The position numbers and the translations under genes were made by a program. The notes under the pieces were generated by a model. That model ran no database searches. It was given only the letters and a program-made list of their open reading frames with translations, and was not told the origin of the DNA. From assembly GCA_977016875.1 (NCBI GenBank), contig CDRNST010000104.1, forward strand, positions 1,550,001 through 1,614,000: a DNA stretch of 64,000 nt, in the 5' to 3' direction. Positions 1 to 64,000 of this stretch are shown one piece after another (within the stretch, counting starts at the first letter, position 1; every line of letters starts with the position of its first letter). This DNA comes from Pavona decussata. Its lineage: Eukaryota.

Positions 1-656
1 ACCACTACACTAAATACCATAAACTTAGCAAATGATGTGAAAATTAGTTATTTATTCCAAAATCACTAATAACATTGTTTACATCGATGGAAATTCATTT
101 CTACTCAGCATTTGAGAAAGAAAACACTTATCAAACGAGGATTTATTATTTGGTCAGAGAAACCTCCAAAATTACTCATTGAAGCATGTCTCATAAAAAA
201 ATGAAAGAGAACTGAAGCTCACTCAACTGCATGTCATGTCACTCAAATCACTTGCGCGACACGTGAAGATGACCGACTTTCTGTTAAACCCTTCTGTGCA
301 GTTGTGCGTGTTGGACATGTGCACTTGGAAAATCGCGACACCAATACTAAAAAAGAATAACAGAACCAAATCCAAGACTTGGTGCCTTTCAGGCCCAAGT
401 AATAATACTACTAGCTTCTATCACGAATACCATTCTCTGGTTGGCTAAGCTACTCGCTCTATTTTTCCTCCTGTCCCCAATTAGTTTACAGTAATTTAAA
501 TTACATGAAACATGAGTATGCAAATCATACTGTAAAATGAAGTCCCCTTTGGGCTAGCTAAATTTCCCTGAGTCAATTCTAATCTTGTTTGTCCTTGGCA
601 GAAAAGAAAGACAAAAATTGTACATGTTGTTCAAGGGTTTTCACTATTCCCCACAG

Positions 657-884
657 GAGGACTTTCAACAGTATCGAATTGACTGGGATGGGCCACTTCC
701 AGAAGAAGCTTCTTCAGATGGCGTGTTCATGGAGGTGCCAGAAACAGGTTGTCCATTAGGTCCAGATCAGTATCAGCAACTTGCCACCACAGTCCTTCCA
801 CTAAGGGAAAGCAATTCTTATGCGATAGACATCTATTTAGAAACAGTAATGTTTGTTAACACTCATGCTGTAACTGCACCATAA
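657..884 (+). pseudogene. C-terminal exon of an IS3EU-type (integrase-core) DDE transposase
   Basis: The translation YRIDWDGPLP...MEVPETGCPL...LPLRESNSYAIDIYL resembles the C-terminus of integrase-core/IS3EU transposases. An acceptor (ttccccacag) ends at about 656. The exon converges on a HECT remnant. Confidence 0.55.
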
Positions 885-2392
885 GCTGACCTACCACTAC
901 AACATCAGTAAAGTACATACAAATCTCCCAAGTGAACATAATGTGAGCTAGCTGATACTTCAATGGCAGGCATTGAAAGTTCTCACTTTTGTGAAAACAT
1001 TGCCAGCGATCAGTTAATGAAAAAGTGCCTAAATGAAATCAGGGAAACCTGGAGCTTTACTCAGTAATAACCTTATTACATACTTGGTACAGAAAATTCC
1101 CCCACATCGTTTAAGCAGTATGAATTCCATTTTCTGCATTCAATGTATTTTTAACTGTTGACTGTATGGCCACAACAAGAAGCATTAAAAAGTTGAGTAA
1201 GGTGACCTTTTATAGGGATAACCTCGCGGTCCCCCTTTTCAAATATGTATCGTATATCATGTTTCAAATTATAAAGTATTATTATTATTATATTATAAAT
1301 ATATTATTATTATTATTATTATTATTGTTGTTGTTGCTCTACAGGGTTTGAAATTCCAGTTAATTGCAAACAGAAATATTGAATTTCGTAGCAAAACCAA
1401 CCGTTACGTTGCGGCCTACTATGGCGATCTCGCAGGGCTCAAAGTCACGCACGACCACAACAGGTACTTCCATGGCCAGCATATTGCATGTTAATTTATT
1501 CTACGTTGGAGTGAAAGGCCAATTGAAACAACAGTGAAGTGTATTTCCTTGCAACTCTTCACAGCTAAGCACTACGGACCTTTTCTTTACAATTTATATT
1601 TACTGTTGTTTATTGTTTTTCTTCAACGAAGCAGCTTGTGGTGAATGACACTTTTTTCTTTCTTCTATGGTTATTAGGTTTTTGTCAGGGTTAGGATTAT
1701 TTATTAGTTATTAAAGGTAGTGTGTGGTGAAACGTACTTCGAATTTCAAGAGTCTGAATATGCCTTTAATCATTTTGTAATAATGTGAATGACTATAATG
1801 TAGGCAATATCTTTTTACAATGGACAACTTCCTGTATATTACAGAACTTCAAACATTTAGAAATCACGAATTAACTAAAGCATTTAACTTGTACATTTCA
1901 GCCATTAAAAACTGTAACAATTTTTACCATTAATATAAACTGTAACATTTTCAAATTTGTGCTATCCACTCCAGTCTACAAATACTTAACAACACTAAAA
2001 GTGCCCAGTCATTTGACAGAGGGTTGCAGAGAGTTTTGAAGAGGGAGTATGGGACAGACCTTGTGCTTTTGCAACTACAACTGTACATGTATTTACGCTT
2101 TACCTTGATTGGAATGACTTCTCAGTCATTCAAACAAAATCTCAGGATTGATTTCGTATTTCAAAATCAAAGATGCCTTCTATCTGAAGTACTTGAAAGA
2201 TAATTTGATCTCTAGGAAGCAAAAACAGTGCTACAGTGTAACATTTCTTTCAAATTTCAGTGCACCTCTGTCTCCCGCCTTTTCTCCTGCAGAAGTGAAA
2301 TGTTTGGATCCTAGTTACACTTAATACATCATGCATTGTTGTGTGTATTAATAAAAGCAGACAATTTCAATTTTACCCAAAGGTCTAACGTG

Positions 2393-2785
2393 TCATAATA
2401 ACAATTCTTTATAATAAACACTGGCGAATGCCTTCCCACCATTATCACAAACTGCCTGTAGTGCAGCCAGGAAAGTATCATGGTCAGAGAAACGTCTTGG
2501 CAATGTGACTTTCTTAGTGCAAATAGAGGAAAAAATGGAACCAACATCATCAAACTCTACCCTGATCGCTCCTAAACCAAAGTCTGGTAAGCAGGGTACC
2601 CCAATGGCGAAGGTAAGGAATGCCTTAAGAACCCTTGGTGTTGCACCGACTATGAACTCGTTCATGTGCTCCATGATGTTTTTTTCATCATCACTCATCT
2701 CTGATGGAACTATCAGTATTTCCTTGACATCAGAACCCTGCACTTCTTTTTCTCCTGCAACAAATAGCTCTTTGAAAAGTTCTTC
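2393..2785 (-). pseudogene. C-terminal HECT-like (G2E3-like) E3 ligase exon, copy 1
   Basis: ELFKELFV...LKAFLTFAIGVPCLP...FSSICTKKVTLP...FLAAL matches the HECT C-lobe, and the putative catalytic Cys (SIC) is retained. Paralogous to 35200-36265. Confidence 0.7.
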
Positions 2786-3099
2786 GCGATATTTTTTGCA
2801 AATCTTCGTTTTTTTAGAAAGATTTTCGTTTTTCGGATTGAAATGGTTTTAACGTTCATTCAGTGTTATTCACAGTTGATAAATATTTCACTTCAATAGC
2901 AAATTGCATAACTCACTGTGTAAATTCATAAAAAGCGATATAAACAGTTATCGAAACAATAAAGGATTGTTGAATTCTTTGGCGATGTTCTGTTTGTTCA
3001 GTGTTTTATGCCATTTACGACATTTGAAGACTGGGTTTTCTTTATGTGATGCCACAAGCTCGTAGCCTTAACATACACAACTAACGTGATGACTTGAAA

Positions 3100-5630
3100 T
3101 GTGGGTTATTCTACCCTCCCACCACTGTCACCTTTTTAGTCATGTCAGTAGTACATCATGTCCTCATTTCGCCTTTTTCTAATGCCTCTTTCTCTGCGGC
3201 TTTGAATTTCAGTTGCTTCAACATCAATATATTCGACATGCTTGCTTTCAACAGGGGACTCTGCTTGCAGCTGGTCATTCTGTTCTTGGTTTTCAGATTC
3301 TACAAACTCTGTAACTGTACAAGCGGTTGGGGTTTGGGGCCTTATAGAGTTCAGTATTCGTAAGTAGCACTTGTCTGTTAAGTGTATAATATCATTATTG
3401 TCTCGAGTATGTCATTGTCACTCAAAGGAAACAGAATTCCTTTCTTTAATACTCTTCTGGATCCTACGGCCACAAAGCAGCCAAATTGTTTATCTGTCGT
3501 CTCAGTAAAGGAGTACCACAGAACATTGATTTTGGTCTCATTGGGGTTATCAAATACATCTGATCCCGTCATAGTAATTTAGAAATTTGCTCTTGGGATG
3601 TCATCTGGAGCAAGCATATCGTATCCCGGCTTGACTACGGGACGACTCCCTTTTGAAACAGGACTTGGACAGGATGATGCTCCCTGTTTACAGCTTCTAC
3701 TACATTTTCTTCTCCACACTGTTCTCTTTCAAAGTGCATTCTGGAACTGGTTACTTCTGTCTGACTCATCCCCTCTGCATTGGCAAATGATGGAAGGGTG
3801 CCAGCGTCATATTCACTGATATCTCTGACAGACCGTTGCCGAACGCCACCACAATACTGCCTCTGCTATTCCTGCAGTTCCTGTAAATCTTCAGGTGGGA
3901 TGGGGGCTGTTGTTGGTGGTTTGACAACCGCCAATAGTCTTGTTGTTATTGTTGTTGTTGACAGGCCATTGGATAGCGCACTGAAGGTGTTAGGTCTGGA
4001 TAGTGGGCTTTTTTGGGTGTGAGGTAAAGGAAGGATGCATGTGTCATCCTCTTTACTGTCTCCTGTATTGTGGGCATCAGCAGCTGGGCATATTGCAGCA
4101 TGTACGGCATGGCATGACGACCACACACATTCGAAAAAAATTGTTCAATCACAAGGGTCAGGATTGAAAGAGACCTAAATGCTTGTTCGTAATCTGCAGT
4201 TAACTCGTGCTCGTCTACATTGCTAAATAGATCCTTCAGTTCCTTCAGGGTGTCAGTGACCCAGGTCACAGCCTCCACGGTTATGTAAGCTGTGAGCCAT
4301 GTGGCCCTTCAAAGTTTAGAGTTGGGTTCTGAACGTGTTCCCTGATATTGCTGACAAGTTCATTGAAGTATTGCTGGACCTTGGCCATGTTGGTGATAAC
4401 CTCGACAAGTCCAACTTGCCTAGTGTACCCGTATTTGGTCTTGTCAGAATGTACAGAAAACACCTGAAACATCTTTTGGATGTTTTTCAAGTATGAAGCC
4501 AATGCGGATGTTGGAGTGATGATTCTCAGAGTTTGTGATCCTGTGTCACACACATACACTGTATGCCCCTTAGTTGCCAAGCCAGTGGGTTGTGCATGAC
4601 TACTTGACGGCGACTTTCCACTTGCTGTCTTCAATTCTCCATTTCCAGAAATTACAGTGACCTCACCGTTGGGTGTTAGCTGTTTGACCAGGTTTCGTTT
4701 CCTGTCCGTGAAGATCAGATTCAGGCCATCAACGGCTACGCCATGTGTTACGGCACACTGATTGTTGGTTATCTCTTTCTGTGGCACTATACCATCAAGA
4801 CAAAGCTTCGTTTTACCACCAGACTCTTCGTTCAAGTCAGCAACATAGAAACAGCTCTCATGGTATGGCAGTCCATGTGGTAAGCAGTTCATTGGTAAGT
4901 CTTTAATTCGTCGAGCAGTTGCCTGGAAGGCAATACCAGAGATGGTTAGCTCATACACTGACTGATTGTTGGCAGTAAAAAGAAGGTCCAGGCATGAGGC
5001 CAGAACTTTTGGATGGTGAATTTGTGCATTAACAATCTTCAAACGTATAACTAACATTTTCTTGTCCTTTCCTTTATCTCCAACACCATTGTTGACATTG
5101 TTGTCTTCCCTGTGAATTTCCTGTGGTATCGGTGTCATCTGAGGTATTTGTTCTTGATGATCCTCAATCCATCTCTGAAGTTTTTGTCGTAGAGCAGGAC
5201 AACTGTAGTCAGTAAGCTGGGCATCTTTCAGAATAATGCCTTTTTCCTCAGTAAAGGCAAACAATTCACGCTTGCTTATCCTCTTGGGAGAAATAGTTGC
5301 TCTTTGGAAAGATCACAATAGCAGATGCCTCTTGCCTCAGTTACAAATGCAGTTCCATTCATGTAGTGCACGTTGAGCGGGCTTTGAAGATTCTGTGCAA
5401 TAACTTCAACGTTAGCAGGATAATGCAATCGAGCTTTAAGCACCCTGCCTTTGTTGTGGGCGTGCCCTTGATCAAGTACTAAAATGGTACCAAATGGTCC
5501 TACATTGACAGAGGCTGGCCTTTGCACGATTCTCTTTGCATTTCCTCGCCAAACCCAGTAAGGCTTAGGTAAGGGGGTGGCAGTGACCATCGTAACATCT
5601 CTTAGAAGATCGATGACGCCTGGCTGGTAG
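3100..5630 (-). pseudogene. 3' two-thirds of a P-like transposase gene with NHL repeats and a SAP-like domain (divergent homolog of 49872-53262)
   Basis: ORFs 5276-5668, 4281-5264, 3946-4278 and 3866-4126 align colinearly with the second copy: KARLHYPANV/KACLHSPVDK, QPTGLAT..VYVCD/QPIGICT..IHICD, FSVH, GPHG/GPQG, LTLVIEQFFS/MTLDVENCHS, ETVKRMTH..HYP/ESVKRVTH..WYP, VRQRSVR..GTLP/VRQRTVR..GTLP. Stops and frameshifts are present. Confidence 0.75.
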
Positions 5631-6418
5631 ATACAAAGTAATTCTTGAGTATGGTTTATCAATTTCATCCTTGTATCTCTTCAAGGTAAAGGGTTTCTAA
5701 GATCCAGGAAGTGTAAGAACTCAGTTTTTGTCACCGTACCGTAGGTGGTATAATGCTTTGTTACAGCTCTTTATAACATTTTTGTTGAATCGTTTGTGCT
5801 TGCCTACTGCTTTCCCCAGTAAATCGTCGGCAGCAATACACTGTGGGACGGTCAACGGCAGTGTGATTCTTCTCTTTATGCTCAGAACGCCATCCTTTAG
5901 TGTCATGACACCAATGTTGACCTTCACTTCTGAGTTCACATCTGACTTCTTGAGCACTCTAGGTCTCTTAGCAGTTTTCGGGCGTTTACTGCGAAAATAC
6001 TCCTTTCTATCCTTTTCTATGCGAGCTTTGAACCGTGTAAATGTTAATGGCGTTGTCCCACTGCCACTGGTCCTGTTTTACATCAACTGCACTAATGTCT
6101 CTCTTCAAGGCACTATCATTTAGACTTATTGTCTTCCACACTGGTGATAAAACTGTGCTGCTGAGACATTCTGTTCCACAAGAGGAGCAGAACATTTTGA
6201 GGAAACAGAAGTTGTGGATAAGCGCTCGAAAAATCAAGGCAAGATGTAATGGCGGGAGTATGCAGCAGAATAACTGGAATGTGCATGTGCATATTTTCTG
6301 TGGTTTAATATCGAGCAACACTTTTTAAATTTGCAGCAACCTTTATAAATTTGCAGCAACTTTTATAAATTTGGAGCAGCCTTTTTTATTTGTAGCATGT
6401 CCCTTGTGGGCCACCATA
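5630..6418 (-). mobile_element. 5' end of an IS3EU-like element, including the start of its accessory (HECT-family N-terminal) ORF
   Basis: The minus-strand terminus TATGGTGGCCCACAAGGGACATG at 6418 is TAYGG-type, followed by about 21-bp aatttgcagcaac subterminal repeats (6328-6400). The degraded ORF reads MFCSSCG...VKVNIGVM...LPLTV...LPGS.KPFTLKRYKDEIDKPYSRITLYL. Confidence 0.5.
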
Positions 6419-7415
6419 GAGTGTTCAATTTGATCACGCAAAGTTTGGTAAATTTTCAGATCTTCGTTTTTTCTGTGGTGATCTTCGTGTATTCAATGTC
6501 TTCAGAGGTATGTGACAATCATACGTACAGTATGTATCTGACCTTGGCATTTCCCAATTGAAACATATTCTGTTTGCTTGCTGTTTATCGTCAGTTGTAA
6601 ATTTACACTCAATAAACCAAAATGGTTGCTGTCTCTGTATATTAAACACTTTAATTTGAATGTAAGCCTTGCACTTCACTGTCCTTGGATGACTCCTTAG
6701 TCTGACTTTAAGTGAGTGACATTTACAGCTGTTGGTAATCATCACAACAAAAGTTATTTACAAACGTACAGATAATGTCATGGAAAGTCCACAGTCAGAG
6801 AGAACACTTGTTGTCTCATCAAAGTCCACAAGATCAACAACCTGTGCAACCTCGAATAATGAAAAACAAATTCTACATTGGTGTAGGTAAGAATTTTTGC
6901 ATATATTTTTTTTACTCCAATGTCCCAGTATCGAGTATCTTGGGAAGCTAAAATAGCTAGTAAAAATAAGTTTCACTTTTCTTATTTATATTCCCATCAC
7001 ACAGTAACAAGTATCTTCAGAAGTTAAAATGTGTTAACTAAAACCTCAGAATTATGTTTCCATGCATGCTCTCAAGAGAGTCTAACAAAAATGATATCAG
7101 AGGCACGGGTTTCATTAGAAGCCAGCAACTTTTGAAAACCACGTCTACTTACTGGTAGTCAGAATTTACCTCTAAATGCTGCCAACGTTGTCTAGATTTT
7201 CACTCAAAATGATAAAAAATATTAATCAGGTCCTCACCTACTTTGGTTAGCTCAGATAGCTATTTACTGAAACCCCTGAGGAGACATACATATCTATCTT
7301 GCCAGGTCACATCAAACGTAACTTGTCTAAAGCTCTAAATTCTATGATTTCCTCAAAATAGGATTTTATTAGCATAGTTTCCAAACACTTTATAGTTTTA
7401 AACTTTTCTCTTACC

Positions 7416-8170
7416 TTAGATGTAAAATATTCCATCTGAATTGAGCAGTCTTTGAGGATAACTCCTTTGATTGCTTCATGTAAATCACCTGTGACCAAAT
7501 AATTATACACTGCTGAACTAAATACAGGAAATCCTGGTCCTCCCTGTAATATGCTGTGCACTATGATGGTCCCAACCAGCTTCATAACACCAGATGCTAC
7601 CATATGTCACAATCATAGACTGGACTTCGGTATGTATCACCCTAAAAAAAGGTGTCTGAAATTACACTCAGTAGTTGAGTATAAAATTGTCGAATGACCT
7701 CCCTCCCCCCCCCCCCCCCCCCCCGTGTCTGCTGCTTGTTCCTTGTATAGAATTCGTAGCTTCTCTCTTGGGTCAAAATCTTTATCTTTGTAATAAGCCA
7801 TTGCATCATTCATAATGTCTTCATCTATCTTTAATTTCTCTCTTTGACCTTGAGAAAAGTTTTTCTCAAGATTTTGCAACTCAGACCTGAGGTTAGGCTC
7901 AATTCCCGCTGAGCCTAAAGAGATGTCTGCAGTGTCACTAGAGTTTCCCAGTGGTTTACAAGGTGAATGCATCGTGTCATTTTCGTCATCATCATCATCA
8001 TTATCATCAGTGTCAATGTTCTCAGTAGTAGGTAACAGTGACATGACAGCCTGATTGAATGACCCCTCCACTTGAAGGCAGCTTTCAAGAAATCTCGTTT
8101 TTCACCAGGAAACATTTCTGAGAGGTAGTTTATTTCTCTCGCAACGGCTAAGGCATCATTATCACTGCTA
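7416..8170 (-). pseudogene. HECT-like E3 ligase exon, copy 1 (N-lobe)
   Basis: EQAADTGG, MKLVGTIIVHSILQGGPGFPVFSSAVYNYL. Motifs are near-identical to 37369-37947. Frameshifted at a poly-C run near 7700-7724. Confidence 0.75.
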
Positions 8171-8269
8171 AGAATCCAAAATGTTTGAATACAGTTAAGT
8201 GTATAATACTAGAAATACAGAATGATCAAACAACTACAGAAGAGGGCTGCTTTGCTGACTTGTCAAATG

Positions 8270-9965
8270 TCATAACAACATTCTTAGTGTTCTCGCTGCT
8301 TCAGTAGCTTCAATAGAACGGAGTGGCTCTGGTTCTAATACAGATATATCATCATCTAAATCGTCTGCCTCTTCTTCTCTTTCATGGTTGGCCGAATCCA
8401 TGGACTGGACTGCTCCCAATGCTTCCCGTGTCGCCTCTTTGTCTGTTGGTTGACATTCAGTCACAACATTGTTATCTAAAGATACAAAGTCACTGGATGA
8501 TATCTCTGCAAGAAAGGGACAGTGATGGGTAATGCTTCCCCATAGGCCTCCGCCAGATTCATTTGTTTCTTCTTCCTCATCCGACTCAAATGGATCATCT
8601 GAGGGCTCTGCTACTTCATCTGGGTATCCTGCTTTATTCCAGCAGTTGCTCATTGTTGTGATGCTTACATTGTCCCAGGTGTTGCCCGTTATAAAAACAG
8701 CATCTTTGAGGTTGATTGCTTCAACAGGTTTATTTTCATCTAAGCACTGCACATTCCTTCTGATCATTGTCTTGCGATAACAGACTTTAACATTCTGGAT
8801 AATGCCTTGGTCCACCGGTTGTAACTTGCTTGTGCAGCTGCGAGGAAAGAAGATTAACTTTACGTTCGTCAGACCAGCGACACAAACATGAGAAGACCAG
8901 TGATCTATAAATAACAGAATATGGCGGTTTGTTACTCTCATTTGTCTGTCAATTTGATGAACCCATTTTTCAAACAGAGCACTGCCCATCCGAGCTTTCA
9001 TTTGAGACTCATGGGTGACAGGAAGCAAATTCATATTAATGTACTTAAAACATCTGGGTTTGGCATATTTTCCTATCACCAAAAGGGGTAGCCTCTCTGT
9101 GCCATCCTGGTTGCAGGCCACAAGGACTGTCACGCGATCTTTACTTTTCTTACCACCAGTGCATTTTTCTCCTCTTAAGTTTAGTGAATTTTTTAAATAA
9201 TTTATTTACTTGTAATACTACAGTACTTACATTACTACATTACTTGAATACCGCAGTACTTACAATACTACATTCCTTACAATACTAACATTTCCATCTT
9301 TCCTCCCAATTATTTACAACCCACTATTAATTAGCCTTGTTTTCTGATACTAAAGACTTGCAAAATGATACTTACGATATACTTCAACTGCTGAAAACTG
9401 CTCAAGTTTAGTTTTTGAGTCGGGGTAGCTTTCCACATAAATCCAGTTTTGTCAGCATTGAAGTGATCTTTCATACTGTAGCTGCGGCAAAAATCCGGGA
9501 GACGCTCACTCCAAGTTTCAACAATACCAGGATCTACACTCTTCTCTTCACCACATACAGCTTGGCCTGTAATTCCATGTCTTTCCTTTAACTTATCTAG
9601 AAAGCCATTACTTGCCTTGAAGTTCTCATGCCCCAACTGTTGTGCAAAATACTGGGCTTTTTCTTGCAAGAGTGGTCCACTAACTGAGATATTCATGGCT
9701 TGAACCTTGCGGAACCATTCAGAGAGCACTTTGTCCAGATCTGAAAAAGTCGACTGTTTCATCTTTTTTTGTTTCTCTTTGTACAATCCTCCTTCAAAGG
9801 CACTAACAATGTCGTCCTTCTTCTTCATAATGGTCGAGATAGAAGACTGCGACAAAGGCGGGTCAAAACGTTTAGCCACAACAGCGTCTTTCTCCGCAAT
9901 CTTAATTGAGAACTCGTCTCTTCTTTGTCTCTTGTTTCTTGGACTTCGTCGACTGCGATGTCACC
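8270..9965 (-). mobile_element. Degenerate Tigger/pogo (TIGD4/6-like) transposase
   Basis: CENP-B HTH (LSEWFRKV...SGPLLQEKA...FKASNGFL), FNADKTG, VLVACNQDG, LLFIDH, LQPVDQGII: a DDE_1 domain split by an insertion at 9186-9403. Confidence 0.9.
9186..9403 (-). mobile_element. Short insertion, probably a 5'-truncated non-LTR 3' end, inside the Tigger ORF
   Basis: Flanked by the direct repeat aagtttagt (9177-9185 and 9404-9412). Contains a low-complexity tactac/tacaatac tract. Confidence 0.6.
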
Positions 9966-12278
9966 GTTAAAGTAAAGTTGCTTAAAACAAGATTGAAAAA
10001 TCTTGTTTTAAGTTCCTGAGATAAGATTTTCCAACCTCAAAACAAGTTACCCAAAATCTCAAATCAAGAAACCCTTGGATTGAAACAAGAATTTATTTCT
10101 CATTTTAAGATACAAAAAATAAGAATCTTTAAACTGAAAACAAGGAACCATCAGATTGAAATAAGAACACATTTCTTATTTTAAGGTACAAAAATAAAGA
10201 TCTTTGAACTTACAACAAGAAAATTGTTCTTGATCCAAGCAAATGTTTTAAGTTAAAGTGTCTCGAAATAAGGACATTAATTCCTAATTTAAGTTAACCA
10301 AAATCAAAGAGTAACTAGGCATGAGGACTGATGCATCCCTGTCACTGAAAAAATGTACAAAACTCAATTATTATACAATCATAACTTTGACTTACACTTG
10401 TCAAATTAGTGTTTGACACTAGAATCCATGTATTGGTCTACTAAAACCACAACTGGGTATTTAAAATTGCTTTTATGTTTGAGCAATCTTTAATAAATGT
10501 TGAGGTACTGGTCAGTCTAATTGCTGTTTTTTTTTTTTTAACTACTGGTCTGACTGACAAATCCAATGTCTTAAGTACATGAAGTTAGTGCCAAACACTA
10601 CATTTTAACAAAGATATATAATAGTAAATTACAAAACTACTGCTTCTGTTAGAAGAGATAAGCTATAGACTGTAAACGTACTTAAAGTTGGCCGTAGCCT
10701 TGAAATATCAACTGCCAGGAAGCATAATTTCACACCAGCCAACCAGTGGAGCTAAATTAAGTGATACTACAATCCTTAAATTTTTGGAAGCTGATCTGAC
10801 AGTGGCACAAGTTAATGGCAAACAAAAGACAGTTCATTACTGTAACCCAAGGCATTATAACGTATATAAAGGTTCTAAAGGTGATTTAAACTTACAAACT
10901 GTGATCACAGTCAAACAACGAACAATGACAGCTCATATGTAGTTGATACTCTACCACCATCAGAGTCTTTATAGTATAAACAAGGAATGTTAACTACCAA
11001 AAATTAACCTCTAGAGGCTTTACAGAAGAATCCTGCTCTCTAAAAAGATTAATACTTTCCACTTCAGCTGCTAGGAGTTGTTTTTTTTTCTATGCTGGTT
11101 GAAAAGTTTATTCTCAGTTTGTTTTAAAACATAACTCTTACGTTTCGGAACAATACCAAGGACATGTTCTTCCAAGAATTTGTACATGTTTTTTTCTGTT
11201 TCTCCATACTGCAAGTTGAAAGCAAAATAAACTGCTAACAACGTAACCAGAGATGAAGTAAAAATAGAGTGATATGCCAGTGGCTGGCACTCACAAAGTA
11301 CATCCTTCTCCAAGATGACAAAAATTTGTGTGTTGTCCACTCTATCACGTACAAATGGTTCATCCATTGAGAAAAGTAAATGTGGTAGTGCAGAGGGGAC
11401 TCTTGTTCTCAGGAATCCCTCCATCTTTTCACCTTCCTAGAAGAAAACATTAACTTTAGTTAACATAATCAGCTGAAGATTAGATCGTTATAATGCATAC
11501 ATGCTCCCTATGTTTTGGGCAAGTTGTGCGATGACAATCTACTTCTCCCTATTTTTTCAGCCAGAAAAATACAATGCATTGTATGGTTTACTGTTGAAGG
11601 CTTAATCGATGATGCTACTAGCCTCCCAAAATGCCATTAGTTCAATGCATCATGCAAAAAGAAAGGACATTAACCATATTAAGTTTTGCCACTGAGCCAG
11701 CACGTCTAACCAAACAACATTGTAATTTTTCATCAAAAGGTGGCTCAGCTCTCACCGATTTTTCTGCTTTATGAGACAAAACGAGATCTTGGCAGAAGGG
11801 TTAAAGAGAACTACCAAAAAGGGATAGACAGGTGCAAACATTGAAGCATGGACAAAGCAAGTATATCACCTTCGGCAGGAAAAGCACATGTCAGAGCTGC
11901 TCATCCACATTGCAAAATACAATTATTCTTGTTCTCACTGACTAATAATAATTAATAATTAGGTTTTCTTAACTTTACTTAATCTTAGTTGAATAGATTT
12001 TACTTGATATTTTTTAAGTCTCCCCAATTAGTAGGGCACTTGTGCTCAGCTATTAAGATTTGAGACTTAAATAAAGTTGTTATTATGTGCAGTTGATAAA
12101 CGTATGGATGCTTAAATAGAACCACATAGGGCGCGCAGCGTGACCTATGCGATCTGAAGGAACTATAAAAAGAAAACTGCTGAGTTAAAAAAATTAACGA
12201 TAAAATATTAAAATCTTATAGCCAATCTCAAGCTCTCTAATACTAAAACTACATTGAGCTCCTATGCTATTCGCTCAA

Positions 12279-12332
<54 letters not shown>

Positions 12333-12334
12333 CC

Positions 12335-13220
12335 TTTTCGTCCTTTCGGTTTGTGGAGCATAGTATTGTGCAAATAACCTTTTTTGAGGGACCCTTGCAG
12401 AACATTTTGAGACATATTGGGAATCAAGTAATATCTTGTAAAATAAATTGTACGCTGTGCCACACCATTTAACTGGGGATAGATTTTATTGTCACTGGAT
12501 ACTCTGTTTGTTCCACCTTGAGCTGCTCTGTTATTGGTCTAAAAGCAGTGTCAAAAAACCAAACACCAAGTCTTGCTGCACCACGTCAATACTTTCCAAT
12601 GAAAAGGTTTGGGAGGTCAACATTTCCTTAAAAGTTTTGTTTTCATGGTGAATACTTTGGTATGATATTTTGCATTCTCTTTGAAGCTGTAGCTGTTAAT
12701 GCAACTAAGCAACTAATGGTACACTGAGGAACAAGGACCCCAAGAGACTGTCAGCTACATAAGTGCTGGTCAGAAGTCCTGTCTCCTTGTGTAAAAAGAG
12801 CCAAATAAGCGTAATCCCATGCATTAAATGGCAAAACGTTACTTTGAAGACAGTATGATAGCATTATTACGAGAGATAAGGATAAGTTGTAATGTTTGAT
12901 GTTTCATCCTTGCGGTTTGTGGAACATGGTATTGTGCAAATAACCTGTTTTTGAATGACCCTTTCACTAACATTTTGGGAAATATTGGGAATCATGCAAT
13001 ATCTTGCAAAATAAATTGTATGCTGTGCCACACTATTAGAGCAGGGATAGATTATTGTCACTGTCCACCTTGAGCTGCTGTGCTATTGGCCTAGAAGCAG
13101 TGGCAAGACACCAAACGCCAAGTCTTCATGCACCATGTTGTAGATGCACCACAATGAAAATGTTTGGGAGGTTAATATTTGCTATTGTTAAGAGGTTGTT
13201 TTTATGGTCAATACTTGACA
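12335..13220. repeat. Diverged local duplication of about 320 bp (12335-12660 vs 12903-13220)
   Basis: ttcgtcctttcggtttgtggagcatagtattgtgcaaataacc vs ttcatccttgcggtttgtggaacatggtattgtgcaaataacc, with colinear similarity downstream. Confidence 0.8.
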
Positions 13221-14632
13221 GCTCATCATTGGCTGTTTGATGTTTCGTAGATACCTTTCCATTGATTAATGTGGTTTTTACCAATAATCAATAACAAGGA
13301 TGTTTTTCTTAAAAGTTTTGAAGGATTTGTAACCCTCCCTTCCAGGAATGTACTGGAATGCATTTCCCTGTTATTAATCATTTGCAGTTGATTGAACTGT
13401 CTCCTCACTGTTCTTGTTCCCATGGTGGCCACGGCGATGTATCTTCCCACACTCTTCAAACACTATGTCCATAATTTTATTAAACACAGAGATGCTTCTT
13501 GCACATCCTTGTGCAGCTAGTTGTGTTAGTTTGCCACCCATTACTTTAAGAAGTTTCTTTAGGTCAAGGTTGACACGTCCATGTGAAGGTCAAGCAGAAT
13601 TCCCCCCTTTTTCCCTTTCTTGTCAACAAAGCGATTATCCAACAACAAAAAGGCCTCCTTTTTAGACAAAATAGCATAAATCTTGGTTAAAAAAAAATAG
13701 TGGTAGGAGATAGGCATACTCAGTGTGCTTAAATTTATATTGAAAAAGTAAAACTATTTTGTAGCATCAAACAAGCTTGTCAGCATCCCCCTCCTTTATG
13801 ACATCAATTATCTTAAAAACTAGAAGACCACATTGTAGTCTAGCATTATGTTAGTTGTTAATACAGTCAACATTTTTTGTCTTTTCCTGCTTCATTGGTT
13901 TCTGTTGCATCCTGTAGTGGTTGATACCTTTCTTAGCGAGTCATTAACTCATGTCTACATGAAAAGAAAAATTTAAGGTATTTCAAGAATGTGAGAGGAA
14001 AATAATTTTTTTTATTTCTTCATTTCTTCATGCTAAGGCTTTAGTACCTCTTTTGCGTGGCACTGGTGGTAAAGACATGAGGACAGTCTTGGTTTCTACA
14101 CTTGTAGTAGCCTAGGCTGTCTGTCTTGGTCACCATCACTATAAATCTCTAGTTCAGGATGCTCGGATACTTTGTGTCTGTCAAAGAAAAATCAGCAAGG
14201 AATCAGGTTGGAATTTACGCTCACTCTTTGAAATACATGTTTATCACACTAGTAGTTTCAACCATTGAACACTTTAAGACCCAACTAAGCATAAAAATTT
14301 TTCCTTGTACTATCATTCAATGTTTATTCAACCCCTGAGGTCACGAGAATTTTGGATATGATCACCTATGTTGAATGTTCTCAACATTTTAATAATTTCT
14401 CCCCAGTACAGTAAGGGAACAAGATAGGAGAATTTGTTCTTTAATATTAGGGGTTTAAGGGTTGGATTAAACAGAGCCCGACACTGCAATATTGACCATT
14501 TAAATAATCATAATGAATTTAGTGCAATAGAAACACTTAGGCCTTCTTGTTTGAAATAACCATACTTATGGGCAGCACATAATTTTTTTGACACATTGCT
14601 GCTAACTTTTGAAAATGATATCAACTTGAGAC

Positions 14633-14680
<48 letters not shown>
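14633..14680. repeat. (AAT)n microsatellite; similar tracts at 1278-1335, 12279-12331, 15677-15725, 58540-58585 and 59208-59241
   Basis: Directly visible trinucleotide runs. Confidence 0.95.
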
Positions 14681-14682
<2 letters not shown>

Positions 14683-15685
14683 TCTAACTATATTCTCAAT
14701 ATAATGAAAGAAAGTGTATTAGCTAAAGGCCGCTGATTGGTCAATAAACAATGGAGGATGTTGTCAAAATGCCCAGGTGCATGGGTATCGCAAAATGTCT
14801 CCATTTCATCTGGACTGTAGAGATGTCCTCCACCTTGTGAATATATAGTGCTGGACAAATGATCTGTGGAACGTCTGTACAAGGGTGCTAAATGCTGTCT
14901 CCTTAATAAATGTCAAAATGAAAAGCAATATTTTATATCCATATTCAAAGGCAAATGTTTCTGTCAATTCAGTTAATTTCTCTTTCCAGTTTATGTCCTT
15001 CTTTATGGTTGAATGTATAAATGTGGCACTGGCGTCTTGAATTTTTTTGGCCTGGACCAAGGACAATTTGTTCACCAGGTTCAGTGCACGTTTGACAACC
15101 ATTATATCCATTGAACTGTCTTTTAAGCCATGTAGCTCTAGCAGGTGAGTCCATACTAGTATCAAGGAGAATGCCTCTTATTTCTTGTCACTCCTTGAAT
15201 TTCAGTACCTAAATCATTATTAATGCAACAAAAGAATCAAATCTAAGTATGCTTGAGTACGTTCAGAACAGAATTGCCAACAATTCAGATGAACATACTG
15301 ATTGTACTTTTAATTTTCCTTTGTAGCACTGATCATAAAGAATAATGTATAGCTTAGCAAGTTATTGTGACCTTAATGTTAAGGTTAGGTTAGTTGATGT
15401 GGATTACAAAAATTGAAATTTCGAGCTATAGTTGCACATGACTACACATAGATTAACCATGGACACACAGTAAAATATGATATTCCTATTTGCGCCCATA
15501 GTAATCCTATGTAAGCCCGCCTCATACATAACTTTTCACCTTCTGTGTATAAATGTCTAATGCTTTCACAAAATGGTTTCATTTAACGTAGGAAAATGTG
15601 GTTTTCCTCTTCCAAACCTTATCCCAGCAAACAGTCTATTTACCCTGCCAAATCTGCGAAGAAACCAAATACAATGATAATAATC

Positions 15686-15725
<40 letters not shown>

Positions 15726-16225
15726 TGATGCACTTCTGCGTCTGCTGTTTCACTGTCGGCTTACTGTAGCTTTTTGGAATGATTTTCGGAAATGGTGGCT
15801 TCGAAACACCCAGATTGAATTCAACCTTACTGCCGCTAAAGTTTTATATGGTGTGATAGATAATTCAAGGTTCTGTACGCTGCTCAAGTTAGCCCTTTTA
15901 GTAGCCAAGTTTTACATATATCATTGCAGTCTAGACTAGGCACCCCTTTTCTTCCCTGTGTTTGAAACAGAATTATGTGAAAAAGGTGGCATCGAATATA
16001 ATATTGCCAAGGAAAACGGTTATCTAAAGCACTTCAAGATTAAATGGGAGCCACTGATTTACAACAGATTCATCAAAAATGTGGTTATTTGAGAGACCCC
16101 TTAAATCGCTTTCCACTACTTTTTTTGCTGTTGTTCTATTTGTTGTCGTTTTTTCTTTACTCATATTTCATTCAGCTTACCTTTTCATACTGGAACATTG
16201 TAATTCGTTAAAAATAAAAGTAAAA
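15726..16225 (+). mobile_element. 3' fragment of an L1/Tx1-like LINE (ORF2 C-terminus plus 3' UTR)
   Basis: LLFHC..TVAFW..F.KWW...VLYG...LLVAKFYIYHC resembles the post-zf-RVT region. Ends in an A-rich tail and is inserted next to an (AAT)n tract. Confidence 0.65.
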
Positions 16226-16479
16226 AGTACAGTCGACTCCCGATAACTCGATCCTTCAGGGGAAATAGAAAAAAGTTCGAGTTATCGGGAATTCGAGCTA
16301 CCGGGAGTTGGGAACAAATGACCGGAAATAAGGAAAGACTATGATCGTGTGCACTTCTATGCATACTATGTACATTTCAGTTTAATTTAATTTAATTGCC
16401 ATATGTATGTAATGAAATGTTTCTATTGCTTTTTCTAATAATGAAAAAACGTTGTCTGTACTTTTCTATTCATACCATG

Positions 16480-17297
16480 TGTAACGATTGCGACGAAAGA
16501 CGAGACTTCGAGGGGTGTCACTAAGGCGTGTTTGCAAAGTGTCGCTGGTGTTGGGACTATTTTACTGGTCGTTGACGCAAAACCACGAAAACCAAGATGA
16601 CGGTTAACGGTGTTTATTGAGAGACGAAGACAATCACGATCACGATCACGATCGTAAACTGAAATTACAATAATGCAACAACGAAAGTATGAATCAACTT
16701 GAATTCGTGCGTAAGGCATAAAAGAAAAGCTTAAGGTGCCTATGTCGATAACGCGATTAAAATAACAACAATTACACGTAAATTAACATAAACAAAACAT
16801 AAAAGGCTAAATTAAAACTACTCGAGATTTAAAGGTCGGCTACACAATGAACATTTGCGGCTGATTAACAGCCCAAAGACTAAAATTGTGGGCGTAGCTG
16901 TCTAAGCGTCTTATTCTTTCAAATTACTCTTTGATTTCAAGATAATTAGTTGTACTATTGTACAACACAGCACATATGTGCGCTAACGCCCAAGGTGAAA
17001 AGTAAACTTAAACACATTGAAATAAAACTAACAAAATCACTTACATATCGGTCCCGCTTGTGCCAAAGGTTTAGTACGAAAGAACGAAGGTGCTGCTATT
17101 CAAGGCGAAATCTTGCGAAACTCTGGCTTAAAGGGACGCTAACTTAGCTTTTATATGCGCGTGGTGACGCTAAAAGATTCGATTACAAACCAATAGGAAA
17201 ACAGATAAACATTGTAACTACGATCGTAACTAGGCACACAAAGTAATTGATAATTGATCTAATCAAAAAACTATTCCTTTGTTCGATATCCTTAACA
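16480..17297 (-). repeat. 3' LTR of the BEL element
   Basis: tgtaacgattgcg...ccttaaca; about 7 differences from 23883-24700 by eye. Confidence 0.95.
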
Positions 17298-17464
17298 TGG
17301 CTCCCCTGAAATATTCATATTTCACTAATCAATACATCTGTCAATTTCTTAGTCAATCTATTAACTATTCTATTAATTAATCAATCAATTAATGTTCTAT
17401 AAGTTCTTTTTCATGGTTCAGTTCATTTCTTGGAAGGCTCCTCGGCTGGGAATTACCCCGGATC

Positions 17465-20400
17465 TCAATCTTTCTTTGATGCTAGCAACAGCAATACCAA
17501 CTTCTGCACTGGTCTCTCCAGGTACCGCACAGTTCTGATCCTCTTGCCTTTGTTGTCCAAGCAGCTATCCGCAAGAGCTACTTGAACCTTGCGTACTTGG
17601 CCATCGGAACTAGGGTTGACCACCGATACTCTTGCTAGCTGCCAGGCGCTCCGAGGAAGACTTTCATCTTTCACTATGACTACATCACCAACAATCAAGT
17701 TTCTCCGAGGGCGTGACCACTTTTGGCACTGCTGTAAACTGAGGAGGAATTCTTTTCTCCATTGAGTCCAGAACTCGTTCGCCAAATGCTGGACTCGTCT
17801 CCAACGCTTTCTGCAATACATGTCGGCTGGCTGGAAGGCACCCGGAGGAGCAAGAACGACCTTTGACTTCATTGTCAAGAGGTGGTTGGGAGTGAGTGGA
17901 CTGGCTGAATCTGGATCAGTAAGCTGGGTCACTGTCAAGGGGCGGCTGTTGACAATAGCTTCTGCTTCGCACATCAAGGTTCTAAGAGACTCGTCGTCTA
18001 GCTGTTGTCCATTGTCCTGTAATAGTGATGCGAGGACGTTACGAACTGTTCTGATTTGTCGCTCCCAAACGCCTCCCATGTGGCTCGCTGCTGGGACGTT
18101 CAATTTGAAGGTGAACCAGTCACACTGTTCTTCGAGCAGCTTTTCCTTGATTTTGTCTTGGTTCATCTCTGCTAATGCTTGGGTGAGTTCTGTGCGAGCT
18201 CCAACAAAGTTCGTTCCCTGATCGCTCCTTAACTGGCGGATAGGTCCTCGACGACTTATAAATCTTTTCAGGGCATTTATAAATGAGTCAGTCTCGAGGG
18301 AGTTGGCAATCTCGATGTGAATAGCTCTTGAAGCCATGCAGGTGAAGAGCACGCCATAATGTTTTAGCTCCTTTCTTCTTTCTTTGATGACGAAGGGTCC
18401 AAAAAAATCAACGGCGCAATACGTGAAGGGTGGAGTGGACTCGAGGCGATCTTCGGGTAAGTCTGACATCCTTTGTTCTTGCACTGCTCCGCGGAGTCTC
18501 TGGCACTTGACGGAGGATGAAATCATGCTGGCGACTACTGATGAACCGCTGACCACCCAGAAGCCACTTGATCGTACTTCATTTAAGGTCATCCCTTTGC
18601 CTTGATGTTGTGTACGTTCATGAAAATGCTTGACAATCAGCTTGGTGACGTGGCTATTTCGAGGCAGGATGATGGGAAACTTCACTTCCTCTGTCAAGCT
18701 TGCACGTCTGAGACGTCCACCGACTCGCAAAATTCCATTTTCATCCAAGAACGGGTCAAGCTTGTAGAGCGAGCTGCTTGTTTTCATGCTGGTCTTTCTC
18801 TGTTGGGCGAAAACTCTACTGTCAGGGTCGGTGTTTTCCTGCTTCATCTTCTGTAAAACTTCTATTTCCTCTTTAAAGGATTTAATCTGTGCATCACGAA
18901 TAATTGCGCTCTCGGCGTTCTTCAAATCACTGACGTCCAGCACTTGCACTTCTTCATGAATGCACGTCTTGTTGAGCGCTCGATCTCTCAGAACTCTGAC
19001 GTAGCGTTGACATAGGGCAACTGCTCGCTTGGCTCGATGCCAGTCAGAGAAATATCCTATTCTTTCAGCGAGGCTCAACGTCTCTGAACGTGCTTGCACT
19101 ATTGGCGTGGTTGTCGTGGTTGCCATGGCGACAGAACTCTTAACTTCTGGGTCGTTTTCTTGGAGTTTGTGGTCTTCTCTGGGTAGCCACTTGTTTTCAT
19201 TCTCCCAAAGAAACGCTGGTCCAGTAATCCAGCGGGAATTTAGCAGCTCTTGTGTTCTCAGACCTCGAGACGCTTCATCTGCTGGGTTTTGTTTTGATTC
19301 GACGTACTTCCACTGTTCAATTGAAGTGTTTTCTTGAATTTCTTGAACTCTGTTGGCGACGAACACGTTAAAACGCCTACTCTCGTTGGCTATATATCCA
19401 AGTACCACTCTACTGTCTGTCCAGAAGTATTCTTTATCAATGGTGTACTCTAGCTCCCGTCGCAATTGCTGGCTGATTCTCACTGAGCACACGGCGGCGG
19501 TAAGCTCCAGGCGTGGTATAGTTACAGGCTTCAACGGTGCCACTCTGGACTTTCCCATAACAAAGGAACAATGAACTCTCTGGTTCTCGTCTACAAGGCG
19601 CAGGTAACTACACTGACCATAACCTTTGACGCTCGCGTCCGAGAAGTGATGAAGTTGTGCGCTCACAACACGACCAAAGCCATCGGGCTTATAGCATCTG
19701 GGAATTGAAATGCGTTGAACTTCTAACAAATCTGATCTCCACTTTTCCCTTTTGGTTTTGATGTCTTCCGGTATCGGATCATCCCAGCCTACGTCACGGC
19801 GACACAAATCTTGAAGAATTGACTTTCCATCCAACAAGAGCGGAGCAACGAATCCGAGCGGATCGAAAATCGAGCTCACAGTGGAGAGTATACCCCGTCT
19901 AGTGCATGGCTTGTCTTGTAGTACGATAGCGAACTGGAAGCAGTCAGACTCAACACACCAATGGTCACCGAGTGCGCGCTCTAAGGGAAGTGAGTCAAGG
20001 TCTAAATCTAACTCCTTTACACCATCTGCTCTGTCTTGCCCTGGGATTCTTCTGATGACTTCTTTACTGTTAGACACAAACTTCTGAAGCCGGAAACCTC
20101 CTTTGCTGCACATCTGCTTTACGCTTACAATAAGCTTCACTGCGTCGTCTACCAAGGGAACGGACTTCAAACCGTCGTCAACGTAGAAGTCCTTACGAAC
20201 GAAATCTGCGGCGCTAGCTCCAAATTCTTCTTCAAAATCATTGGCCGTAGACTTCAAAGCGAAATTTGCGCAGCCTGGGGACGAGGTGGCTCCAAACAAG
20301 TGTACGGTCATTCTGTACTCTTTAGGTTCTTTGGTGAGGTCGCCATCTTCCCACCAGAGAAAGCGCAACAAGTCTCTGTATTCTTCGCTTACTTTTACTT

Positions 20401-21145
20401 GGTGAAACATGGCTTCTATGTCACACATAAAAGCGATTTGCTCTTGTCGAAATCTGCAAAGCACTCCAGTCAAATTGTTTGTCAAGTCGGGCCCTTGAAG
20501 TAGGTGCTTGTTTAGTGATTCACTTTCGTACTCGGCAGCACAGTCGAAAACTACACGAATCTTATTGGGTTTCTTAGGATGATAGACTCCGTGGTGTGGA
20601 ATGTACCAAACGTTCGCTTTCTCTTGAACTTGACCATGGGATGTATGTTCCGATTCAGACATCTCTGGTACCCTCTCAGCGTATCCATTCTTTATCAAAT
20701 TTTTCATAAATTCCGAGTAGTCCGTGTAGTATTTCTGGCTGTTTCTACCCACGAACCTTCTTTTTAGCTGGTTAAGTCTGTGAAGCGCTACCGTCTTGTT
20801 GTTTGGAAGCTCAATGGTTTCGTTCTTCAAGGGTAGTGGGAGCTCATAATGGCCATCATCGCGATGTTGAATTCCCTTTTCTGCTATCTGAATAAACTTT
20901 CTGTCTTCCTTGGATAGGCCATGCTTCGATTTGTTTTTGTGTTCCAAGTAATCGAGCTCGAACATCTGATTAATTGCTGATGGGTTTATGACCTCCTTCG
21001 TTTTTCCGTGGAGAATGAAACTCAACTGGTTAGCGCTGTCACTTGCTCCAGAAATAACCTCTCTTGTTAAGGTAAGATGACAGGTGGAATCTAGGGTGTG
21101 GCCGTCTCGAGGGGTGTTTGATGTGGCAACTGGTCCCACGATACT
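17465..21145 (-). CDS. BEL/Pao pol (RT, RNase H/Peptidase_A17, integrase), in frame with gag across one stop
   Basis: WYIPHHGV, RVVFD, FYVDD, HHFSDAS, IPRLELTAA, VDFFGP, SDQGTNF, GVWERQIR, DUF5641-like C-terminus. Confidence 0.95.
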   Translation of the reverse strand, partial: SIVGPVATSNTPRDGHTLDSTCHLTLTREVISGASDSANQLSFILHGKTKEVINPSAINQMFELDYLEHKNKSKHGLSKEDRKFIQIAEKGIQHRDDGHYELPLPLKNETIELPNNKTVALHRLNQLKRRFVGRNSQKYYTDYSEFMKNLIKNGYAERVPEMSESEHTSHGQVQEKANVWYIPHHGVYHPKKPNKIRVVFDCAAEYESESLNKHLLQGPDLTNNLTGVLCRFRQEQIAFMCDIEAMFHQVKVSEEYRDLLRFLWWEDGDLTKEPKEYRMTVHLFGATSSPGCANFALKSTANDFEEEFGASAADFVRKDFYVDDGLKSVPLVDDAVKLIVSVKQMCSKGGFRLQKFVSNSKEVIRRIPGQDRADGVKELDLDLDSLPLERALGDHWCVESDCFQFAIVLQDKPCTRRGILSTVSSIFDPLGFVAPLLLDGKSILQDLCRRDVGWDDPIPEDIKTKREKWRSDLLEVQRISIPRCYKPDGFGRVVSAQLHHFSDASVKGYGQCSYLRLVDENQRVHCSFVMGKSRVAPLKPVTIPRLELTAAVCSVRISQQLRRELEYTIDKEYFWTDSRVVLGYIANESRRFNVFVANRVQEIQENTSIEQWKYVESKQNPADEASRGLRTQELLNSRWITGPAFLWENENKWLPREDHKLQENDPEVKSSVAMATTTTTPIVQARSETLSLAERIGYFSDWHRAKRAVALCQRYVRVLRDRALNKTCIHEEVQVLDVSDLKNAESAIIRDAQIKSFKEEIEVLQKMKQENTDPDSRVFAQQRKTSMKTSSSLYKLDPFLDENGILRVGGRLRRASLTEEVKFPIILPRNSHVTKLIVKHFHERTQHQGKGMTLNEVRSSGFWVVSGSSVVASMISSSVKCQRLRGAVQEQRMSDLPEDRLESTPPFTYCAVDFFGPFVIKERRKELKHYGVLFTCMASRAIHIEIANSLETDSFINALKRFISRRGPIRQLRSDQGTNFVGARTELTQALAEMNQDKIKEKLLEEQCDWFTFKLNVPAASHMGGVWERQIRTVRNVLASLLQDNGQQLDDESLRTLMCEAEAIVNSRPLTVTQLTDPDSASPLTPNHLLTMKSKVVLAPPGAFQPADMYCRKRWRRVQHLANEFWTQWRKEFLLSLQQCQKWSRPRRNLIVGDVVIVKDESLPRSAWQLARVSVVNPSSDGQVRKVQVALADSCLDNKGKRIRTVRYLERPVQKLVLLLLASKKD

Positions 21146-23809
21146 CTAACCTTGCAAGGTTCGAACAGCGTAAGGTTCTTCTCCTTTACCGCGAATGACT
21201 TCTGGTGGTGTGATCGCTTTGGGGCAGTTGCAACCAATTAGCAGGCCAATATCTACGTCTTCATCGTACGGAGGAATTTTGCCTTGGATCCCTTTAAGGT
21301 GCGGCCAGTTGTTTACGTTTTCTGGTCTTGGAATTTGGTCTCGACGGGAAGGAATGGTCTGCCTTGAATACGTCTTGGGTAGGTCAACTTTGGTGCGTTT
21401 GTCAAGTCGCTGAACAATCAAGCCATCAATTCTTTCAACTGCTATCCTCTGACGACCAAGCATTGTGCTTAAATCTAAACTAGTTTCAACACCCTTGATA
21501 CCGAGTTCACGCTGTACTTGGGTGGTCACAAAGGTTGTGTCACTTGCATCGTCTAGGAGGGCGTAGACCTTGATTGATTTGGCTGGGTTATCCTTGTGGA
21601 ACAGAAAAACTTGGATGATCCGACAATTAGTGATTATGCTGGCAGACTCTGTAGCTGAGCTGTGCGTTACACTGATCAGGTTTGAGCTCGCGGATCTTGC
21701 AACTGGAGGTTTCTCGCTGAGTGGTTCATTCTTGTTAGGTGGGCGCTGAGTTTCTTGTGACTTGCGGTCAGGCTGTAGACGACTCTCAGTGGATCTTGGT
21801 TTTACGCCATGCAATAAGGTGTGGTGACGTCTTCCGCAATTTTTACAAATGGATCTATTACGACATCGCGAAGACATGTGACCTGACTTGAAACAGCCAA
21901 AACAAAGAGCTTTACTGCGAATAAATTCACTGCGTTCATCTACTGAACTCTTGAGAAATTTGCTGCACTTGACGAGGGCGTGCTGACCGTTGCAAAGGGG
22001 GCAGGCCTGATCTGTTTGATCTGCAAATGGTCTTGTCGACGAAGCAAGATCGCTGGGGTATGGAGTGCCTGATGTCACGAGAGAATTGGCGCTCAAATCA
22101 CTATCGTCCTTCTTCTTTGACTTGTTCTTCCATCCCCACTTCGGCTGGGTACCAGTCTTTTTGCGTTCCGCTTTCAGGGCATCAGGTGAGAAGATGGGGT
22201 CATTTGCAAGTTCTGCTTCTTCTCTGACAAAGTTCATAAAGGCGCTAAATGTGATTATTTTCTTAAACTTGCTTTGCCTTTCATGAGCATACCGGCACCA
22301 TTTCACAGCAGAGTAAGAAGGAAGTTTGCTGCTGACAAGGCGGAGAGTTTCTGTTGAGTCGAGGTCCCCCATTGACTGCATCGTTTTCATTGCTTCTTCG
22401 CATCGTGTGAGAAAATCAGAGAAGTCCTGGAGGCCACTGCTATCACCATCATTTATCTTTGGCCAGTTTCTTAGACTAGACTTGTACGCCTCCGCTACGT
22501 GGATGGGATTCCCGAAACGCTGGTCTAACATCTTGCGAGCTTTATCGTAGGCACTGTCAGAGCTCATAGCCAAGAAACCTTTCACTACATTGTTAGCCTT
22601 GCCTCTGGTGTACTTGTCAAGGAAATACAGCCTGTCCTTGTTCGATGGTACATTACTGCAAATGATGGAATCGAAGGCGGTCACGAAGGCTGGATATTCA
22701 AAGTAATCTCTGGAGAAAACTGGCGGCTCTTTAACCGGGAGGCTGCTAATCTTCTGCTGATTGATAATTAATGAGCTCAATTCGGCCTGCTTCGCTTGTA
22801 GGCTCACGATTTCTTGAAGAGTGGTATTAACGCCATTCTCTTGAAATTGGGGCATGAACACAGGATCTCCTTTCCGAGGCTCAAAGGTTGGCGTTAGATA
22901 ACTTCCAGGAATGAACGGAGGAGCGTACGGGTTAGCCTTAAAGCTTCTTTCTTGTTTAATGTTCTCGTTACTTACGTCTGGTTTTAATTCCTGTTTAACC
23001 GCGGGATTAAAGTCTTTGACACTTGACTCCTCTTTATCGCCTGCTAATCTTTCTTCATCTAGGATTCGCTTTATCGCTACTTTTTCGGCGCTTGCGATAG
23101 CTATCTCTTTCTCAAGTTGCAGCCGCCTCAATTCTCTTTCTTTGTCGAGAAATTCCATTTCGGCCTGTAACTTGGCAGCCTTGGATGCGGCGTCGAGTAG
23201 CGCAAAGGAAAGATGTTTTGTAGAGGACGTACTAAATTTAGACTTTCCAGACGCCTTTGATTTCACGCTGTGACCAGACTTGACAGATCTCACTGACTGT
23301 GCCCGACTGAGGTTTCTTTCAAGTGATTGCATACGTTCACAAAGTCTAACTCTGCACTCAATAAATTCCCGATCGCGAATATCGAACCGTCGATATGAAT
23401 CTTCCTTTTCTTTTTCTGACTGAATTAGATCATTGTGCTCCGTGAATGCGGTATTGAATTTGTCTTTCAAGTTATCCAATTTAAATCTCTCTTCTTCTAA
23501 TTGTTCTATTGTTGTCTTGGGTAAATCACGCAGCACGTTAATCTTATCCATCTGTTGTTTTAATTTTTTGAAGGCAGAGTTCCGATTAGAAAGTTTTGAT
23601 TCCAGCTGATAAGCCAAACCCTTTTCGGTCATTACCCTTCTTCGTCCAGTTGTTTTGGAGAATTCGAATCGTGAAAGTTCTACGCCCGCCACACTCCTGG
23701 GTGGCTTTGGTATTTGAGGCGTTGCCTCGAAGTCTATCTCTGATGGCGTCCTAATACGTCCGAGGACCGGTTCGCTAAAAACACTCATCGTTCGTTTGCC
23801 ACGAAACAA
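21146..23809 (-). CDS. BEL/Pao gag-protease
   Basis: DUF1759-like gag (EPPVFSRDYFEYPAF), Cys/His knuckles CPLCNGQH..C, CFGCFKSGH..C and CKNCGRRHHTLLH, and the protease motif YALLDDASDTTF. Ends at a premature TAG. Confidence 0.93.
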   Translation of the reverse strand: MFRGKRTMSVFSEPVLGRIRTPSEIDFEATPQIPKPPRSVAGVELSRFEFSKTTGRRRVMTEKGLAYQLESKLSNRNSAFKKLKQQMDKINVLRDLPKTTIEQLEEERFKLDNLKDKFNTAFTEHNDLIQSEKEKEDSYRRFDIRDREFIECRVRLCERMQSLERNLSRAQSVRSVKSGHSVKSKASGKSKFSTSSTKHLSFALLDAASKAAKLQAEMEFLDKERELRRLQLEKEIAIASAEKVAIKRILDEERLAGDKEESSVKDFNPAVKQELKPDVSNENIKQERSFKANPYAPPFIPGSYLTPTFEPRKGDPVFMPQFQENGVNTTLQEIVSLQAKQAELSSLIINQQKISSLPVKEPPVFSRDYFEYPAFVTAFDSIICSNVPSNKDRLYFLDKYTRGKANNVVKGFLAMSSDSAYDKARKMLDQRFGNPIHVAEAYKSSLRNWPKINDGDSSGLQDFSDFLTRCEEAMKTMQSMGDLDSTETLRLVSSKLPSYSAVKWCRYAHERQSKFKKIITFSAFMNFVREEAELANDPIFSPDALKAERKKTGTQPKWGWKNKSKKKDDSDLSANSLVTSGTPYPSDLASSTRPFADQTDQACPLCNGQHALVKCSKFLKSSVDERSEFIRSKALCFGCFKSGHMSSRCRNRSICKNCGRRHHTLLHGVKPRSTESRLQPDRKSQETQRPPNKNEPLSEKPPVARSASSNLISVTHSSATESASIITNCRIIQVFLFHKDNPAKSIKVYALLDDASDTTFVTTQVQRELGIKGVETSLDLSTMLGRQRIAVERIDGLIVQRLDKRTKVDLPKTYSRQTIPSRRDQIPRPENVNNWPHLKGIQGKIPPYDEDVDIGLLIGCNCPKAITPPEVIRGKGEEPYAVRTLQG

Positions 23810-23882
23810 AGTACCAAAGGATCGAGACGAAGTTTAACTAGAATACAAAACCATTTGGCGGAATGAAGCGACGATATTTTAC

Positions 23883-24700
23883 TGTAATGATTGCGACGAA
23901 AGACGAGACTTCGAGGGGTGTCGCTAAGGCGTGTTTGCAAAGTGTCGCTGGTGTTGGGACTATTTTACTGGTCGTTGACGCAAAACCACAAAAACCAAGA
24001 TGACGGTTAACGGTGTTTATTGAGAGACGAAGACAATCACGATCACGATCACGATCGTAAACTGAAATTACAATAATGCAACAACGAAAGTATGAATCAA
24101 CTTGAATTCGTGCGTAAGGCATAAACGAAACGCTTTACGTGCCTATGTCGATAACGCGATTAAAATAACAACAATTACACGTAAATTAACATAAACAAAA
24201 CATAAAAGGCTAAATTAAAACTACTCGAGATTTAAAGGTCGGCTACACAATGAACATTTGCGGCTGATTAACAGCCCAAAGACTAAAATTGTGGGCGTAG
24301 CTGTCTAAGCGTCTTATTCTTTCAAATTACTCTTTGATTTCAAGATAATTAGTTGTACTATTGTACAACACAGCACATATGTGCGCTAACGCCCAAGGTG
24401 AAAAGTAAACTTAAACACATTGAAATAAAACTAACAAAATCACTTACATATCGGTCCCGCTTGTGCCAAAGGTTTAGTACGAAAGAACGAAGGTGCTGCT
24501 ATTCAAGGCGAAATCTTGCGAAACTCTGGCTTAAAGGGACGCTAACTTAGCTTTTATATGCGCGTGGTGACGCTAAAAGATTCGATTACAAACCAATAGG
24601 AAAACAGATAAACATTGTAACTACGATCGTAACTAGGCACACAAAGTAATTGATAATTGATCTAATCAAAAAACTATTCCTTTGTTCGATATCCTTAACA
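23883..24700 (-). repeat. 5' LTR of the BEL element
   Basis: tgtaatgattgcg...ccttaaca followed by the TSD ccatg. Confidence 0.95.
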
Positions 24701-26459
24701 CCATGTACAGTATTGTACATTTTAATTAAACTTAGTTATAATTGTTATGAAATACTAATGTTTCTTGACTACATACTCTGCAAACAGAAAGTAACATAAC
24801 AAAACAAAACTTGCAAAACACTAGGGAAAGACCAGGTAATGCGGACAACGTCTGGGTACTGTGACAGAGTACACGCAATTAGTTACCTGAGAAATAGTCA
24901 GTTAATAGTCCCTGATGTTTCTTGGCTGATCCATCTCTATCGATTATTCTTGAAATATTTTTGATGTTGGACTTAAAGGAATTGACATCAACCCCTACAA
25001 ACAAACTGAATGTTTGCAGCACGTCCATAGCGTGACTGAGTTCCTGTTTTGAGGGCCGTTTAGGGGGCGGCTCATCAGTGACCACCTCATTCTCATCGTC
25101 CTCCTCCTGTTCTTGATCCCCATTGCTATTGGGTTGAAATTCAGCAATAATGTCAACATCACTGGGCAGCTCGGTGTCTGCTGTTAAGAGTTCGTCATCG
25201 CATTCAATCACGATTTCAGCATTAACATCTGTTGGTGCGTGATCTTGTTGCCTTTCTCTAAGGTTGTTGAGTTCTTCATCAAGCTCTTTGAAAGGGCCAT
25301 CGGTATCATTTATGGTGCACTTCTGTGACTCCTTCGATATGCCAGCTCTCTCAAAACAGTTTTGACCTGTTATATTGGACACTTTGTACCAGGCTGCAGT
25401 TAGCATGTTCTTTGCCAATAGGATGCTTATCTAGTGGGCCTTAAGTGATCTGATAACGGCTTGATCCATTTGTTGGCTCTTTGATGTCATGTTAGGAGGC
25501 GAGAACACTAACTGAATAGCATTAAGTCCTTCAATGTGTGGGTGGGCTGGGCAGTTATCCACAATAAGTGCAATTTTCCTGCTTTCTCTCAGAAAGTTTC
25601 TATTAAGCTCTCCGAACCACTCCTCAAACAAAGCACTCTCCATCCAACTCTTCTTTTGAGATCAGTATCGGCAGGGGAGGGTTCTAACACCTTGGTCTTG
25701 CTGATTTGCCAATGATAAACATCGGCTACTTTTTGCCAACCTCATTTCCAGCAGCCATACCAGTAAGCCTTGTTTTGCTGTGCTTACCACGCACACATTT
25801 CTCGTTCTTCAAATGTAAAGTCTTACTGGAAAGAGTTTGATGAAACAAGCCAAATTCGTCGGCGTTGAAAATATCCTCAAGCTTGTAGTTGGAGATAATG
25901 GCTGGCAGAGTTGTCTCGTCCCACGAGGTGGTCATTTCTGAGGTGCATGACTTTGCTTTCACAGCAACCATCTTAAACATGACGCGGTGCCTTGTTTTCC
26001 AGCAATCGCGCCAGCCATTAGAACCCTTAAAATTGTCAATCTGAAGCTCTTTTGCAAAGTGAACTGCCTTCTCTTTAAGCAAGGTACCACTGACAGGAAC
26101 ATTTCGCTCTTGTGCATTCATAAACCACTTGTTGATCCCTTTGTCCAAAGCGTCAAAACCTGCCCCTTTGAGCTTCATGGTCTTTGGACTTTACCCATTC
26201 TCGAAGACAGTTTAAAGCTTCTCTTTACCTTTTACCCACGTGGACAAAGTGTTTAAAGGAATGCCATACCTTGTTGCTAAATCCTTCTTAGCTACACCCT
26301 TCTCGATATCTTTGGGAGCTTTATATTTCTCCTCCAAAGTTTTGGTGGTTATTTTCGTTTGAGAGACTTCTTTTCCGACATTTCCAAGCAGTAATATCGA
26401 ATCTTGTTGAAAGCAAACTGCAAGATGTTCTTTCGCAATTAAAGCAATGTCGTCTGTCA

Positions 26460-29040
26460 TCTGTCTTACACGGTCTCCATGTTTTGTAGCATGGCAATAG
26501 AGTTCAAGCAGAGGTGCATACATGGTGATAAGTTCAGCATGATATTTGAAAGATGCATCTTCATCTGCTCCATCTTCTAGCCACTTCTTTAAGGCATCCA
26601 GAAGCACTCCAGTGTGTGATCCACTGCGATGCAGGGATGCCTTTAGAACAGACTCTGAGGGAAAATAATAATAATAATAATAATCAGTTTAATTACTTTT
26701 TTTGTAGCTTAACAGCTAAAATACAAGAGTGGTCTGGGTACTAATCATATACATACATTAACATGAAACATTAAACATTTTAACATTTTACTAAGAATAT
26801 CTATATGAAATAAATTTGTCGAGACGATTAGTAGAGGCCAAGGCAGGATCCTCTCTGATGGTGGCTGAACGTGAGTGTATCCATGGGACACAGTTGTGCG
26901 CTGTGGTAGCAAGTTAGCAAGGACACCAGTGTCCGGAACTCTCTGGATAAACTTAGTGCATGCTGTGGCGCGCCGATCCGAGAGAGTATGAAGACCACAG
27001 CGCACCAGTGCGTCCCTGTTGGAAAACCCAGGAAAGATTATCTCTAAGGCTTTTTTTCTGCACACCCTCAATTAGGAGACTAAGATATTCCAGCAAATTT
27101 GCCCAAACTGAGGAGGCATATTCCAACACTGAACGGATCAGACTGGAGTACACCAGAACTAACTCCCTTTCCGTCACACCTGACTTCTTCAAACAGCGTA
27201 GAGGGCACTGGCGTTTGTGTGCTCTTTGAGCAATGTACTCGCATTTCGTGCTCCAGCATAAATTATCAGTAACATACACACCAAGCAACTTTTACGTGTT
27301 GACGCGCTCGATTTCAGACCCAGAAAGTTGCAAAGGAGGAGGATGGTGCGGCTTATAGTGTAAGAAATCAATAAACATCTCCTTGCACTTCACTGGGTTG
27401 AGGCGCATGCCATGCTCAGTAGCATATGTGCAAATATCTCTTGCAATGAACGGAAGAAAACTGGTGGAACACCTAGGTATAATCTCCACCACCACGAGGT
27501 CGTCTACGTATTTAGCCTTGATCTTCCTTTGCCTGGCTAGGTTATTAACAAGTACTGCAAACAGTAAGGGGGCCAATTTAGTCAATTGGGGAATACCACC
27601 CCTAGGCACAACATGACCCGAGGTAGCACTACCTATTCTAACCAACTGCAATCTATTTGTCAAAAAAAAGGAAGACTTCTTAAATTCGTGAACAGCTGCA
27701 AGGCCACAAGCTAGTCCCTATTGCGCACTGCTTCCTTGACTCGGCCCAAATTCTGTTCCTGGAATTTCTTTTTACAAAATGCATCTTGTGTTAACTTGGG
27801 CCTTTTCATGACTGTGGATAAGGTAATGAAAGCCTCCTTTACCCATCACCTTAAAACAAGCTTCACAAAGATATCCCTTATTGGCATATCACCTGGGAAT
27901 TCTGAACACCAACCATATGCTGACGTGGAACGATTTTTGACACCCCTGCATACTTTATTTGTTCCATTATCACAAACAATAATTGTCGGGCATGCGTTAC
28001 ATTTTTACCGATTGGAAACAAAACCATCATTTCCATCTTCATCAATTTGAACTTCTTCAGATGCAACATTCAATTCATCATGTGTAATACCTCCTTCAAA
28101 CCTAAGCAACAACAATCTATCTTTGTTATCAGGCTCATTTTCAAATAAGTTGATAATGTCCTCCAAGCCCATTGCCTTGGCAATATCAAGTGGACTTGGC
28201 ATCCTAATGAAAAGTGGACCAGAGCTCAGTGCAAAATCTCCATGAAGAAGCTTCACCAGCTTTTCATTTTTGTTCAGCACATCCAAGGTTAGTGGCAAAG
28301 CTCCGCATCCTTCTAAACAGTTTATGTCAATTCCAACATGAAATAACGTCTGTATCAATGTCTCATTGTTATCCTCCACAGCAGCATGCATAATTGTTCT
28401 TCCAAAATGGTCCATGTTGGAAGTGTCCCAGTCAAACGTGTTTTTTTCATCTCATTGAGAAATCGTTTGAATGCAGTAGAGTCTGGGTCATGGACAGCCT
28501 TCCACATTTTCTTCGCCACACCGTCATACATCTTGTTGAATTTGCCATCGATTTTCTGAAACATATATTTCTTGGACTTGGTAGGAGTTTCTCTACTTTC
28601 AGCACTTTCACCATCATCATCATCATCATCATCATCACCAGCATGATCATCACATTGTTCATCTCCATCCATAGCAGCAGTAACAAAGCAGGTGTCTTCT
28701 TCATCATCAGCCTGTACCGAAGCAGCACCTTCGACACCTTTTTCTCTCCTGTCAAGTTGTAATTTGAGCTCTTTCATCTCTGACTTGTGCTTCTCTAAGA
28801 GTGTTAAGAATTCGAACCTGTTGCGAGCTTCTTTCAAGTCGAATGTTTTAGTGTTATCATTAAATGTCAAGAAGCATGTGTCATGATTGCAACTGATACT
28901 GAATTCTTTACCAAATTCTTCAAGAATGCATGCAGTCCCAGTAATAGTGGAATTATCTTCAAGGGACAGTGGCAGTATTACAACATCTGACTTTGCATTG
29001 CTGCTTTGTGGATTTATCATTTCTGGAACTTGAACTCAAT
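26460..29040 (-). pseudogene. Academ-like (DUF6589-type) transposase remnant containing ankyrin repeats
   Basis: In order: [27 protein letters not shown]; an acidic linker; ankyrin repeats ([13 protein letters not shown]...[17 protein letters not shown]...SPLDIA); IIVCDNGT; FPGDM[H]; LLELYCHATKHGDR. Interrupted by a LINE at 26664-27662. Confidence 0.55.
26664..27662 (-). mobile_element. 5'-truncated CR1/L2-type LINE (RT C-terminal half)
   Basis: GIPQ.TKLAPLLF, KYVDD, MRLNPVKCKEM, LGVYVTDNLCW, IRSVLEYASSVW, and a (TAT)n tail at 26664-26684. Confidence 0.85.
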
Positions 29041-29690
29041 ATTTTCTTTTCCTTTTAAGGACACTACTGGCAAAATATTAGAAAATTGTGGAGGGGCAGA
29101 GAGTTGGAGGGTTCTGAATAACAAGTTACCTTCGCTCACTTTACCCTGAGCCTAATAAAGAATCTTCCTTTTATCTGTTGTTGTTATTATTATTTTAACA
29201 GTAGTCACTGATTACTTATGCAAAATCAAAACCCCTCCTTGCTTTACATGTGCCCTAGCATTGACTTTATCCGATTGGATCATAATGAAAAAGAAACTCA
29301 GCTGCTAGAGGCATTTTGGCTTTGCATAAGTTGAAAACGACTTCTGTGTGCTGCTAACAGTTCACTTGAAGGCGAAGAAGCAACACTTGCAGTGGTTGGT
29401 GCTATTCTTCTAGGATCACTTAAGGACATTTCCATGTAGTCTTGCACACTGCCATCATCATTTGCACGCAACTTAAATATTTTTGCCATAAGCATTGGAA
29501 TATACGAGCAATCCTTGTCTCCTTTCGGTGATGCAATATGCCAGTGCTTTGTACGCTGATTGAACTTTCTGTAGCACCAAGCTCACGGCGGCTGTTAAAG
29601 AGCCAAAGGTCACGAGCCAAACAACTTGTCGCGATGAATCTAGCGGGCGGGAAATGCTTTACTAATCAAATAAAGTCAGGAACCAAGGTT

Positions 29691-30521
29691 TGTTACTGAT
29701 TGTCTATGATTTAATTGACCAAAGCCGAATGTAAACTGAAATACAATGTTTGCGCGTAACCAAAACAACAAGAATCACGGATGCGCAGATACACATTCCA
29801 ATCATGGTTTTACAATTACAAAGAGCTTGTAGCTAAACTATAAAAAAGGCGGAATCGAAACTGATAAAAAATCTATACACTTGGACTTAGCTAAATAGCA
29901 TGCATAAAGAAGTCTCAAGAAAAAATTAAATCCTAAAGCACTATTTGAAACTACAAGTACATGATAACAAAGGCTGTGCTTGCGGAAATGCCGTAGCAAG
30001 GGAAACGTGACAGCAGGAAAGTGAAAGACCAAGTTACTTGAAATGTCTAAAAGCACAAAGGGAGCTAAGACTACATAAAAACGTGTTTGACTACAGTATT
30101 TGTAGTGCTAAAAAGGACGAAAGGGCGAGATTAAAGACTAGGGCGTTGTCACGTTCTTAACTTGAAGTCCATGCTAAAGGAACTATAAAAATATTGAGCA
30201 CAAGAAAAAACTAATATCCTGGACGAGTACCTGTAGACAAAAGTATGAAGATAAATGTACTTACAAATCAGTTCCCGCTTGTGCTCTAAAAGGCCAAGGA
30301 TGACTTAAAGACTTCTTTTACTAAAATACTCTTATCAAGGCGATACAGTACTTAGGACTAAAAGGCTACTGGCAAAATGCTGCTATTTCGTACTAAATGG
30401 TTCCACCTGTAAAGCTAATGACGTAATACTAAATAAACAGTTAACGAATCAGAAAGGGCCACTAGTAATAATCAAAGTAGATAAGCCTCATTAGGTGTTC
30501 TTTACACCTTGGGTAGTAACA
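29691..30521 (-). mobile_element. Solo LTR (831 bp)
   Basis: TGTTACT...AGTAACA inverted termini with a GGTT direct repeat on both sides. Shares the blocks acttacaaatcagttcccgcttgtgc and tgctgctatt with the BEL LTR. Confidence 0.7.
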
Positions 30522-30907
30522 GGTTTCACTAGACTCATTGGACAGTGGTGGCCGATACAGATGGTAATTGTGGTCGATAGTACATAGCATCTTCCTTGCT
30601 TTGAAGGCCTTGTACCTAAAGTCCAAATTTTCTTTTAGATATGGAGGTGGTCAAACGTTATTATACAGTGGCAAAGGAATCTAATAAAGAAGTACAATAA
30701 TTTAACAAAAGCCTTGTGTACTACAATAAAGCAACTACCTTCATAGCACATCAAATTCGAGCGACACTGATTATTTAAAATTTACTTTTATTTCAGTTGC
30801 TATACACCTCAAATCTCCTTTTGAATGACGCATAGCAACAACTGCTTGATAAACAGAGGTACACTAATCTATTTGTCACTTGCCCAAAAGCACACCTCTT
30901 TCCAGTA

Positions 30908-31308
30908 CAGATGAACCTCGATTATCCAGACTCGTTGGGACCTCGGTAAATAGTCCGGATAATCGAGAGTCCAGATAATCAAGAATATGAATGTTAATAA
31001 GATAGAAATGCAAACAAAAGGTTACAACAAAGAAAACATCATTTTAATTGTGAAATCTACACAGCCTGTAACAAATGAGCCAATCGGATATCAGCTGAAT
31101 GCATCAGGACATTTCTTTGTCTCGTCGCACTTACGAATTTTGAAAAGCGCAAAGGATAATATGCTGTTTCAACAGTCTTTTGAAAGGATTATTGGTTTTT
31201 TGCGACTTTGAGTTTTCAAGATCACAACTAATTAATATTCATGTAAAAATTGGGACCAGGGAAAAAAGTCCGGATAACCGAATAGTCCGGATAATCGAGG
31301 TTCGACTG
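30908..31308. mobile_element. Tigger/pogo-type MITE
   Basis: TA|CAGATGAACCTCGATTATCC ... GGATAATCGAGGTTCGACTG|TA. Confidence 0.85.
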
Positions 31309-34259
31309 TATACATCAGGGAATGGCTATTCATTGATTCTAGTCTTCCAGTATGTCTGAAATAATTAAGGATACGTTTTGCAATAACAAAAAGTAAAAAG
31401 AAGTTTTCCTGCTGGTAGGTTTCAAACAAGGAAAATTTTAATAATCACTCCCTCAATATTAGAAAACTTTTTTTGTGATTTTCCTTTCTTTTGCCTAAAT
31501 GGGAAAGAAAAGATGCCTTACCATTGATTTAATAAAATATGGTTCAATGTATATTTAGACATTTTACCTAAAGTTGACATAATATTTGAGAGAGGCCAAG
31601 AGGCTTGGGCAAGAACAACATCCTGAAGTGCCTTGAAGTCCTTGTCTCTACAGTCAAACCAAGGCAATGTGTGGTCTGCATCATCAGCAATGGGATCATG
31701 GGCACATTTTTCATCTATCATTTCATGTTGCTTGCAGACATGGTAAAGTAAACTCATCCATAGCGTATATAATAATTGGAACACAAAAAGGAAAAAAAAA
31801 AACAAGTTAAAACCAAAAGGGAAGAAATGTATATTCATCAGCGGCCAGTTCATTTTCACTGTTTTTGGCTCCCTCACATTCTTCATCATCAATCTCAACA
31901 TTTGCAATGCTATCAATTTCACTGTCAGAACAGGCGCTGCTTGCATCACTATTTTGATCATCCAGCAGTGACAGTATATGTTGCATTCTAAACACAAAAA
32001 GAAACAGTTCAGTTCCTCAACATCATCATAATTTTTTACATTTTTCACAAGGCTGATACATGCACATGTTTTGGTTAATTTTTTTTTCTTGCCATAAATT
32101 GTAAGTTTTTGTTATAAAAGCATACACTCGAATAATAGCAAAAAAAATCAACTGAGGGAAATCTCTCCAAAAAAGTAAGACACACTACACTAGAACCGAA
32201 AATAGAAATTTGTGGATCATTTCCTTTTTATTTTTACGAGAACATTCGAGCTGTTTCATCCAATAGCTTAAGAAAGTAGGTCTAACCTAAATAGAGAATT
32301 ATATTCATCTAAAATAAGGAAAAAAAATCAAGTTTAAAGTACTAATACAGAGTACGAAGTGGAACCTACTTTGTGTCATCGTCAAATGTAATCTCCATAT
32401 CAGAGTTGTTTGTGCTGTCAGATTCACTCCCAGAACTACTATCTGTATCAGGCTCGAAGCCTTTGTTTGGGGTAGGAATAACAGATCCATCTAAGATATG
32501 AAAACTTGAACTGCCCATGTTGGGATCTGTTGGTGTACTATCATCTCCATAAACACTTTGTACTTCAGGATCACCACCATGCATTTCGTCATCCTCATCA
32601 GATGACCGCGTAATATCCACTTCACTACAGATAAACCAGAAAAAAAAAAGGTTGAAATGTCTTCTTTCTTACATGAAAATCTTCTTCCAGGTTATGTGGG
32701 GAAAATTGAACGCATATTCCTAGTTTCTCTTTCTCACCACTAAGTTATCCAAGCAATCCACAAATAACATGATGCACAGAATTGCCTTTTTCATACAGAT
32801 TAGACATAAAAATATTAAAGGATAACATGTTTACACCTTGGATTAGAGGTTAGAAGTAATAACAGCAATTGGTGTCGACCAACTGCAATTGCCAGGTTAT
32901 AAAACTTTATCAATGCAATGAGTTTGTGAACAATAAATGTTTGCAATATAATTGCTAGTAACTGACATAAAAAACATATGAATGGCACAGCTTCGTACAT
33001 GTACTGCATTTGTAATAAAGTTCTAAAAGTATGAAACAATAACATGCCAGGTAAATAATTAATACCTTTCAGATTCAGTCATATTGAAAACAGTCTGGGC
33101 AGCACCAGGCAAAACCTTCTCGGCAGACATGGACAGTCCTCTTCCGGATTCTTTCCTCGCATTTGGGGTAGAAGTAACTGGACGTGGCACAAAATGAATA
33201 CAAAGCAGTTATGCCACAACTTACATGCAGTCAATGACGGTGACTTTCACCATCAAAACAGTCAGAAATAACAAACACATAATCGTCTTTTTTTTTTCTT
33301 CTTTTTGCTGCTATTGTTTTTAGAGAGTCAAACATTTTGTGCCCCCTTGCTGTTGATCCTGCACAAAAACAACGAGATAATGTTATTTTATCTGGAACCA
33401 CAACTTCTGCTGACATGTATGCAGTTATTGCTGTCAGACAACGCGTTTTTTCAACAACATAAAATTAAATGACGGCTTGTGAGAGCAGAAACGAGTCGAA
33501 AAGTGGTATATGGTAAATTATAGAACCAAAGAGCACAATAATTCAGATTTCTTTCAAGAAAACCAGAAAGAAAATTCGTAACTCGCCTCTCGAGTCTCGC
33601 CATCTCCAGTGACAGCAAATGTGCTGTGAAATCTGAGTCGTTATTGAAGGAACTTCTCCCTTTCAGGAATTTCCACGTATTGCGGATCCGGCTGAGAAGC
33701 CAAACCCAACATCTTGCTCCGTTCCGGATCGATCAATTGAGTTTTTCGACCTCCAGAGCCTCAAGAGATCGTCCTGCTGGTCTGCCACAACATCGCTTTT
33801 GCGACTCCATAACATATCACAAGGTTGATGTCAAAAAATTTACGGCTTTGAAACAACCTTTCCAAGTATTAAGTGTATAATATATTGAATAATAGATGAA
33901 AGATTTCACGTACGTCGAAAATGATGGTAGATGACCAATATGCGTGGCGGATTTCAATGGATTATCATGAAGCTTGACAATTGCCAATTTCTCTTTGTCC
34001 CAGATGATTTATTCTGAACAAAGAATCATGGGGCATGGGGTATGCACGTGGAAATTCCTGTTTTGTAATTTACTTGCCTGTATAGTGGAAGCTTCTCCTC
34101 TTTCAACAATACTGAGGCCTCTGTGAGGTCTGTGTCCTCTAGAATGTCGTGGCCTGGTGGCAGAAGTTTCTTGCATGATTCGTACGTTTCATCATAGAAG
34201 CATTTAGACTTTTCCACAGTGTCTCGAAAAATCGATTGAACAGAATTTTATTGCATCAC

Positions 34260-34900
34260 CACGGGACGAACAACTTTACTGGTAGGCTTAACTGTTTTGC
34301 CAGAACATGAGGAATTACCAGTGGAGCGACAAGAGGCCCTCTTAGAATCATCGGAATCCTCATCCTGGCCGTCAGTGCCATCAGAAGAACTGTCGTCTTC
34401 AACATCAAGCTGTGCAAGATGTTGGGCTACACGATCTGGCAGTGTTTCCTCCTTTTGTAAATCATCTAAGGTCTTAGGACATGAGACAGTTGCAGAAGCG
34501 TACAGGGACTGCTGCTGAAGCCAAAGGAGCCGAGGTCGACATCAAGGAATTTGAAAGAACAGCTTTTTGGCGCTGGAGTTTTTCACGGAGCACCGCCCCC
34601 TCTTCTTTGAGCGCTCACAACTCCTCCTTCTGTTCTAAAATCGCCAGTTCCCGGCGAAGCTGTCTATTCTGTGCTCGCTGGGCTGCAAGAGAACGAGACA
34701 ACTCACTTTCTGGTTTTGGAGAACCGCAAAGGTCACTAACAGGCGATATTACATCCTCGTGGGACTTCTCAACATGAACAGGATCTTCGACTTGATCATT
34801 GTGAACTTCAACATCGGCACCGTTACATTGTTTGGATGCTTGACCAAACGAGTGTCACGACAACAAGGTTTTACAACCTGGACATTTACGCTTACGTCCT
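34260..34900 (-). pseudogene. DIRS/Ngaro-like gag (ORF1) fragment
   Basis: CPGCK...HSFGQASKQC finger, coiled coil LRRELAILEQKEE, an acidic tract, then SGKTVKPTSKVVRP. Confidence 0.5.
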
Positions 34901-35355
34901 GTAATAGTAAATGAGAAAAAAGTAGACGGCAATCGACATGAACGAATCAGCACGAAAACATGAAGCACCCTAGAATACGATCAATTTGTATGCAAGATAC
35001 GACACTGGCAGAACCTAGGACAAAAGCCAGATCAAGTATCCAGGAGCAATTAACTATTTTAAATGAAATTTAAAATGCTCAAATTAATTAATTAATTAAT
35101 TACCGTATCAATTAACTTATATCACTAGACTATGTGGTCTTGGTAGGCACCACTAACCCTCTGGTCAACTTTGTTGAGCCTATTCAGAAATTTTGTCCAC
35201 ATGATGGCATGGGGCCCCAGTAGCAAATGTGAAGAATTCTTCCAGAACCTCTGGTGTGTCTGAAGCAATGAATTCATTCAAGAGTAACATTGTGTTTCTT
35301 TCAGCATCACTCATTTCAGTTGGAAATAGTAAAATCTTCCTAACTTCATCTCCCT

Positions 35356-36090
35356 GCTGCTCCCGCTGCGGACTACCTTAACTAATCAACCAAATTTACT
35401 TTCACAAAGAAAAGAGTTAAAAGAAACATACCCGCCTAAAAGATCACACTTGATAAACAGCTGCCATCTTGATTTTTGCCTCTTTATTCGACCCAGGCCT
35501 TCTTTAATCTCGCCCCAGTCTTCATAAATATATATATATAAAAAAAGTGTGGAAGATTGATCCGTGGGACTTGCTTGCATACTTCTCGCCTGCATAATCA
35601 ATGAATGGATATCAGCGACGTCATCAATCACTTATCAAAAATATCCCAGCCGCTGATAGTTTACATTTCATGTAGATCAGAAAATCAATTACCACTTTTG
35701 GGGCCGGTAAGACCCGGTAACAGTTTTTATTGTTATGTTAAGCGTAAAAATGTTTTTAAGAACTTACTTATAGCTGTGCTTGGAAGTCACCATTTGAAGA
35801 TTAACCTAGCTTAGTAGGCCGTTGGGGACGTAGTCTCCTACATAGAAGCACATAGAGACATTGTGTGACGATACAAGAATGGCTGCGTTAGAGACTACTG
35901 GGGACGAGGTTTGCAATGAAGAAGAAGGCCTGGGTCGAGGATAGTGACGCAATCAAGATGACGGCTGTTTATCAAGTGTGATCTTGTAGGCAGGTACGTT
36001 TCTTGTAACTCTCTTCTATGTGAAAGTAAATTTAGTTGATTAGTTAGGGTAGTCCGCAGCGAGTAGTCTGTGGAGCGGGGTCAGTTTTTT
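35356..36090. mobile_element. MITE with about 150-bp imperfect TIRs inserted in a HECT exon
   Basis: cgctgcggactaccttaactaatcaac...cgacccaggccttctt (35365-35503) is the reverse complement of 35921-36061. Confidence 0.8.
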
Positions 36091-39000
36091 CAACTCTCCC
36101 GTTGCCAACAACAAACAGCTCCTGAAAAATTTCAGAATGTTCCTTCATTCTTGACCCAAATCCAAGGGTTTGTAACCCTTCTCGTAGCTGGTCCAGCAAA
36201 ATCTTTGGTTTGCCAATTGTGTCATGAACAATTAAACTTTGTAGAACTCTCAACTTATCATTCTGAAAAGAAGAGCAATTGTGTAACCCTACCAAGGATG
36301 TGAAATTTAATTTGTTTGATTTCATGTTTGTTTTGAATCTTATATTAGTTTTATTATATTACAACACACTCACGGCAATCGCAGAACCAAACTCAGCCTT
36401 GGTCACACTAATGTCATTTAAAGGTGTGCATGTTTTGGTGTGTATAAATTTTAAATATTCAGTTTTTTATTGTTGGTGGAACTCAAGAGAAAACGATTCT
36501 GGGAATTTAACTTACAGTTAATGCTGTTGTCATTAAACATTCACTGAGTGCAGTCATTACTTCCTCTTGGTCAAGGTCTGCAACATCAACAACTCCTGCA
36601 ATGTAACAAAAAAATGACTTCTTACTGTAAAATGCACATCTTACAGTACTAAAGGCAGAGGTGTGAGGGAATGGAGTTGAAACTGCATAATTGCCATTTT
36701 CACAGTTTAACTTCTGTTTTGCTTCAGGCTAATTTTATTTACTTTCACTTGACTTCACTTTGTTAAAAGAAAAAAATGGCTGTAGGAAAGTGTACCCTTA
36801 CATCTATTTTTGCAAAATATAGCAATCAGGGTATCCTGAGATAGAAATGGAATTATGTTCCAAAGTGACAAACCTACAATGTGTTTTCATGGGAGGTGAG
36901 GAATCACTCTGGGAGACTTTCCTTCACACATAGACACACCAAATGAACTACAATCATGAACAAAAGTTCTTGGGATGCCCAGCAAAATCACATGTGAAAT
37001 TGCAAATTCGTCATGGTGCTCAAAATAAGCCTGTTGTTATCGTTATATAACACTGTGTGGGCAATGATCCTGGGTGTCACGGGGCGCTTCATATCAACAT
37101 TTACAGGGGGAGGGGGAATGCCTGAAATTGCTCACTTTGGGGGGGAGTATCCCAAGACGTTTGTCCCGGATTGTAGTTTCTCTCTCATATGTACATGTAT
37201 TTAGTTGAAACCCTTCCACAAACTACAGAGTGATGCTGCAGTAAGTTGGCATTGCTGGATATGAAATTAAAATCAAATGAACCTATTTATGTAATATAGT
37301 TACTGTTGTGTGCCAAAAAAGTAACAATATGAAGCACAGAAAATACAAGTGCTGTTTTCTCTTACCTTTCATATCAAATCTTTCATTTGCATAGAACAAC
37401 TGCCAACTGTCATACTTCTTACAGCCTCTTGCACATCACCTTTAGCAAGGTAGTGATATACTGCCAAGCTGGAAACAGGAAATCCAGGCCCTCCTTGCAA
37501 AATGCTGTGTACTATTATGGTTCCCACCAACTTCATTATCCCAGATGCTACTACCTCACTGTCGTAGATGGGGCTACGATGAGTTTCACCCTGGAAGAAT
37601 GTATTGGAAATGGCATTCAGCAATTGGGTGTAGAACTGACGAATGACGCCTCCAGTGTCTGCTGCAGCCTGCTCTCTGTATAACACTCTGTCTCTTTTTA
37701 GGGTCAAATTCAATATCTTTGTAGTAACACATGGCATCTTGGAGCAGGTCTTCTGGAGACTTTGCAGCTCACACTTGACACTCAATCTTTGTTCAAAGGC
37801 TGGCGTCAGTAACTCAGTGTCATCATCATCATCAACATTATTGTTATCCACCACGGTTTTCCTTAATAAAGTATTGACAGCTTTGCCATAAGATCCCTCG
37901 GAAAGAAGGAAAGCTTGCAACTCACTTTTGCTTTTCTCTTGAAGCATTTCTTTAAGGTGTTGTATTTCATCTGCTTTTGATGGATGTTTTGAAGTTGATG
38001 GAAAATCTCGCTCATCATTGGGCTGGTTCCCAATGTCATCATCATCATCATCACTGTTAGGAGTTAAAAATAATTAAATGTATCTGAGATGAATGCAAGT
38101 AGTATTTTACAAAACTGGGGCAATTTTATTTTATTTGAATTTCTGAACCTGAATTTAGGTACACACTCAACAAATCTGCATTGAGAGTCGCTTGACGCTT
38201 TAAAGAAAAACAAGAAAGAAAACAGGAATTAGCTGATATTGACTAATATACAAAACTAATTAAGATCTTTAAGGACATTTGCTGTGTTTGAGAAGTCAAA
38301 TTGTGTCAAAGTGGGTCCTACCGTTAAAAATTGCTAATGTTCAATAGTCCATTTTACAGCTGTGTCCTTTGTCACCTGGCCTTTGAGTGGAAGCGAGGTT
38401 GGAGTTTACCTTGTTATGATACAAATCCTCCTGCTTTTCTTATAGTAGTTTGCATGAGAACAGCATGATTTACATATGAAAAGGAGGAGAGTTTGTATCA
38501 AAGCACGGTCAATTCCAGCTTTGCTTCCACTCAAAAGCCAGGTTACTAAACAGAGAACTGAAAAAGAGACCATTCAAAGTTATGACAATAGAACTGTGAA
38601 ATGGGCAATTGACATGATTGAAACAAATATTTCATCGTATTGAACACACAATAATAACTTAACAAAATTATTACTTATAAGTATATTAAATTGTCTTTTA
38701 CAAATAAGTTACAACATCATTGCAAAAGCTTACCCGTCTTTTTCTGAATAAGCAATGCTCCTCTTCTAGGTGAGTACGGGACAGGTCCATCTCCATTACT
38801 TTGTGTTACTTCGAGCATTCCACTTTCTCTACTTCTGGCTGTTGGAATAAAAACAAATATTAAAAAAACATGTTCGCTAGGTTTCTGTTTAACTTTTTAT
38901 GAAATAAGGATAAAATATAAGTGTACAATGCTCAAAGTAAAAAAAATTCCAACCCCTCCCAAGAAAGTTACAGTGTTTTTGATGATAACTTGTGTAGATG

Positions 39001-39849
39001 CCCTCCAAAAAAGGATTTCCCTCTGCATTTATGTGTACGTGTGTGCAGATAAAAGGTCTAATTCAGGGTACAATTTGTGCTTCACTACAACTCTTGACAC
39101 TATATATTTCTAGGTAGCCGGTAGCTTCCTTGCGAGGGGACGTACATCACTTTCAGCTACCATTGTTTCATAGCATAGTTAATGTAGAAGTAAAAATCAT
39201 CAGTTTGTTAGCGGTGCGATAAATCTACACAATTTTCATGTACATGTACTTCTTCTTCCTGTGCTGTGCTGTTTGTTTCCACTTCTGAAATATCCACTTG
39301 TAGTGGTCTTACGTAGATGGTAGCCTGGCAGGCACGTTCTTTGAGTCTACTTGGTGTTTGGGGTTTGGGAACCGTGTGGATGCCCTGGTCAAGACCCCCA
39401 CGTTGATATAGCAGCAATTCATAACCACCAGCAGATCCAAGTAAAGGTAATCTCTCCATAAGTCCTGGGTGCACTGGAACACCATTCATTTCAAAATTTA
39501 TGTTTGCTGGGCCTAACCCAGCATTGCACAGTGCAGTACGGGTACCAATGGCACTTGGGGGTTTGTCATCATTGGGACTCCCCAAGCAAAAGAACTTTAA
39601 CGTACAGGTTGGTGTCTTCTTCTTTGCTGGGCCTTTTTCCTTTCCATCAGAACCACTACGCCTCTGCCATAGTTGAATAGCCTCATATGTTCTTGTACTC
39701 TAGTATTGTTGCTTTGACTACTACTGCTTTTACTCGTGACACTAGTAGCACTGCTTACTGAAGTAGGAGCAGTATTGGGGACTGGAACATGACCTGAACG
39801 TAAAATACATTTTTAGAAGACTCTAGGTCAAATGATCTGTCAACTGATC

Positions 39850-40073
39850 TAGACTGTTTACAGTCCTCTATTTTCCCGTGAGTTCATTGCGATCGTACGC
39901 GTCAGAGAGGACAAAAGTACTTAAGGGAGGAGCGTTGGGAAACTGTAAGGTGCGAAAAAGGCTTCCCGACGCCCTCTCCCTAGGACTCGCTCGCTAAATA
40001 AAACAAGATGGCAGCCACCTGTATTCGATCACAACGATTTACGGAAACGCTATGGAGGACTGTGAACAGTCTG
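39850..40073. mobile_element. Short MITE with TAGACTG-type termini (Academ-like non-autonomous)
   Basis: tagactgtttacagtcctc ... gaggactgtgaacagtctg. Confidence 0.7.
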
Positions 40074-40635
40074 CTCTAATTGAAAAGTATTTCAATCCAC
40101 CCAATTCAATAAAGAACTTAGGAAATACATAACTGAAGTCTTAGATTGACAATAAGTTAATTAAAACAAACATGTCACGCTTGAAACACGTTTGGGTGAT
40201 CATGTTGTATAAATGCTCAAACACTAAATAAAAGTTCAGATGAAAAAAACTTTCCTTTTCTGGGTACTGAACTTGGTTTGCAAGAGATAACAGCTCCTCC
40301 GCTATACGACGAATTGCTGCTTTCGTATTCTGTACGGGTGATGCCATTGAGCACATGTGCAAGGTACGTACTTGTCAATGGTCCGGGCATGCGCTAGTCT
40401 TTGACAGGGGGAAGCACTGGGGTCCAGAATGCATATACCGATGAGCAGTGGGTTTGAGGCTCCCAACGTCATTCGAGGTTACCAAGTTGAAAATAAAAGT
40501 CGTCAAGTTGAAAATGAAAGTCGTCGAGTTTGTACTGTGAAACTCGAAGGACAAATGGATGGCGTGGAGTTTAGAATGAATCGGTGACAATCACGAATGC
40601 AAACTTGAACAACAAATATAAAACACACATGTTGA

Positions 40636-41448
40636 AAGCTTCCCTTTTGCTTAGTATTTTCACGCAAATACATGTAGCCCGATTTCTTTCGCAACATGGC
40701 ACAAAATATCGTTTTTCCTTGAAAAGTCTTCCCGCGACGAAAATTAAATTACCGCCTTCTGCATAGAGTTACAAAATAAATTTGCGCGGTTTAAAGTGGT
40801 TTTCTTGTTTCTTCCTTTTCTATAATGCCTTAAGCTTCCCTTTTGCTTAGTATTTTCACGCAAATACATGTAGCCCGATTTCTTTCGTAACATGGCACAA
40901 AATATCGTTTTTCCTTGAAAAGTCTTCCCGCGACGAAAATTAAATTACCGCCTTCTGCGTAGAGTTTTAAAAAAAATTTGCGCGGTTTAAAGCGGTTTTG
41001 CTGACGATGACCTAATCTTCTATTCAAAAAGAGAATGATTAAAACATGCATTATAAAATCGATTGCCTTTTTAAACGACAACTGAGCAAGTTACAAAATA
41101 TTTACGCTGTTTACGACGGTTTTTGTTTGTTCTTGTTTGAAGATAACCAATCACACTAAATGGGTGCCGAAAATAAAATGAGGTTTTCTTCGGTCTTTAT
41201 AATCACAAAACAGCAAAACGAAATTGCAGGCAAAATCGGCACATGCCCATTAGCCGGTTTTTTTTTCCATCCTTTCCCAAATCTATAACATCAAAATTTT
41301 GTTATAAAACCCTTTTACTAGTGCTATCGGAGCTGCTGAGGACACAAGTTGCGTCGATAGCCAAAGTAGCTAAATTAACAAAATATTTAGGCCGTAAATA
41401 TTTCAACAGCTAGCATCTCTAGTAGAAGACTCAGCGCGCAATGGAAAC
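40636..41448 (+). repeat. Repeat module A (left arm), with a 196-bp tandem duplication at its start
   Basis: 40800-41448 is the reverse complement of 46813-47465. The unit aagcttcccttttgc... occurs at 40636 and 40832. Confidence 0.9.
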
Positions 41449-41452
41449 TGTA

Positions 41453-41753
41453 AAACAATAAATGCGCATCAATTATACCGACACATTACTTGTATAGGCT
41501 CGAACAGCGAGCAGCTAATCGGACGCTTCGCTGACTTCATTGTTCAGCGAAACAAAAGGTTTCTTTTGTTTCTCGTTCAACAAAAGATGTCCAAAGGAGG
41601 CCGCTAGGAAAACTGAGTTTTTTTGCATAAGTTATTTTTCGAAAACGAAGAGCAAAACAACGAAAAAAAAATACAGGGCAATGTTTGTTGACTAAAACGA
41701 AGCCTACATGCAAAAATTGAGACAAATCCGAAAAAAAAAACGGCCTAAAATTC
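41453..41753 (+). repeat. Repeat module B (direct copy of 47912-48213; diverged copy at about 44960-45095)
   Basis: caattatacc.acacattacttgtat.ggctcgaacagcgagc...cggcctaaaattcg occurs in both. Confidence 0.9.
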
Positions 41754-41831
41754 GGCTCTTGTTGTCTGTCTGAAATGAAAACCTTTCAACAGAGTGTCAG
41801 TTCTCAAGATTACAATAACGTTATTACAGGA

Positions 41832-41869
41832 ACTTTTATTTCCGCGCCAAATTTCGCGGAAATAAAAGT
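41832..41869. repeat. Perfect 15-bp hairpin
   Basis: acttttatttccgcg-ccaaattt-cgcggaaataaaagt. Confidence 0.85.
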
Positions 41870-42799
41870 AAACTCAAATTAAGAGCAAACACCCATTATT
41901 TAAGTTTTCAAACTGCCCAATTAAACATCGCACCAAACGACTCTTTTCCGAACCGCAAAATAAAGAAAAGCCATAGCCAACAACAACTTTTATGTGAACA
42001 TGCTTGTTGTTGTTATTTCGTGAGATTTGCTTTCAATAATTTTAACACTTTTTTTTTCACATAGCGAGTAAAACCACCTCTCACTATTGCCGAACGTGCG
42101 GAGCAATAAAATACCTTGCCTTCTAAGGCAAGATTTCTCAGTGTCTCAGCTAAATTTTTCGTTACTGGGGACAAGGCCATTGTGTAAAGAAAAATTATTT
42201 CGATAAGGAGTCCCTGCACGCAGGTTTTGTAATATTGGATTGCGTCCTTTTCACTGAATGTTACCCGTTGGATTATCGAAATGAAAAACTAAAAGGATTA
42301 AGGTGCTGAAACTAAAACCTTTTTTTAAGTTTCAAAGGATGATTGCAGTAACGAACCACTAATTGGCGACCCTTGATAACACGTGGACTTATAGATAGAC
42401 TCACACGCGTCCATTTTTTGTTTTGTCACAATCGACCCGATCTCACCCAAAATGTAATTACAAATGGAAAAAATGTTTTCGGTCACTCAACAATGTTTTC
42501 ACATTTTATCGCCAAACATTTCCTGTTTGGATTGGCCTTTGGACGTTCCATGTAGCACCTAGTTAGGGACACTTCTGTTGGTTCTTTTGTGACCAGAAAT
42601 ATAGTTTTAAAAATTGTAAACTTTCTCTTTTCGTTTCCTTTGGTTTAATTTATTATTGCGTTGTTCAGTCACTCAATAGTGCGTGGTCTCCGAAACTTGA
42701 ATTCAAAACCAGGCGAGCAAATGAGAATGTTGGGGTGATGACAGACGTAGAACTTGCGTGAGAAACAATGCTTTTAGTGTTTCCGCAAAATTTCAATCT

Positions 42800-42855
42800 A
42801 CCGGAAGTGGGAGATGCATATATAAACACAAACGCGTGCCCTACAAAGCCATTCT
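42800..42855 (+). promoter_or_regulatory. Putative core promoter of the Fz-CRD gene (ETS-like CCGGAAGT, TATA box, initiator-like CATTC)
   Basis: accggaagt at 42800, tatataaa at about 42820 and cattc about 30 nt later. The ATG is in a good Kozak context (acaATGG). Confidence 0.5.
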
Positions 42856-42883
42856 CTAAAGGGTTGGAGTACGTGCGTTAACA

Positions 42884-43711
42884 ATGGCCGACCTTTTAGT
42901 ACTAATCTCCGTCCTGTGTCTCTTGCCTTTGGCAAGCGGACAGTGTGAAAAGGTGACTTCACCTCTAAGGGAATTCTGCCCTTTTTATAACTACACCACA
43001 CTGGATGAAGGAACTGATCAGGTACAAGCAGCCTCTTTTATTCACCACTTCAAGCCACTATTCCTGTCAAACTGTTCCACGCTATCAAACATATTCATCT
43101 GTGCAAGCTACTCTCCATTTTGTCAGCCACCAAACCACCGTCTTCTTCCTTGCCGTGAACTTTGTTTTTACGTTTACTCTTCATGCATACATGTGTTCTC
43201 TTCAAGCCGTCTGCCTTGGCCGTCGCGTTTAAACTGCTCTCGTCTACCATCTCCACCTGAATTATGCTTATCACCGAAACTGCCGCCGCCTCATTCCGTT
43301 TCAACGTCAGCACCATCTTCTACCTCTGTACAGCCGTCCCGTCAAACACGTTTTTCAGTTTTTCCAACAGCAACAACAACAACCACAATAGTAACAACAA
43401 CTTCACCGTCGTCACCGTCATCGCATCTTATTCTTGGACTTTCACTCAGCCTCATAATTTTGGTTTTACTTTTGCCTCTTTGTCTTTTGTACGTACGTCG
43501 TTATCTCTGTCCACGCCAGCCACCCCCCACATCAAGTCATGACTCCACAGCATTTGGACCAACATCAGAGCCTTTGCCATTACCTACACAGTCAACTCGT
43601 CCACCATCTTCGCCGCCAAACCTACCTGAATGTCCGCCACCTCCACTGCCACCACGAAAAAGTAACGTTGAATACCAGAACATTCACATATACTCTGTTA
43701 TTGCTAATTGA
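42884..43711 (+). CDS. Intronless single-pass membrane protein with a Frizzled cysteine-rich domain (275 aa)
   Basis: Signal peptide; ten Cys in Fz-CRD spacing (CEKV..FCPFYNYT..SNCS..FICASYSPFC..PCRELC..SSC..PWP..LNCSRLP..LC); S/T/P stalk; TM LILGLSLSLIILVLLLPLCLLYV; Pro-rich tail. The ORF is uninterrupted. Confidence 0.88.
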   Translation: MADLLVLISVLCLLPLASGQCEKVTSPLREFCPFYNYTTLDEGTDQVQAASFIHHFKPLFLSNCSTLSNIFICASYSPFCQPPNHRLLPCRELCFYVYSSCIHVFSSSRLPWPSRLNCSRLPSPPELCLSPKLPPPHSVSTSAPSSTSVQPSRQTRFSVFPTATTTTTIVTTTSPSSPSSHLILGLSLSLIILVLLLPLCLLYVRRYLCPRQPPPTSSHDSTAFGPTSEPLPLPTQSTRPPSSPPNLPECPPPPLPPRKSNVEYQNIHIYSVIAN

Positions 43712-44667
43712 ATATATTTTAAATTTTCAATCATTTCATTAACATTTTGTAACATTTTCTAAAACCTGGTTCACGTTTCGTTAAACACGGTTTTTAATTG
43801 AGTTCACGCTTCATCAGTTTGGTCTCTATCATGTTGCTGTCGTGTTAAGTTTTCTACGCAGTCTGATCAGCCTTGCAGAAATTTGAGTCATTATTTTGGC
43901 AGTTTTGCATGTAGTCATTGTCTGACGTTTTTCGTTCAGATTTTTTTATTTGGAGGGGGGGGGGGCGGTTGTGCTGGAAATGTTTTACTATCATCCCTTT
44001 TTTTTGTATCTTTCTTAAGCTGACTTATTTTTAATATATATTTTTTATTTTGTGGCCGCAAGATTTCTCGCCTTTCTCGAATTGACAGAAATGCCCGAAT
44101 GTTAGTTCGCGCGTTTCTTCTCTCCCACACTTTCTGATTTGCTTAAAAGATCTCTTGGGCCAATTGTGATACAGCGCTGATTTTAAAGATATTTATTACC
44201 TTCCTAATTGGCAGATATGCAGAAGTAAAATCCATTCTTTGATGGCAATTTGCGCACTAGCACATCCTAAGAAAGATTGCGCTAATGTACATATAGGAAA
44301 AAAACTAACAAGAATAACCCAGGTTACCAGAAATCATAACATATATTGCATTGTCGGAGAACGATAACGGTTTACATTATCCAAGACTGTAAACTTCGCC
44401 ACCGTTGGAGTAGAGATCTTTGAATACGATGCAAGATGCGGCACATTTGAGGTTAGCCTGTGAATGCGGCCACCGCATGATTAAAGCATACGCTGTATAC
44501 AGCAAAATAATAAATTTAATGACTAAGTAAACTTGAAAAATGTATAAACTTGATTACAGTGACAAAAATTCGTTGTAAGCACTCAAAAAGTAACTTGTAA
44601 GTATGAAGTATGTACTCACACTTCAATGTAAATTTGTCAACCTATTTTAATAAATAAGATAAATGAA

Positions 44668-44809
44668 AATATACGTAGTCATGATACCATGTCAGCCTCC
44701 AATATACGTAGTCATGATACCATGTCAGCCTCCAATATACGTAGTCATGATACCATGTCAGCCTCCAATATAAGTAGTCATGATACCATATCAGCCTCCA
44801 ATATACGTA
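44668..44809. repeat. 33-bp minisatellite, about 4.3 copies
   Basis: aatatacgtagtcatgataccatgtcagcctcc at 44668, 44701, 44734 and 44767, plus a partial copy at 44800. Confidence 0.95.
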
Positions 44810-46257
44810 TTGATTCAGTACAAGGACAAGTTATGCGAAATTCAGTTTCATTGAAGTTTAGGGAAGCACAGATTTGGAAAAAGTTACCAAATGTATTTAA
44901 AATAATCAAACACTGTACTCCCTTTAAAAAGTGTGTAGCTTATGAAGTTTTTAGCATACGCTATTTCTCAAATACGAAACACAACTCGGCGAGAAAAAAA
45001 ATACTGGACAATGTTTTTCAATCGAATTGCAGTTCACATACAAAAATTCGGACAAATCCGAGCAAAATAAAAAACGGCCTAAAATTCGACATAGGTTGGC
45101 TATGTCGGCAAAACTGATTATTATGTTCGACTGGGTTCGGCTATTAAACGAACGATGTTCGATTGGGTTCGATAACCGAACTTTTGATTAGATATCTCGG
45201 AAACGAAACTACATAGCTATTGTCGATTACAGGTCGCTATTTAATCTGTCGATGTTCTTAGTAGCGATCTAAACGGAACTTTATTGATCGAAGATGGCTT
45301 TCGACACGAGCTTGATGAAAAAAATTGTTTAAAATGAAATCGATGGCTCAAGTGAAGGAGCCGGTGCTAAAATTCGGCAATTCATTTTATTTCAAAATTC
45401 TTGTTATAGCGTGATAGCCAGCTCAATAAGCTTTAATTTGATATAGGGGTTTAGTTATCTTGTTTAAACTGGACGCGAGACACCTCTAAAGATGTACGGT
45501 AAGGGATGGACCATTTTATTTTATTTATTTATTTATTTTTGGGTGGGGTGGGGGCAATTTAGTCATGTTAACATTTTTTTTTTCGCCTTTGGGCTGTGCA
45601 AGAATTTTTTTTAGCAACTGAAGGTTGTGCACCAATTTTTTTCCCACCAGTTTTCAGTCTTCATACTACCAAAAATGAGAATTTTAAGAGGTATGCCCAC
45701 TGAGGTATGCCTGTACAAGTATGGAACAGAAGATGACACATGTACCTCCAGCACTGGTTTCTCTCTAGGCTGATATAAGCTGCATTTTGTCTTTTCTGTG
45801 TTACATGTTGGGTTGCAAAAATAAATGAGAAATTCTACTGAGTCAGCTGGATTTCAAACCTTTTGAAAATGGCTGGATCTTCTTATCCAATGTCAAGAAA
45901 TCAGTAATGAATAGCTTATTAAAACGCAACTGTGTTCTAAAGAAAACACTACTGATTTACTTCTTACAGTGACAAAACCTTGACATAAATGCAGCCTGAC
46001 AGCGTAAAGCACTATCAAACACTATTGGGTTTTCGCTTGTTTCAATTTTTTTAGATAGTGTTGAATTGGTTTAAGTACAAGCACTTTAGCAATCATCCTT
46101 TATAGTTGTATACATTCTGGCACTAGTGAAACAAAATGGCGGCTTGACAACACGAAACTCACCTGCCCGTAGTAGGGCTCTTTTCCGGATATTTCTGGTG
46201 AAGTTAGTGATTTTCAGATAGGTAAAAGTCTCATTTCTTTGTTATTTTTAAATTTTT

Positions 46258-46335
46258 TTATGATCCGAGTCGATCCGAGTTGATCCGACCCGGACTGGTG
46301 ATCCGAGTCGATCCGGTCCGAATTTTATACCTGCC
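46258..46335. repeat. gatccga-repeat transposon end fragment
   Basis: tgatccgagtcgatccgagttgatccgacccgg...gatccggtccgaattttatacctgcc. Confidence 0.5.
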
Positions 46336-46559
46336 TGTCACCCAACAACCAAATCTTTCCAAATACGTTAGAAGTATCTCTGTGTTTTTAGAAGCTTGGT
46401 TGGTTAATTTGATGCTGCCCTAAAAAATCAGTCACAGGTTATTTGCTTCAGGTTTAAAATTACTATTTACAAGGCTATAAAATTTTAAACAGTAAAGAAA
46501 CGTACAAGCAGACAAACAAACGTTTTCATCTGATCAAAAGTCATCTTCAGGGTGAAAGA

Positions 46560-48245
46560 CCGTCCGCTAAAACTCGACATAGGTCGGTTGCTCTCACCAT
46601 TCAAATATATTCGGTTACCGTGTAGTTGACGATTTATGTCATTTTTCGCATCGGCAATTATCAGAAAGAAAAATTAAAAAAAAAATTGCCAGAAGAAAAG
46701 AAAACAAACATTATTGAGCCGTTATAAGATCGCCGGTGACGTTTTGCTCAATCACATTTGCAGCTTTGAATCAACGAAACCGTCCTGCAAGGTGAATTTA
46801 GCTGAACTAAGGGTTTCCATTGCGCGCTAAGTCTTTTACTAGAGATGCCAGCTCATTTACGCCAGAACATTATGCCAGAACATTTACGCCATAAATATTT
46901 TGTTACTTTAGCTACTTTGGCTATCGACGCAACTTGTGTCGTTAGCAGCTCCGATAGCACTAGTAAAAGGGTTTTATGAGGAAAGGATGGGAAAAAAACA
47001 GCTAATGGGCATGTGCCGATTTCGCCCGCGATTTTGTTTTGTTTTGTGATTATAAAGACCGAAGAAAAGCTTTAAGAACTCATTTTTTTCGGCATCCATT
47101 TAGTGTGATTGGTTATCTTCAAACAAGAACAAACAAAAACTGTCGTAAACAGCGTAAATATTTTGTAACTTGCGCAGTTGTCGTTTAAAAAGCAATCGAT
47201 CTTATGATACATGTTTTTTTTTTTTTTTTTTTTTACTTTATATTCCATTCTCTTTAGAAGATTAGGTCATCGTCAGCAAACCTGCAAATTTATTTTGTAA
47301 CTCTACGCAGAAGGCGGAAATTTAATTTTTCGTCGCGGGAAGACTTTTCAAGGAAAAACGATATTTTGTGCCATGTTGCGAAAGAAATCGGGCTACATGT
47401 ATTTGCGTGAAAATACTAAGCAAAAGGGAAGCTTAAGGCATATAAAAAAGGAAGAAGCAAGAAAAAGAAAAGAAAAGCGAATCTTGCTTATTAGCTACTC
47501 CAGACTACTGCAGAAAACATGGTACTATCTCTGCTATAGCTGATATATTGTTGTTCTTTAATAGCTGTGCTTGATTTAATATGTGTCGCCATCGGATTTG
47601 TTGTTCTCTGTAGCTTAAAGCTCACCACCTTTTTTAGGCTGTCGATGTGGCTTTTTGAAAACTTTAAACGTTCAGATTAGATGCTCAAACTTCACTTTAA
47701 TCGTAGGAGGATTTCGCCGCGAACTTAAACGGTTAATTTTAGCAGTTTTGAAAGCACTTTTTTAACGGATGTTTTGGTTTTTTAAAAAAGAAGAGGGAAG
47801 AAAAAAAACCAAAAAAAAAACCACTGTCCTCGTGTCGAACCAGTCCACGAAAAATGTAATCGACTCCGGCCTAGGTTCAGCGCGTCAATCGCTTGCGCCA
47901 ACAAAGCGACAACAATAATAGCGCTTCAATTATACCAACACATTACTTGTATCGGCTCGAACAGCGAGCGGCGAATCGGACGCTTCGCTGACTTCATTGT
48001 TCAGCGAAACAAAAGGTTTCTTTTGTTTCTCGTTCAACAAAAGATCTCCAAAGGAGGCCGCTTGGAAAACTGAGTTTTTTGCATACGTTATTTCTCAAAA
48101 ACGAAGAGCAAATCAACGAAAAAAAATACAGGGCAATGTTTGTTGACTAAAACGAAGCTCACATGCAAAAATTGAGACAAATCCGAGAAGAAAAAAAAAA
48201 CGGCCTAAAATTCGACATAGGTCGGTTATGCTCTCAGCCCTTCAA
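46560..48245. mobile_element. Non-autonomous repeat unit (module A inverted, spacer, module B) bounded by a direct tcgacataggtcggtt..gctctca motif; possibly Helitron-like
   Basis: The motif occurs at about 46568-46597 and 48208-48236. The unit contains the inverted arm 46813-47465 and module B 47912-48213. Confidence 0.5.
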
Positions 48246-49529
48246 TTATCCCTATACTTTATTGGCGTCGTATGCATGGCACCAAGCGCACGTAGACGAG
48301 TAGAAAAAAAAATAAAAATTTTAGAATTCATTTCCGTCGAAATGTTAACCCCATGTATAAACTGTTTTCCGAAAATGAAATACATTTTAGGGTACCAAAC
48401 AAAAAGATGACAATCTGTGGCTCCATCGCGGTGCCAAAACTGTCACAAGTAATTGAATATTCCGCCACTTCACTTCGACATACTTTTTTCGTAGAGTCTC
48501 TTTCACAGACATCAGTTAACAGTCAGGCAATTTGCTTTTGTTGAGGTCTACTGAAAGAAGGTTTTGGTGGGATGTAGTTAGCGCAAAATGGCATTATGAA
48601 CACAATACATGTGCCATAACTACCCTCATCCTTCAGATTTGAAGAATATTGTAGTGCCTCTGTACAGTTGACTTGTGAGGTGGTAGGCGGGGAAAACTAA
48701 TTAAAAATTACTCAACAGGGAAAAGGTGTTGTCCATTCCTAAAAGCTCGCATTCAATTCAAAGTACCACAGCCCACAGTACATTTTTACGAGGAAGCAAA
48801 TGTCATTTCCTTTCCTCTTGGCTTCATTTAAAAGTTCGATGTCTGCGTTTTGTGCAGCTCTTACCAGTGTTGGGTCCATTATAATTGGCATGTTCCTGTG
48901 GAGATCTCGCAATTCATGGCTGGCATTTACGTTCTCGTACTTGAAGTCTTGATTTATTCCAACATTTAGGGCCTTCGCGAGGCTTGGCTGCCCTTCATAT
49001 TGCTGATGCTTTTTGGACAGACTGGTTATCTCTGCTATAAACTGCAGTGATAAAATTTCCCTCCAGATGCTCTGCTAGAGAGCGATGTATAATGAGGAGG
49101 ACATTGGGGGGTTCTGAACACCGCAACACCGCAAAAAATATTGCCGAACACCGCATCACCACAAGTAAAGTCTGTGGAACACTGTCACCGCAATATCTAT
49201 TTTTAGTCTGATGATTTAAGCGTCAGTACAGGATAAAGCCTTCAAGATTTTGCCTTTGTCCTTAAGAAAAGTTGTGAAACAAACATAACGAGGCCAAAGC
49301 TGTAGTTACTCTGCATATGCCTTTTGATGTTGGTTGTTACGTACACTTTGACGCTAGAATACTAGAAGATCTATGAACTTCAGCCGAAAAATTACCGCTG
49401 CCTCGTGCTACAAGAACATTTCCGGAGAGTTGTGTGTTCTGACATTGTCACAGAAAAATACTCCTAGTCTCCTTTCTTGAATATTTAAGTTTCAGGCTTT
49501 AAAACCTTTTAACTAATGGTACTCGGGCA

Positions 49530-49857
49530 ATAGGCCGTATGCATGATCACGTAACATGCCCGAAAGGCAGTATGGTAGTTGTAGTCACACTCAAATCCAA
49601 GATGGCGTCAATAGTGCTAGTAGCGGGGGAAAAAGAAAAAGTACGTAGTATTTGACCTATCTGAAGGCTCAAACAAATACCCTGAGAAGCTACTCGACCG
49701 CCCGGCCACATCAGAACACTTGTCAGCATTTCTGCCATTTAAATTTCCCGCTTCGGGGAAATACAACGCCATATTGGATTCGTGGGTGACTTCAACTACC
49801 ACAATGGACGTTCAAGCCGCAAAAGCATTGTTTTACGTCATTATAGATAAGGTTTAT
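49530..49857. mobile_element. MITE inside the 3' region of the 8-kb element
   Basis: Internal inverted pair ggtagttgtagtcacactcaaatccaagatggcg / cgccatattggattcgtgggtgacttcaactacc, with imperfect outer TIRs. Confidence 0.65.
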
Positions 49858-49871
49858 GAGGATGGAAAAAA

Positions 49872-52800
49872 TTAAAAAAATAGGCGATTATTAAAATGAA
49901 TGGCTCTTCCAAAGCGTGACTTTGCGCCAAGTAAAAATGTCGTGGAGCTTCCAATCTCTTCTTGTAAATAGTCTTCACTTCCGTTGCTGGCCCCTGCATC
50001 ATCCTCATCATTACTTTGGTCATATTCCGTGTCATCTCCCCTTTCATCGATTCTAGCTTCTTCTTCTTCTTCTTCTTCTTCTTCAGTTTCCTCGAAAGAG
50101 ACATTTATAGCCTGTTTGGCACTGATGCAGTGTCGTTGATACATGTACTCAGGTAGAGTGCCATGCTTGGCCATCGTCATCTCCTGGCGCACTGTCCGCT
50201 GTCGCACTGCGGCTCCATACGACGAGGCCCAATCTCGTATAACATCGCAATGTGCCTTTGACATCTCAACAACAGGAAGTGGCTTGATCGAAGGCACCTT
50301 CGAAAATGGAATGGACTCCTCCGGTTTTGGGTACCATGATTTTCTGCTTGTGTGGTAGTAAGCCGCCCAGTGGGTTACCCTTTTGACTGACTCTTTCATT
50401 GTAAGACCAAAAGAACGTGAATATTCCATCATAGACATGTTTGCCTGTTTGATGTGCACGGTGGAATGGCAATTTTCTACATCAAGTGTCATACAACTAA
50501 GGAGATTTGTTGCATCGTAATTGAATGGCTCTAACTTGCTGTACAATCTTTGTAGTCCCCATTCAACAAGTGCAACAGAGGCAACGGTCTTGGCGGAAAC
50601 GTGACCCTGAGGTCCATTAATTGCGCCTGTAATGCCAGTGCTTGTCCTGATATCGTTGGTGTTCCTATCTAGAAGTTCTTTGCATTGGTGGACAAGCGAA
50701 AGCGCTTCATCGGCAGACTTTACAGAGTAGCTTGCTCCTTTACAATGGACAGAAAAAGCGTCACAAAGCTGCCCAATGGAGTTAACAAATTCAGCGCACT
50801 CAACCATCTTCGTACAGATTTTGATATAATTCGTCTGGGCATCACAGATATGAATGACACTTTCTGACTCCGTGCAAATGCCTATTGGCTGTCGAAACCG
50901 ACAGTCCTTTACTTTGCCATCAACATTCCCTTCCTTTCTTTCGCTGCCGGCAAAAAGTTCTACCTCTTCATCTGTCTTGATCTTCCACACCAATGCGTGC
51001 TTTTGGTTACTGAACAGGATTTGTGAGCCAAACCTAGTCAACATGCAAGGTTCATCGTCCAGTTGAACGATAGTTTTACACTGTGCGCTATCAAAAGAAA
51101 CTTTACTGATCCCCTTGCAGTGCGATAAAAAGAGGCTTCCTTCACACAAACACATGCTGTAGATCTTTCGTCACAAATGGTCATACTTAATAACTTCTTG
51201 CATGTTTACCCCTCTCAGTCCGACGCCATCCTTTTGCACTTGAAAAGAGACAATGACTCAGACGTCCTTCCTTGCAGCGTAGATCAGCTCATCATCTCGC
51301 ATAGCATAGCTTCAAAGGAAGGCCGTCTTTCGAAATTCCAGAAATGAACTTCATCATTCTTTACGTTATTCTGATTGTATTTGGATTTGAGGGTTAAAGA
51401 GTAGCGATTCAGCCTTTCCTTTAATTCTGCAACAGTCCCCGTTGGCGTCAGCTTTAGTTTATTTGCAAGGTTGACGAAATCATCTTTTTTCTTTGGCTTG
51501 GTCAAGATGTTAATTGCCCCATCTGCAAACGGGATTGCTTTTATAGGCCCACCGTCAGATGTTAGGAAGATGATCACATCAGCACAGTGGAGATCCCTTG
51601 CTTTAAGTTGCTTCCCGATTGCTGTTATCTTGTCCACAGGACTATGCAGGCAAGCTTTGTGTAGCGTAGGGAAGGAACTCTTCACATCATATGACAGAAA
51701 TGCTATCCATCCGTACCACGGAATGGCAACACTTATTGGCGAAGGAAACATACCCAATTGGTTGTCGGCGGAATATTTGTCTAGCTCTGGGATGATTGTA
51801 TGACAGACGTAGCCAGCCTTTTTCAACTCATTGGTCAACTTAGTGTTGCTAAGAGTGGGAACGGAAGATGGGTCTTGTCTATCTTTATTCTTGACATGAT
51901 CGTTTTTGTGGATAAGCTTTCTGAAGGTTTTTTTTTGTTTTTTTGTATGAGCGGTTTCTCAAAGTACGTATCAAAGCCAAATTACGTTCGCCTTTACATT
52001 TCAGCCACCAGTTTGAAAAAGCAACTTTCATGCTTTTGCCAACATGTGGACAATCTGGCAATACAGACAAAAATCCAAGTTCAGGATCTTCGGTTCCGGC
52101 TTCTAATTTTTCTTAAAGTGTCTCAAGGGCAGCCTTGTTTCCGCTTTCGCAATCACTACAAAGTATTGCCACAACTCGACGACAACAAACAGTGTTTGCT
52201 TCCCGACATGCATCACAGAAGCACAACGAGGGTAAGTGGCTAACCTGTCCCAATAATGTGCATTCATCGCATACTCTTTTCGACTCGTAGCACTCTTCAC
52301 AAAAGCTATTGCAGTTAATTCTTTGGGAGGAGATAATATGACGAGTATGAGGCGCTTGTTGCTGGCATAATTCGCACGCTTGTAGAGTTTTTATGTGTTC
52401 TCTGAAAAGATCTGCCATAGCCTCGCCAGTTTTGCCACTTTGTGTGGTGTAATCAACTGCCACAGGAAGAGAACAAAAGTTATCCAGAGATGTCAAAGAA
52501 GAAACGATTGCTTCGGTAACAATATTTTCCTTGAGATACTCGGGAGAGGGTGATGGATTCTCGTGAATATCGACGGGTTTTTGAGACCAATGTTTTCCTT
52601 TAATCGAGGATCGAACTTAATAGCCGGTTTTAAAGCTGTCCCATCATTGGCAAGAGCACAAGGGATCACTATTAGCTCAGGTGTTTTGATCAACGGTTTA
52701 GCTTGTAAATTTTTTAATAGCTCTAGGTGGCCTAAAGATAGTGGCTTGATAACACCTGATTCTGGTGTGTATTCGTCCTGATACTTGGCACACACCGATT

Positions 52801-55800
52801 CCGAGGGCCCTCCAAGGTTCATTTTTTTATCTCAGATTCAAATGGCTATTTCGGCCATCTCCTAAGTTCATTGGCCCTCTGATGAAGCAGGTTGTGCGTT
52901 TGCCACCAAGGTAGGTGATTGTATTGAAAAATTCCACAACCTCTTGGGCATATTCGTGGAAAAGATTGTACATTATCTCCAACACATCATTCAGATATTT
53001 ATAAAAAATCCTTTCCTTTGATATCTTTCCTCGTTGAAGGAGGTCTTGTAACTTAACGCATACTGGATCCACCTGCTTGATGCCAATATGCACAGTGAAG
53101 AGGTCATCTTCGTCAATACTGTCATCCGACAGCATTTGGTCGACCTCAGTGCACGAGCAAACCCCCACAGAATCATCATCCATGTCTGAGTCAACGAGTT
53201 CCTCGTCAGTTCTGTCATCGTCCTCATAGGAATCCCATTCCCCTCCACTGGAGTCATATGTTCTAGACAAGAATAGTACAATTAAGGTTTTATTTTATCG
53301 TGTCAAGCAATTAAATACAGGACCATACAGTCGTAACAAAAACCAAAAGAATTAACTAAGGGTAATTTGGTCAATCAACAAAAATCGAAGATATTTCAAT
53401 GGCGTAATTGCCTTAAAGTCCTTAAACATAACCTAAAAAACCAACAACGGATTAAACGGCAAGTTTTACAATGAAACGTAAAATATCCATGAAATTACAA
53501 TATTTTGCCATGTCGTTCTATTTTTTCGATACATTTGAGCCGTTAGGAAAATACAGTGATGTGTTTGACAGACACAAAACTATGTTTACTTGTCACAATC
53601 ATCCAGATCTAGGTCCGAATCTCTCCTTGGCCTTTTGGTGTTTTCTCCTTCTCGTTAACTTTCTCTAGAGCTGTTCGTTTAGCCCCATGCATGTCCATCA
53701 GTTTCTGTTGACGCACAGTAGTTGCTGTTTTAGAGCTACACTTGGAGTAATGATCTATGACAACAAGAGACAAAATGAAAGAGGTTAGATAAAAATGTTT
53801 TTAACTCACCGCTTTATTGTTTTTCTACATTTCAACTATAATTATTAAAAGGTTATTTTATTACTACTTTTTGATAGTAAATGCCCACCTGACTCAGCTT
53901 CGTAAATATACATGGCAAATTTTTCGCCTGCATAATGACCATGAAGTTTTATAGAGTTAATAAATGGTTAAAAAAAGCGCAACTGCCGTATTCACGATTC
54001 TTTTTCGAGCCATGTATAGATAAAATAAAACCTATCAGGGGGGTCTTTTGCAACCTGTGTGGGACTTAATCTGGGATTACGTAACATAGCGTAAACAATC
54101 AGTAAAACTGAACTTACGTAGGTCAAAAAAGGCGATTCGTCCTTTCAGATCACTATCGTATCTCAGCTGTATATTGCGTTTGCAAGTGCCACACGTTATC
54201 TTCCATGGCCACTGTACTTCTTTGCCACTTTTCCCTCTTGTTTTCACAACTGCATGTTTGCCACATCTGATCAGTTTACTCCCGCATCTCTTGACCAATT
54301 CTAAACAGTTACGAGAAAGTGTTGATTGTCGAAATAAGCTATTTTCGATAGTATTACCCTCGATGCGATTTCTTTTGTTTTATTCCCCCAGGGCTCGGAG
54401 CCAAGCATGAATTTTTATATAATATATATGATATATTTCCACCATTACCTTCATTCAATTTTGTTTTTTCTTTCTCTGTGAGCTCCACTGGACCCATTGA
54501 AGGTGATATCGATGGTGTAGGCGTTAACGTCTTGCAGGAGCAGCTCTCCTTGATTTCAATTGTTGGACAGTTCTTGGAGAAAACAGTTTTAATAGAATAG
54601 ACAAAAACTGGAAGTGAGAAAAACAAAACAGGAAAAACATTCAGGCATTACAAAATTTATTATTCCTGCAGGTACAAAATCACTTGGTACAAAACTATAC
54701 AGCAACTTTTCGCTATTCCTATATTTTTAGATATACTCGCATATATTTCGCGCACCAGGTTGACAGGTGGGTTTTGTTGAACCCTGGCCGAGAAAAAGCG
54801 CTGTTGTAATAAAAAGGTGCACCCTCAAAGCAAAAAAGGAGTAACTTATGTTGAAATTTCTCTTTGCTTCTTAAAATTGTTGTTCCCTGTTTCAAATAAG
54901 AAAACCAACATAGACAGTGAAGCTCTACCTGCAACTAGACAATTTACGAGATCTAGTAGGACATCGAGAAGTAGTGCCATTACTTATATTCCTAACCGAA
55001 GCAGAACTCTTACTTATCAACGTTCATTTTTCATACGCGCGTGCCGCACATGGAATGTTCTTCCCACTGAGCTACGCACAAGTCACATCTCTTTAGCTTT
55101 ATTCAAAACTTTATTACTTCAATATTATAAAAAGGCTTTGAACTTGTACGACGCTGACGACATTAGAACTTGGAGAACAATCTGTCCTGTATAACACAGC
55201 GAGGTAACAGTCCTGTGTAACACAGCGAGGTCTCTCCTATGCCCGCCAACGTGCTGCTTCTAGCAATTTGGTCTCCCGCCTTGTCTCCTCTAGTTTTATG
55301 CTTACATATTAGTAGCTTTAGTTATTAAGCATTTTTTTTTTATATAAATAATTAACAAGGGATCCACTGTAATTGGCTACGCTGTAGTGGTCTCCCTGCC
55401 TAATTATTATATCTTTGTTTTTTTTTGTTTTTTTTTTGTTTCTATTGTTTGTTTCCATTCTGTTTGTATTTTAGTTAGGCGAAGCTAAATAAATAAATAA
55501 ATAAATAAAAAAAACCTGGTGTAAAAATTATCAGATCAAACATACTTCTTAACAGCATGAAAGAAATATGGTTAAACATACCTATTTAACAGGACCTCTA
55601 TGTTGTCTCCCAAGCCTAACCTTTTGGCTGTTTTCCGTATGCCAGAACGTTCGCTAAATTAAAAAGAACATATTTATGCCATTAGCATAACTGCAGCCTT
55701 ATATAACTAGCTCACTGCCTTCATAAGCTATTGACGGGGTTGACTGGTAAACAATCCTGAATAATGATACAACTCCCGGGTAGGGAAGGGTGGGATAGGA

Positions 55801-56794
55801 ATCGTCCAGTGTTTGGGTATGGGGGGAGGGGGTTTGAATTCCTGACCCTGTTAAGGCCAAAAATAACCTGAAAAGAGTACATTATTTTGGAAAATATCCT
55901 CCCCATAGGGCTTATAAATTATCTGGTCCTGAAAATGATTTCGTGTTGATTGATGACCTGCTAACCTGAATGACGAACCTCTCCAATTTTGTATTGCTCC
56001 AAAATACTAGACGATAGTGTTGTGCTATACCCTTTCTGAGACGTTTTCACACCCTGTTTAAGACACACTTGCTTGAATTATATACTCTATTCAGATCCTG
56101 TTCAGGGCAGAGAGGCCAAATTACATAAACCAGCGGCACGTCCCTGTGTTTACTTTTTAAACTCAGACCAGCCCGCGACTTATTTATTCTAGCCAAAACT
56201 AGTTTTCGCATTACCACGTTGGCTTGAAATTTTACTGTTTCTTTTTTTTTTTTTTTTTTCCTCGGTTATTTCTTTTTTAAATATATAAAAAAATACACAA
56301 GGGCAAGTGCAAAGAGCGGGAGAGTTCACTTTCCTTACCCCTCCCCCCGTCCCTCCCCCGTAGTCTCCCGTGGCCTGTTTATTTCCATTCACGCGCTTGA
56401 TATCAATAGCCATTTGACCCATTTGAGAAAGTAGACAAAAATAGTGATCTAAACAGTGTCTTAAAGGTCCCAGAAGATCAAACGACTGTGGAGTGAGCTT
56501 AGACCGATATTAGATTGACCTCCGTACGACCTTATACAGTTAAGACTAGCTACGATATTCAGATACAGAGACAATGCGTGTAACTTTCCAAATGCATTCT
56601 ACAAACTTCGCGAGTCTCTTTTCCTCCTTGTTTATGGAGCATCGAAATTTGTTTTTCCACCTATAGTTCTCTCCACCTTTGCCCTCCTCATAAAATAAAG
56701 CTACGCAATGAACTACGTATTCAGGATCGACAGGATCAGCTGCATCAGTCACGAGGTTTTCGCTCATCTTGCCTGATGGACCGGACGATGACAT
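49872..56794 (-). pseudogene. Spliced P-element/THAP9-like DDE transposase gene with a C2HC finger, Cys-rich insert, NHL repeats and SAP domain (frameshifted)
   Basis: Exons are about 56794-56583 (tentative), about 54575-54449, 54300-54118, 53754-53590 and 53262-49872. The last three introns have phase-compatible GT-AG junctions. Motifs: GGPSES..ESGVI..CALANDGTALKP..FD (D1), ILCSDCESGN (D2), PDCPHVGK (DxxH), TLDVENCHS (E), SAP-like LANKLKLTPTGTVAELKERL, NHL-like FAGSERKEGNVDG...FRQPIGIC. Confidence 0.8.
54905..55512 (+). mobile_element. 3' end of a CR1/L2-type LINE inserted in an intron of the 8-kb element
   Basis: RSRTLTYQRSFFIRACRTWNVLPTELR...FKTLL followed by an (AAAT)n/poly-A tail at 55487-55514. 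Confidence 0.75.
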
Positions 56795-58124
56795 GTGGTG
56801 ATCCGGGTCACGAAGGTCACGTTGCTTATCAAGTTACTTAATATAAATGAACAACAGGTGTAGGATTAGTGACGGGCAGCGTATTTAATATTAACTAGAG
56901 AGTATTAGAGAACCCTTAGCGTGTATTTTATTTCAAATCAAACATGATGGGGGCCAAATTTAGAACTGACAAGCATCAAAATGGAAACTGTGACACCGCA
57001 GACAATTTCGTTTCATCGAACACCGCAGACTTAAAGACGCAAACATCGCACACCGTGACGTTTAAGAATACCGCAACACCGCAAGCTGAGATTTTATTCA
57101 CCGCACAAAAAAATACCTAACACCGCAAATCCCCAATGTCCCCCTCTATAATCTTCGTGGGTTGTCCACATGCTCTTTTTTTGCCATCCTGGGGCAGCAC
57201 TTGCGCTTGCAGCAAGGGAAGACGCTTTACGTGTCCAGCAATAGTGTCCGTGTAACTGTTGAACCATAGCCCAGTTTTAACTTGGAACCGAATGAGAAGC
57301 CTGTATCTATCAGCGATGTGGTGTTATCTTCGCTTAACAGCCAAAATCTGTGATTTTTCACCAAACAGCTATGTGATGTGGAATATCTCTTTCAACACGC
57401 ATGTCCTGTCTCTGCCATTCAACTGAACCACATTTGGTGTACTGGAGATGGGCTTTAAGAGATTTTAAAGATAGTCTTTTTTCTTGGTACTCATTCGCCA
57501 TTTAAAAATCAATTTGTTTTACGGGTGCTTGGTGCAGTTTCGGCTCTGCGCTTGTCAGGAGCTTGTTTTTCTGGTCACCTTCCCGTCTCCTTCGGGCACC
57601 ATTTTTACAGCCACTGGAGTTCTCGTGCATGGACCAATGTCTTCCATGCTTTCGGATCTTACTTCCAGGTCCTGGATAAAGAAAGGTATGAAATCGTACT
57701 TTATTTCATATCACATACTTGTACATAAGGTACGAGTTTACGCTTTTTGTCTAAACATGCATATTAATACGTATAAAATTTAGATAATTTGATTGTCTGT
57801 CCCTAAACTTGTTTGCATGTTTTTGATAAGAGTAGTTATTGTAAATACTTATTGAAAGGCATTTAACTTCACAGCAAGATGGAGACAGTTGGTTCCAAAA
57901 AAATCTCATATTTTCAAATAATACAATCATAGAAGATACTTGCAAGTAATCTCTTTCATGTCATTAAACTAAACTATTGCCATTTTGCCATCAATGATAA
58001 ATGGCTCTTTTTTGGCTAGTTGTTTGTAATTAATTTTACCAAGTTGTCACTGTCATTGCAATTCTGCCTGGCTTTTCTAAGAATACCCTCCTTAAGCGTC
58101 ATCAATCTTGTTTCCACTCTCCAC

Positions 58125-58504
58125 ACTCCACAGGAAAAAAAAGCAGATTCCCATGTTGGTAATTCAGTGGGTTCTTATTGGGTTTTTAAAAATAATCCCA
58201 ATAAAAACCCAAACATTACATAAATTGGGAATGTGAGACTGTTCCCAAAGTCCATTTTGTTGGGTATTTAACTATATCCCAAAATTGGGAAATTACTTTC
58301 AGAAATGGGATTTCATTGGGAAACATAAAGAAATTACCACTTCTCCAAATTGGGAATTCAAATTGTTTTACATTGCGTTTTTAAAACTACCAATGAAACC
58401 CCAAACCTAACTTAAAATTGGAATTTAAGAATAACCCCAATTTCGATCTAACTTGTTTTGAATTATTGAATTCCTAATTTATTTGCAATCATCCCACTGC
58501 GGGG
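58125..58504. mobile_element. Non-autonomous element rich in ttggg/cccaa repeats (CACTA-like MITE)
   Basis: Dense ttgggaat/cccaaa motifs in both orientations, with imperfect ends ctccacag / ctgcgggg. Confidence 0.4.
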
Positions 58505-58552
58505 AGCTGTGATTTTCATCAAAAATGATTTTATTGGGATAACAATAACAAC

Positions 58553-58585
<33 letters not shown>

Positions 58586-59208
58586 TTGCGGATCAGAGAA
58601 AGAATATCAGGAGAGACTTGAGGTCTTGAAATGGCCTTCGCTTGAGTTACGAAGGAAGTTTATCTGCTTAGTGCAGATGTACAAGATTATTTTCGGACAC
58701 TGTGACATAGATCATCATATGTTTTTTGATTTTAATGTAGTAGTGAAAACGCGTAAGAACCATAATTTCAAGCTGAGACCTAAGAAGACACGTACAAATT
58801 ACTTTAAATTTTCATTTTTTAATCGCTACATAACAGACTAGAATAGTATTCCAACAAACGTTATGCATGCATCTTCATTTAGCAGTTTTAAATCCCTTCT
58901 TTTAGATCATTTGTGTCATTTGAATCAGGAGTAACTCGTTAGGTTAGCTTTGGGCCATTTGTAAATTTTACTTCACAATTCTTAGTATTAATTTTAGTAG
59001 GTAATTTAATTAAGTTAGTTTTTAGCCGCATTTAATATTTGTTTCATTTTTGTTTAGAATGTTTACATTTCTTTTTTGGAGAATATTCTTTGTATGAGAA
59101 TTTAGTTTCCCCCAATTATTCTCCCGTCATGCGCTTTTTATAACTTTTGTAATTTCATGTTTTTATTGTACATATACTAGTATGGCAAAGCATTGTTAAA
59201 CATTAAAC

Positions 59209-59241
<33 letters not shown>
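58586..59241 (+). mobile_element. 3' end of a CR1/L2-type LINE in an (AAT)n tract
   Basis: YQERLEVLKWPSLELRR...MYKII...FKFSFFNRYITD, with (AAT)n on both sides. Confidence 0.8.
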
Positions 59242-59242
<1 letters not shown>

Positions 59243-61544
59243 TATTTATGCAGGATGACCATTTCAGTTATAAAGACTGCTATCAAGATGGGTCCTGCGT
59301 TAAAAAGAAAAAAAAACGGGACTGGGTAATTTGTGAGTTGTGCAGTTGCGAGTTGCGGTTGCAAGTTGCCAAAACTAGAAAATGAAAATTTCTAGTGAAG
59401 ATAACGTTATATAAAAGTTAGGGATCGCAAGGAATGGACTTTTCAGAGAAAAGGGTACTTAAATCTTTTGTTGAGTTCAGTTTTAATATAAACCAAAGTT
59501 ACAAACAGAGAATAACCTTTTTGAGCAAAGGAAGTGTTAGGGATCAATGCCACTGTTTTATAAATCTCAGATAAGTTATAACATTGGACGAATCTGAGTA
59601 GTTTTCTTTTGGAATTTCTTGCAGGTAAATTTAGTAAAAACCCACAAGGCCACAAATTTGGGTTCTCGTACTTTTAGGGGTTCTTTTGAAAACTCCAGAC
59701 ATACAGGAGTTGCCCCAAAGAGTGCCTTATATTTTGATGTCGATGAAGGATCTAATTTCAGTTTTAACGAAATCCTCCAAATTAAAATGAAGATAAGATG
59801 CCAAATAAGTTTAATTCGCTAAGCCTACCAACACATTTTTACCGTGTTGGAATGGCAAGCGTAGAAACGAGATTCAAGCCAGTTTTGCCCGAGACTGGCA
59901 GTGTCAAATCATCGATATAGCGCTGAGGCCAGGCCAGGAAGAAGACGGTTTTTCTTGGACAAAGGCAGGCAGTGCCTGAAAGGGCCAATAATACGCAGGA
60001 AGTCTCTTTTCTCTGACCCTCTTTATCTGTAATATTGATAAAAGCCATTTTTTTTTACAAAAAATTGCAACTTTGATGCCTCCGCATTCCCGAATCCCTT
60101 TCCCAACATCCTGTATACCATTAATACTGAAATTATCCCTCCCGCACTATATCCAGTAACTTTATATTTTACCCGAAAATCTGGCAACCTTATAGCCCCC
60201 AATGGGGCCTCTTATTTTTTGTGAACAAAAAACTGCTAGTTCAACAGATGTTTTTCACATCTTCGGTTTGAATTGAAAGCGATTCACTAAGGATTTCTGA
60301 GAACAAATACTAATTCAGACCAACACGTTAAACAGTATATGATAGTCAACTTTAATAACTCAACAATTGAACTGGTAGACAATCAACTCCAAACGAGATA
60401 GGAGGAGAAAATCAAAACAGGTGATTGTCCTGTAAATGATGAAAATTGTATGTGCATGTAAGCGCCAATAACAAGGAAATGAAAACGTATGTAAATTCTA
60501 CCATAGTTCTTTAATTTACTTACAGTTTTCTGACACAACCCGTCATGAATAATCACAATGGTATGCCACCCCAGTATAGGCAATCAATAAAAGTTACTAA
60601 TTCTATATTTATATAGCTCTACTGCAAAAACTCATCGTTTATCAAAAAAACAGTTCATTAATTATGTTATGGAAATACTCATGGAATAAAGGAACGGGTT
60701 TGAAAACACAACAACTTTTGTTAGCTGACGAGCTAATTCTTTTCTAGGCACCCAAAATCAACAATTTACCTCGGCTTGTAAGGCAATATAACAGTTTTAG
60801 GTATGTGTAATACATGTAAACATATATTCGATAACTTAATAACAGTTCATCACCTCGGACATAATACAAAACTTGATTTACGCTGTCAGATCTGTAATAC
60901 TTGGTTTTACGAAGAGCAAAATGACATATTTGGATTAAACAAGACTTAAAATATAATAGTATAGTTTTGTTCACAATAAATATATTAATGCACTAAAACA
61001 ATAAGTGCTTTTGGCAATTGAAAGATCAGGATTGTAATGAGATTTCACTGTCTTTAAAAAAATGCTTTGGCGTGTTCTCCCTTTAAGAATTGAATTTCGT
61101 TAATATACTTATAGTTCGACCCAAATTCTTGTGACATTACCCTAATGGAAACTTATGATCCCTTCTTCAGTGTAACTGGAATGCCAATGGACATGACACG
61201 CTGCAGCTCTTCTTGATCCAAGACACAACTATCAGGCAAATGTTTAACCCGGTACACTCAACAAGATTTGTGTTTTTTGGCAGATGCTTCAGGCAGACAT
61301 CATTCAAGCAAAAGCGAAATTTAGTTAATGTGGAAATTTTTTTCCCTGGAGGGACAATTAAAGCTTCTACTAGTATATTGATCTCACCTAATTCGCCGAC
61401 GACCATCCGAGGAAGGGGAATAAGGGAATAAAGACCCCAAAACAACAAAACAAAGGACACAAAGAGCTCCGTTTGGCACAGAGAGAGGTTTATTTGAAGA
61501 AATAGGTACAAGAAAATAAAATAAACAAGTGAAAACAATCCTAT

Positions 61545-63157
61545 ACTACTTCAAAATAAACCTCTCCGCCCACCAAAGGGTGGGAGGGAAGGGAAGAAAT
61601 AAACTAGAACAAGTTGTACAATAATGTGTAGTGAACGAAATTAGAGAAAAATAAAAAGTTTTCAAAATAAAAGTTGCCATGCCAACAATATCCCAGCAGG
61701 TTGTAGTCCCCAGGGTCCACGTGAAATTGACGGTAGGCACGTTTGAGATCACGCTTAAATAAAAGACAACTGCGTCCATACGTGTTCACTTTAGAGGCAA
61801 TGAGATCAACAGTGGGGTAATACAAGTCAAAGTCCTGTCCCAGATAGGAGTGTGACGAAATCCCATCGTTAGCAGAAGTACCTGGCGGCCAACTCAGATC
61901 CAAAATAATACGCCGCTCCGACGAATCAGCTTTTGGGACAGAGTTCAGTGGGGAAGTAGCAATGTCACTTGAAAACGGGTTCAAGGCAAAAGGACCAATC
62001 ACAGCACCCCGTAAGATCTCAGTTGAAAGATAAGCGTCCTCGTGGAACACGTCCTGTTCTGCGTCAGCGCTGCACTCGGATCCAAACAGCCGTCATGAAG
62101 TGCAGCGTAATCAACGCGATCTCGAGAACGAAGATTAGGTGGACTAAAGGAGGATATTACTATCTTCCCATCGTACCTTGCGCCAATTTCGGTAAAATGG
62201 CTTCCGGTCAGTGAGAGGAATGTGCTTATTTGAAGCCAAGTTTGAGCTGGATTTCTTCGTATCACAAATGATTTATGGTGAGTAATTCAAATAAACATTC
62301 AAATAAGGGAAAGGAATATTTTTCAGAGAGAGATATTCTTCAAAACAGCAATACTTTGCGTATTGTTCGTGGCTTGTCAACCATGACTGTTGTTATTGAA
62401 TATGTATGACCTATTTTGAATGCGTTATTTCGGAACTTAAACGACGAGTCAATAGGATTATAATATTCAAAGATTAGCTTTTATATTTCAAAGTTTCACT
62501 GGGAACTGATCGACTCCTATTGACTCCACATTTTCAACAAAAATTTTGAAGTTGAATGTGAGGGATTTTTGGCGCGATTTGTGTCATAATTCGACCTGTA
62601 TTTATTGCTGTGGACTCATGTTCCAAGCTCCTAGTATTCAAGATTTTCTTTACATGTTTTCCCTTCATGTATTTCGTTTTATTGTAGGAGCCATTACCCT
62701 CAAGTCAACATCTGAAGAGATCGCCGAGAAAAACACGAAACGTGCTTCAAGCAGTCGATCGAGCGTTTTCAAACTGTCACTGACTCACTGTTTGCGGCCT
62801 GCTCAACTCATCTGGAAAGTTCACGTGCCCGAGAAGCATCTTATACTCTATAAATGCAGCATTTCCGAAGACTGCCTGATATCGACGGCTAAATCCACGC
62901 AATTCAAGTAAATAACACTCAATTTCTCGAAAACCTCGAGTTGCCGCGTTACTATGTCGATGGCGTCCATTGAAAAATGAAATTCACGTTGGGCCAGCCG
63001 TTTGATAATATAGTTGCTACGCGGTGCATGCCGGGAAGATAGTAATATCCTCCTTTAGGTGGACTGGTTGTTGTCATTATGAAGACGAAATACTCTCGAA
63101 GAGAAGAAATAAACTAGAACAAGTTGTACAATAATGTGTAGTGAACGAAATTAGAGA
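61545..63157 (-). mobile_element. Internally deleted DIRS/Ngaro-type retroelement (RT fragment plus direct terminal repeat)
   Basis: RT motifs GPF..SPLNSVPK..RRIILDLSWP..LFKRDLKRAYRQ..VDP.D (61670-62050). A direct repeat of about 55 bp (gaagaaataaactagaac...aaattagaga) lies at about 61593-61647 and 63102-63156. Confidence 0.75.
62146..63056. mobile_element. Non-autonomous TIR element with a 9-bp TSD (MuDR-like)
   Basis: Perfect TIR aaaggaggatattactatcttccc / gggaagatagtaatatcctccttt, with aggtggact duplicated at 62137-62145 and 63057-63065. An alternative reading is a 7-bp TSD with TA ends. Confidence 0.85.
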
Positions 63158-63299
63158 CTAAATGATCTTGAAAACGAAAGTCACATGCTTATCACGAGTT
63201 ACAAGTAATAATTAACCGTATGTACAATATTTAACTATATAATAATACCGTATTTGTGGGGCGAATTAAACATTTTAATTGACAATCAAAATATACCAC

Positions 63300-63815
63300 T
63301 TTGATTTCTTGCTTACAATTAATATTTGAGCATTTAGGATTCTTTCCAGGTTGTTTCTTAGACCTGCGAACAAGCCAATCCGTTTTTTTCTCCCACAGCT
63401 GGGGTTTTTGCGGAGAGCTCTGGTCACCCTCTCTGCATCTGTTTGATGTTTTTCCTGCGTCAACTTTCCGTCTTGTTGTTGTTCATTGCTGTAAGTTTCT
63501 CCTTGGAACACAAGGTTTCTAGGTATGTCACAGCAAACCTGTTTGTTTAAAAGTTTCATTTCGTCTTCAGGGAAAGCAACTTGGTATAAAATAGAGCTTT
63601 CTTGATGAACAATAAACAGGTTACTCAACGTCCAGATGATGTGCTTGCAAGTCTGGTCTTCTTGGCCCAGAAAATAAGGGCAGTCACACGATGGGCGCTT
63701 ACTTATGGTACAGATGTAGGTGTTCCATATGACGCTTTTGCCATCGGCTCGTTTGATGGTGTTCCTGCTTTTAATAACAACTGTAAAAGATTTCTTGGCG
63801 CTGTCGAGTGTGAAA
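63300..63815 (-). CDS. Exon fragment encoding a SWIM zinc finger (probably transposon-associated)
   Basis: YICTISKRPSCDCPYF...TCKHIIWTL fits the SWIM CxC..CxH pattern. The rest of the gene is not resolved. Confidence 0.6.
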
Positions 63816-64000
63816 TTTTGAAAACAACCCCCTAAAAGTGGGGGGACAGACAAAATAAAGATATTTCTAATCTTAGTCAAGGTAAGATAATAAGTTAGGG
63901 ATCGCAAAGACTTTAAAAAGAACATTTCGGGAAAAATAACTCGCAAGTTGCAACTCCACAACTCACATTCTTCGCAGACCCAAAAAACTAGATCTAAAAA

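Follow-up and report, generated by a model that had tools for sequence, protein, structure and literature searches.

The P element of Drosophila and the P superfamily (THAP9-like) transpose by cut and paste and have terminal inverted repeats (TIRs), target-site duplications (TSDs) and repeated subterminal motifs, as do the elements described here. In both, a large insertion domain lies between the N-terminal catalytic half of the transposase and a helix whose conserved E belongs to a motif of the type (V/I)E(N/Q)(L/F)F. The insertion is a GTP-binding domain in P but a Cys cluster and a SAP-interrupted, six-bladed NHL propeller here; moreover, TIRs are 31 bp in P versus 16–17 bp, starting with GAG, in the present elements, and the TSD, which is 8 bp for the P element, is 6 bp here. 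A 6-bp TSD is shared with IS3EU and GingerRoot (PMC10045372), whereas IS3EU has TA..TA termini and an IS3/integrase-like transposase (PMC10045372) in place of the GAG..CTC termini and P-like enzyme found here. As with mPing and its partners Ping and Pong, what the short non-coding copies have in common with a longer coding element is confined to the terminal arms, except that one MITE subfamily here still holds the end of the ORF and that, unlike in the mPing pairs, no active partner is left in the genome, the coding relic being truncated and its TIRs lost. Our literature search found no paper on a transposase with an NHL propeller.

We analysed a 64,000-bp stretch of Pavona decussata (contig CDRNST010000104.1, positions 1,550,001–1,614,000; hereafter the window), in which an 8-kb element of this kind occupies 49088–57152. 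Window 2780–6506, with its gene on the minus strand, is very probably a decayed, immobile relic of a coding (autonomous-type) DNA transposon of a family that we call R1 (Table 1).

Table 1. Features of the R1 relic, in the order of its minus-strand gene (window coordinates)
Feature	Position	Strand	Remarks
5' subterminal arm (R1 family), gene-sense CGAAGA motifs	6419..6506	-	Without outermost 19 bp, including TIR
20-bp satellite units, ending where Z, a separate repeat nested within the element, has its terminus	6314..6418	.	Repeat family D1
Zinc-ribbon ORF pseudogene fragment and upstream DNA, part of Z	5622..6313	-	Stands in place of transposase 5' third
Transposase remnant, first two propeller blades (profile 372–485)	5297..5644	-	HMM E 1.4e-27
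Transposase remnant, SAP-like linker, NHL blades 3–6 and following helices (profile 485–798)	4293..5300	-	HMM E 1.3e-41
C-terminal catalytic-helix region, KRxTH..YP motif (profile 802–900)	3973..4284	-	HMM E 1.8e-18, alignments
VRQR..GTLP motif and ~215-aa C-terminal tail	3148..3925	-	HMM; read as continuous ORFs in L057 and L059
3' untranslated region and 3' subterminal arm	2780..3147	-	Without outermost 32 bp, including TIR

A truncated transposase gene on the minus strand

An HMM built from 17 family sequences and scanned against window 1–10000 gave ordered minus-strand matches from 5644 to 3220, with E values of 1e-41 to 0.03, and the 427-aa ORF of the 8-kb element aligned by tblastn to 4727–4431, 4170–3979 and 3922–3785 (E ~1e-9, 10-kb target). 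The protein-level colinearity with the gene of the 8-kb element proposed in the initial annotation is thus real, spans 5644–3148 and is well above chance, and it is significant outside the NHL blades, since profile 802–900 alone scores 2e-18 and includes the conserved E of LVIEQFFS (codon 4146–4144). The SAP-like region named there is likewise colinear, but the Pfam SAP match at that position is non-significant. Pfam NHL matched the 4293–5300 remnant (E 1.3e-4), and the remnant of blades 1 and 2 is 37% identical to residues 420–536 of the family member L032. At the DNA level there is no identity between the window copy and the 8-kb element (best blastn E ~1), again as first proposed. The longer C-terminal extension also proved genuine: we accept it as coding because close relatives read 3860–3148 uninterrupted, as one continuous ORF. 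In the window, the HMM matched this tail at 3859–3719 (profile 928–976, 6e-3) and 3402–3220 (profile 1059–1103, 0.03), and the natural stop codon of the gene is 3147–3145; the last part of the tail is, in relatives, a conserved basic stretch and then an aromatic end. The C-terminal tail of L032 gave no tblastn match to the window.

Only profile positions 372–1125 are retained. Profile 1–371, the N-terminal third with the P-like RNase H half, was found by HMM nowhere in window 1–10000, in agreement with the suspected loss of the 5' part; both the RNase H half and the Cys cluster are absent from that interval and present in the relative L059. The truncation point lies at ~5627–5641, and the match to L059 begins at 5627. 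The remaining reading frame is broken by at least five frameshifts and two in-frame stops: frameshifts occur at both ends of the 4293–5300 remnant (P0025 crosses 4293/4290 in one frame) and, in the tail region, near 3950, 3640 and 3405, with the stops at 3868–3866 and ~3575–3573. The window copy is dead and without function. Flanking ORFs at 2393–2743 and 7307–8071 had looked HECT-like by eye, an assignment that we dropped when sequence searches of Pfam and PDB returned no match.

The ends belong to an abundant MITE family

Window segments 2780–3174 and 6419–6506 are the two arms of one MITE family, R1, which has a 17-bp TIR (GAGCCTCTCTATGGGTA) and a 6-bp TSD (ACAAAG, ACAAAT, ATAATT and ACTGTA in MITE copies). 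At least 40 genomic copies begin matching exactly at 6419, and more than 40, with ~90% identity, start at 2780; the R1 left-end pattern has 81 matches in the genome versus 0 for the control, and short R1 copies of 0.4–1.2 kb number ~60–80. The 13-mer ATCTTCGTTTTTT, previously suspected of marking subterminal repeats of the element, does so, being exact at 2802–2814 and 6460–6472 on the same strand; at up to one mismatch it occurs four times in the window versus 0.3 expected, a count reached in 0 of 100 shuffles. In intact R1-type elements, CGAAGA arrays lie no more than ~150 bp from either end and run in gene sense throughout. By eye comparison of place lists, no R1 left end falls within 10 kb of any other P-like ORF in the genome, and the right half of the R1 copy on C276 (L055) holds no P-like coding sequence.

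A window scan for R1 TIRs at up to three mismatches gave 0 matches, and the borders of the copy likewise showed no R1 TIR remnants. Both TIRs are missing from the window copy, for which itself no TIR or TSD can be demonstrated, and the borders 2783–6490 given in the initial annotation had to be abandoned as element ends: what survives there are arms without their tips.

Relatives carry the gene inside R1 ends

TIR and TSD could nonetheless be defined from relatives, as had been suggested, with L057 and L058 enclosing the gene in R1 TIRs flanked by perfect 6-bp TSDs. L057, 2847 bp long, has perfect TIRs, TSD AGTTTT and an uninterrupted 404-aa ORF (profile 619–995, 4e-75), and matches window 4826–2780 at 89.6% identity; window 6419–6506 aligns to its positions 20–74, and the 3' arm of the window up to its position 2815/2847. 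L058 (3361 bp, TSD AAGAAT) has the same TIR as L057 and a version of the gene that is 69% identical in DNA. L059 covers profile 3–1103 in order, nearly the whole coding sequence, at 87.6% identity to window 5627–2780; it has ~8 frame breaks and ends in the R1 3' TIR, its 5' arm being undetectable. No copy with both R1 ends and an intact ORF was found. Judged by these sequence comparisons, the NHL/P-like gene is native to the R1 element, because relatives in other coral assemblies hold it within exact R1 TIRs and TSDs.

The alternative that the fragment is foreign to R1, captured as MITE filler or belonging to a different nested element, so that the arms say nothing about the gene, would account for a typical 1.2-kb R1 interior being unlike that of the window, and for the latter being a mosaic with one clearly foreign piece (5629–6418). 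We regard it as highly improbable: the gene lies directly inside R1 ends in three independent copies from two other assemblies, two of the three with perfect TIRs and TSDs; a MITE subfamily (L046) that shares 2780–3174 retains the 3' end of the ORF, from its last ~9 codons to the stop; and no nested TIR pair enclosing the fragment could be found. Relatives that cross the window's frame breaks without introns, and close relatives with TIRs and TSDs in differing flanks, likewise make it extremely improbable that we are dealing with a host gene, namely an NHL-SAP protein that was domesticated, sits at a fixed locus and has frame breaks that are introns or assembly errors. Such a gene would fit the single-copy state of the window sequence at >33% identity in the genome and the other ORF fragments around it on the same strand, but not the in-frame stops or the loss of the catalytic N-terminal half.

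A piece of repeat Z replaces the 5' part

The R1 relic has indeed had its 5' part replaced, as first noticed, but by a piece of another repeat, Z (6418–5629), rather than by an IS3EU-like end. We rejected the latter on finding satellite and a zinc-ribbon pseudogene at this place and element termini that are GAG..CTC, not TA..TA. The terminus of Z at 6418 abuts the element's own 5' arm (6419–6506); copies on C233, C66 and C185 cease to match one another at the equivalent of 6418, and arrays of the 20-bp satellite unit of Z are found also on C97 and C233. Window 5629–6397 is 89% identical to C233 (L040 1480–2258), and the 323-aa ORF of L040 carries a zinc ribbon (Pfam E 4.7e-4). There are 70 places in the genome that match the ORF family, whose window copy shows 72% protein identity over residues 41–225, with six stops. 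At ~5627–5641 the sequence jumps from mid-ORF of Z into mid-transposase.

Two lineages with a common end architecture

The window copy was first described as a second, highly divergent member of the transposase family of the 8-kb element, with an old, conserved architecture. Both points stand: it falls outside the clade of the 8-kb element (bipartition support 0.998), and the family has 106 matching places in the genome and full-length homologues of 1100–1260 aa in other datasets, including Mytilus. The window lineage is deep and separate from the 8-kb-type NHL-propeller elements, at 25–37% protein identity and no DNA identity, and the nearest paralogue of the window copy in the genome is only 33% identical. 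The propeller of the family, as compared in relatives, matched SOQ1 and NHLRC2 by profile (down to 2e-22) and Pizza/TRIM71 by fold.

R1 and the 8-kb element are alike in domain order and GAG..CTC termini, in having TIRs of 16–17 bp and a TSD of 6 bp, and in their subterminal arrays of 6-mers in gene sense. Perfect 16-bp GAGG TIRs with 6-bp TSDs bound L033 and L038 as well as the 8-kb element, and nine elements show clean TSD pairs that match exactly, each of 6 bp. The lineage-specific 6-mer occurs two to six times per end (four to six in all but one), never in reverse and almost never internally; at the CGAAGA/CGACGA ends of L057 and L058 (n = 4) each end has two to four forward copies of it and none in reverse. 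The R1 lineage differs from the 8-kb-type elements in its TIR (GAGCC... versus GAGG...), its 6-mer (CGAAGA versus GCGGTG or GCGGAT) and its ~215-aa tail, and is the only lineage here linked to an abundant MITE family.

Relation to the P superfamily

The RNase H fold was compared on relatives only, the window copy being without the N-terminal half. With the whole 1074-aa model, the Foldseek list was filled by propellers, so the N-terminal part was folded alone. For this N-terminal model (pLDDT 68.8, moderate confidence), P element transposase provided the only PDB matches below 1e-3 (6p5a, 1.1e-5; 6pe2, 4.1e-5), and VIA gave Z scores of 7.5 and 7.4 against P transposase structures (190 residues, rmsd 9–10 Å) versus at most 5.3 for generic RNase H folds. 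By fold, the modelled RNase H half of the family thus appears to resemble the P element transposase of Drosophila most, this being its best and only significant match. Among sequence searches, Pfam TNP-like_RNaseH_N reached at best 16.6 bits (E 0.01) versus a cut-off of 24.6, this weak P-type match sitting at the corresponding place in two family members; Pfam P-type domains had no match in the N-terminal ORF of L059, and a sequence-profile search of PDB returned NHL proteins only and no transposase. A GTP-binding insertion domain was not detected in family members, where the insertion is the NHL propeller with its SAP-like pair, and THAP had no match in six members, residues 1–74 of the model being at pLDDT < 50.

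We tentatively suggest that the GAG..CTC elements may be an undescribed, superfamily-level P-like branch in marine invertebrates, in which a zinc cluster, SAP motif and NHL propeller replace the GTP-binding domain and the transposase of each lineage is paired with its own co-oriented 6-mer (CGAAGA, CGACGA, GCGGTG, GCGGAT). A separate DDE superfamily, with an RNase H core that merely resembles P among the few solved structures, seems rather unlikely to us. The TSD of 6 rather than 7–8 bp, the 16–17-bp TIRs, the undetected THAP and GTP-binding domains, the sub-threshold Pfam P-type model and a VIA Z of just 7.5 at that rmsd speak for it; against it are the sole significant Foldseek match being P element transposase, the lead of P by ~2 Z units over all other RNase H folds across ~200 aligned residues, and the corresponding position of the weak Pfam match in two members.

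Proposed history and implications

The R1-type transposase is a protein of ~1100 aa with a P-like N-terminal RNase H half, a Cys cluster and a six-bladed NHL propeller, split by a SAP-like helix pair, in the slot of the GTP-binding domain of P, and after the propeller a helix with the catalytic E and a long tail. The subterminal 6-mers are its putative binding sites, and the short R1 copies may be deletion derivatives moved in trans by transposases of the R1 lineage. As for the window copy, an R1 element would have inserted first; a second repeat would then have landed ~100 bp inside its 5' end, a single deletion would have taken out both the remainder of this second repeat and the first third of the transposase, and neutral decay would have followed.

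The value of the window copy is evidential, in that it ties one lineage of propeller-bearing P-like transposases to a MITE family of ~60–80 copies. It also shows that these transposases are an old family that has diversified, two or more of its deep lineages being present within a single 64-kb stretch. Their exact ends (TIR, 6-bp TSD and co-oriented 6-mer arrays) can serve for annotating such elements in the genomes of cnidarians and molluscs, and for designing excision and binding tests. Moreover, if the proposed pairing is true, 6-mers pointing one way at both ends would imply asymmetric end recognition, and the 6-mers of the different lineages would provide a ready-made natural set of enzyme/site specificities.

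Protein colinearity and decay of the window copy

In the 602-Mb genome that holds the window (C104:1550001-1614000; no N runs were met), ORF pieces in shifting frames occupy the minus strand from ~5960 to 2390. The initial annotation described a copy at 2783-6490 (here the window copy, 2780-6506) as colinear at the protein level with the gene of the 8-kb element (49088-57152). Using the 427-aa ORF of that element as query, we obtained three colinear tblastn matches in the window copy, and a profile HMM from 17 family members (ORFs of this genome and full-length homologues in other data), searched against the six-frame translation of window 1-10000, gave only ordered minus-strand matches. Since the segment matching profile 802-900 contains no NHL blades, the similarity is significant beyond generic NHL blades, and DNA identity between the two copies was not found (best E about 1); the observation is thus confirmed. 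In the window copy a single NHL repeat was recognised by Pfam (E 1.3e-4) but not a SAP domain, so that its SAP-like stretch stands as colinear, without independent significance.

Features of the window copy and of related elements (window positions unless a contig or locus is named)
Feature	Position	Strand	Details
tblastn piece 1	4727-4431	minus	NHL blades as far as FSVH
tblastn piece 2	4170-3979	minus	LVIEQFFS (E codon 4146-4144) to KRMTH..YP
tblastn piece 3	3922-3785	minus	VRQRSVR..GTLP; spans in-frame TAG
Profile 372-485	5644-5297	minus	E 1e-27
Profile 485-798	5300-4293	minus	E 1e-41
Profile 802-900	4284-3973	minus	E 2e-18
Profile 928-976	3859-3719	minus	E 6e-3
Profile 1059-1103	3402-3220	minus	E 0.03
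Frameshifts	near 5297-5300, 4290, 3950, 3640, 3405	minus	
In-frame stops	3868-3866, about 3575-3573	minus	
20-bp satellite	6314-6418		upstream of zinc-ribbon ORF
427-aa ORF (8-kb element)	49872-51155	minus	
8-kb element	49088-57152		near-identical GAGG TIR; TSD TATAAT; 6-mer GCGGTG
L033	C258		6.7 kb; TIR GAGGGGGGTGAATAGG; TSD TTACAA; 6-mer GCGGAT
L038	C8		5.4 kb; TIR GAGGGGGACATTGGGG; TSD CTCAAT; 6-mer GCGGTG
L057	L057 7242-10088		2847 bp; perfect TIRs; TSD AGTTTT/AGTTTT; 6-mer CGAAGA
L058	L058 6318-9678		3361 bp; L057-type TIR (one mismatch, one end); TSD AAGAAT/AAGAAT; 6-mer CGACGA
R1			6-mer CGAAGA

Because a protein relative (P0025) and the ORFs of L059 and L057 read uninterrupted across the frame changes of the window copy, these changes are mutations, not introns. 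Comparison with the same relatives revealed that GTLP is followed by a coding tail of ~215 aa, whose last part is a conserved basic stretch plus aromatic residues. The longer C-terminal extension noted earlier is real and normal for this clade; the tail of another member, L032, has a similar length. The window copy itself is an inert relic.

The transposase gene and the ends of R1

Window 2780-2989 matches >40 genome copies (about 90% identity), every one starting at 2780, with two extending in the DNA search to 3023 and 3174, while 6419-6495/6506 matches at least 40, every one starting at 6419. Both sides belong to a single repeat family, R1, as its two arms; R1 copies measure 0.4-1.2 kb. Alignment of copies with their flanks gave a 17-bp TIR, GAGCCTCTCTATGGGTA, and 6-bp TSDs (ACAAAG, ACAAAT, ATAATT, ACTGTA), and the left-end 24-mer had 81 genome matches at up to 2 mismatches, whereas its reversed control had 0. 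One array on C39 (116139-869680) accounts for about 29 of the 81, on one strand and tens of kb apart, all with the same one-base variant (…CACAG), which suggests a large tandem segmental duplication containing one R1 copy. In L055, the right half of the R1 copy on C276, no P-like coding sequence was found. The window copy ends 32 bp before the 3' tip and 19 bp before the 5' tip of R1; its TIRs are lost (0 occurrences of the R1 TIR in the whole window) and no TSD is readable. The same-orientation motifs reported near its two ends are conserved subterminal repeats of R1: the 13-mer ATCTTCGTTTTTT has two exact copies, 2802-2814 and 6460-6472, in one orientation, and at up to one mismatch it occurs four times in the window versus 0.3 expected, a count that no shuffle reached.

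Four grounds in the sequences show that the transposase gene belongs to R1. The natural stop of the window ORF is at 3147-3145, and a MITE on C191 (L046) shares window 2780-3174, comprising the 3' arm, the last ~9 codons and the stop, as expected if the MITE arose by deletion from a coding element. Proteins 86-93% identical to the 343-aa open stretch 4284-5312 turned up in other assemblies in a word search, and their contigs, L057, L058 and L059, settle the question. L057 is 89.6% identical to window 4826-2780 and carries an uninterrupted 404-aa ORF (profile 619-995, 4e-75), and in L058 the gene shows DNA identity of 69%, both within 17-bp TIRs and 6-bp TSDs. L059, 87.6% identical to window 5627-2780, covers profile 3-1103 in order and continues into the R1 3' TIR; it has about 8 frame breaks, and its 5' arm was not found. 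The fourth ground is the end architecture common to the whole family, described below.

A second repeat in the 5' part

Homology to L059 ends at 5627 on the 5' side, and window 5629-6397 has 89% identity to C233 sequence (L040), where the counterpart is a zinc-ribbon ORF of 323 aa. The window version, 72% identical at the protein level and interrupted by six stops, goes no further than residue 225 of the C233 ORF, whose family matches 70 places in the genome, some with frames open over 650-758 aa. The resemblance among copies on C233, C66 and C185 ceases at the equivalent of 6418, which marks this position as a true terminus of the repeat. This separate repeat (window 5622-6418; L040, 1176-2683) has its 20-bp satellite subterminally and the zinc ribbon at the ORF start. 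Long arrays of the satellite occur on C97 and C233, and a piece beside the C233 satellite also lies inside the C276 copy of R1 (L055 3-206, 97%). Given this terminus and the junction at 5627/5629, the simplest history would be nested insertion of the second repeat about 100 bp inside the 5' end of the element, and then a single deletion from mid zinc-ribbon ORF to about codon 371 of the transposase. The previous interpretation, right in its main points, was wrong in assigning this part to an IS3EU-like end: we found nothing IS3EU-like, and IS3EU termini are TA..TA (PMC10045372).

Minus-strand ORF fragments, on the strand of the element, flank it at 2393-2743 and 7307-8071. The former has relatives at 34 places, among them eight copies with identical scores at 40% and one at window 35207-35356; HECT-domain lobes, suspected by eye in both, had no match in Pfam or PDB sequence searches. 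Adjoining is a 287-aa minus-strand ORF at 8270-9133 (strong Pfam DDE_1 match, 6.7e-37), a remnant of a pogo/Tigger-type transposase.

Fold, end architecture and position in the family

The 427-aa ORF matches 106 places in this genome at 94% to about 25% identity, many broken, and two gene-bearing elements, L033 and L038, have perfect ends. Other public data hold full-length proteins of 1099-1260 aa, the named ones being uncharacterised Mytilus proteins only. The propeller is of the genuine NHL type: by profile it matches SOQ1 and NHLRC2 (best 2e-22), and the L032 ORF, modelled with AlphaFold (pLDDT 74.6), shows two blades, a helix pair, four blades and then long helices, a model for which Foldseek retrieved Pizza, TRIM71 and NHLRC2 propellers. 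Because the window copy has lost the N-terminal catalytic half, its fold was tested on relatives only. The N-terminal 403 residues of a protein relative, P0002 (13 aligned sequences, pLDDT 68.8), had Foldseek PDB matches <1e-3 solely to Drosophila P element transposase complexes (6p5a, 1.1e-5; 6pe2, 4.1e-5). With a second structural aligner, Z against that transposase was 7.5 and 7.4 (190-214 residues aligned), and 5.3 or less against integrase and RT-type RNase H folds. Pfam TNP-like_RNaseH_N fell at the corresponding place in two members, though below the cut-off (E 0.01, 0.18). 'P-like', short of proven membership, is the best-supported reading of the predicted fold.

Another member, L031 (C86), has an uninterrupted 1160-aa plus-strand ORF (2375-5854) that begins after the N-terminal catalytic half and keeps the C-terminal E region. 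It contains the L032 propeller part (residues 516-741) three times, with three SAP-domain stretches (Pfam SAP 1.5e-27, NHL 3.9e-26). L031 may have arisen by rearrangement of a family member or may be an exapted gene.

An end architecture is common to the whole family: the outer 150 bp at each end contain 2-6 copies of a 6-mer specific to the lineage (4-6 at all ends but one), always in the direction of the gene and never reversed, and the 6-mer is almost absent internally. L057 and L058, only 69-72% identical in DNA, keep the 17-bp TIR but differ in the 6-mer, which argues that tips and subterminal sites are under different evolutionary constraints. In a tree of 20 sequences (profile columns 372-900, frame breaks joined with X), the 8-kb element grouped with L035, L033, L037, L034 and L036 (bipartition support 0.998), and the window copy fell outside this clade on a long branch (1.45) (exact placement support 0.56); its closest paralogue in this genome is only 33% identical.

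We found no paper combining a transposase with an NHL propeller. We infer that the transposase binds DNA and mobilises the MITEs. What is new here is a second deep lineage of the family, with exact ends read from relatives, a MITE family of its own and co-oriented, lineage-specific subterminal 6-mers.

Follow-up and report, generated by a model that had tools for sequence, protein, structure and literature searches.

The locus studied here lies in a 64,000-nucleotide stretch of Pavona decussata contig CDRNST010000104.1 (the window) and raised the question of which superfamily of DNA transposons, if any of those described, it belongs to. About 20 eukaryotic cut-and-paste superfamilies are recognised, and these are defined by target site duplication (TSD) length, termini, and transposase fold. 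The initial annotation, made from the sequence of the window, had proposed a P-like transposase inside GAGG-ended terminal inverted repeats (TIRs) with a 6-bp TSD. Our analysis indicated that positions 49094-57146 probably represent a copy, now dead but autonomous in the past, of a DDE (cut-and-paste) DNA transposon family that is spread across animals. The features of this copy are listed in Table 1.

Table 1. Features of the element and of its transposase pseudogene, with positions in the window.
Feature	Position	Strand	Basis
Left TSD, TATAAT	49088-49093	.	Direct reading; single copy in paralogous empty sites
Left TIR, GAGGAGGACATTGGGG	49094-49109	+	TIR pairing; family TIR consensus is GAGGGGGACATKGGGG
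Left subterminal array, four CACCGCA units (49119, 49127, 49149, 49186)	49115-49200	+	
Main coding block, transposase pseudogene	49875-53294	-	tblastn of P0003; single long exon in intact relatives
LDVENCHS, putative catalytic Glu (E955)	50463-50486	-	E invariant; hhalign on QDPLExxFG of P/THAP9
Six-bladed NHL beta-propeller (approximate limits), located where the split RNase H fold has its insertion domain	50700-51840	-	
SAP helix pair LTPTGTVAELKERLNRY, looped out of the propeller	51401-51451	-	
LPDCPHVGKS, DxxH motif	52032-52061	-	Aligned on SDxPHLLKT of P/THAP9
SDCESGNK, putative second catalytic Asp (D395)	52134-52157	-	Aligned on CDGASPNR of P/THAP9
Cluster of 10 conserved Cys in the RNase H-like core, flanked by helix alpha-1 and strand beta-4	52170-52385	-	
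ANDGTALKP, putative first catalytic Asp (D228, P0003)	52625-52651	-	Invariant in 27 sequences; hhalign on the Asp of DE(M/V)xIK of P/THAP9
Upstream coding block with DHYSKC, second half of the CxxC...HxxxC finger	53612-53800	-	Aligned with Oculina and Clytia N-termini
Upstream coding blocks; the first half of the zinc finger is in WPWKITCGTCK (54179-54211)	54080-54647	-	tblastn of P0031 and P0061; family alignment
Nested foreign insertion, retroposon-like tail with terminal (AAAT)n	54880-55489	+	Gap in C8 alignment
First coding block, ATG at 56794, MSSSGPSG...VHCVALFYEEGKGG...	56549-56794	-	Matches N-terminus of Oculina P0031
Right subterminal array, CACCGCA at 56994, 57021, 57077, 57099 and 57121, oriented as at the left end	56990-57130	+	
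Right TIR, reverse complement GAGGGGGACATTGGGG	57131-57146	-	15/16 against left TIR
Right TSD, TATAAT	57147-57152	.	Direct reading; paralogous empty sites

The annotated boundaries were confirmed: the element measures 8053 bp, its TIRs match at 15 of 16 positions, and the TATAAT duplication is exact. Its flanks belong to a three-copy repeat, and the other two copies, on contigs C175 and C85, carry no insertion. The predicted empty site was thereby found at two paralogous positions in the same genome, with a single TATAAT/TATAGT exactly at the junction (...GAGCGATG TATAAT CTTCGTGG...). Nine of the ten copies of CACCGCA in the window were located no more than 207 bp from the two ends of the element, and none was found in the element interior or on the minus strand. 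The nested insertion, foreign to the element proper, was missing from the C8 copy in the same genome.

A single gene was placed on the minus strand, as annotated, with its first ATG (56794) 352 bp inside the right end and its stop (49872-49874) 778 bp inside the left end. All of the motifs quoted in the annotation (GGPSES, DGTALKP, CSD..N, DxxH, VEN, and CGTC..HYSKC) were found in this gene. It is disrupted by at least four frameshifts and three stops, in agreement with the earlier reading of a decayed copy, and the window copy is unable to encode a working enzyme. In the main coding block, frameshifts occur near 52832, 52590, 51945, and 51295, one stop occurs at 52113-52115, and two more stops lie between 51290 and 51170; tblastn of the family protein P0003 matched 53279-51909, 51943-51299, and 51344-49881 in alternating frames. 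In the C45 relative, one 823-aa ORF runs without interruption across the equivalent stretch, and the upstream block at 53612-53800 has a 79%-class DNA match in the same copy. The pieces of the window gene were searched separately, no frame-corrected or spliced protein being built; alignments and folding relied on intact relatives from the databases. In three putative RNA contig sets from the same organism, the coding blocks were uncovered except for one 155-bp contig at 54029-54183, and no splice joints were seen in these sets; the exon structure is predicted. Depth in the thousands was observed over 54830-55410 only, which corresponds to the nested high-copy repeat.

Further members of the family were identified in the same genome. 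Seven independent pairs of ends, including that of the window, were flanked by perfect 6-bp TSDs (TATAAT, ATTGAG, CTAAAA, CGCAAG, TTTTTG, CAAAAG, and CTCAGA). At least 20 left ends and at least 30 right ends were detected, and the TIR pattern occurred 113 times, against 31 for a reversed control. More than 100 matches to the family protein were found, most of them broken. The larger copies with these TIRs (C8, C96, and C45) carried the same gene and no other transposase, which argued against the annotation's caveat that the gene might be a nested passenger; C8 is an internal-deletion derivative, and for C45 the left end alone was found. Elements of approximately 1.2 kb share the family ends, and presumably these and the internally deleted copies moved in trans.

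The same structure was recovered in other species. Four elements of 6.35 kb in one assembly (L085-L088), with termini GAGGGGGGGCAAGGG, are 99.9% identical between loci, and therefore moved recently; three of them have matching TSDs (GGTAAA, AAAACA, and ACCTTC), which are missing in the remaining copy. TIRs matched at 16 of 16 positions in another assembly (L089; TSD CAAAAA) and in Clytia (L090; TSD CCTAAT), and at 13 of 16 in the amphioxus Branchiostoma (L091; TSD TTATAT). The proposed consistency of the 6-bp TSD thus held in all seven pairs in this genome, in six of the seven copies elsewhere, and at the two empty sites. When all 256 possible 4-mer starts were tested, a perfect TIR together with a TSD was obtained from GAGG only. 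A GAGG start and TIRs of 13-16 bp were present in every lineage examined (the window genome, two further assemblies, Clytia, and amphioxus), and the subterminal repeats of the two ends shared one orientation in all elements compared. On one contig (L084, encoding P0007), no family TIR was found at up to three mismatches, the best candidate matching at 12 of 16 positions. Across all species, the TSDs comprised 13 different sequences, and their flanks were unrelated. The hallmarks of the family are 5'-GAGG termini, TIRs of 13-16 bp, 6-bp TSDs without sequence specificity, and directional arrays of 7-9-bp subterminal repeats.

The family has a single gene, and its intact protein comprises approximately 1100-1400 aa. 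In a 27-sequence family alignment, the motifs other than the finger formed invariant or nearly invariant columns, as did the 10-Cys cluster and P427, D428, H431, and K434 of the DxxH motif. Conservation of the finger (CxxC-x(19-23)-HxxxC) was limited to the Oculina and Clytia proteins, whose N-termini are the longer ones. Between the second D and the E, i.e., at the insertion-domain position, the protein has helices together with the NHL propeller and SAP. Pfam searches at E-values up to 1 with eight window ORF pieces, long ORFs of the same genome, and full-length relatives detected no transposase domain, and NHL was found at sub-threshold level only. A sequence-profile search of the PDB returned only NHL propellers and a weak match between the SAP-like segment and the N-terminal region of ERI1.

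Because fold searches with the full-length model returned propellers and were uninformative on the core, the core was folded alone (pLDDT 80). P element transposase or THAP9 ranked first in all three structure searches (Foldseek, VIA, and ESM Atlas). The Foldseek E-values were 1.1e-5 for 6p5a_A and 2.6e-5 for 6pe2_A, compared with 5e-2 for Transib, 0.56 for ISCth4 (IS256-type), and 0.86 for Hermes. The ESM Atlas neighbours belonged mostly to PF21787/PF21788/PF21789 clusters, with TM up to 0.52; unnamed clusters occurred in three among the ten rows listed. The match to P had an rmsd of 9-11 Å and a TM of 0.35, and therefore points to a common fold and topology, not to a close relationship.

Profile alignment by hhalign to 33 P/THAP9 sequences was colinear over D1, D2, and DxxH (P 0.034) and over TxxF...FDxLN and the E motif (P 0.014). 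Scores for these two stretches were 2.2 and 3.5 SD above nulls from column-shuffled profiles; the null consisted of reversed and column-shuffled P profiles, and the score of the N-terminal core was exceeded by 1 of 40 shuffles. Overall, P was 0.014-0.07 with a probability of at most 3%, and none of the sequence comparisons with P (Pfam at E up to 1; hhalign) was significant. The P-like reading of the annotation was accordingly upheld by structure rank and colinearity, with weak sequence significance. The 10-Cys cluster was treated as an insert in the alignment. The helix following the propeller aligned with the terminal stretch of the P insertion domain that carries TxxF..FDxLN, and therefore part of that domain may survive.

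P element transposase/THAP9 (PDB 6P5A, 6PE2; Pfam PF21787, PF21788, PF21789), which has a split RNase H-like DDE core, is thus the closest solved relative. The two share the motif order (LPS-like, D, D, DxxH...K...N, TxxF...FDxLN-like, and E in an xxLExxF-like helix), a large domain inserted ahead of the catalytic Glu, binding-site-like repeats inside short TIRs, two ends unlike each other, internally deleted non-autonomous derivatives, and an acidic C-terminus. The termini of the P element start with CATG and its transposase comprises 751 aa, both differing from the family. TSDs in the P superfamily measure 7-8 bp. The 8-bp TSD and 31-bp TIRs of the P element (PMC7776569) likewise contrast with the shorter TSDs and TIRs of the family. 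The THAP domain of P is replaced by the CxxC...HxxxC finger, as the annotation had noted; PF05485 (THAP) had no match in the N-termini of P0031 and P0061 or in full-length members. The NHL propeller and SAP stand at the position of the GTP-binding insertion domain of P, and PF21788 had no match in ORFs of the same genome or in full-length members. The 10-Cys cluster is an addition of the family. The Pfam models for transposases of the P superfamily, PF21787 (N-terminal part of RNase H), PF21789 (C-terminal part), and PF12017, had no match in the window pieces, in ORFs of the same genome, or in full-length relatives. A genome-wide search with PF21787 detected 27 canonical P-like loci, none of which came from this family.

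No described superfamily was found to fit the combination of a P fold, a propeller at the position of the GTP-binding module, and a 6-bp TSD, and full-text searches of the literature did not reveal a description of such an element. The chances seem evenly balanced that the family is an undescribed superfamily-level lineage sister to P, distributed in Cnidaria, Mollusca, Priapulida, and Cephalochordata, with recent movement in at least one assembly, and characterised by GAGG ends, the 6-bp TSD, same-orientation subterminal repeats, and NHL/SAP in place of the GTP-binding insertion domain.

Several superfamilies that have no solved structure, among them Kolobok, Dada, and eukaryotic MULE, could be closer than P. 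Under this alternative, which we consider unlikely, the family would fall within or be sister to one of these superfamilies, and the P match would reflect the common ancestry of hAT, P, Kolobok, MuDR, and Dada; the weak sequence signal to P and the unnamed Atlas clusters are consistent with it. Dada, placed near MuDR, hAT, P, and Kolobok by its authors, resembles the family in its 6-7-bp TSD range, DDE core with DxxH, zinc fingers, multi-exon gene, element size (5-11 kb), and occurrence in aquatic invertebrates (Kojima and Jurka, 2013; PMC3706591). However, Dada lacks TIRs, and its insertions occupy fixed positions in U6, U1 (snRNA), or tRNA genes (PMC3706591), in contrast to the clear TIRs and varied targets of the family, and it has neither propeller nor SAP. 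Its D-D and D-E spacings are 68 and 176 aa, against 167 and 560 aa in the family. In the sequence comparison, which consisted of a string search of the published Dada protein alignment only, four of six 4-residue strings conserved in the family were absent, and GGPS and SGNK each occurred once in unrelated context. Kolobok makes TTAA duplications, whereas the TSDs of the family are 6 bp and varied. Many Kolobok members also have a THAP domain (PMC9587614), for which the family gave no match. KolobokP was rejected on its architecture, i.e., long terminal direct repeats and a His-Me nuclease. MULE/MuDR elements are characterised by PF10551 and 8-10-bp TSDs; none of the 71 genome-wide PF10551 matches came from the family, and the E-value of ISCth4 was poor relative to that of P.

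Placement as a divergent hAT member with a 6-bp TSD appears highly improbable. Some hAT groups are reported to have 5-6-bp TSDs, and the general architecture is common to both: short TIRs, subterminal repeats, a split RNase H fold with C/DxxH after the second Asp, and a large insertion domain that separates the E from the second D, as in Hermes (PDB 2BW3). Short subterminal repeats are bound by an N-terminal zinc finger in hAT, and repeats together with a putatively repeat-binding finger are present in the family. However, hAT termini are YARNG rather than GAGG, and an 8-bp TSD is typical. The hAT dimerisation domain PF05699 had 150 genome-wide matches, none at family loci, and no hAT Pfam domain was found in any member. 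Hermes, with a Foldseek E-value near 1 against 1e-5 for P, was not among the VIA top 50, and the Atlas neighbours were P/THAP9 clusters. Least probable of all is that a host gene, captured or domesticated, encodes the large NHL/SAP protein and is carried as a passenger, the transposase being encoded elsewhere: NHL and SAP are ordinary cellular domains and Pfam recognised no transposase domain, but this is the sole conserved gene between the TIRs in two further assemblies, Clytia, and amphioxus, its matches in the window genome are numerous and mostly broken, its RNase H-like core with invariant D, D, and E plus DxxH matched a transposase best, and the shorter derivatives are internal deletions of this same gene.

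For a P-related transposase of this kind, the finger would bind the subterminal repeats, and the two unlike element ends would be brought together as a pair. D228, D395, and E955 (P0003 numbering), the putative catalytic triad on the grounds of invariance and alignment to P, would cut at the GAGG termini and link these to the target DNA with a stagger of 6 bp, of which the TSD itself is observed. The propeller/SAP may replace, or supplement, the P insertion domain in positioning DNA. A lineage that combines the P fold with a 6-bp rather than an 8-bp stagger, other termini, another DNA-binding finger, and another insertion domain bears on what determines target-joining geometry in this fold, on whether P-type enzymes were GTP-dependent ancestrally, and on how readily new modules are taken up in the insertion-domain slot of DDE enzymes. 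A propeller within the enzyme recalls RAG2 beside RAG1. By analogy only, RAG1-RAG2 and Transib-ProtoRAG also pair a DDE recombinase with a six-bladed beta-propeller, and have a zinc-binding module in the catalytic region; if the sister-to-P reading is true, the family would be a single-chain counterpart of an arrangement of DDE recombinase plus propeller otherwise known from RAG1-RAG2. An annotation would also become available for hundreds of hypothetical proteins from gene sets of cnidarians, molluscs, and amphioxus. Near-identical intact copies are candidate active elements, such as that encoding P0059, an intact 1159-aa protein found on eight contigs.

The window sequence bore out the initial annotation of a bounded 8053-bp unit, with TIR arms matching at 15/16 positions and an exact TATAAT duplication. 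Positions 49088-57152 of the window (C104:1550001-1614000, within a 602-Mb assembly) read ...gagcgatg TATAAT, then GAGGAGGACATTGGGG ... CCCCAATGTCCCCCTC, then TATAAT cttcgtgg.... The DNA flanking the element on both sides was a member of a three-copy repeat, and in the copies on contigs C175 and C85 the left and right flanks were contiguous and overlapped by exactly six bases. Read directly, one of these empty-site copies was ...GAGCGATG TATAAT CTTCGTGGGTTGTCC... and the second ...GAGCGATG TATAGT CTTCATGG...; the predicted empty allele was thus present as two uninterrupted flank-repeat copies with a single TATAAT or TATAGT at the junction. The window element is a precise insertion with a 6-bp duplication. 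The host repeat copies (window 48794-49093 and 57147-57446; L076 on C175; L077 on C85) were 80-87% identical to one another.

At least 20 left and at least 30 right family ends were identified in the P. decussata genome, and the TIR pattern GAGGGGGACATKGGGG, with at most one mismatch, occurred 113 times vs 31 times for the reversed control. The proposed 6-bp TSD proved consistent, being perfect in all seven independent end pairs (TATAAT, ATTGAG, CTAAAA, CGCAAG, TTTTTG, CAAAAG, and CTCAGA), which ranged in size from about 1.2 kb, gene-free, up to about 8 kb. The C8 copy (5.4 kb, 93-96% identical to the window copy) was an internal-deletion derivative, since it was without window 51524-53980. 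The same gene was present in the C96 and C45 copies (66-80% protein identity), although only the left end was found for C45. Because C8 derives from this gene and C96 and C45 carry it, the possibility flagged for checking, of a passenger gene inside an element with another transposase elsewhere, does not hold. Matches to the 427-aa C-terminal piece were found in more than 100 places in the genome, with identity down to 25%, and several of these loci had open frames of 1100-1200 aa. A second, distant family member was located at window 3997-5734 on the minus strand (tblastn with P0003 and the Oculina protein P0031, propeller and post-propeller parts, 23-43% identity). In addition, a family element of about 1.2 kb (TSD TTTTTG) was found with identical flanks in three places on C185 (about 840346-841580, 1034602-1035819, and 1154956-1156115), which indicates segmental duplication after insertion.

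The CACCGCA heptamer occurred 10 times in the 64-kb window, both strands counted, and 9 of the 10 were within 207 bp of the two element ends; the 7.6-kb interior had none. All nine were on the plus strand, and therefore the two ends differ when read inward from each TIR. The three lineages from other assemblies whose ends were printed (L085, L089, and L090) each had their own short subterminal repeat, of CGTGA or AGTGTTA type; like CACCGCA in the window element, it kept one direction at both ends.

The hallmarks of the family hold across other lineages and phyla. In ENA assembly ERZ26692694, 8 contigs carried, in identical form, an intact 1159-aa ORF of the P0059 family (about 34% identical), and four loci (L085-L088) shared a 6.35-kb unit at 99.9% identity with GAGGGGGGGCAAGGG at both ends; this identity of ORFs and elements suggests very recent transposition. 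The TSDs were GGTAAA, AAAACA, and ACCTTC, and the fourth copy (L088) had unlike flanks, possibly through recombination between copies. L087 had lost about 800 bp internally. Further elements were found in ENA assembly ERZ25067899 (P0064; L089, 5119-11977; termini 16/16, GAGGGTCTGGATGGGG; TSD CAAAAA), Clytia hemisphaerica (P0061; L090, 5902-18710; termini 16/16, GAGGCCCCCCCAGCGG; TSD CCTAAT), and Branchiostoma belcheri (P0376; L091, 9507-18200; termini 13/16, GAGGGCCTGCAAG; TSD TTATAT). A scan of all 256 four-base starts returned a perfect TIR and TSD for GAGG alone.

Relatives of the protein in public databases came from Desmophyllum, Exaiptasia, Oculina, Paramuricea, and Clytia, and profile searches added Branchiostoma, Priapulus, and Mytilus. 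All database relatives were annotated as hypothetical, and SAP was the only Pfam domain of the family's own among them, unrelated domains being found in two apparent chimeras. The record of one full-length member (P0348, 1167 aa) was titled 'MAG: hypothetical protein [Sedimenticola sp.]'; because the family is distributed in animals, binning of animal DNA into a bacterial MAG is the probable explanation. Among 27 full-length sequences (P0003 numbering), the following were invariant or nearly so: LGGPS, D228 in NDGTALKP, ten cysteines between 321 and 384, D395 in DCExGNK, P427, D428, H431, and K434 in LPDxPHVGKS, N442 and W443, D486 and R487 in NKDRQD, E955 in LDVENxHS, and K986.

The full-length model (pLDDT 75 overall, >85 across residues 180-990) contained an alpha/beta core (218-452) into which the Cys cluster was inserted, helices 454-506, a helical pair (618-656) looped out of a propeller, and helices 846-1041 bearing E955. 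At the helical pair, some members had Pfam SAP, and the profile weakly matched the N-terminal part of ERI1. When the core was folded separately (P0003:165-512, pLDDT 80), its best Foldseek matches in PDB were the P element transposase structures 6p5a_A (E 1.1e-5) and then 6pe2_A (E 2.6e-5) (prob 1.0), followed by HzTransib (5e-2), RAG (0.17), ISCth4 (0.56), and Hermes (0.86). VIA-align, a method independent of Foldseek, likewise ranked P element transposase or THAP9 first. In the ESM Atlas shape search, THAP9/P clusters (PF21787, PF21788, PF21789) accounted for 7 of the 10 matches listed and reached a query-based TM of 0.52 across 245 residues; the remainder were unnamed clusters. The core of the protein is RNase H-like and of P type, with invariant D, D, and E.

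Sequence scores against P/THAP9 were below significance for the family vs four P proteins of its own genome (P 0.068), vs 33 diverse P/THAP9 proteins (P 0.071), and for the N-core (P 0.034, score 25.8) and post-propeller part (P 0.014, score 26.7) alone. With P profiles whose columns had been shuffled, the N-core scored 17.4 +/- 3.8 (maximum 33.1) and the post-propeller part 16.4 +/- 2.9 (maximum 25.2); with reversed profiles the scores were 16.0 and 13.9, respectively. Every family-P alignment was in the expected register, the two regional ones covering successive P-profile columns (422-582 and 660-806). Aligned motifs, family on P, were NDGTALKPAIEFD on HDEMKIKSDLVYD; VLVLxTDCESGNKxAF on KVLxxxCDGASPNRKFF, in an alignment that skips the inserted Cys cluster; LPDxPHVGKSLKASFANW on ISDVPHLLKTTRNCxENS; TAxFLxxLGxLYxAFSV on TxxFIxxMNxFFDCLNV; and LDVENLHS on QDPLEQFFG. 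The P/THAP9 motif order noted initially was upheld by this register, at scores below significance, together with the best fold match (6p5a/6pe2). We read these data as a P-type fold and motif order in sequences diverged beyond routine detection. Canonical P/THAP9-like transposase genes (PF21787, PF21788, PF21789) were also present in this genome, e.g., at C58:1993711-1994145, C251:1510986-1511432, and C78:2682435-2682848 (L078-L083). The genome had 27 PF21787 matches, which represent canonical P-like elements; open frames at some of them measured 578-693 aa, and 0/27 lay at this family's loci.

In its working the element resembles a P-type transposon, yet it departs from the P superfamily in several of the features that define it. 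Pfam-level sequence homology, present in that superfamily, was not found here, and the N-terminal DNA-binding domain is a CxxC...HxxxC finger instead of THAP. P superfamily termini are CA-initial, unlike the GAGG termini of this family. The GTP-binding insertion domain may survive in part: PF21788 had zero matches in the family, but one helix aligned with the end of that domain. The TSD is 6 bp vs 8 bp, and the TIRs are 13-16 bp vs 31 bp in P (PMC7776569). A superfamily without a solved structure may be a closer relative than P. The claim that the ends, TSD length, and domain content fit no superfamily was supported in the comparison with P, hAT, MULE, Dada, and Kolobok. Dada shares the TSD length but differs in TIRs and target choice; in a string search of its published alignment (PMC3706591), four of six conserved motif strings of this family were absent, and GGPS and SGNK were each present once in an unrelated context. 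Kolobok differs in TSD. Both hAT (Hermes, Foldseek E 0.86) and MULE were ruled out at the Pfam and fold levels. No description of such an element was found in full-text literature searches. We regard the family as DDE transposons with TIRs and a P-type fold that may merit superfamily rank.

Within the family, the termini are conserved, the subterminal arrays are in direct orientation, some derivatives are short or internally deleted, and one species has near-identical dispersed copies. In the mechanism we propose, the CxxC...HxxxC finger would read the subterminal repeats, the unlike element ends would be brought into pairing, and D228, D395, and E955 would catalyse cleavage and strand transfer, the joints being staggered by 6 bp. 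The propeller/SAP module occupies the position of the GTP-binding domain of the P element transposase, which positions transposon ends (PMC7776569), and may fulfil or replace that role.

The distances of the gene from the element ends agreed with those first estimated (about 350 and 780 bp), and the window copy was decayed as suspected. Compared with intact relatives, its main coding block had frame changes near 52832, 52590, 51945, and 51295, one stop at 52113-52115, and two more between 51290 and 51170. The window coding pieces were searched singly, not as a joined or frame-corrected protein, and exon borders are predicted.

Coding and nested features of the window element (window positions)
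Feature	Position	Strand	Remarks
Gene	ATG 56794 to stop 49872-49874	-	352 bp and 778 bp from element ends
Predicted upstream coding blocks (four)	56794-56549, about 54647-54357, 54380-54080, 53800-53612	-	match Oculina and Clytia N-termini
Main coding block	53294-49875	-	compared with intact relatives
Nested retroposon-like tail	54880-55489	+	610 bp; ends in (AAAT)n; missing from C8

The nested tail, whose open frame contains ...SFFIRACRTWNVLPTELR..., had a very high copy number (DNA-contig depth in the thousands), and coverage in putative RNA contig sets was mostly of this region. The stretch from the stop codon to the element's left end contained a 41-nt inverted repeat (49568-49608 / 49766-49806) whose arms were 83% complementary and separated by 157 nt; this may be a hairpin or a small nested element.

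Follow-up and report, generated by a model that had tools for sequence, protein, structure and literature searches.

An NHL propeller and a SAP motif nested in the insertion domain of a P element-like DDE transposase from Pavona decussata

The window analyzed here, a 64,000-nucleotide stretch of Pavona decussata DNA (contig CDRNST010000104.1, positions 1,550,001 to 1,614,000), contains what is very probably a dead cut-and-paste transposon of 8.05 kb. Under this explanation, which we consider the best, the element encoded a divergent DDE enzyme of the P/THAP9 type whose catalytic fold is split by an insertion domain, with a β-propeller and a SAP motif (the propeller-SAP unit) nested inside that domain. 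The anatomy of the enzyme, the conservation of its catalytic residues, its kinship to the P element transposase, and the past mobility of the family are established by the results below.

The transposase gene is read from the reverse strand (Table 1). Its large exon, corresponding to approximately 1,100 amino acids, is disrupted by four frame changes (near 52830, 52575, 51940, and 51300) and three in-frame stops (positions in Table 1), and the copy in the window is a pseudogene. Broken pieces and putative 5′ exons entered the searches one by one, neither joined nor mended into a consensus. The four short stretches located 5′ of the large exon are collinear with the N-terminal extensions of homologs from Oculina (P0175), Clytia (P0180), and Priapulus (P0050), with tblastn E values of 7e-10 to 2e-3, and on this similarity are probably small 5′ exons of the transposase gene. 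One of them, at 54301-54089, encodes a CxxC...HxxxC finger that the annotated homologs also carry in the alignment.

Table 1. Positions of the transposon and transposase features in the window (strand "-", reverse; ".", not stranded)
Feature	Position	Strand	Basis
TSD hexamer TATAAT, 3′ side as transcribed	49088..49093	.	Identical hexamer at 57147-57152
16-bp TIR GAGGAGGACATTGGGG, 3′ end	49094..49109	-	Inverted repeat I6; homology with the C8 copy stops here
Large exon of the transposase, decayed, profile positions 10-1117 of 1118	49878..53204	-	hmmsearch with the family profile; tblastn with P0034, P0026, P0060
C-terminal helices and acidic disordered tail, up to the stop codon	49872..50366	-	Open reading frame and AF2 model
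Helix with catalytic E at 50477-50475 (V-E-N-C-H)	50376..50504	-	E922 kept in 36/37 ungapped sequences
Three long helices behind the propeller	50523..50804	-	AF2 helices 817-905; hhalign to second half of the P-type insertion domain
NHL blades 4-6, containing the NHL-like peptide 50963-50835	50808..51113	-	Family mapping; matches to NHL-repeat proteins
Blade 3 remnant, frame change near 51300, stops 51260-51258 and 51173-51171	51170..51330	-	Frame reading fits the family consensus
SAP helix-loop-helix between blades 2 and 3	51377..51502	-	AF2 helices 580-589 and 598-618, pLDDT 92-95
Propeller closing strand (51811-51791), blade 1 (51739-51650), blade 2 (51634-51530)	51530..51811	-	AF2 strands 473-565 mapped to the window
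First insertion-domain helices, R-M-x-V motif	51818..51980	-	hhalign to the beginning of the P-type GTP-binding domain
Strand beta5 and D(2)H, D at 52055-52053, H at 52046-52044 (L-P-D-C-P-H-V-G-K)	52011..52070	-	Family alignment
Strand beta4 and next helix, second catalytic D at 52154-52152 (S-D-C-E), then TAA 52115-52113	52116..52187	-	D365 and E367 invariant, 41/41
Cys-rich module, 10 invariant Cys, between alpha1 and beta4 of the RNase H fold	52185..52382	-	C293-C354 invariant
RNase H strands beta1-beta3, first catalytic D at 52645-52643 (A-N-D-G-T)	52443..52675	-	D200 invariant, 41/41
Putative small 5′ exons	56716-56591, 55643-55581, 54614-54453, 54301-54089	-	tblastn with homolog N-terminal extensions
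16-bp TIR, 5′ end, followed by TSD 57147-57152	57131..57146	-	Inverted repeat and comparison with the C8 copy

The catalytic residues are conserved throughout the homolog alignment. Both catalytic aspartates (D200 and D365) and the aspartate of the D(2)H motif (D397) are present in 41/41 sequences, the histidine of that motif (H400) in 39/41, and the catalytic glutamate (E922) in 36 of the 37 sequences that are ungapped at this position. The first-pass annotation had placed the D(2)H motif and the final glutamate in the window from the letters alone, and both positions hold, with 526 codons separating the D(2)H aspartate from the catalytic E. From the second catalytic D to the E, the distance is 557 residues.

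Structure prediction recovered an RNase H DDE fold for the N-terminal half. The full-length AF2 model (pLDDT 82, pTM 0.79) is confident across the domain junctions; its Foldseek and VIA lists were filled by propellers, and the N-terminal catalytic half was therefore modeled separately. The two best Foldseek matches of this half were structures of the Drosophila P element transposase (6p5a, 1.4e-7; 6pe2, 2.5e-7), with the next family approximately four orders of magnitude behind at 7.9e-4 and further matches to ISCth4, TnsB, Transib, Hermes, and integrases. The P element transposase is the best match among solved structures, which to our knowledge include no Kolobok enzyme. By VIA, the half-model aligned to 6p5a with a Z score of 8.2 over 265 residues, and retroviral integrase cores superposed on it at an rmsd of 2.2 Å. 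The 6p5a chain, up to residue 428, aligns with the first insertion-domain helices. The helix bearing beta5/D(2)H had a pLDDT of 34 when the N-terminal half was modeled alone vs 94 to 95 in the full-length model; thus, in the predicted structure, the split RNase H fold is completed by the C-terminal part of the protein. The 10-Cys module, which corresponds to a gap in canonical P transposases, was predicted with a pLDDT of >90.

Models and alignments support the view that the interval from D(2)H to E is composed of a helical scaffold, one loop of which holds a complete six-bladed NHL propeller, and a SAP motif between blades 2 and 3. When compared with whole six-bladed NHL propellers, including those of TRIM71, NHLRC2, PknD, and Pizza6, model residues 470-816 gave VIA Z scores of 22 to 25 and rmsd values of 2.7 to 3.4 Å over 240 to 277 aligned residues, in agreement with the propeller that had been proposed from the sequence. 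The family profile, searched against PDB sequences, matched NHL and SAP proteins (for example, SOQ1 at 7e-24 and NHLRC2 at 5e-20) and no transposase; the SAP domains matched by the profile are those of ERI1, Hcc-1, E1B-AP5, and MKL1. Like other NHL propellers (PF01436; SOQ1, NHLRC2, the PknD sensor domain, teneurin, and TRIM71/TRIM2/Brat), this one has six blades and an N-terminal closing strand, but it lies inside the catalytic domain of an enzyme rather than at a terminus, and its blades are interrupted by the SAP motif.

In the window copy itself, the six pieces matched no Pfam domain at an E value of ≤1, and the blade 3 remnant falls outside the hmmsearch matches of the family profile. The 427-aa piece matched giant NHL-repeat proteins by phmmer, such as P0006 (E value of 7e-82 in 41 stretches), a protein that scores 1161 bits for Pfam NHL. 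The SAP segment of the window aligns to the family and has no Pfam match of its own. Significant Pfam matches to NHL and SAP occur only in relatives, and the NHL support of the window copy itself consists of the phmmer matches to NHL-repeat proteins. Among these relatives, the paralog L014 matched Pfam SAP at 1.5e-27 (95 bits; cut-off, 23.9) and Pfam NHL at 3.8e-26 (90 bits; cut-off, 20), and the paralog L013 matched Pfam NHL with 26.5 bits, above the same cut-off of 20. In the set of 41 family members, NHL (PF01436) was matched by 8 and SAP (PF02037) also by 8, the best SAP match being 3.7e-7. The NHL-like peptide quoted by the first-pass annotation maps to blades 4-6, and its SAP-like helix pair (peptide 51478-51401) falls inside the SAP segment of the family (51502-51377).

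The absence of Pfam matches in the window pieces, together with the frame changes and stops in this region, might suggest that the NHL/SAP segment is peculiar to the window copy, either as a captured gene fragment or as a nested insertion. We find this reading barely credible. All of the approximately 30 full-length homologs (from Priapulus, Mytilus, Oculina, Clytia, and Branchiostoma) contain the NHL segment in collinear order, and the blade glycines G769, G772, and G779 show little or no variation. Shorter database matches are either truncated or come from gene models with internal gaps; they remain collinear with the profile, and none represents a propeller-free form. The confidence of the AF2 model over the domain junctions also argues against an insertion of this kind, and capture of an NHL fragment specific to this copy is contradicted by the collinearity of the segment in the 41 aligned homologs.

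The relationship to canonical P transposases was evaluated by profile comparison, using the published P element domain plan (PMC7776569). With the two inserts masked, the family profile aligned to that of 30 canonical P transposases over 340 columns (hhalign probability of 86%, E value of 4.8e-6), an alignment that begins at the first catalytic D, crosses the helical domain, and reaches the E; the boundaries of the mask were set after the model had been viewed, making this a post hoc test, and the reversed control gave an E value of 0.63. Unmasked comparisons were weak (probability of 3.5 to 7%) and were used only for the register of the motifs, the statistical weight being carried by the masked comparison and its control. 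In this register, D200 and D365 align to the first and second catalytic D of the canonical enzymes, the D(2)H motif to their invariant DxPHxxK, and E922 to the E of Q-D-P-L-E, and the helices on either side of the propeller align to the GBD region. The only transposase family matched in Pfam was TNP-like_RNaseH_N, which was found in 3/41 members at an E value of ≤0.01 (best, 7.5e-6); P0060 matched it at 1.9e-4 with 22.2 bits, below the cut-off of 24.6 bits, and one Mytilus homolog carries a precomputed PF21787 match. Most of the 41 members score below the Pfam cut-off for TNP-like_RNaseH_N, the window pieces lack a match to it, and neither TNP-like_GBD nor THAP was matched in any of the 41 members.

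These results support the assignment of the family as a divergent member of the P element/THAP9 kind of DDE enzyme. Shared with the Drosophila P element and THAP9 proteins (TNP-like_RNaseH_N, TNP-like_GBD, and TNP-like_RNaseH_C; 6P5A and 6PE2) are an RNase H fold interrupted by an insertion domain between beta5 and alpha4, a D(2)H motif that follows the second D, R-M-x-V and T-x-x-F helices in a helical insertion domain, a catalytic E within an L/V-E-N/x motif, and an HTH-like region ahead of the core with an acidic tail at the C terminus. The family differs in the NHL propeller and its SAP motif, which occupy a loop of the helical domain, in the 10-Cys module between alpha1 and beta4, and in the lack of a THAP domain, in place of which the putative 5′ exons encode a CCHC finger. 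The first-pass annotation was right to place NHL and SAP segments in the insertion domain of a DDE transposase, here one of the P type. One refinement concerns the helical GTP-binding domain, which has not simply been replaced: the scaffold whose loop houses the propeller is itself homologous to it. The Pavona decussata genome also contains canonical P-like copies that have a GBD.

Several of the differences speak for an alternative in which the family forms a DDE lineage of its own with the DxxH motif, of the same rank as Kolobok, hAT, or MuDR and merely P-like in fold. The target site duplication (TSD) measures 6 bp here vs 8 bp in P elements, and the terminal inverted repeats (TIRs) measure 16 bp vs 31 bp; 8-bp TSDs are made by both P elements and zebrafish THAP9 elements (PMC7776569). 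The missing THAP match, the N-terminal CCHC finger, the missing Pfam GBD match, and the position of most members below the TNP-like cut-off point in the same direction, and the DxxH motif is common to hAT, Kolobok, P, MuDR, and IS256 (PMC3706591). Against this, the P element transposase leads the solved structures by a wide gap, the masked alignment extends through the helical insertion domain (E value of 4.8e-6 vs 0.63 for the reversed control), and the single transposase family matched in Pfam is the P-type one. A separate lineage is accordingly quite unlikely, and the propeller/SAP anatomy would stand under either assignment.

The transposon copy extends from 49094 to 57146 and is bounded by 16-bp TIRs and a 6-bp TSD. 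The terminus at 49094-49109 recurs in short nonautonomous copies (L026-L030), and C8 carries a deletion derivative of the element. In total, six independent insertions (the window copy and five others) each have a 6-bp TSD with its own sequence, and the flanking sequence differs from insertion to insertion. More than 100 protein matches to the transposase are scattered over the Pavona decussata genome, most of them broken, and long open frames of the family are still present. The number of genomic matches, the deletion derivative in C8, the short nonautonomous copies, and the six distinct TSDs demonstrate that the family has been mobile in the past. A domesticated host gene family would account for the annotation of homologs in several animals as "uncharacterized protein" and for the persistence of long open frames in the same genome, but not for TIRs with copy-specific 6-bp TSDs, the deletion derivative, the short nonautonomous copies, the >100 mostly broken matches, or the decay of the window copy, and we regard it as highly improbable. 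Domestication of a copy of the transposase could still have occurred in individual lineages.

The Dada superfamily was considered because of the 6-bp TSD. Dada elements encode DxxH DDE transposases and make 6- to 7-bp TSDs, and some carry a DEDDy exonuclease inside the catalytic core; they lack TIRs, target small RNA genes, contain many exons, and have the second D and the E only approximately 176 residues apart (PMC3706591). The element described here resembles them in its DxxH motif, its 6-bp TSD, and an extra domain in the catalytic core. Membership was rejected because the element has TIRs, its flanks differ between insertions, and its second D and E are 557 residues apart.

In the P element transposase, the insertion domain packs against the DNA where the transposon end joins the target. 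Because of this position, the rigid propeller-SAP unit would most likely add DNA contacts through its SAP motif. The unit may also serve, beside the active site, as a protein-protein platform, either for assembly of the transpososome or for a host chromatin partner. Both roles are proposed for a lineage that lacks a THAP domain.

In line with the functional inference of the first-pass annotation, the propeller could instead bind a ligand, either RNA (as in TRIM-NHL proteins) or a protein, and thereby direct or gate transposition; it would then not belong to the structural or DNA-contacting parts of the transpososome. In fold, it resembles RNA-binding NHL domains no less than other NHL domains (VIA Z scores of 23.6 to 23.8 for the TRIM71 and Lin41 complexes), the NHL domain of Brat binds RNA (PMC13245067), and the propeller is conserved across phyla. 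By sequence, however, the family profile is far closer to propellers of the SOQ1, NHLRC2, and teneurin type (E values of 7e-24 to 1e-6) than to TRIM-NHL (3e-4 to 0.26). Since TRIM-NHL is so much more distant, RNA binding receives no particular support, and we consider a ligand-binding module of this kind unlikely.

A related comparison is offered by RAG1-RAG2, a Transib-derived DDE recombinase with a six-bladed kelch propeller as its partner. By analogy, a DDE enzyme with an insertion domain would work together with a six-bladed propeller here as it does in RAG1-RAG2. The kelch-type propeller of RAG2, however, belongs to a separate protein, and the one described here is of the NHL type and is fused in cis inside the insertion domain. 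RAG2 was not among the matches listed in the structure searches. The propeller-SAP unit might conceivably be a regulatory or targeting module that gates cleavage or chooses targets, either as a cis-fused counterpart of RAG2 or as a module that reads a nucleic acid, a small ligand, or a chromatin protein of the host and supplements or replaces the GTP control of P-type transposases; the family would then be a distinct lineage at the superfamily level with its own 6-bp TSD chemistry. We view this as a possible but doubtful interpretation, and favor the propeller-SAP unit as an addition to the DNA contacts of a P/THAP9-type transpososome.

The insertion domains of DDE enzymes sit on the DNA junction and shape the chemistry; they handle hairpins in Hermes, Tn5, and RAG1 and confer GTP control on the P element enzyme. 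Those characterized so far are structurally alike (review, PMC7776569). A whole β-propeller with a SAP motif in this position, conserved from cnidarians to amphioxus, represents a different solution, and the architecture is common to uncharacterized proteins of several marine invertebrate phyla. Databases list the family only as "uncharacterized" or "hypothetical" proteins or as an NHL/SAP cluster, under no named transposase family, and no such family was found in literature searches combining NHL with transposase, DDE, P element, or THAP9 or combining SAP and β-propeller with the P element transposase. Intact open frames exist, and excision and integration assays as well as structure determination are therefore within reach. 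The compact end sequence with its 6-bp TSD may interest tool builders. For the biology of the family, the nested propeller-SAP unit suggests a way in which transposition could be coupled to a bound partner.

The candidate catalytic residues were traced through an alignment of 41 full-length homologs from Priapulus, Mytilus, Oculina, Clytia, Branchiostoma, and other assemblies, every one of which bears only the database name "uncharacterized" or "hypothetical." Residues are numbered according to the family member P0034, and the window codons were mapped by alignment (see the table). The D(2)H motif and final E proposed in the first-pass annotation fall, 526 codons apart, on conserved residues of the family, and the aspartates, the histidine, and the glutamate are kept in all or nearly all members. 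One full-length member, P0151, has the database title "MAG: hypothetical protein [Sedimenticola sp.]"; its source was probably animal host DNA that was sorted into the metagenome-assembled genome of a bacterium.

The catalytic half was modeled with AF2 from residues 50 to 480 (pLDDT 78). Its best matches among solved proteins are structures of the Drosophila P element transposase (6p5a, 1.4e-7; 6pe2, 2.5e-7), followed by ISCth4, TnsB, Transib, Hermes, and retroviral integrases; VIA aligned the model to 6p5a with a Z score of 8.2 over 265 residues and to integrase cores with an rmsd of 2.2 A. Pfam TNP-like_RNaseH_N was matched by 3/41 members (best, 7.5e-6), the majority falling under the cut-off, and no other Pfam transposase family was matched by the 41. 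The pLDDT of the beta5/D(2)H helix was 34 in the N-terminal model versus 94 to 95 in the full-length model, which adds indirectly to the case for a fold completed by the C-terminal part. Ten invariant cysteines lie between the first and second D; the Cys module, which canonical P transposases lack, contains two C-x2-C-x6-C units and presumably binds zinc.

In the full-length AF2 model (pLDDT 82, pTM 0.79), the D(2)H helix is followed by helices (423 to 470), a strand (473 to 479), two four-stranded blades, two helices (580 to 618), four further blades extending to 815, three long helices (817 to 905), and the E922-bearing helix. Residues 470 to 816 align by VIA to complete six-bladed NHL propellers (Z, 22 to 25; rmsd, 2.7 to 3.4 A; 240 to 277 residues), with matches, Foldseek also having been run, that include TRIM71, Lin41, NHLRC2, PknD, teneurin, and, over its whole length, Pizza6. 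The helix pair between blades 2 and 3 is a SAP motif, which is a DNA-binding motif: Pfam SAP was matched by 8/41 members (best, 3.7e-7), and the family profile matches the SAP domains of ERI1, Hcc-1, E1B-AP5, and MKL1. In the model, the SAP-interrupted propeller read from the sequence between D(2)H and E is present with all six blades. The NHL reading is independently supported by the window's own sequence, whose 427-aa C-terminal piece matches giant NHL-repeat proteins (E = 7e-82). A paralog in the same genome (L014:1881-5354, plus strand; from G000:C86) has a 1,158-aa open frame that starts within the Cys module, and therefore lacks the first catalytic D, and has three tandem copies of a SAP-plus-NHL unit (Pfam SAP x3, 1.5e-27; NHL x3, 3.8e-26). 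Shorter relatives are truncations or gapped gene models collinear with the profile, and no propeller-free relative was found among the shorter database matches. By sequence, the family profile matches SOQ1 (7e-24), NHLRC2 (5e-20), teneurin-like proteins, Thin, TRIM2, TRIM71, and Brat; RNA binding by the insert is not especially favored by these matches, the RNA-binding TRIM-NHL proteins not being its closest NHL relatives.

Besides the NHL-bearing family, the genome has canonical P/THAP9-like transposons (L020-L025, on contigs C58, C13, C251, C78, and C216), whose domains are TNP-like RNaseH_N, GBD, and RNaseH_C. A profile was made from 30 canonical P transposases, some of them annotated as "Transposable element P transposase" or "DNA transposase THAP9." Against it, the unmasked family profile gave weak scores in a consistent register, with the Cys module as a gap and with the first D, second D, D-x-x-H-x-x-K, R-M-x-V, T-x-x-F, S-x-x-T, and the E of Q-D-P-L-E aligned. 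Masking the Cys module (291 to 353) and propeller/SAP (472 to 816) yielded a continuous 340-column alignment from the first D to beyond the E (probability, 86%; E = 4.8e-6; reversed-profile control, E = 0.63), a comparison that is post hoc because the mask was chosen after the model had been seen. The helices flanking the propeller are therefore probably homologous to the P-type insertion domain, with the propeller in one of its loops. The first-pass annotation had the insertion domain of this transposase gaining a ligand-binding propeller; the masked alignment supports a P-type insertion domain that bears the propeller, nested in a loop between its helices, but not a propeller swapped for the helical domain.

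The coding region sits in a transposon of this 602-Mb eukaryotic assembly, flanked by TATAAT target site duplications. Matches to the 427-aa piece number >100 in the same genome and are mostly broken, with a few in open frames of 1,100 to 1,200 aa. A relative on contig C8 (L018/L019; G000:C8:1727669-1733035) is 93 to 96% identical, has both ends in common with the window copy, and is flanked by CTCAAT. It lacks window positions 54029-51523, and is therefore a deletion derivative, without the catalytic N-terminal half and blades 1 and 2 but with an open frame of 511 aa that encodes the C-terminal part. Positions 55490-54879 are also missing there, both flanks being present: either the window copy gained a nested insertion or the C8 copy underwent a second deletion. 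Short nonautonomous derivatives of 1.2 to 2 kb (L026-L030, on C196, C137, C185, and C115) have the 16-bp terminal repeat and subterminal sequence in common with the element at 70 to 80% identity, and have their own 6-bp duplications (TTTTAG, CTTGCG, CAAAAA, and CTTTTG). The flanks of L028 and L030 are identical, and this pair probably stems from a segmental duplication.

The window copy itself is dead. The six open pieces of its large exon, read separately, jointly span positions 10 to 1117 of the 1,118-position family profile. The 3.9 kb separating the 5′ end of the element from this exon contains collinear matches that are probably small transposase exons. The last encodes a BED-like CCHC finger (W-x-W-K-V-x-C-G-x-C ... 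H-x3-C) conserved in annotated Oculina, Clytia, Priapulus, and Mytilus homologs, with its histidine position altered in the window copy.

Features of the window copy and conservation of the family's catalytic residues, with family motifs
Feature	Window position	Strand	Motif or location	Basis or conservation
Terminal inverted repeat, 16 bp	49094-49109 and 57131-57146			Homology ends there
Inverted repeat, 41 nt	49568-49608 / 49766-49806		3′ subterminal, past stop codon	83% complementary, 157-nt spacer
Probable small 5′ exons	56716-56591, 55643-55581, 54614-54453, 54301-54089	Minus		Collinear matches to homologs' N-terminal extensions
CxxC...HxxxC finger	54202-54089		Within last putative 5′ exon	
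Large exon	53204-49878	Minus	Six open pieces, two reading frames	
Frame changes	Near 52830, 52575, 51940, 51300	Minus		Reading of junctions
In-frame stops	52115-52113, 51260-51258, 51173-51171	Minus		Reading of junctions
D200 (first D)	52645-52643		N-D-G-T-A-L-K-P	41/41
Cys module (residues 291-354)	52382-52185		Between helix alpha1 and strand beta4	
D365 (second D) + E367	52154-52152 (D365)		T-D-C-E-E-G-N-K-K	41/41
D397	52055-52053		P-D-x-V-H-V-G-K	41/41
H400	52046-52044		P-D-x-V-H-V-G-K	39/41
E922	50477-50475		V-E-N-L-H	36/37 ungapped

A search confined to the literature found no transposase reported to carry an NHL propeller or a SAP motif, and the ESM Atlas lists the family as a "hypothetical protein" whose only labels are NHL and SAP. 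The Dada superfamily was rejected for the family. A placement beside Kolobok, for which no structure exists to compare, is possible but less likely. Most likely, the family works like the P/THAP9 transposases and is related to them. It lacks their usual THAP domain, 8-bp target site duplication, and Pfam GBD membership and has two added inserts, the Cys module and the propeller/SAP.

The P element insertion domain is located between beta5 and alpha4, and packs on the transposon-target DNA junction; the GTP bound to it positions the terminal base (PMC7776569). By analogy with this structure, catalysis in the family would most likely be ordinary DDE cut-and-paste. Given the SAP motif, a lineage without a THAP domain, and a propeller-SAP unit modeled as rigid (pLDDT 92 to 95), the favored reading is that the propeller/SAP insert would contact DNA and serve an architectural role. 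It could possibly bind a protein partner or regulatory ligand.
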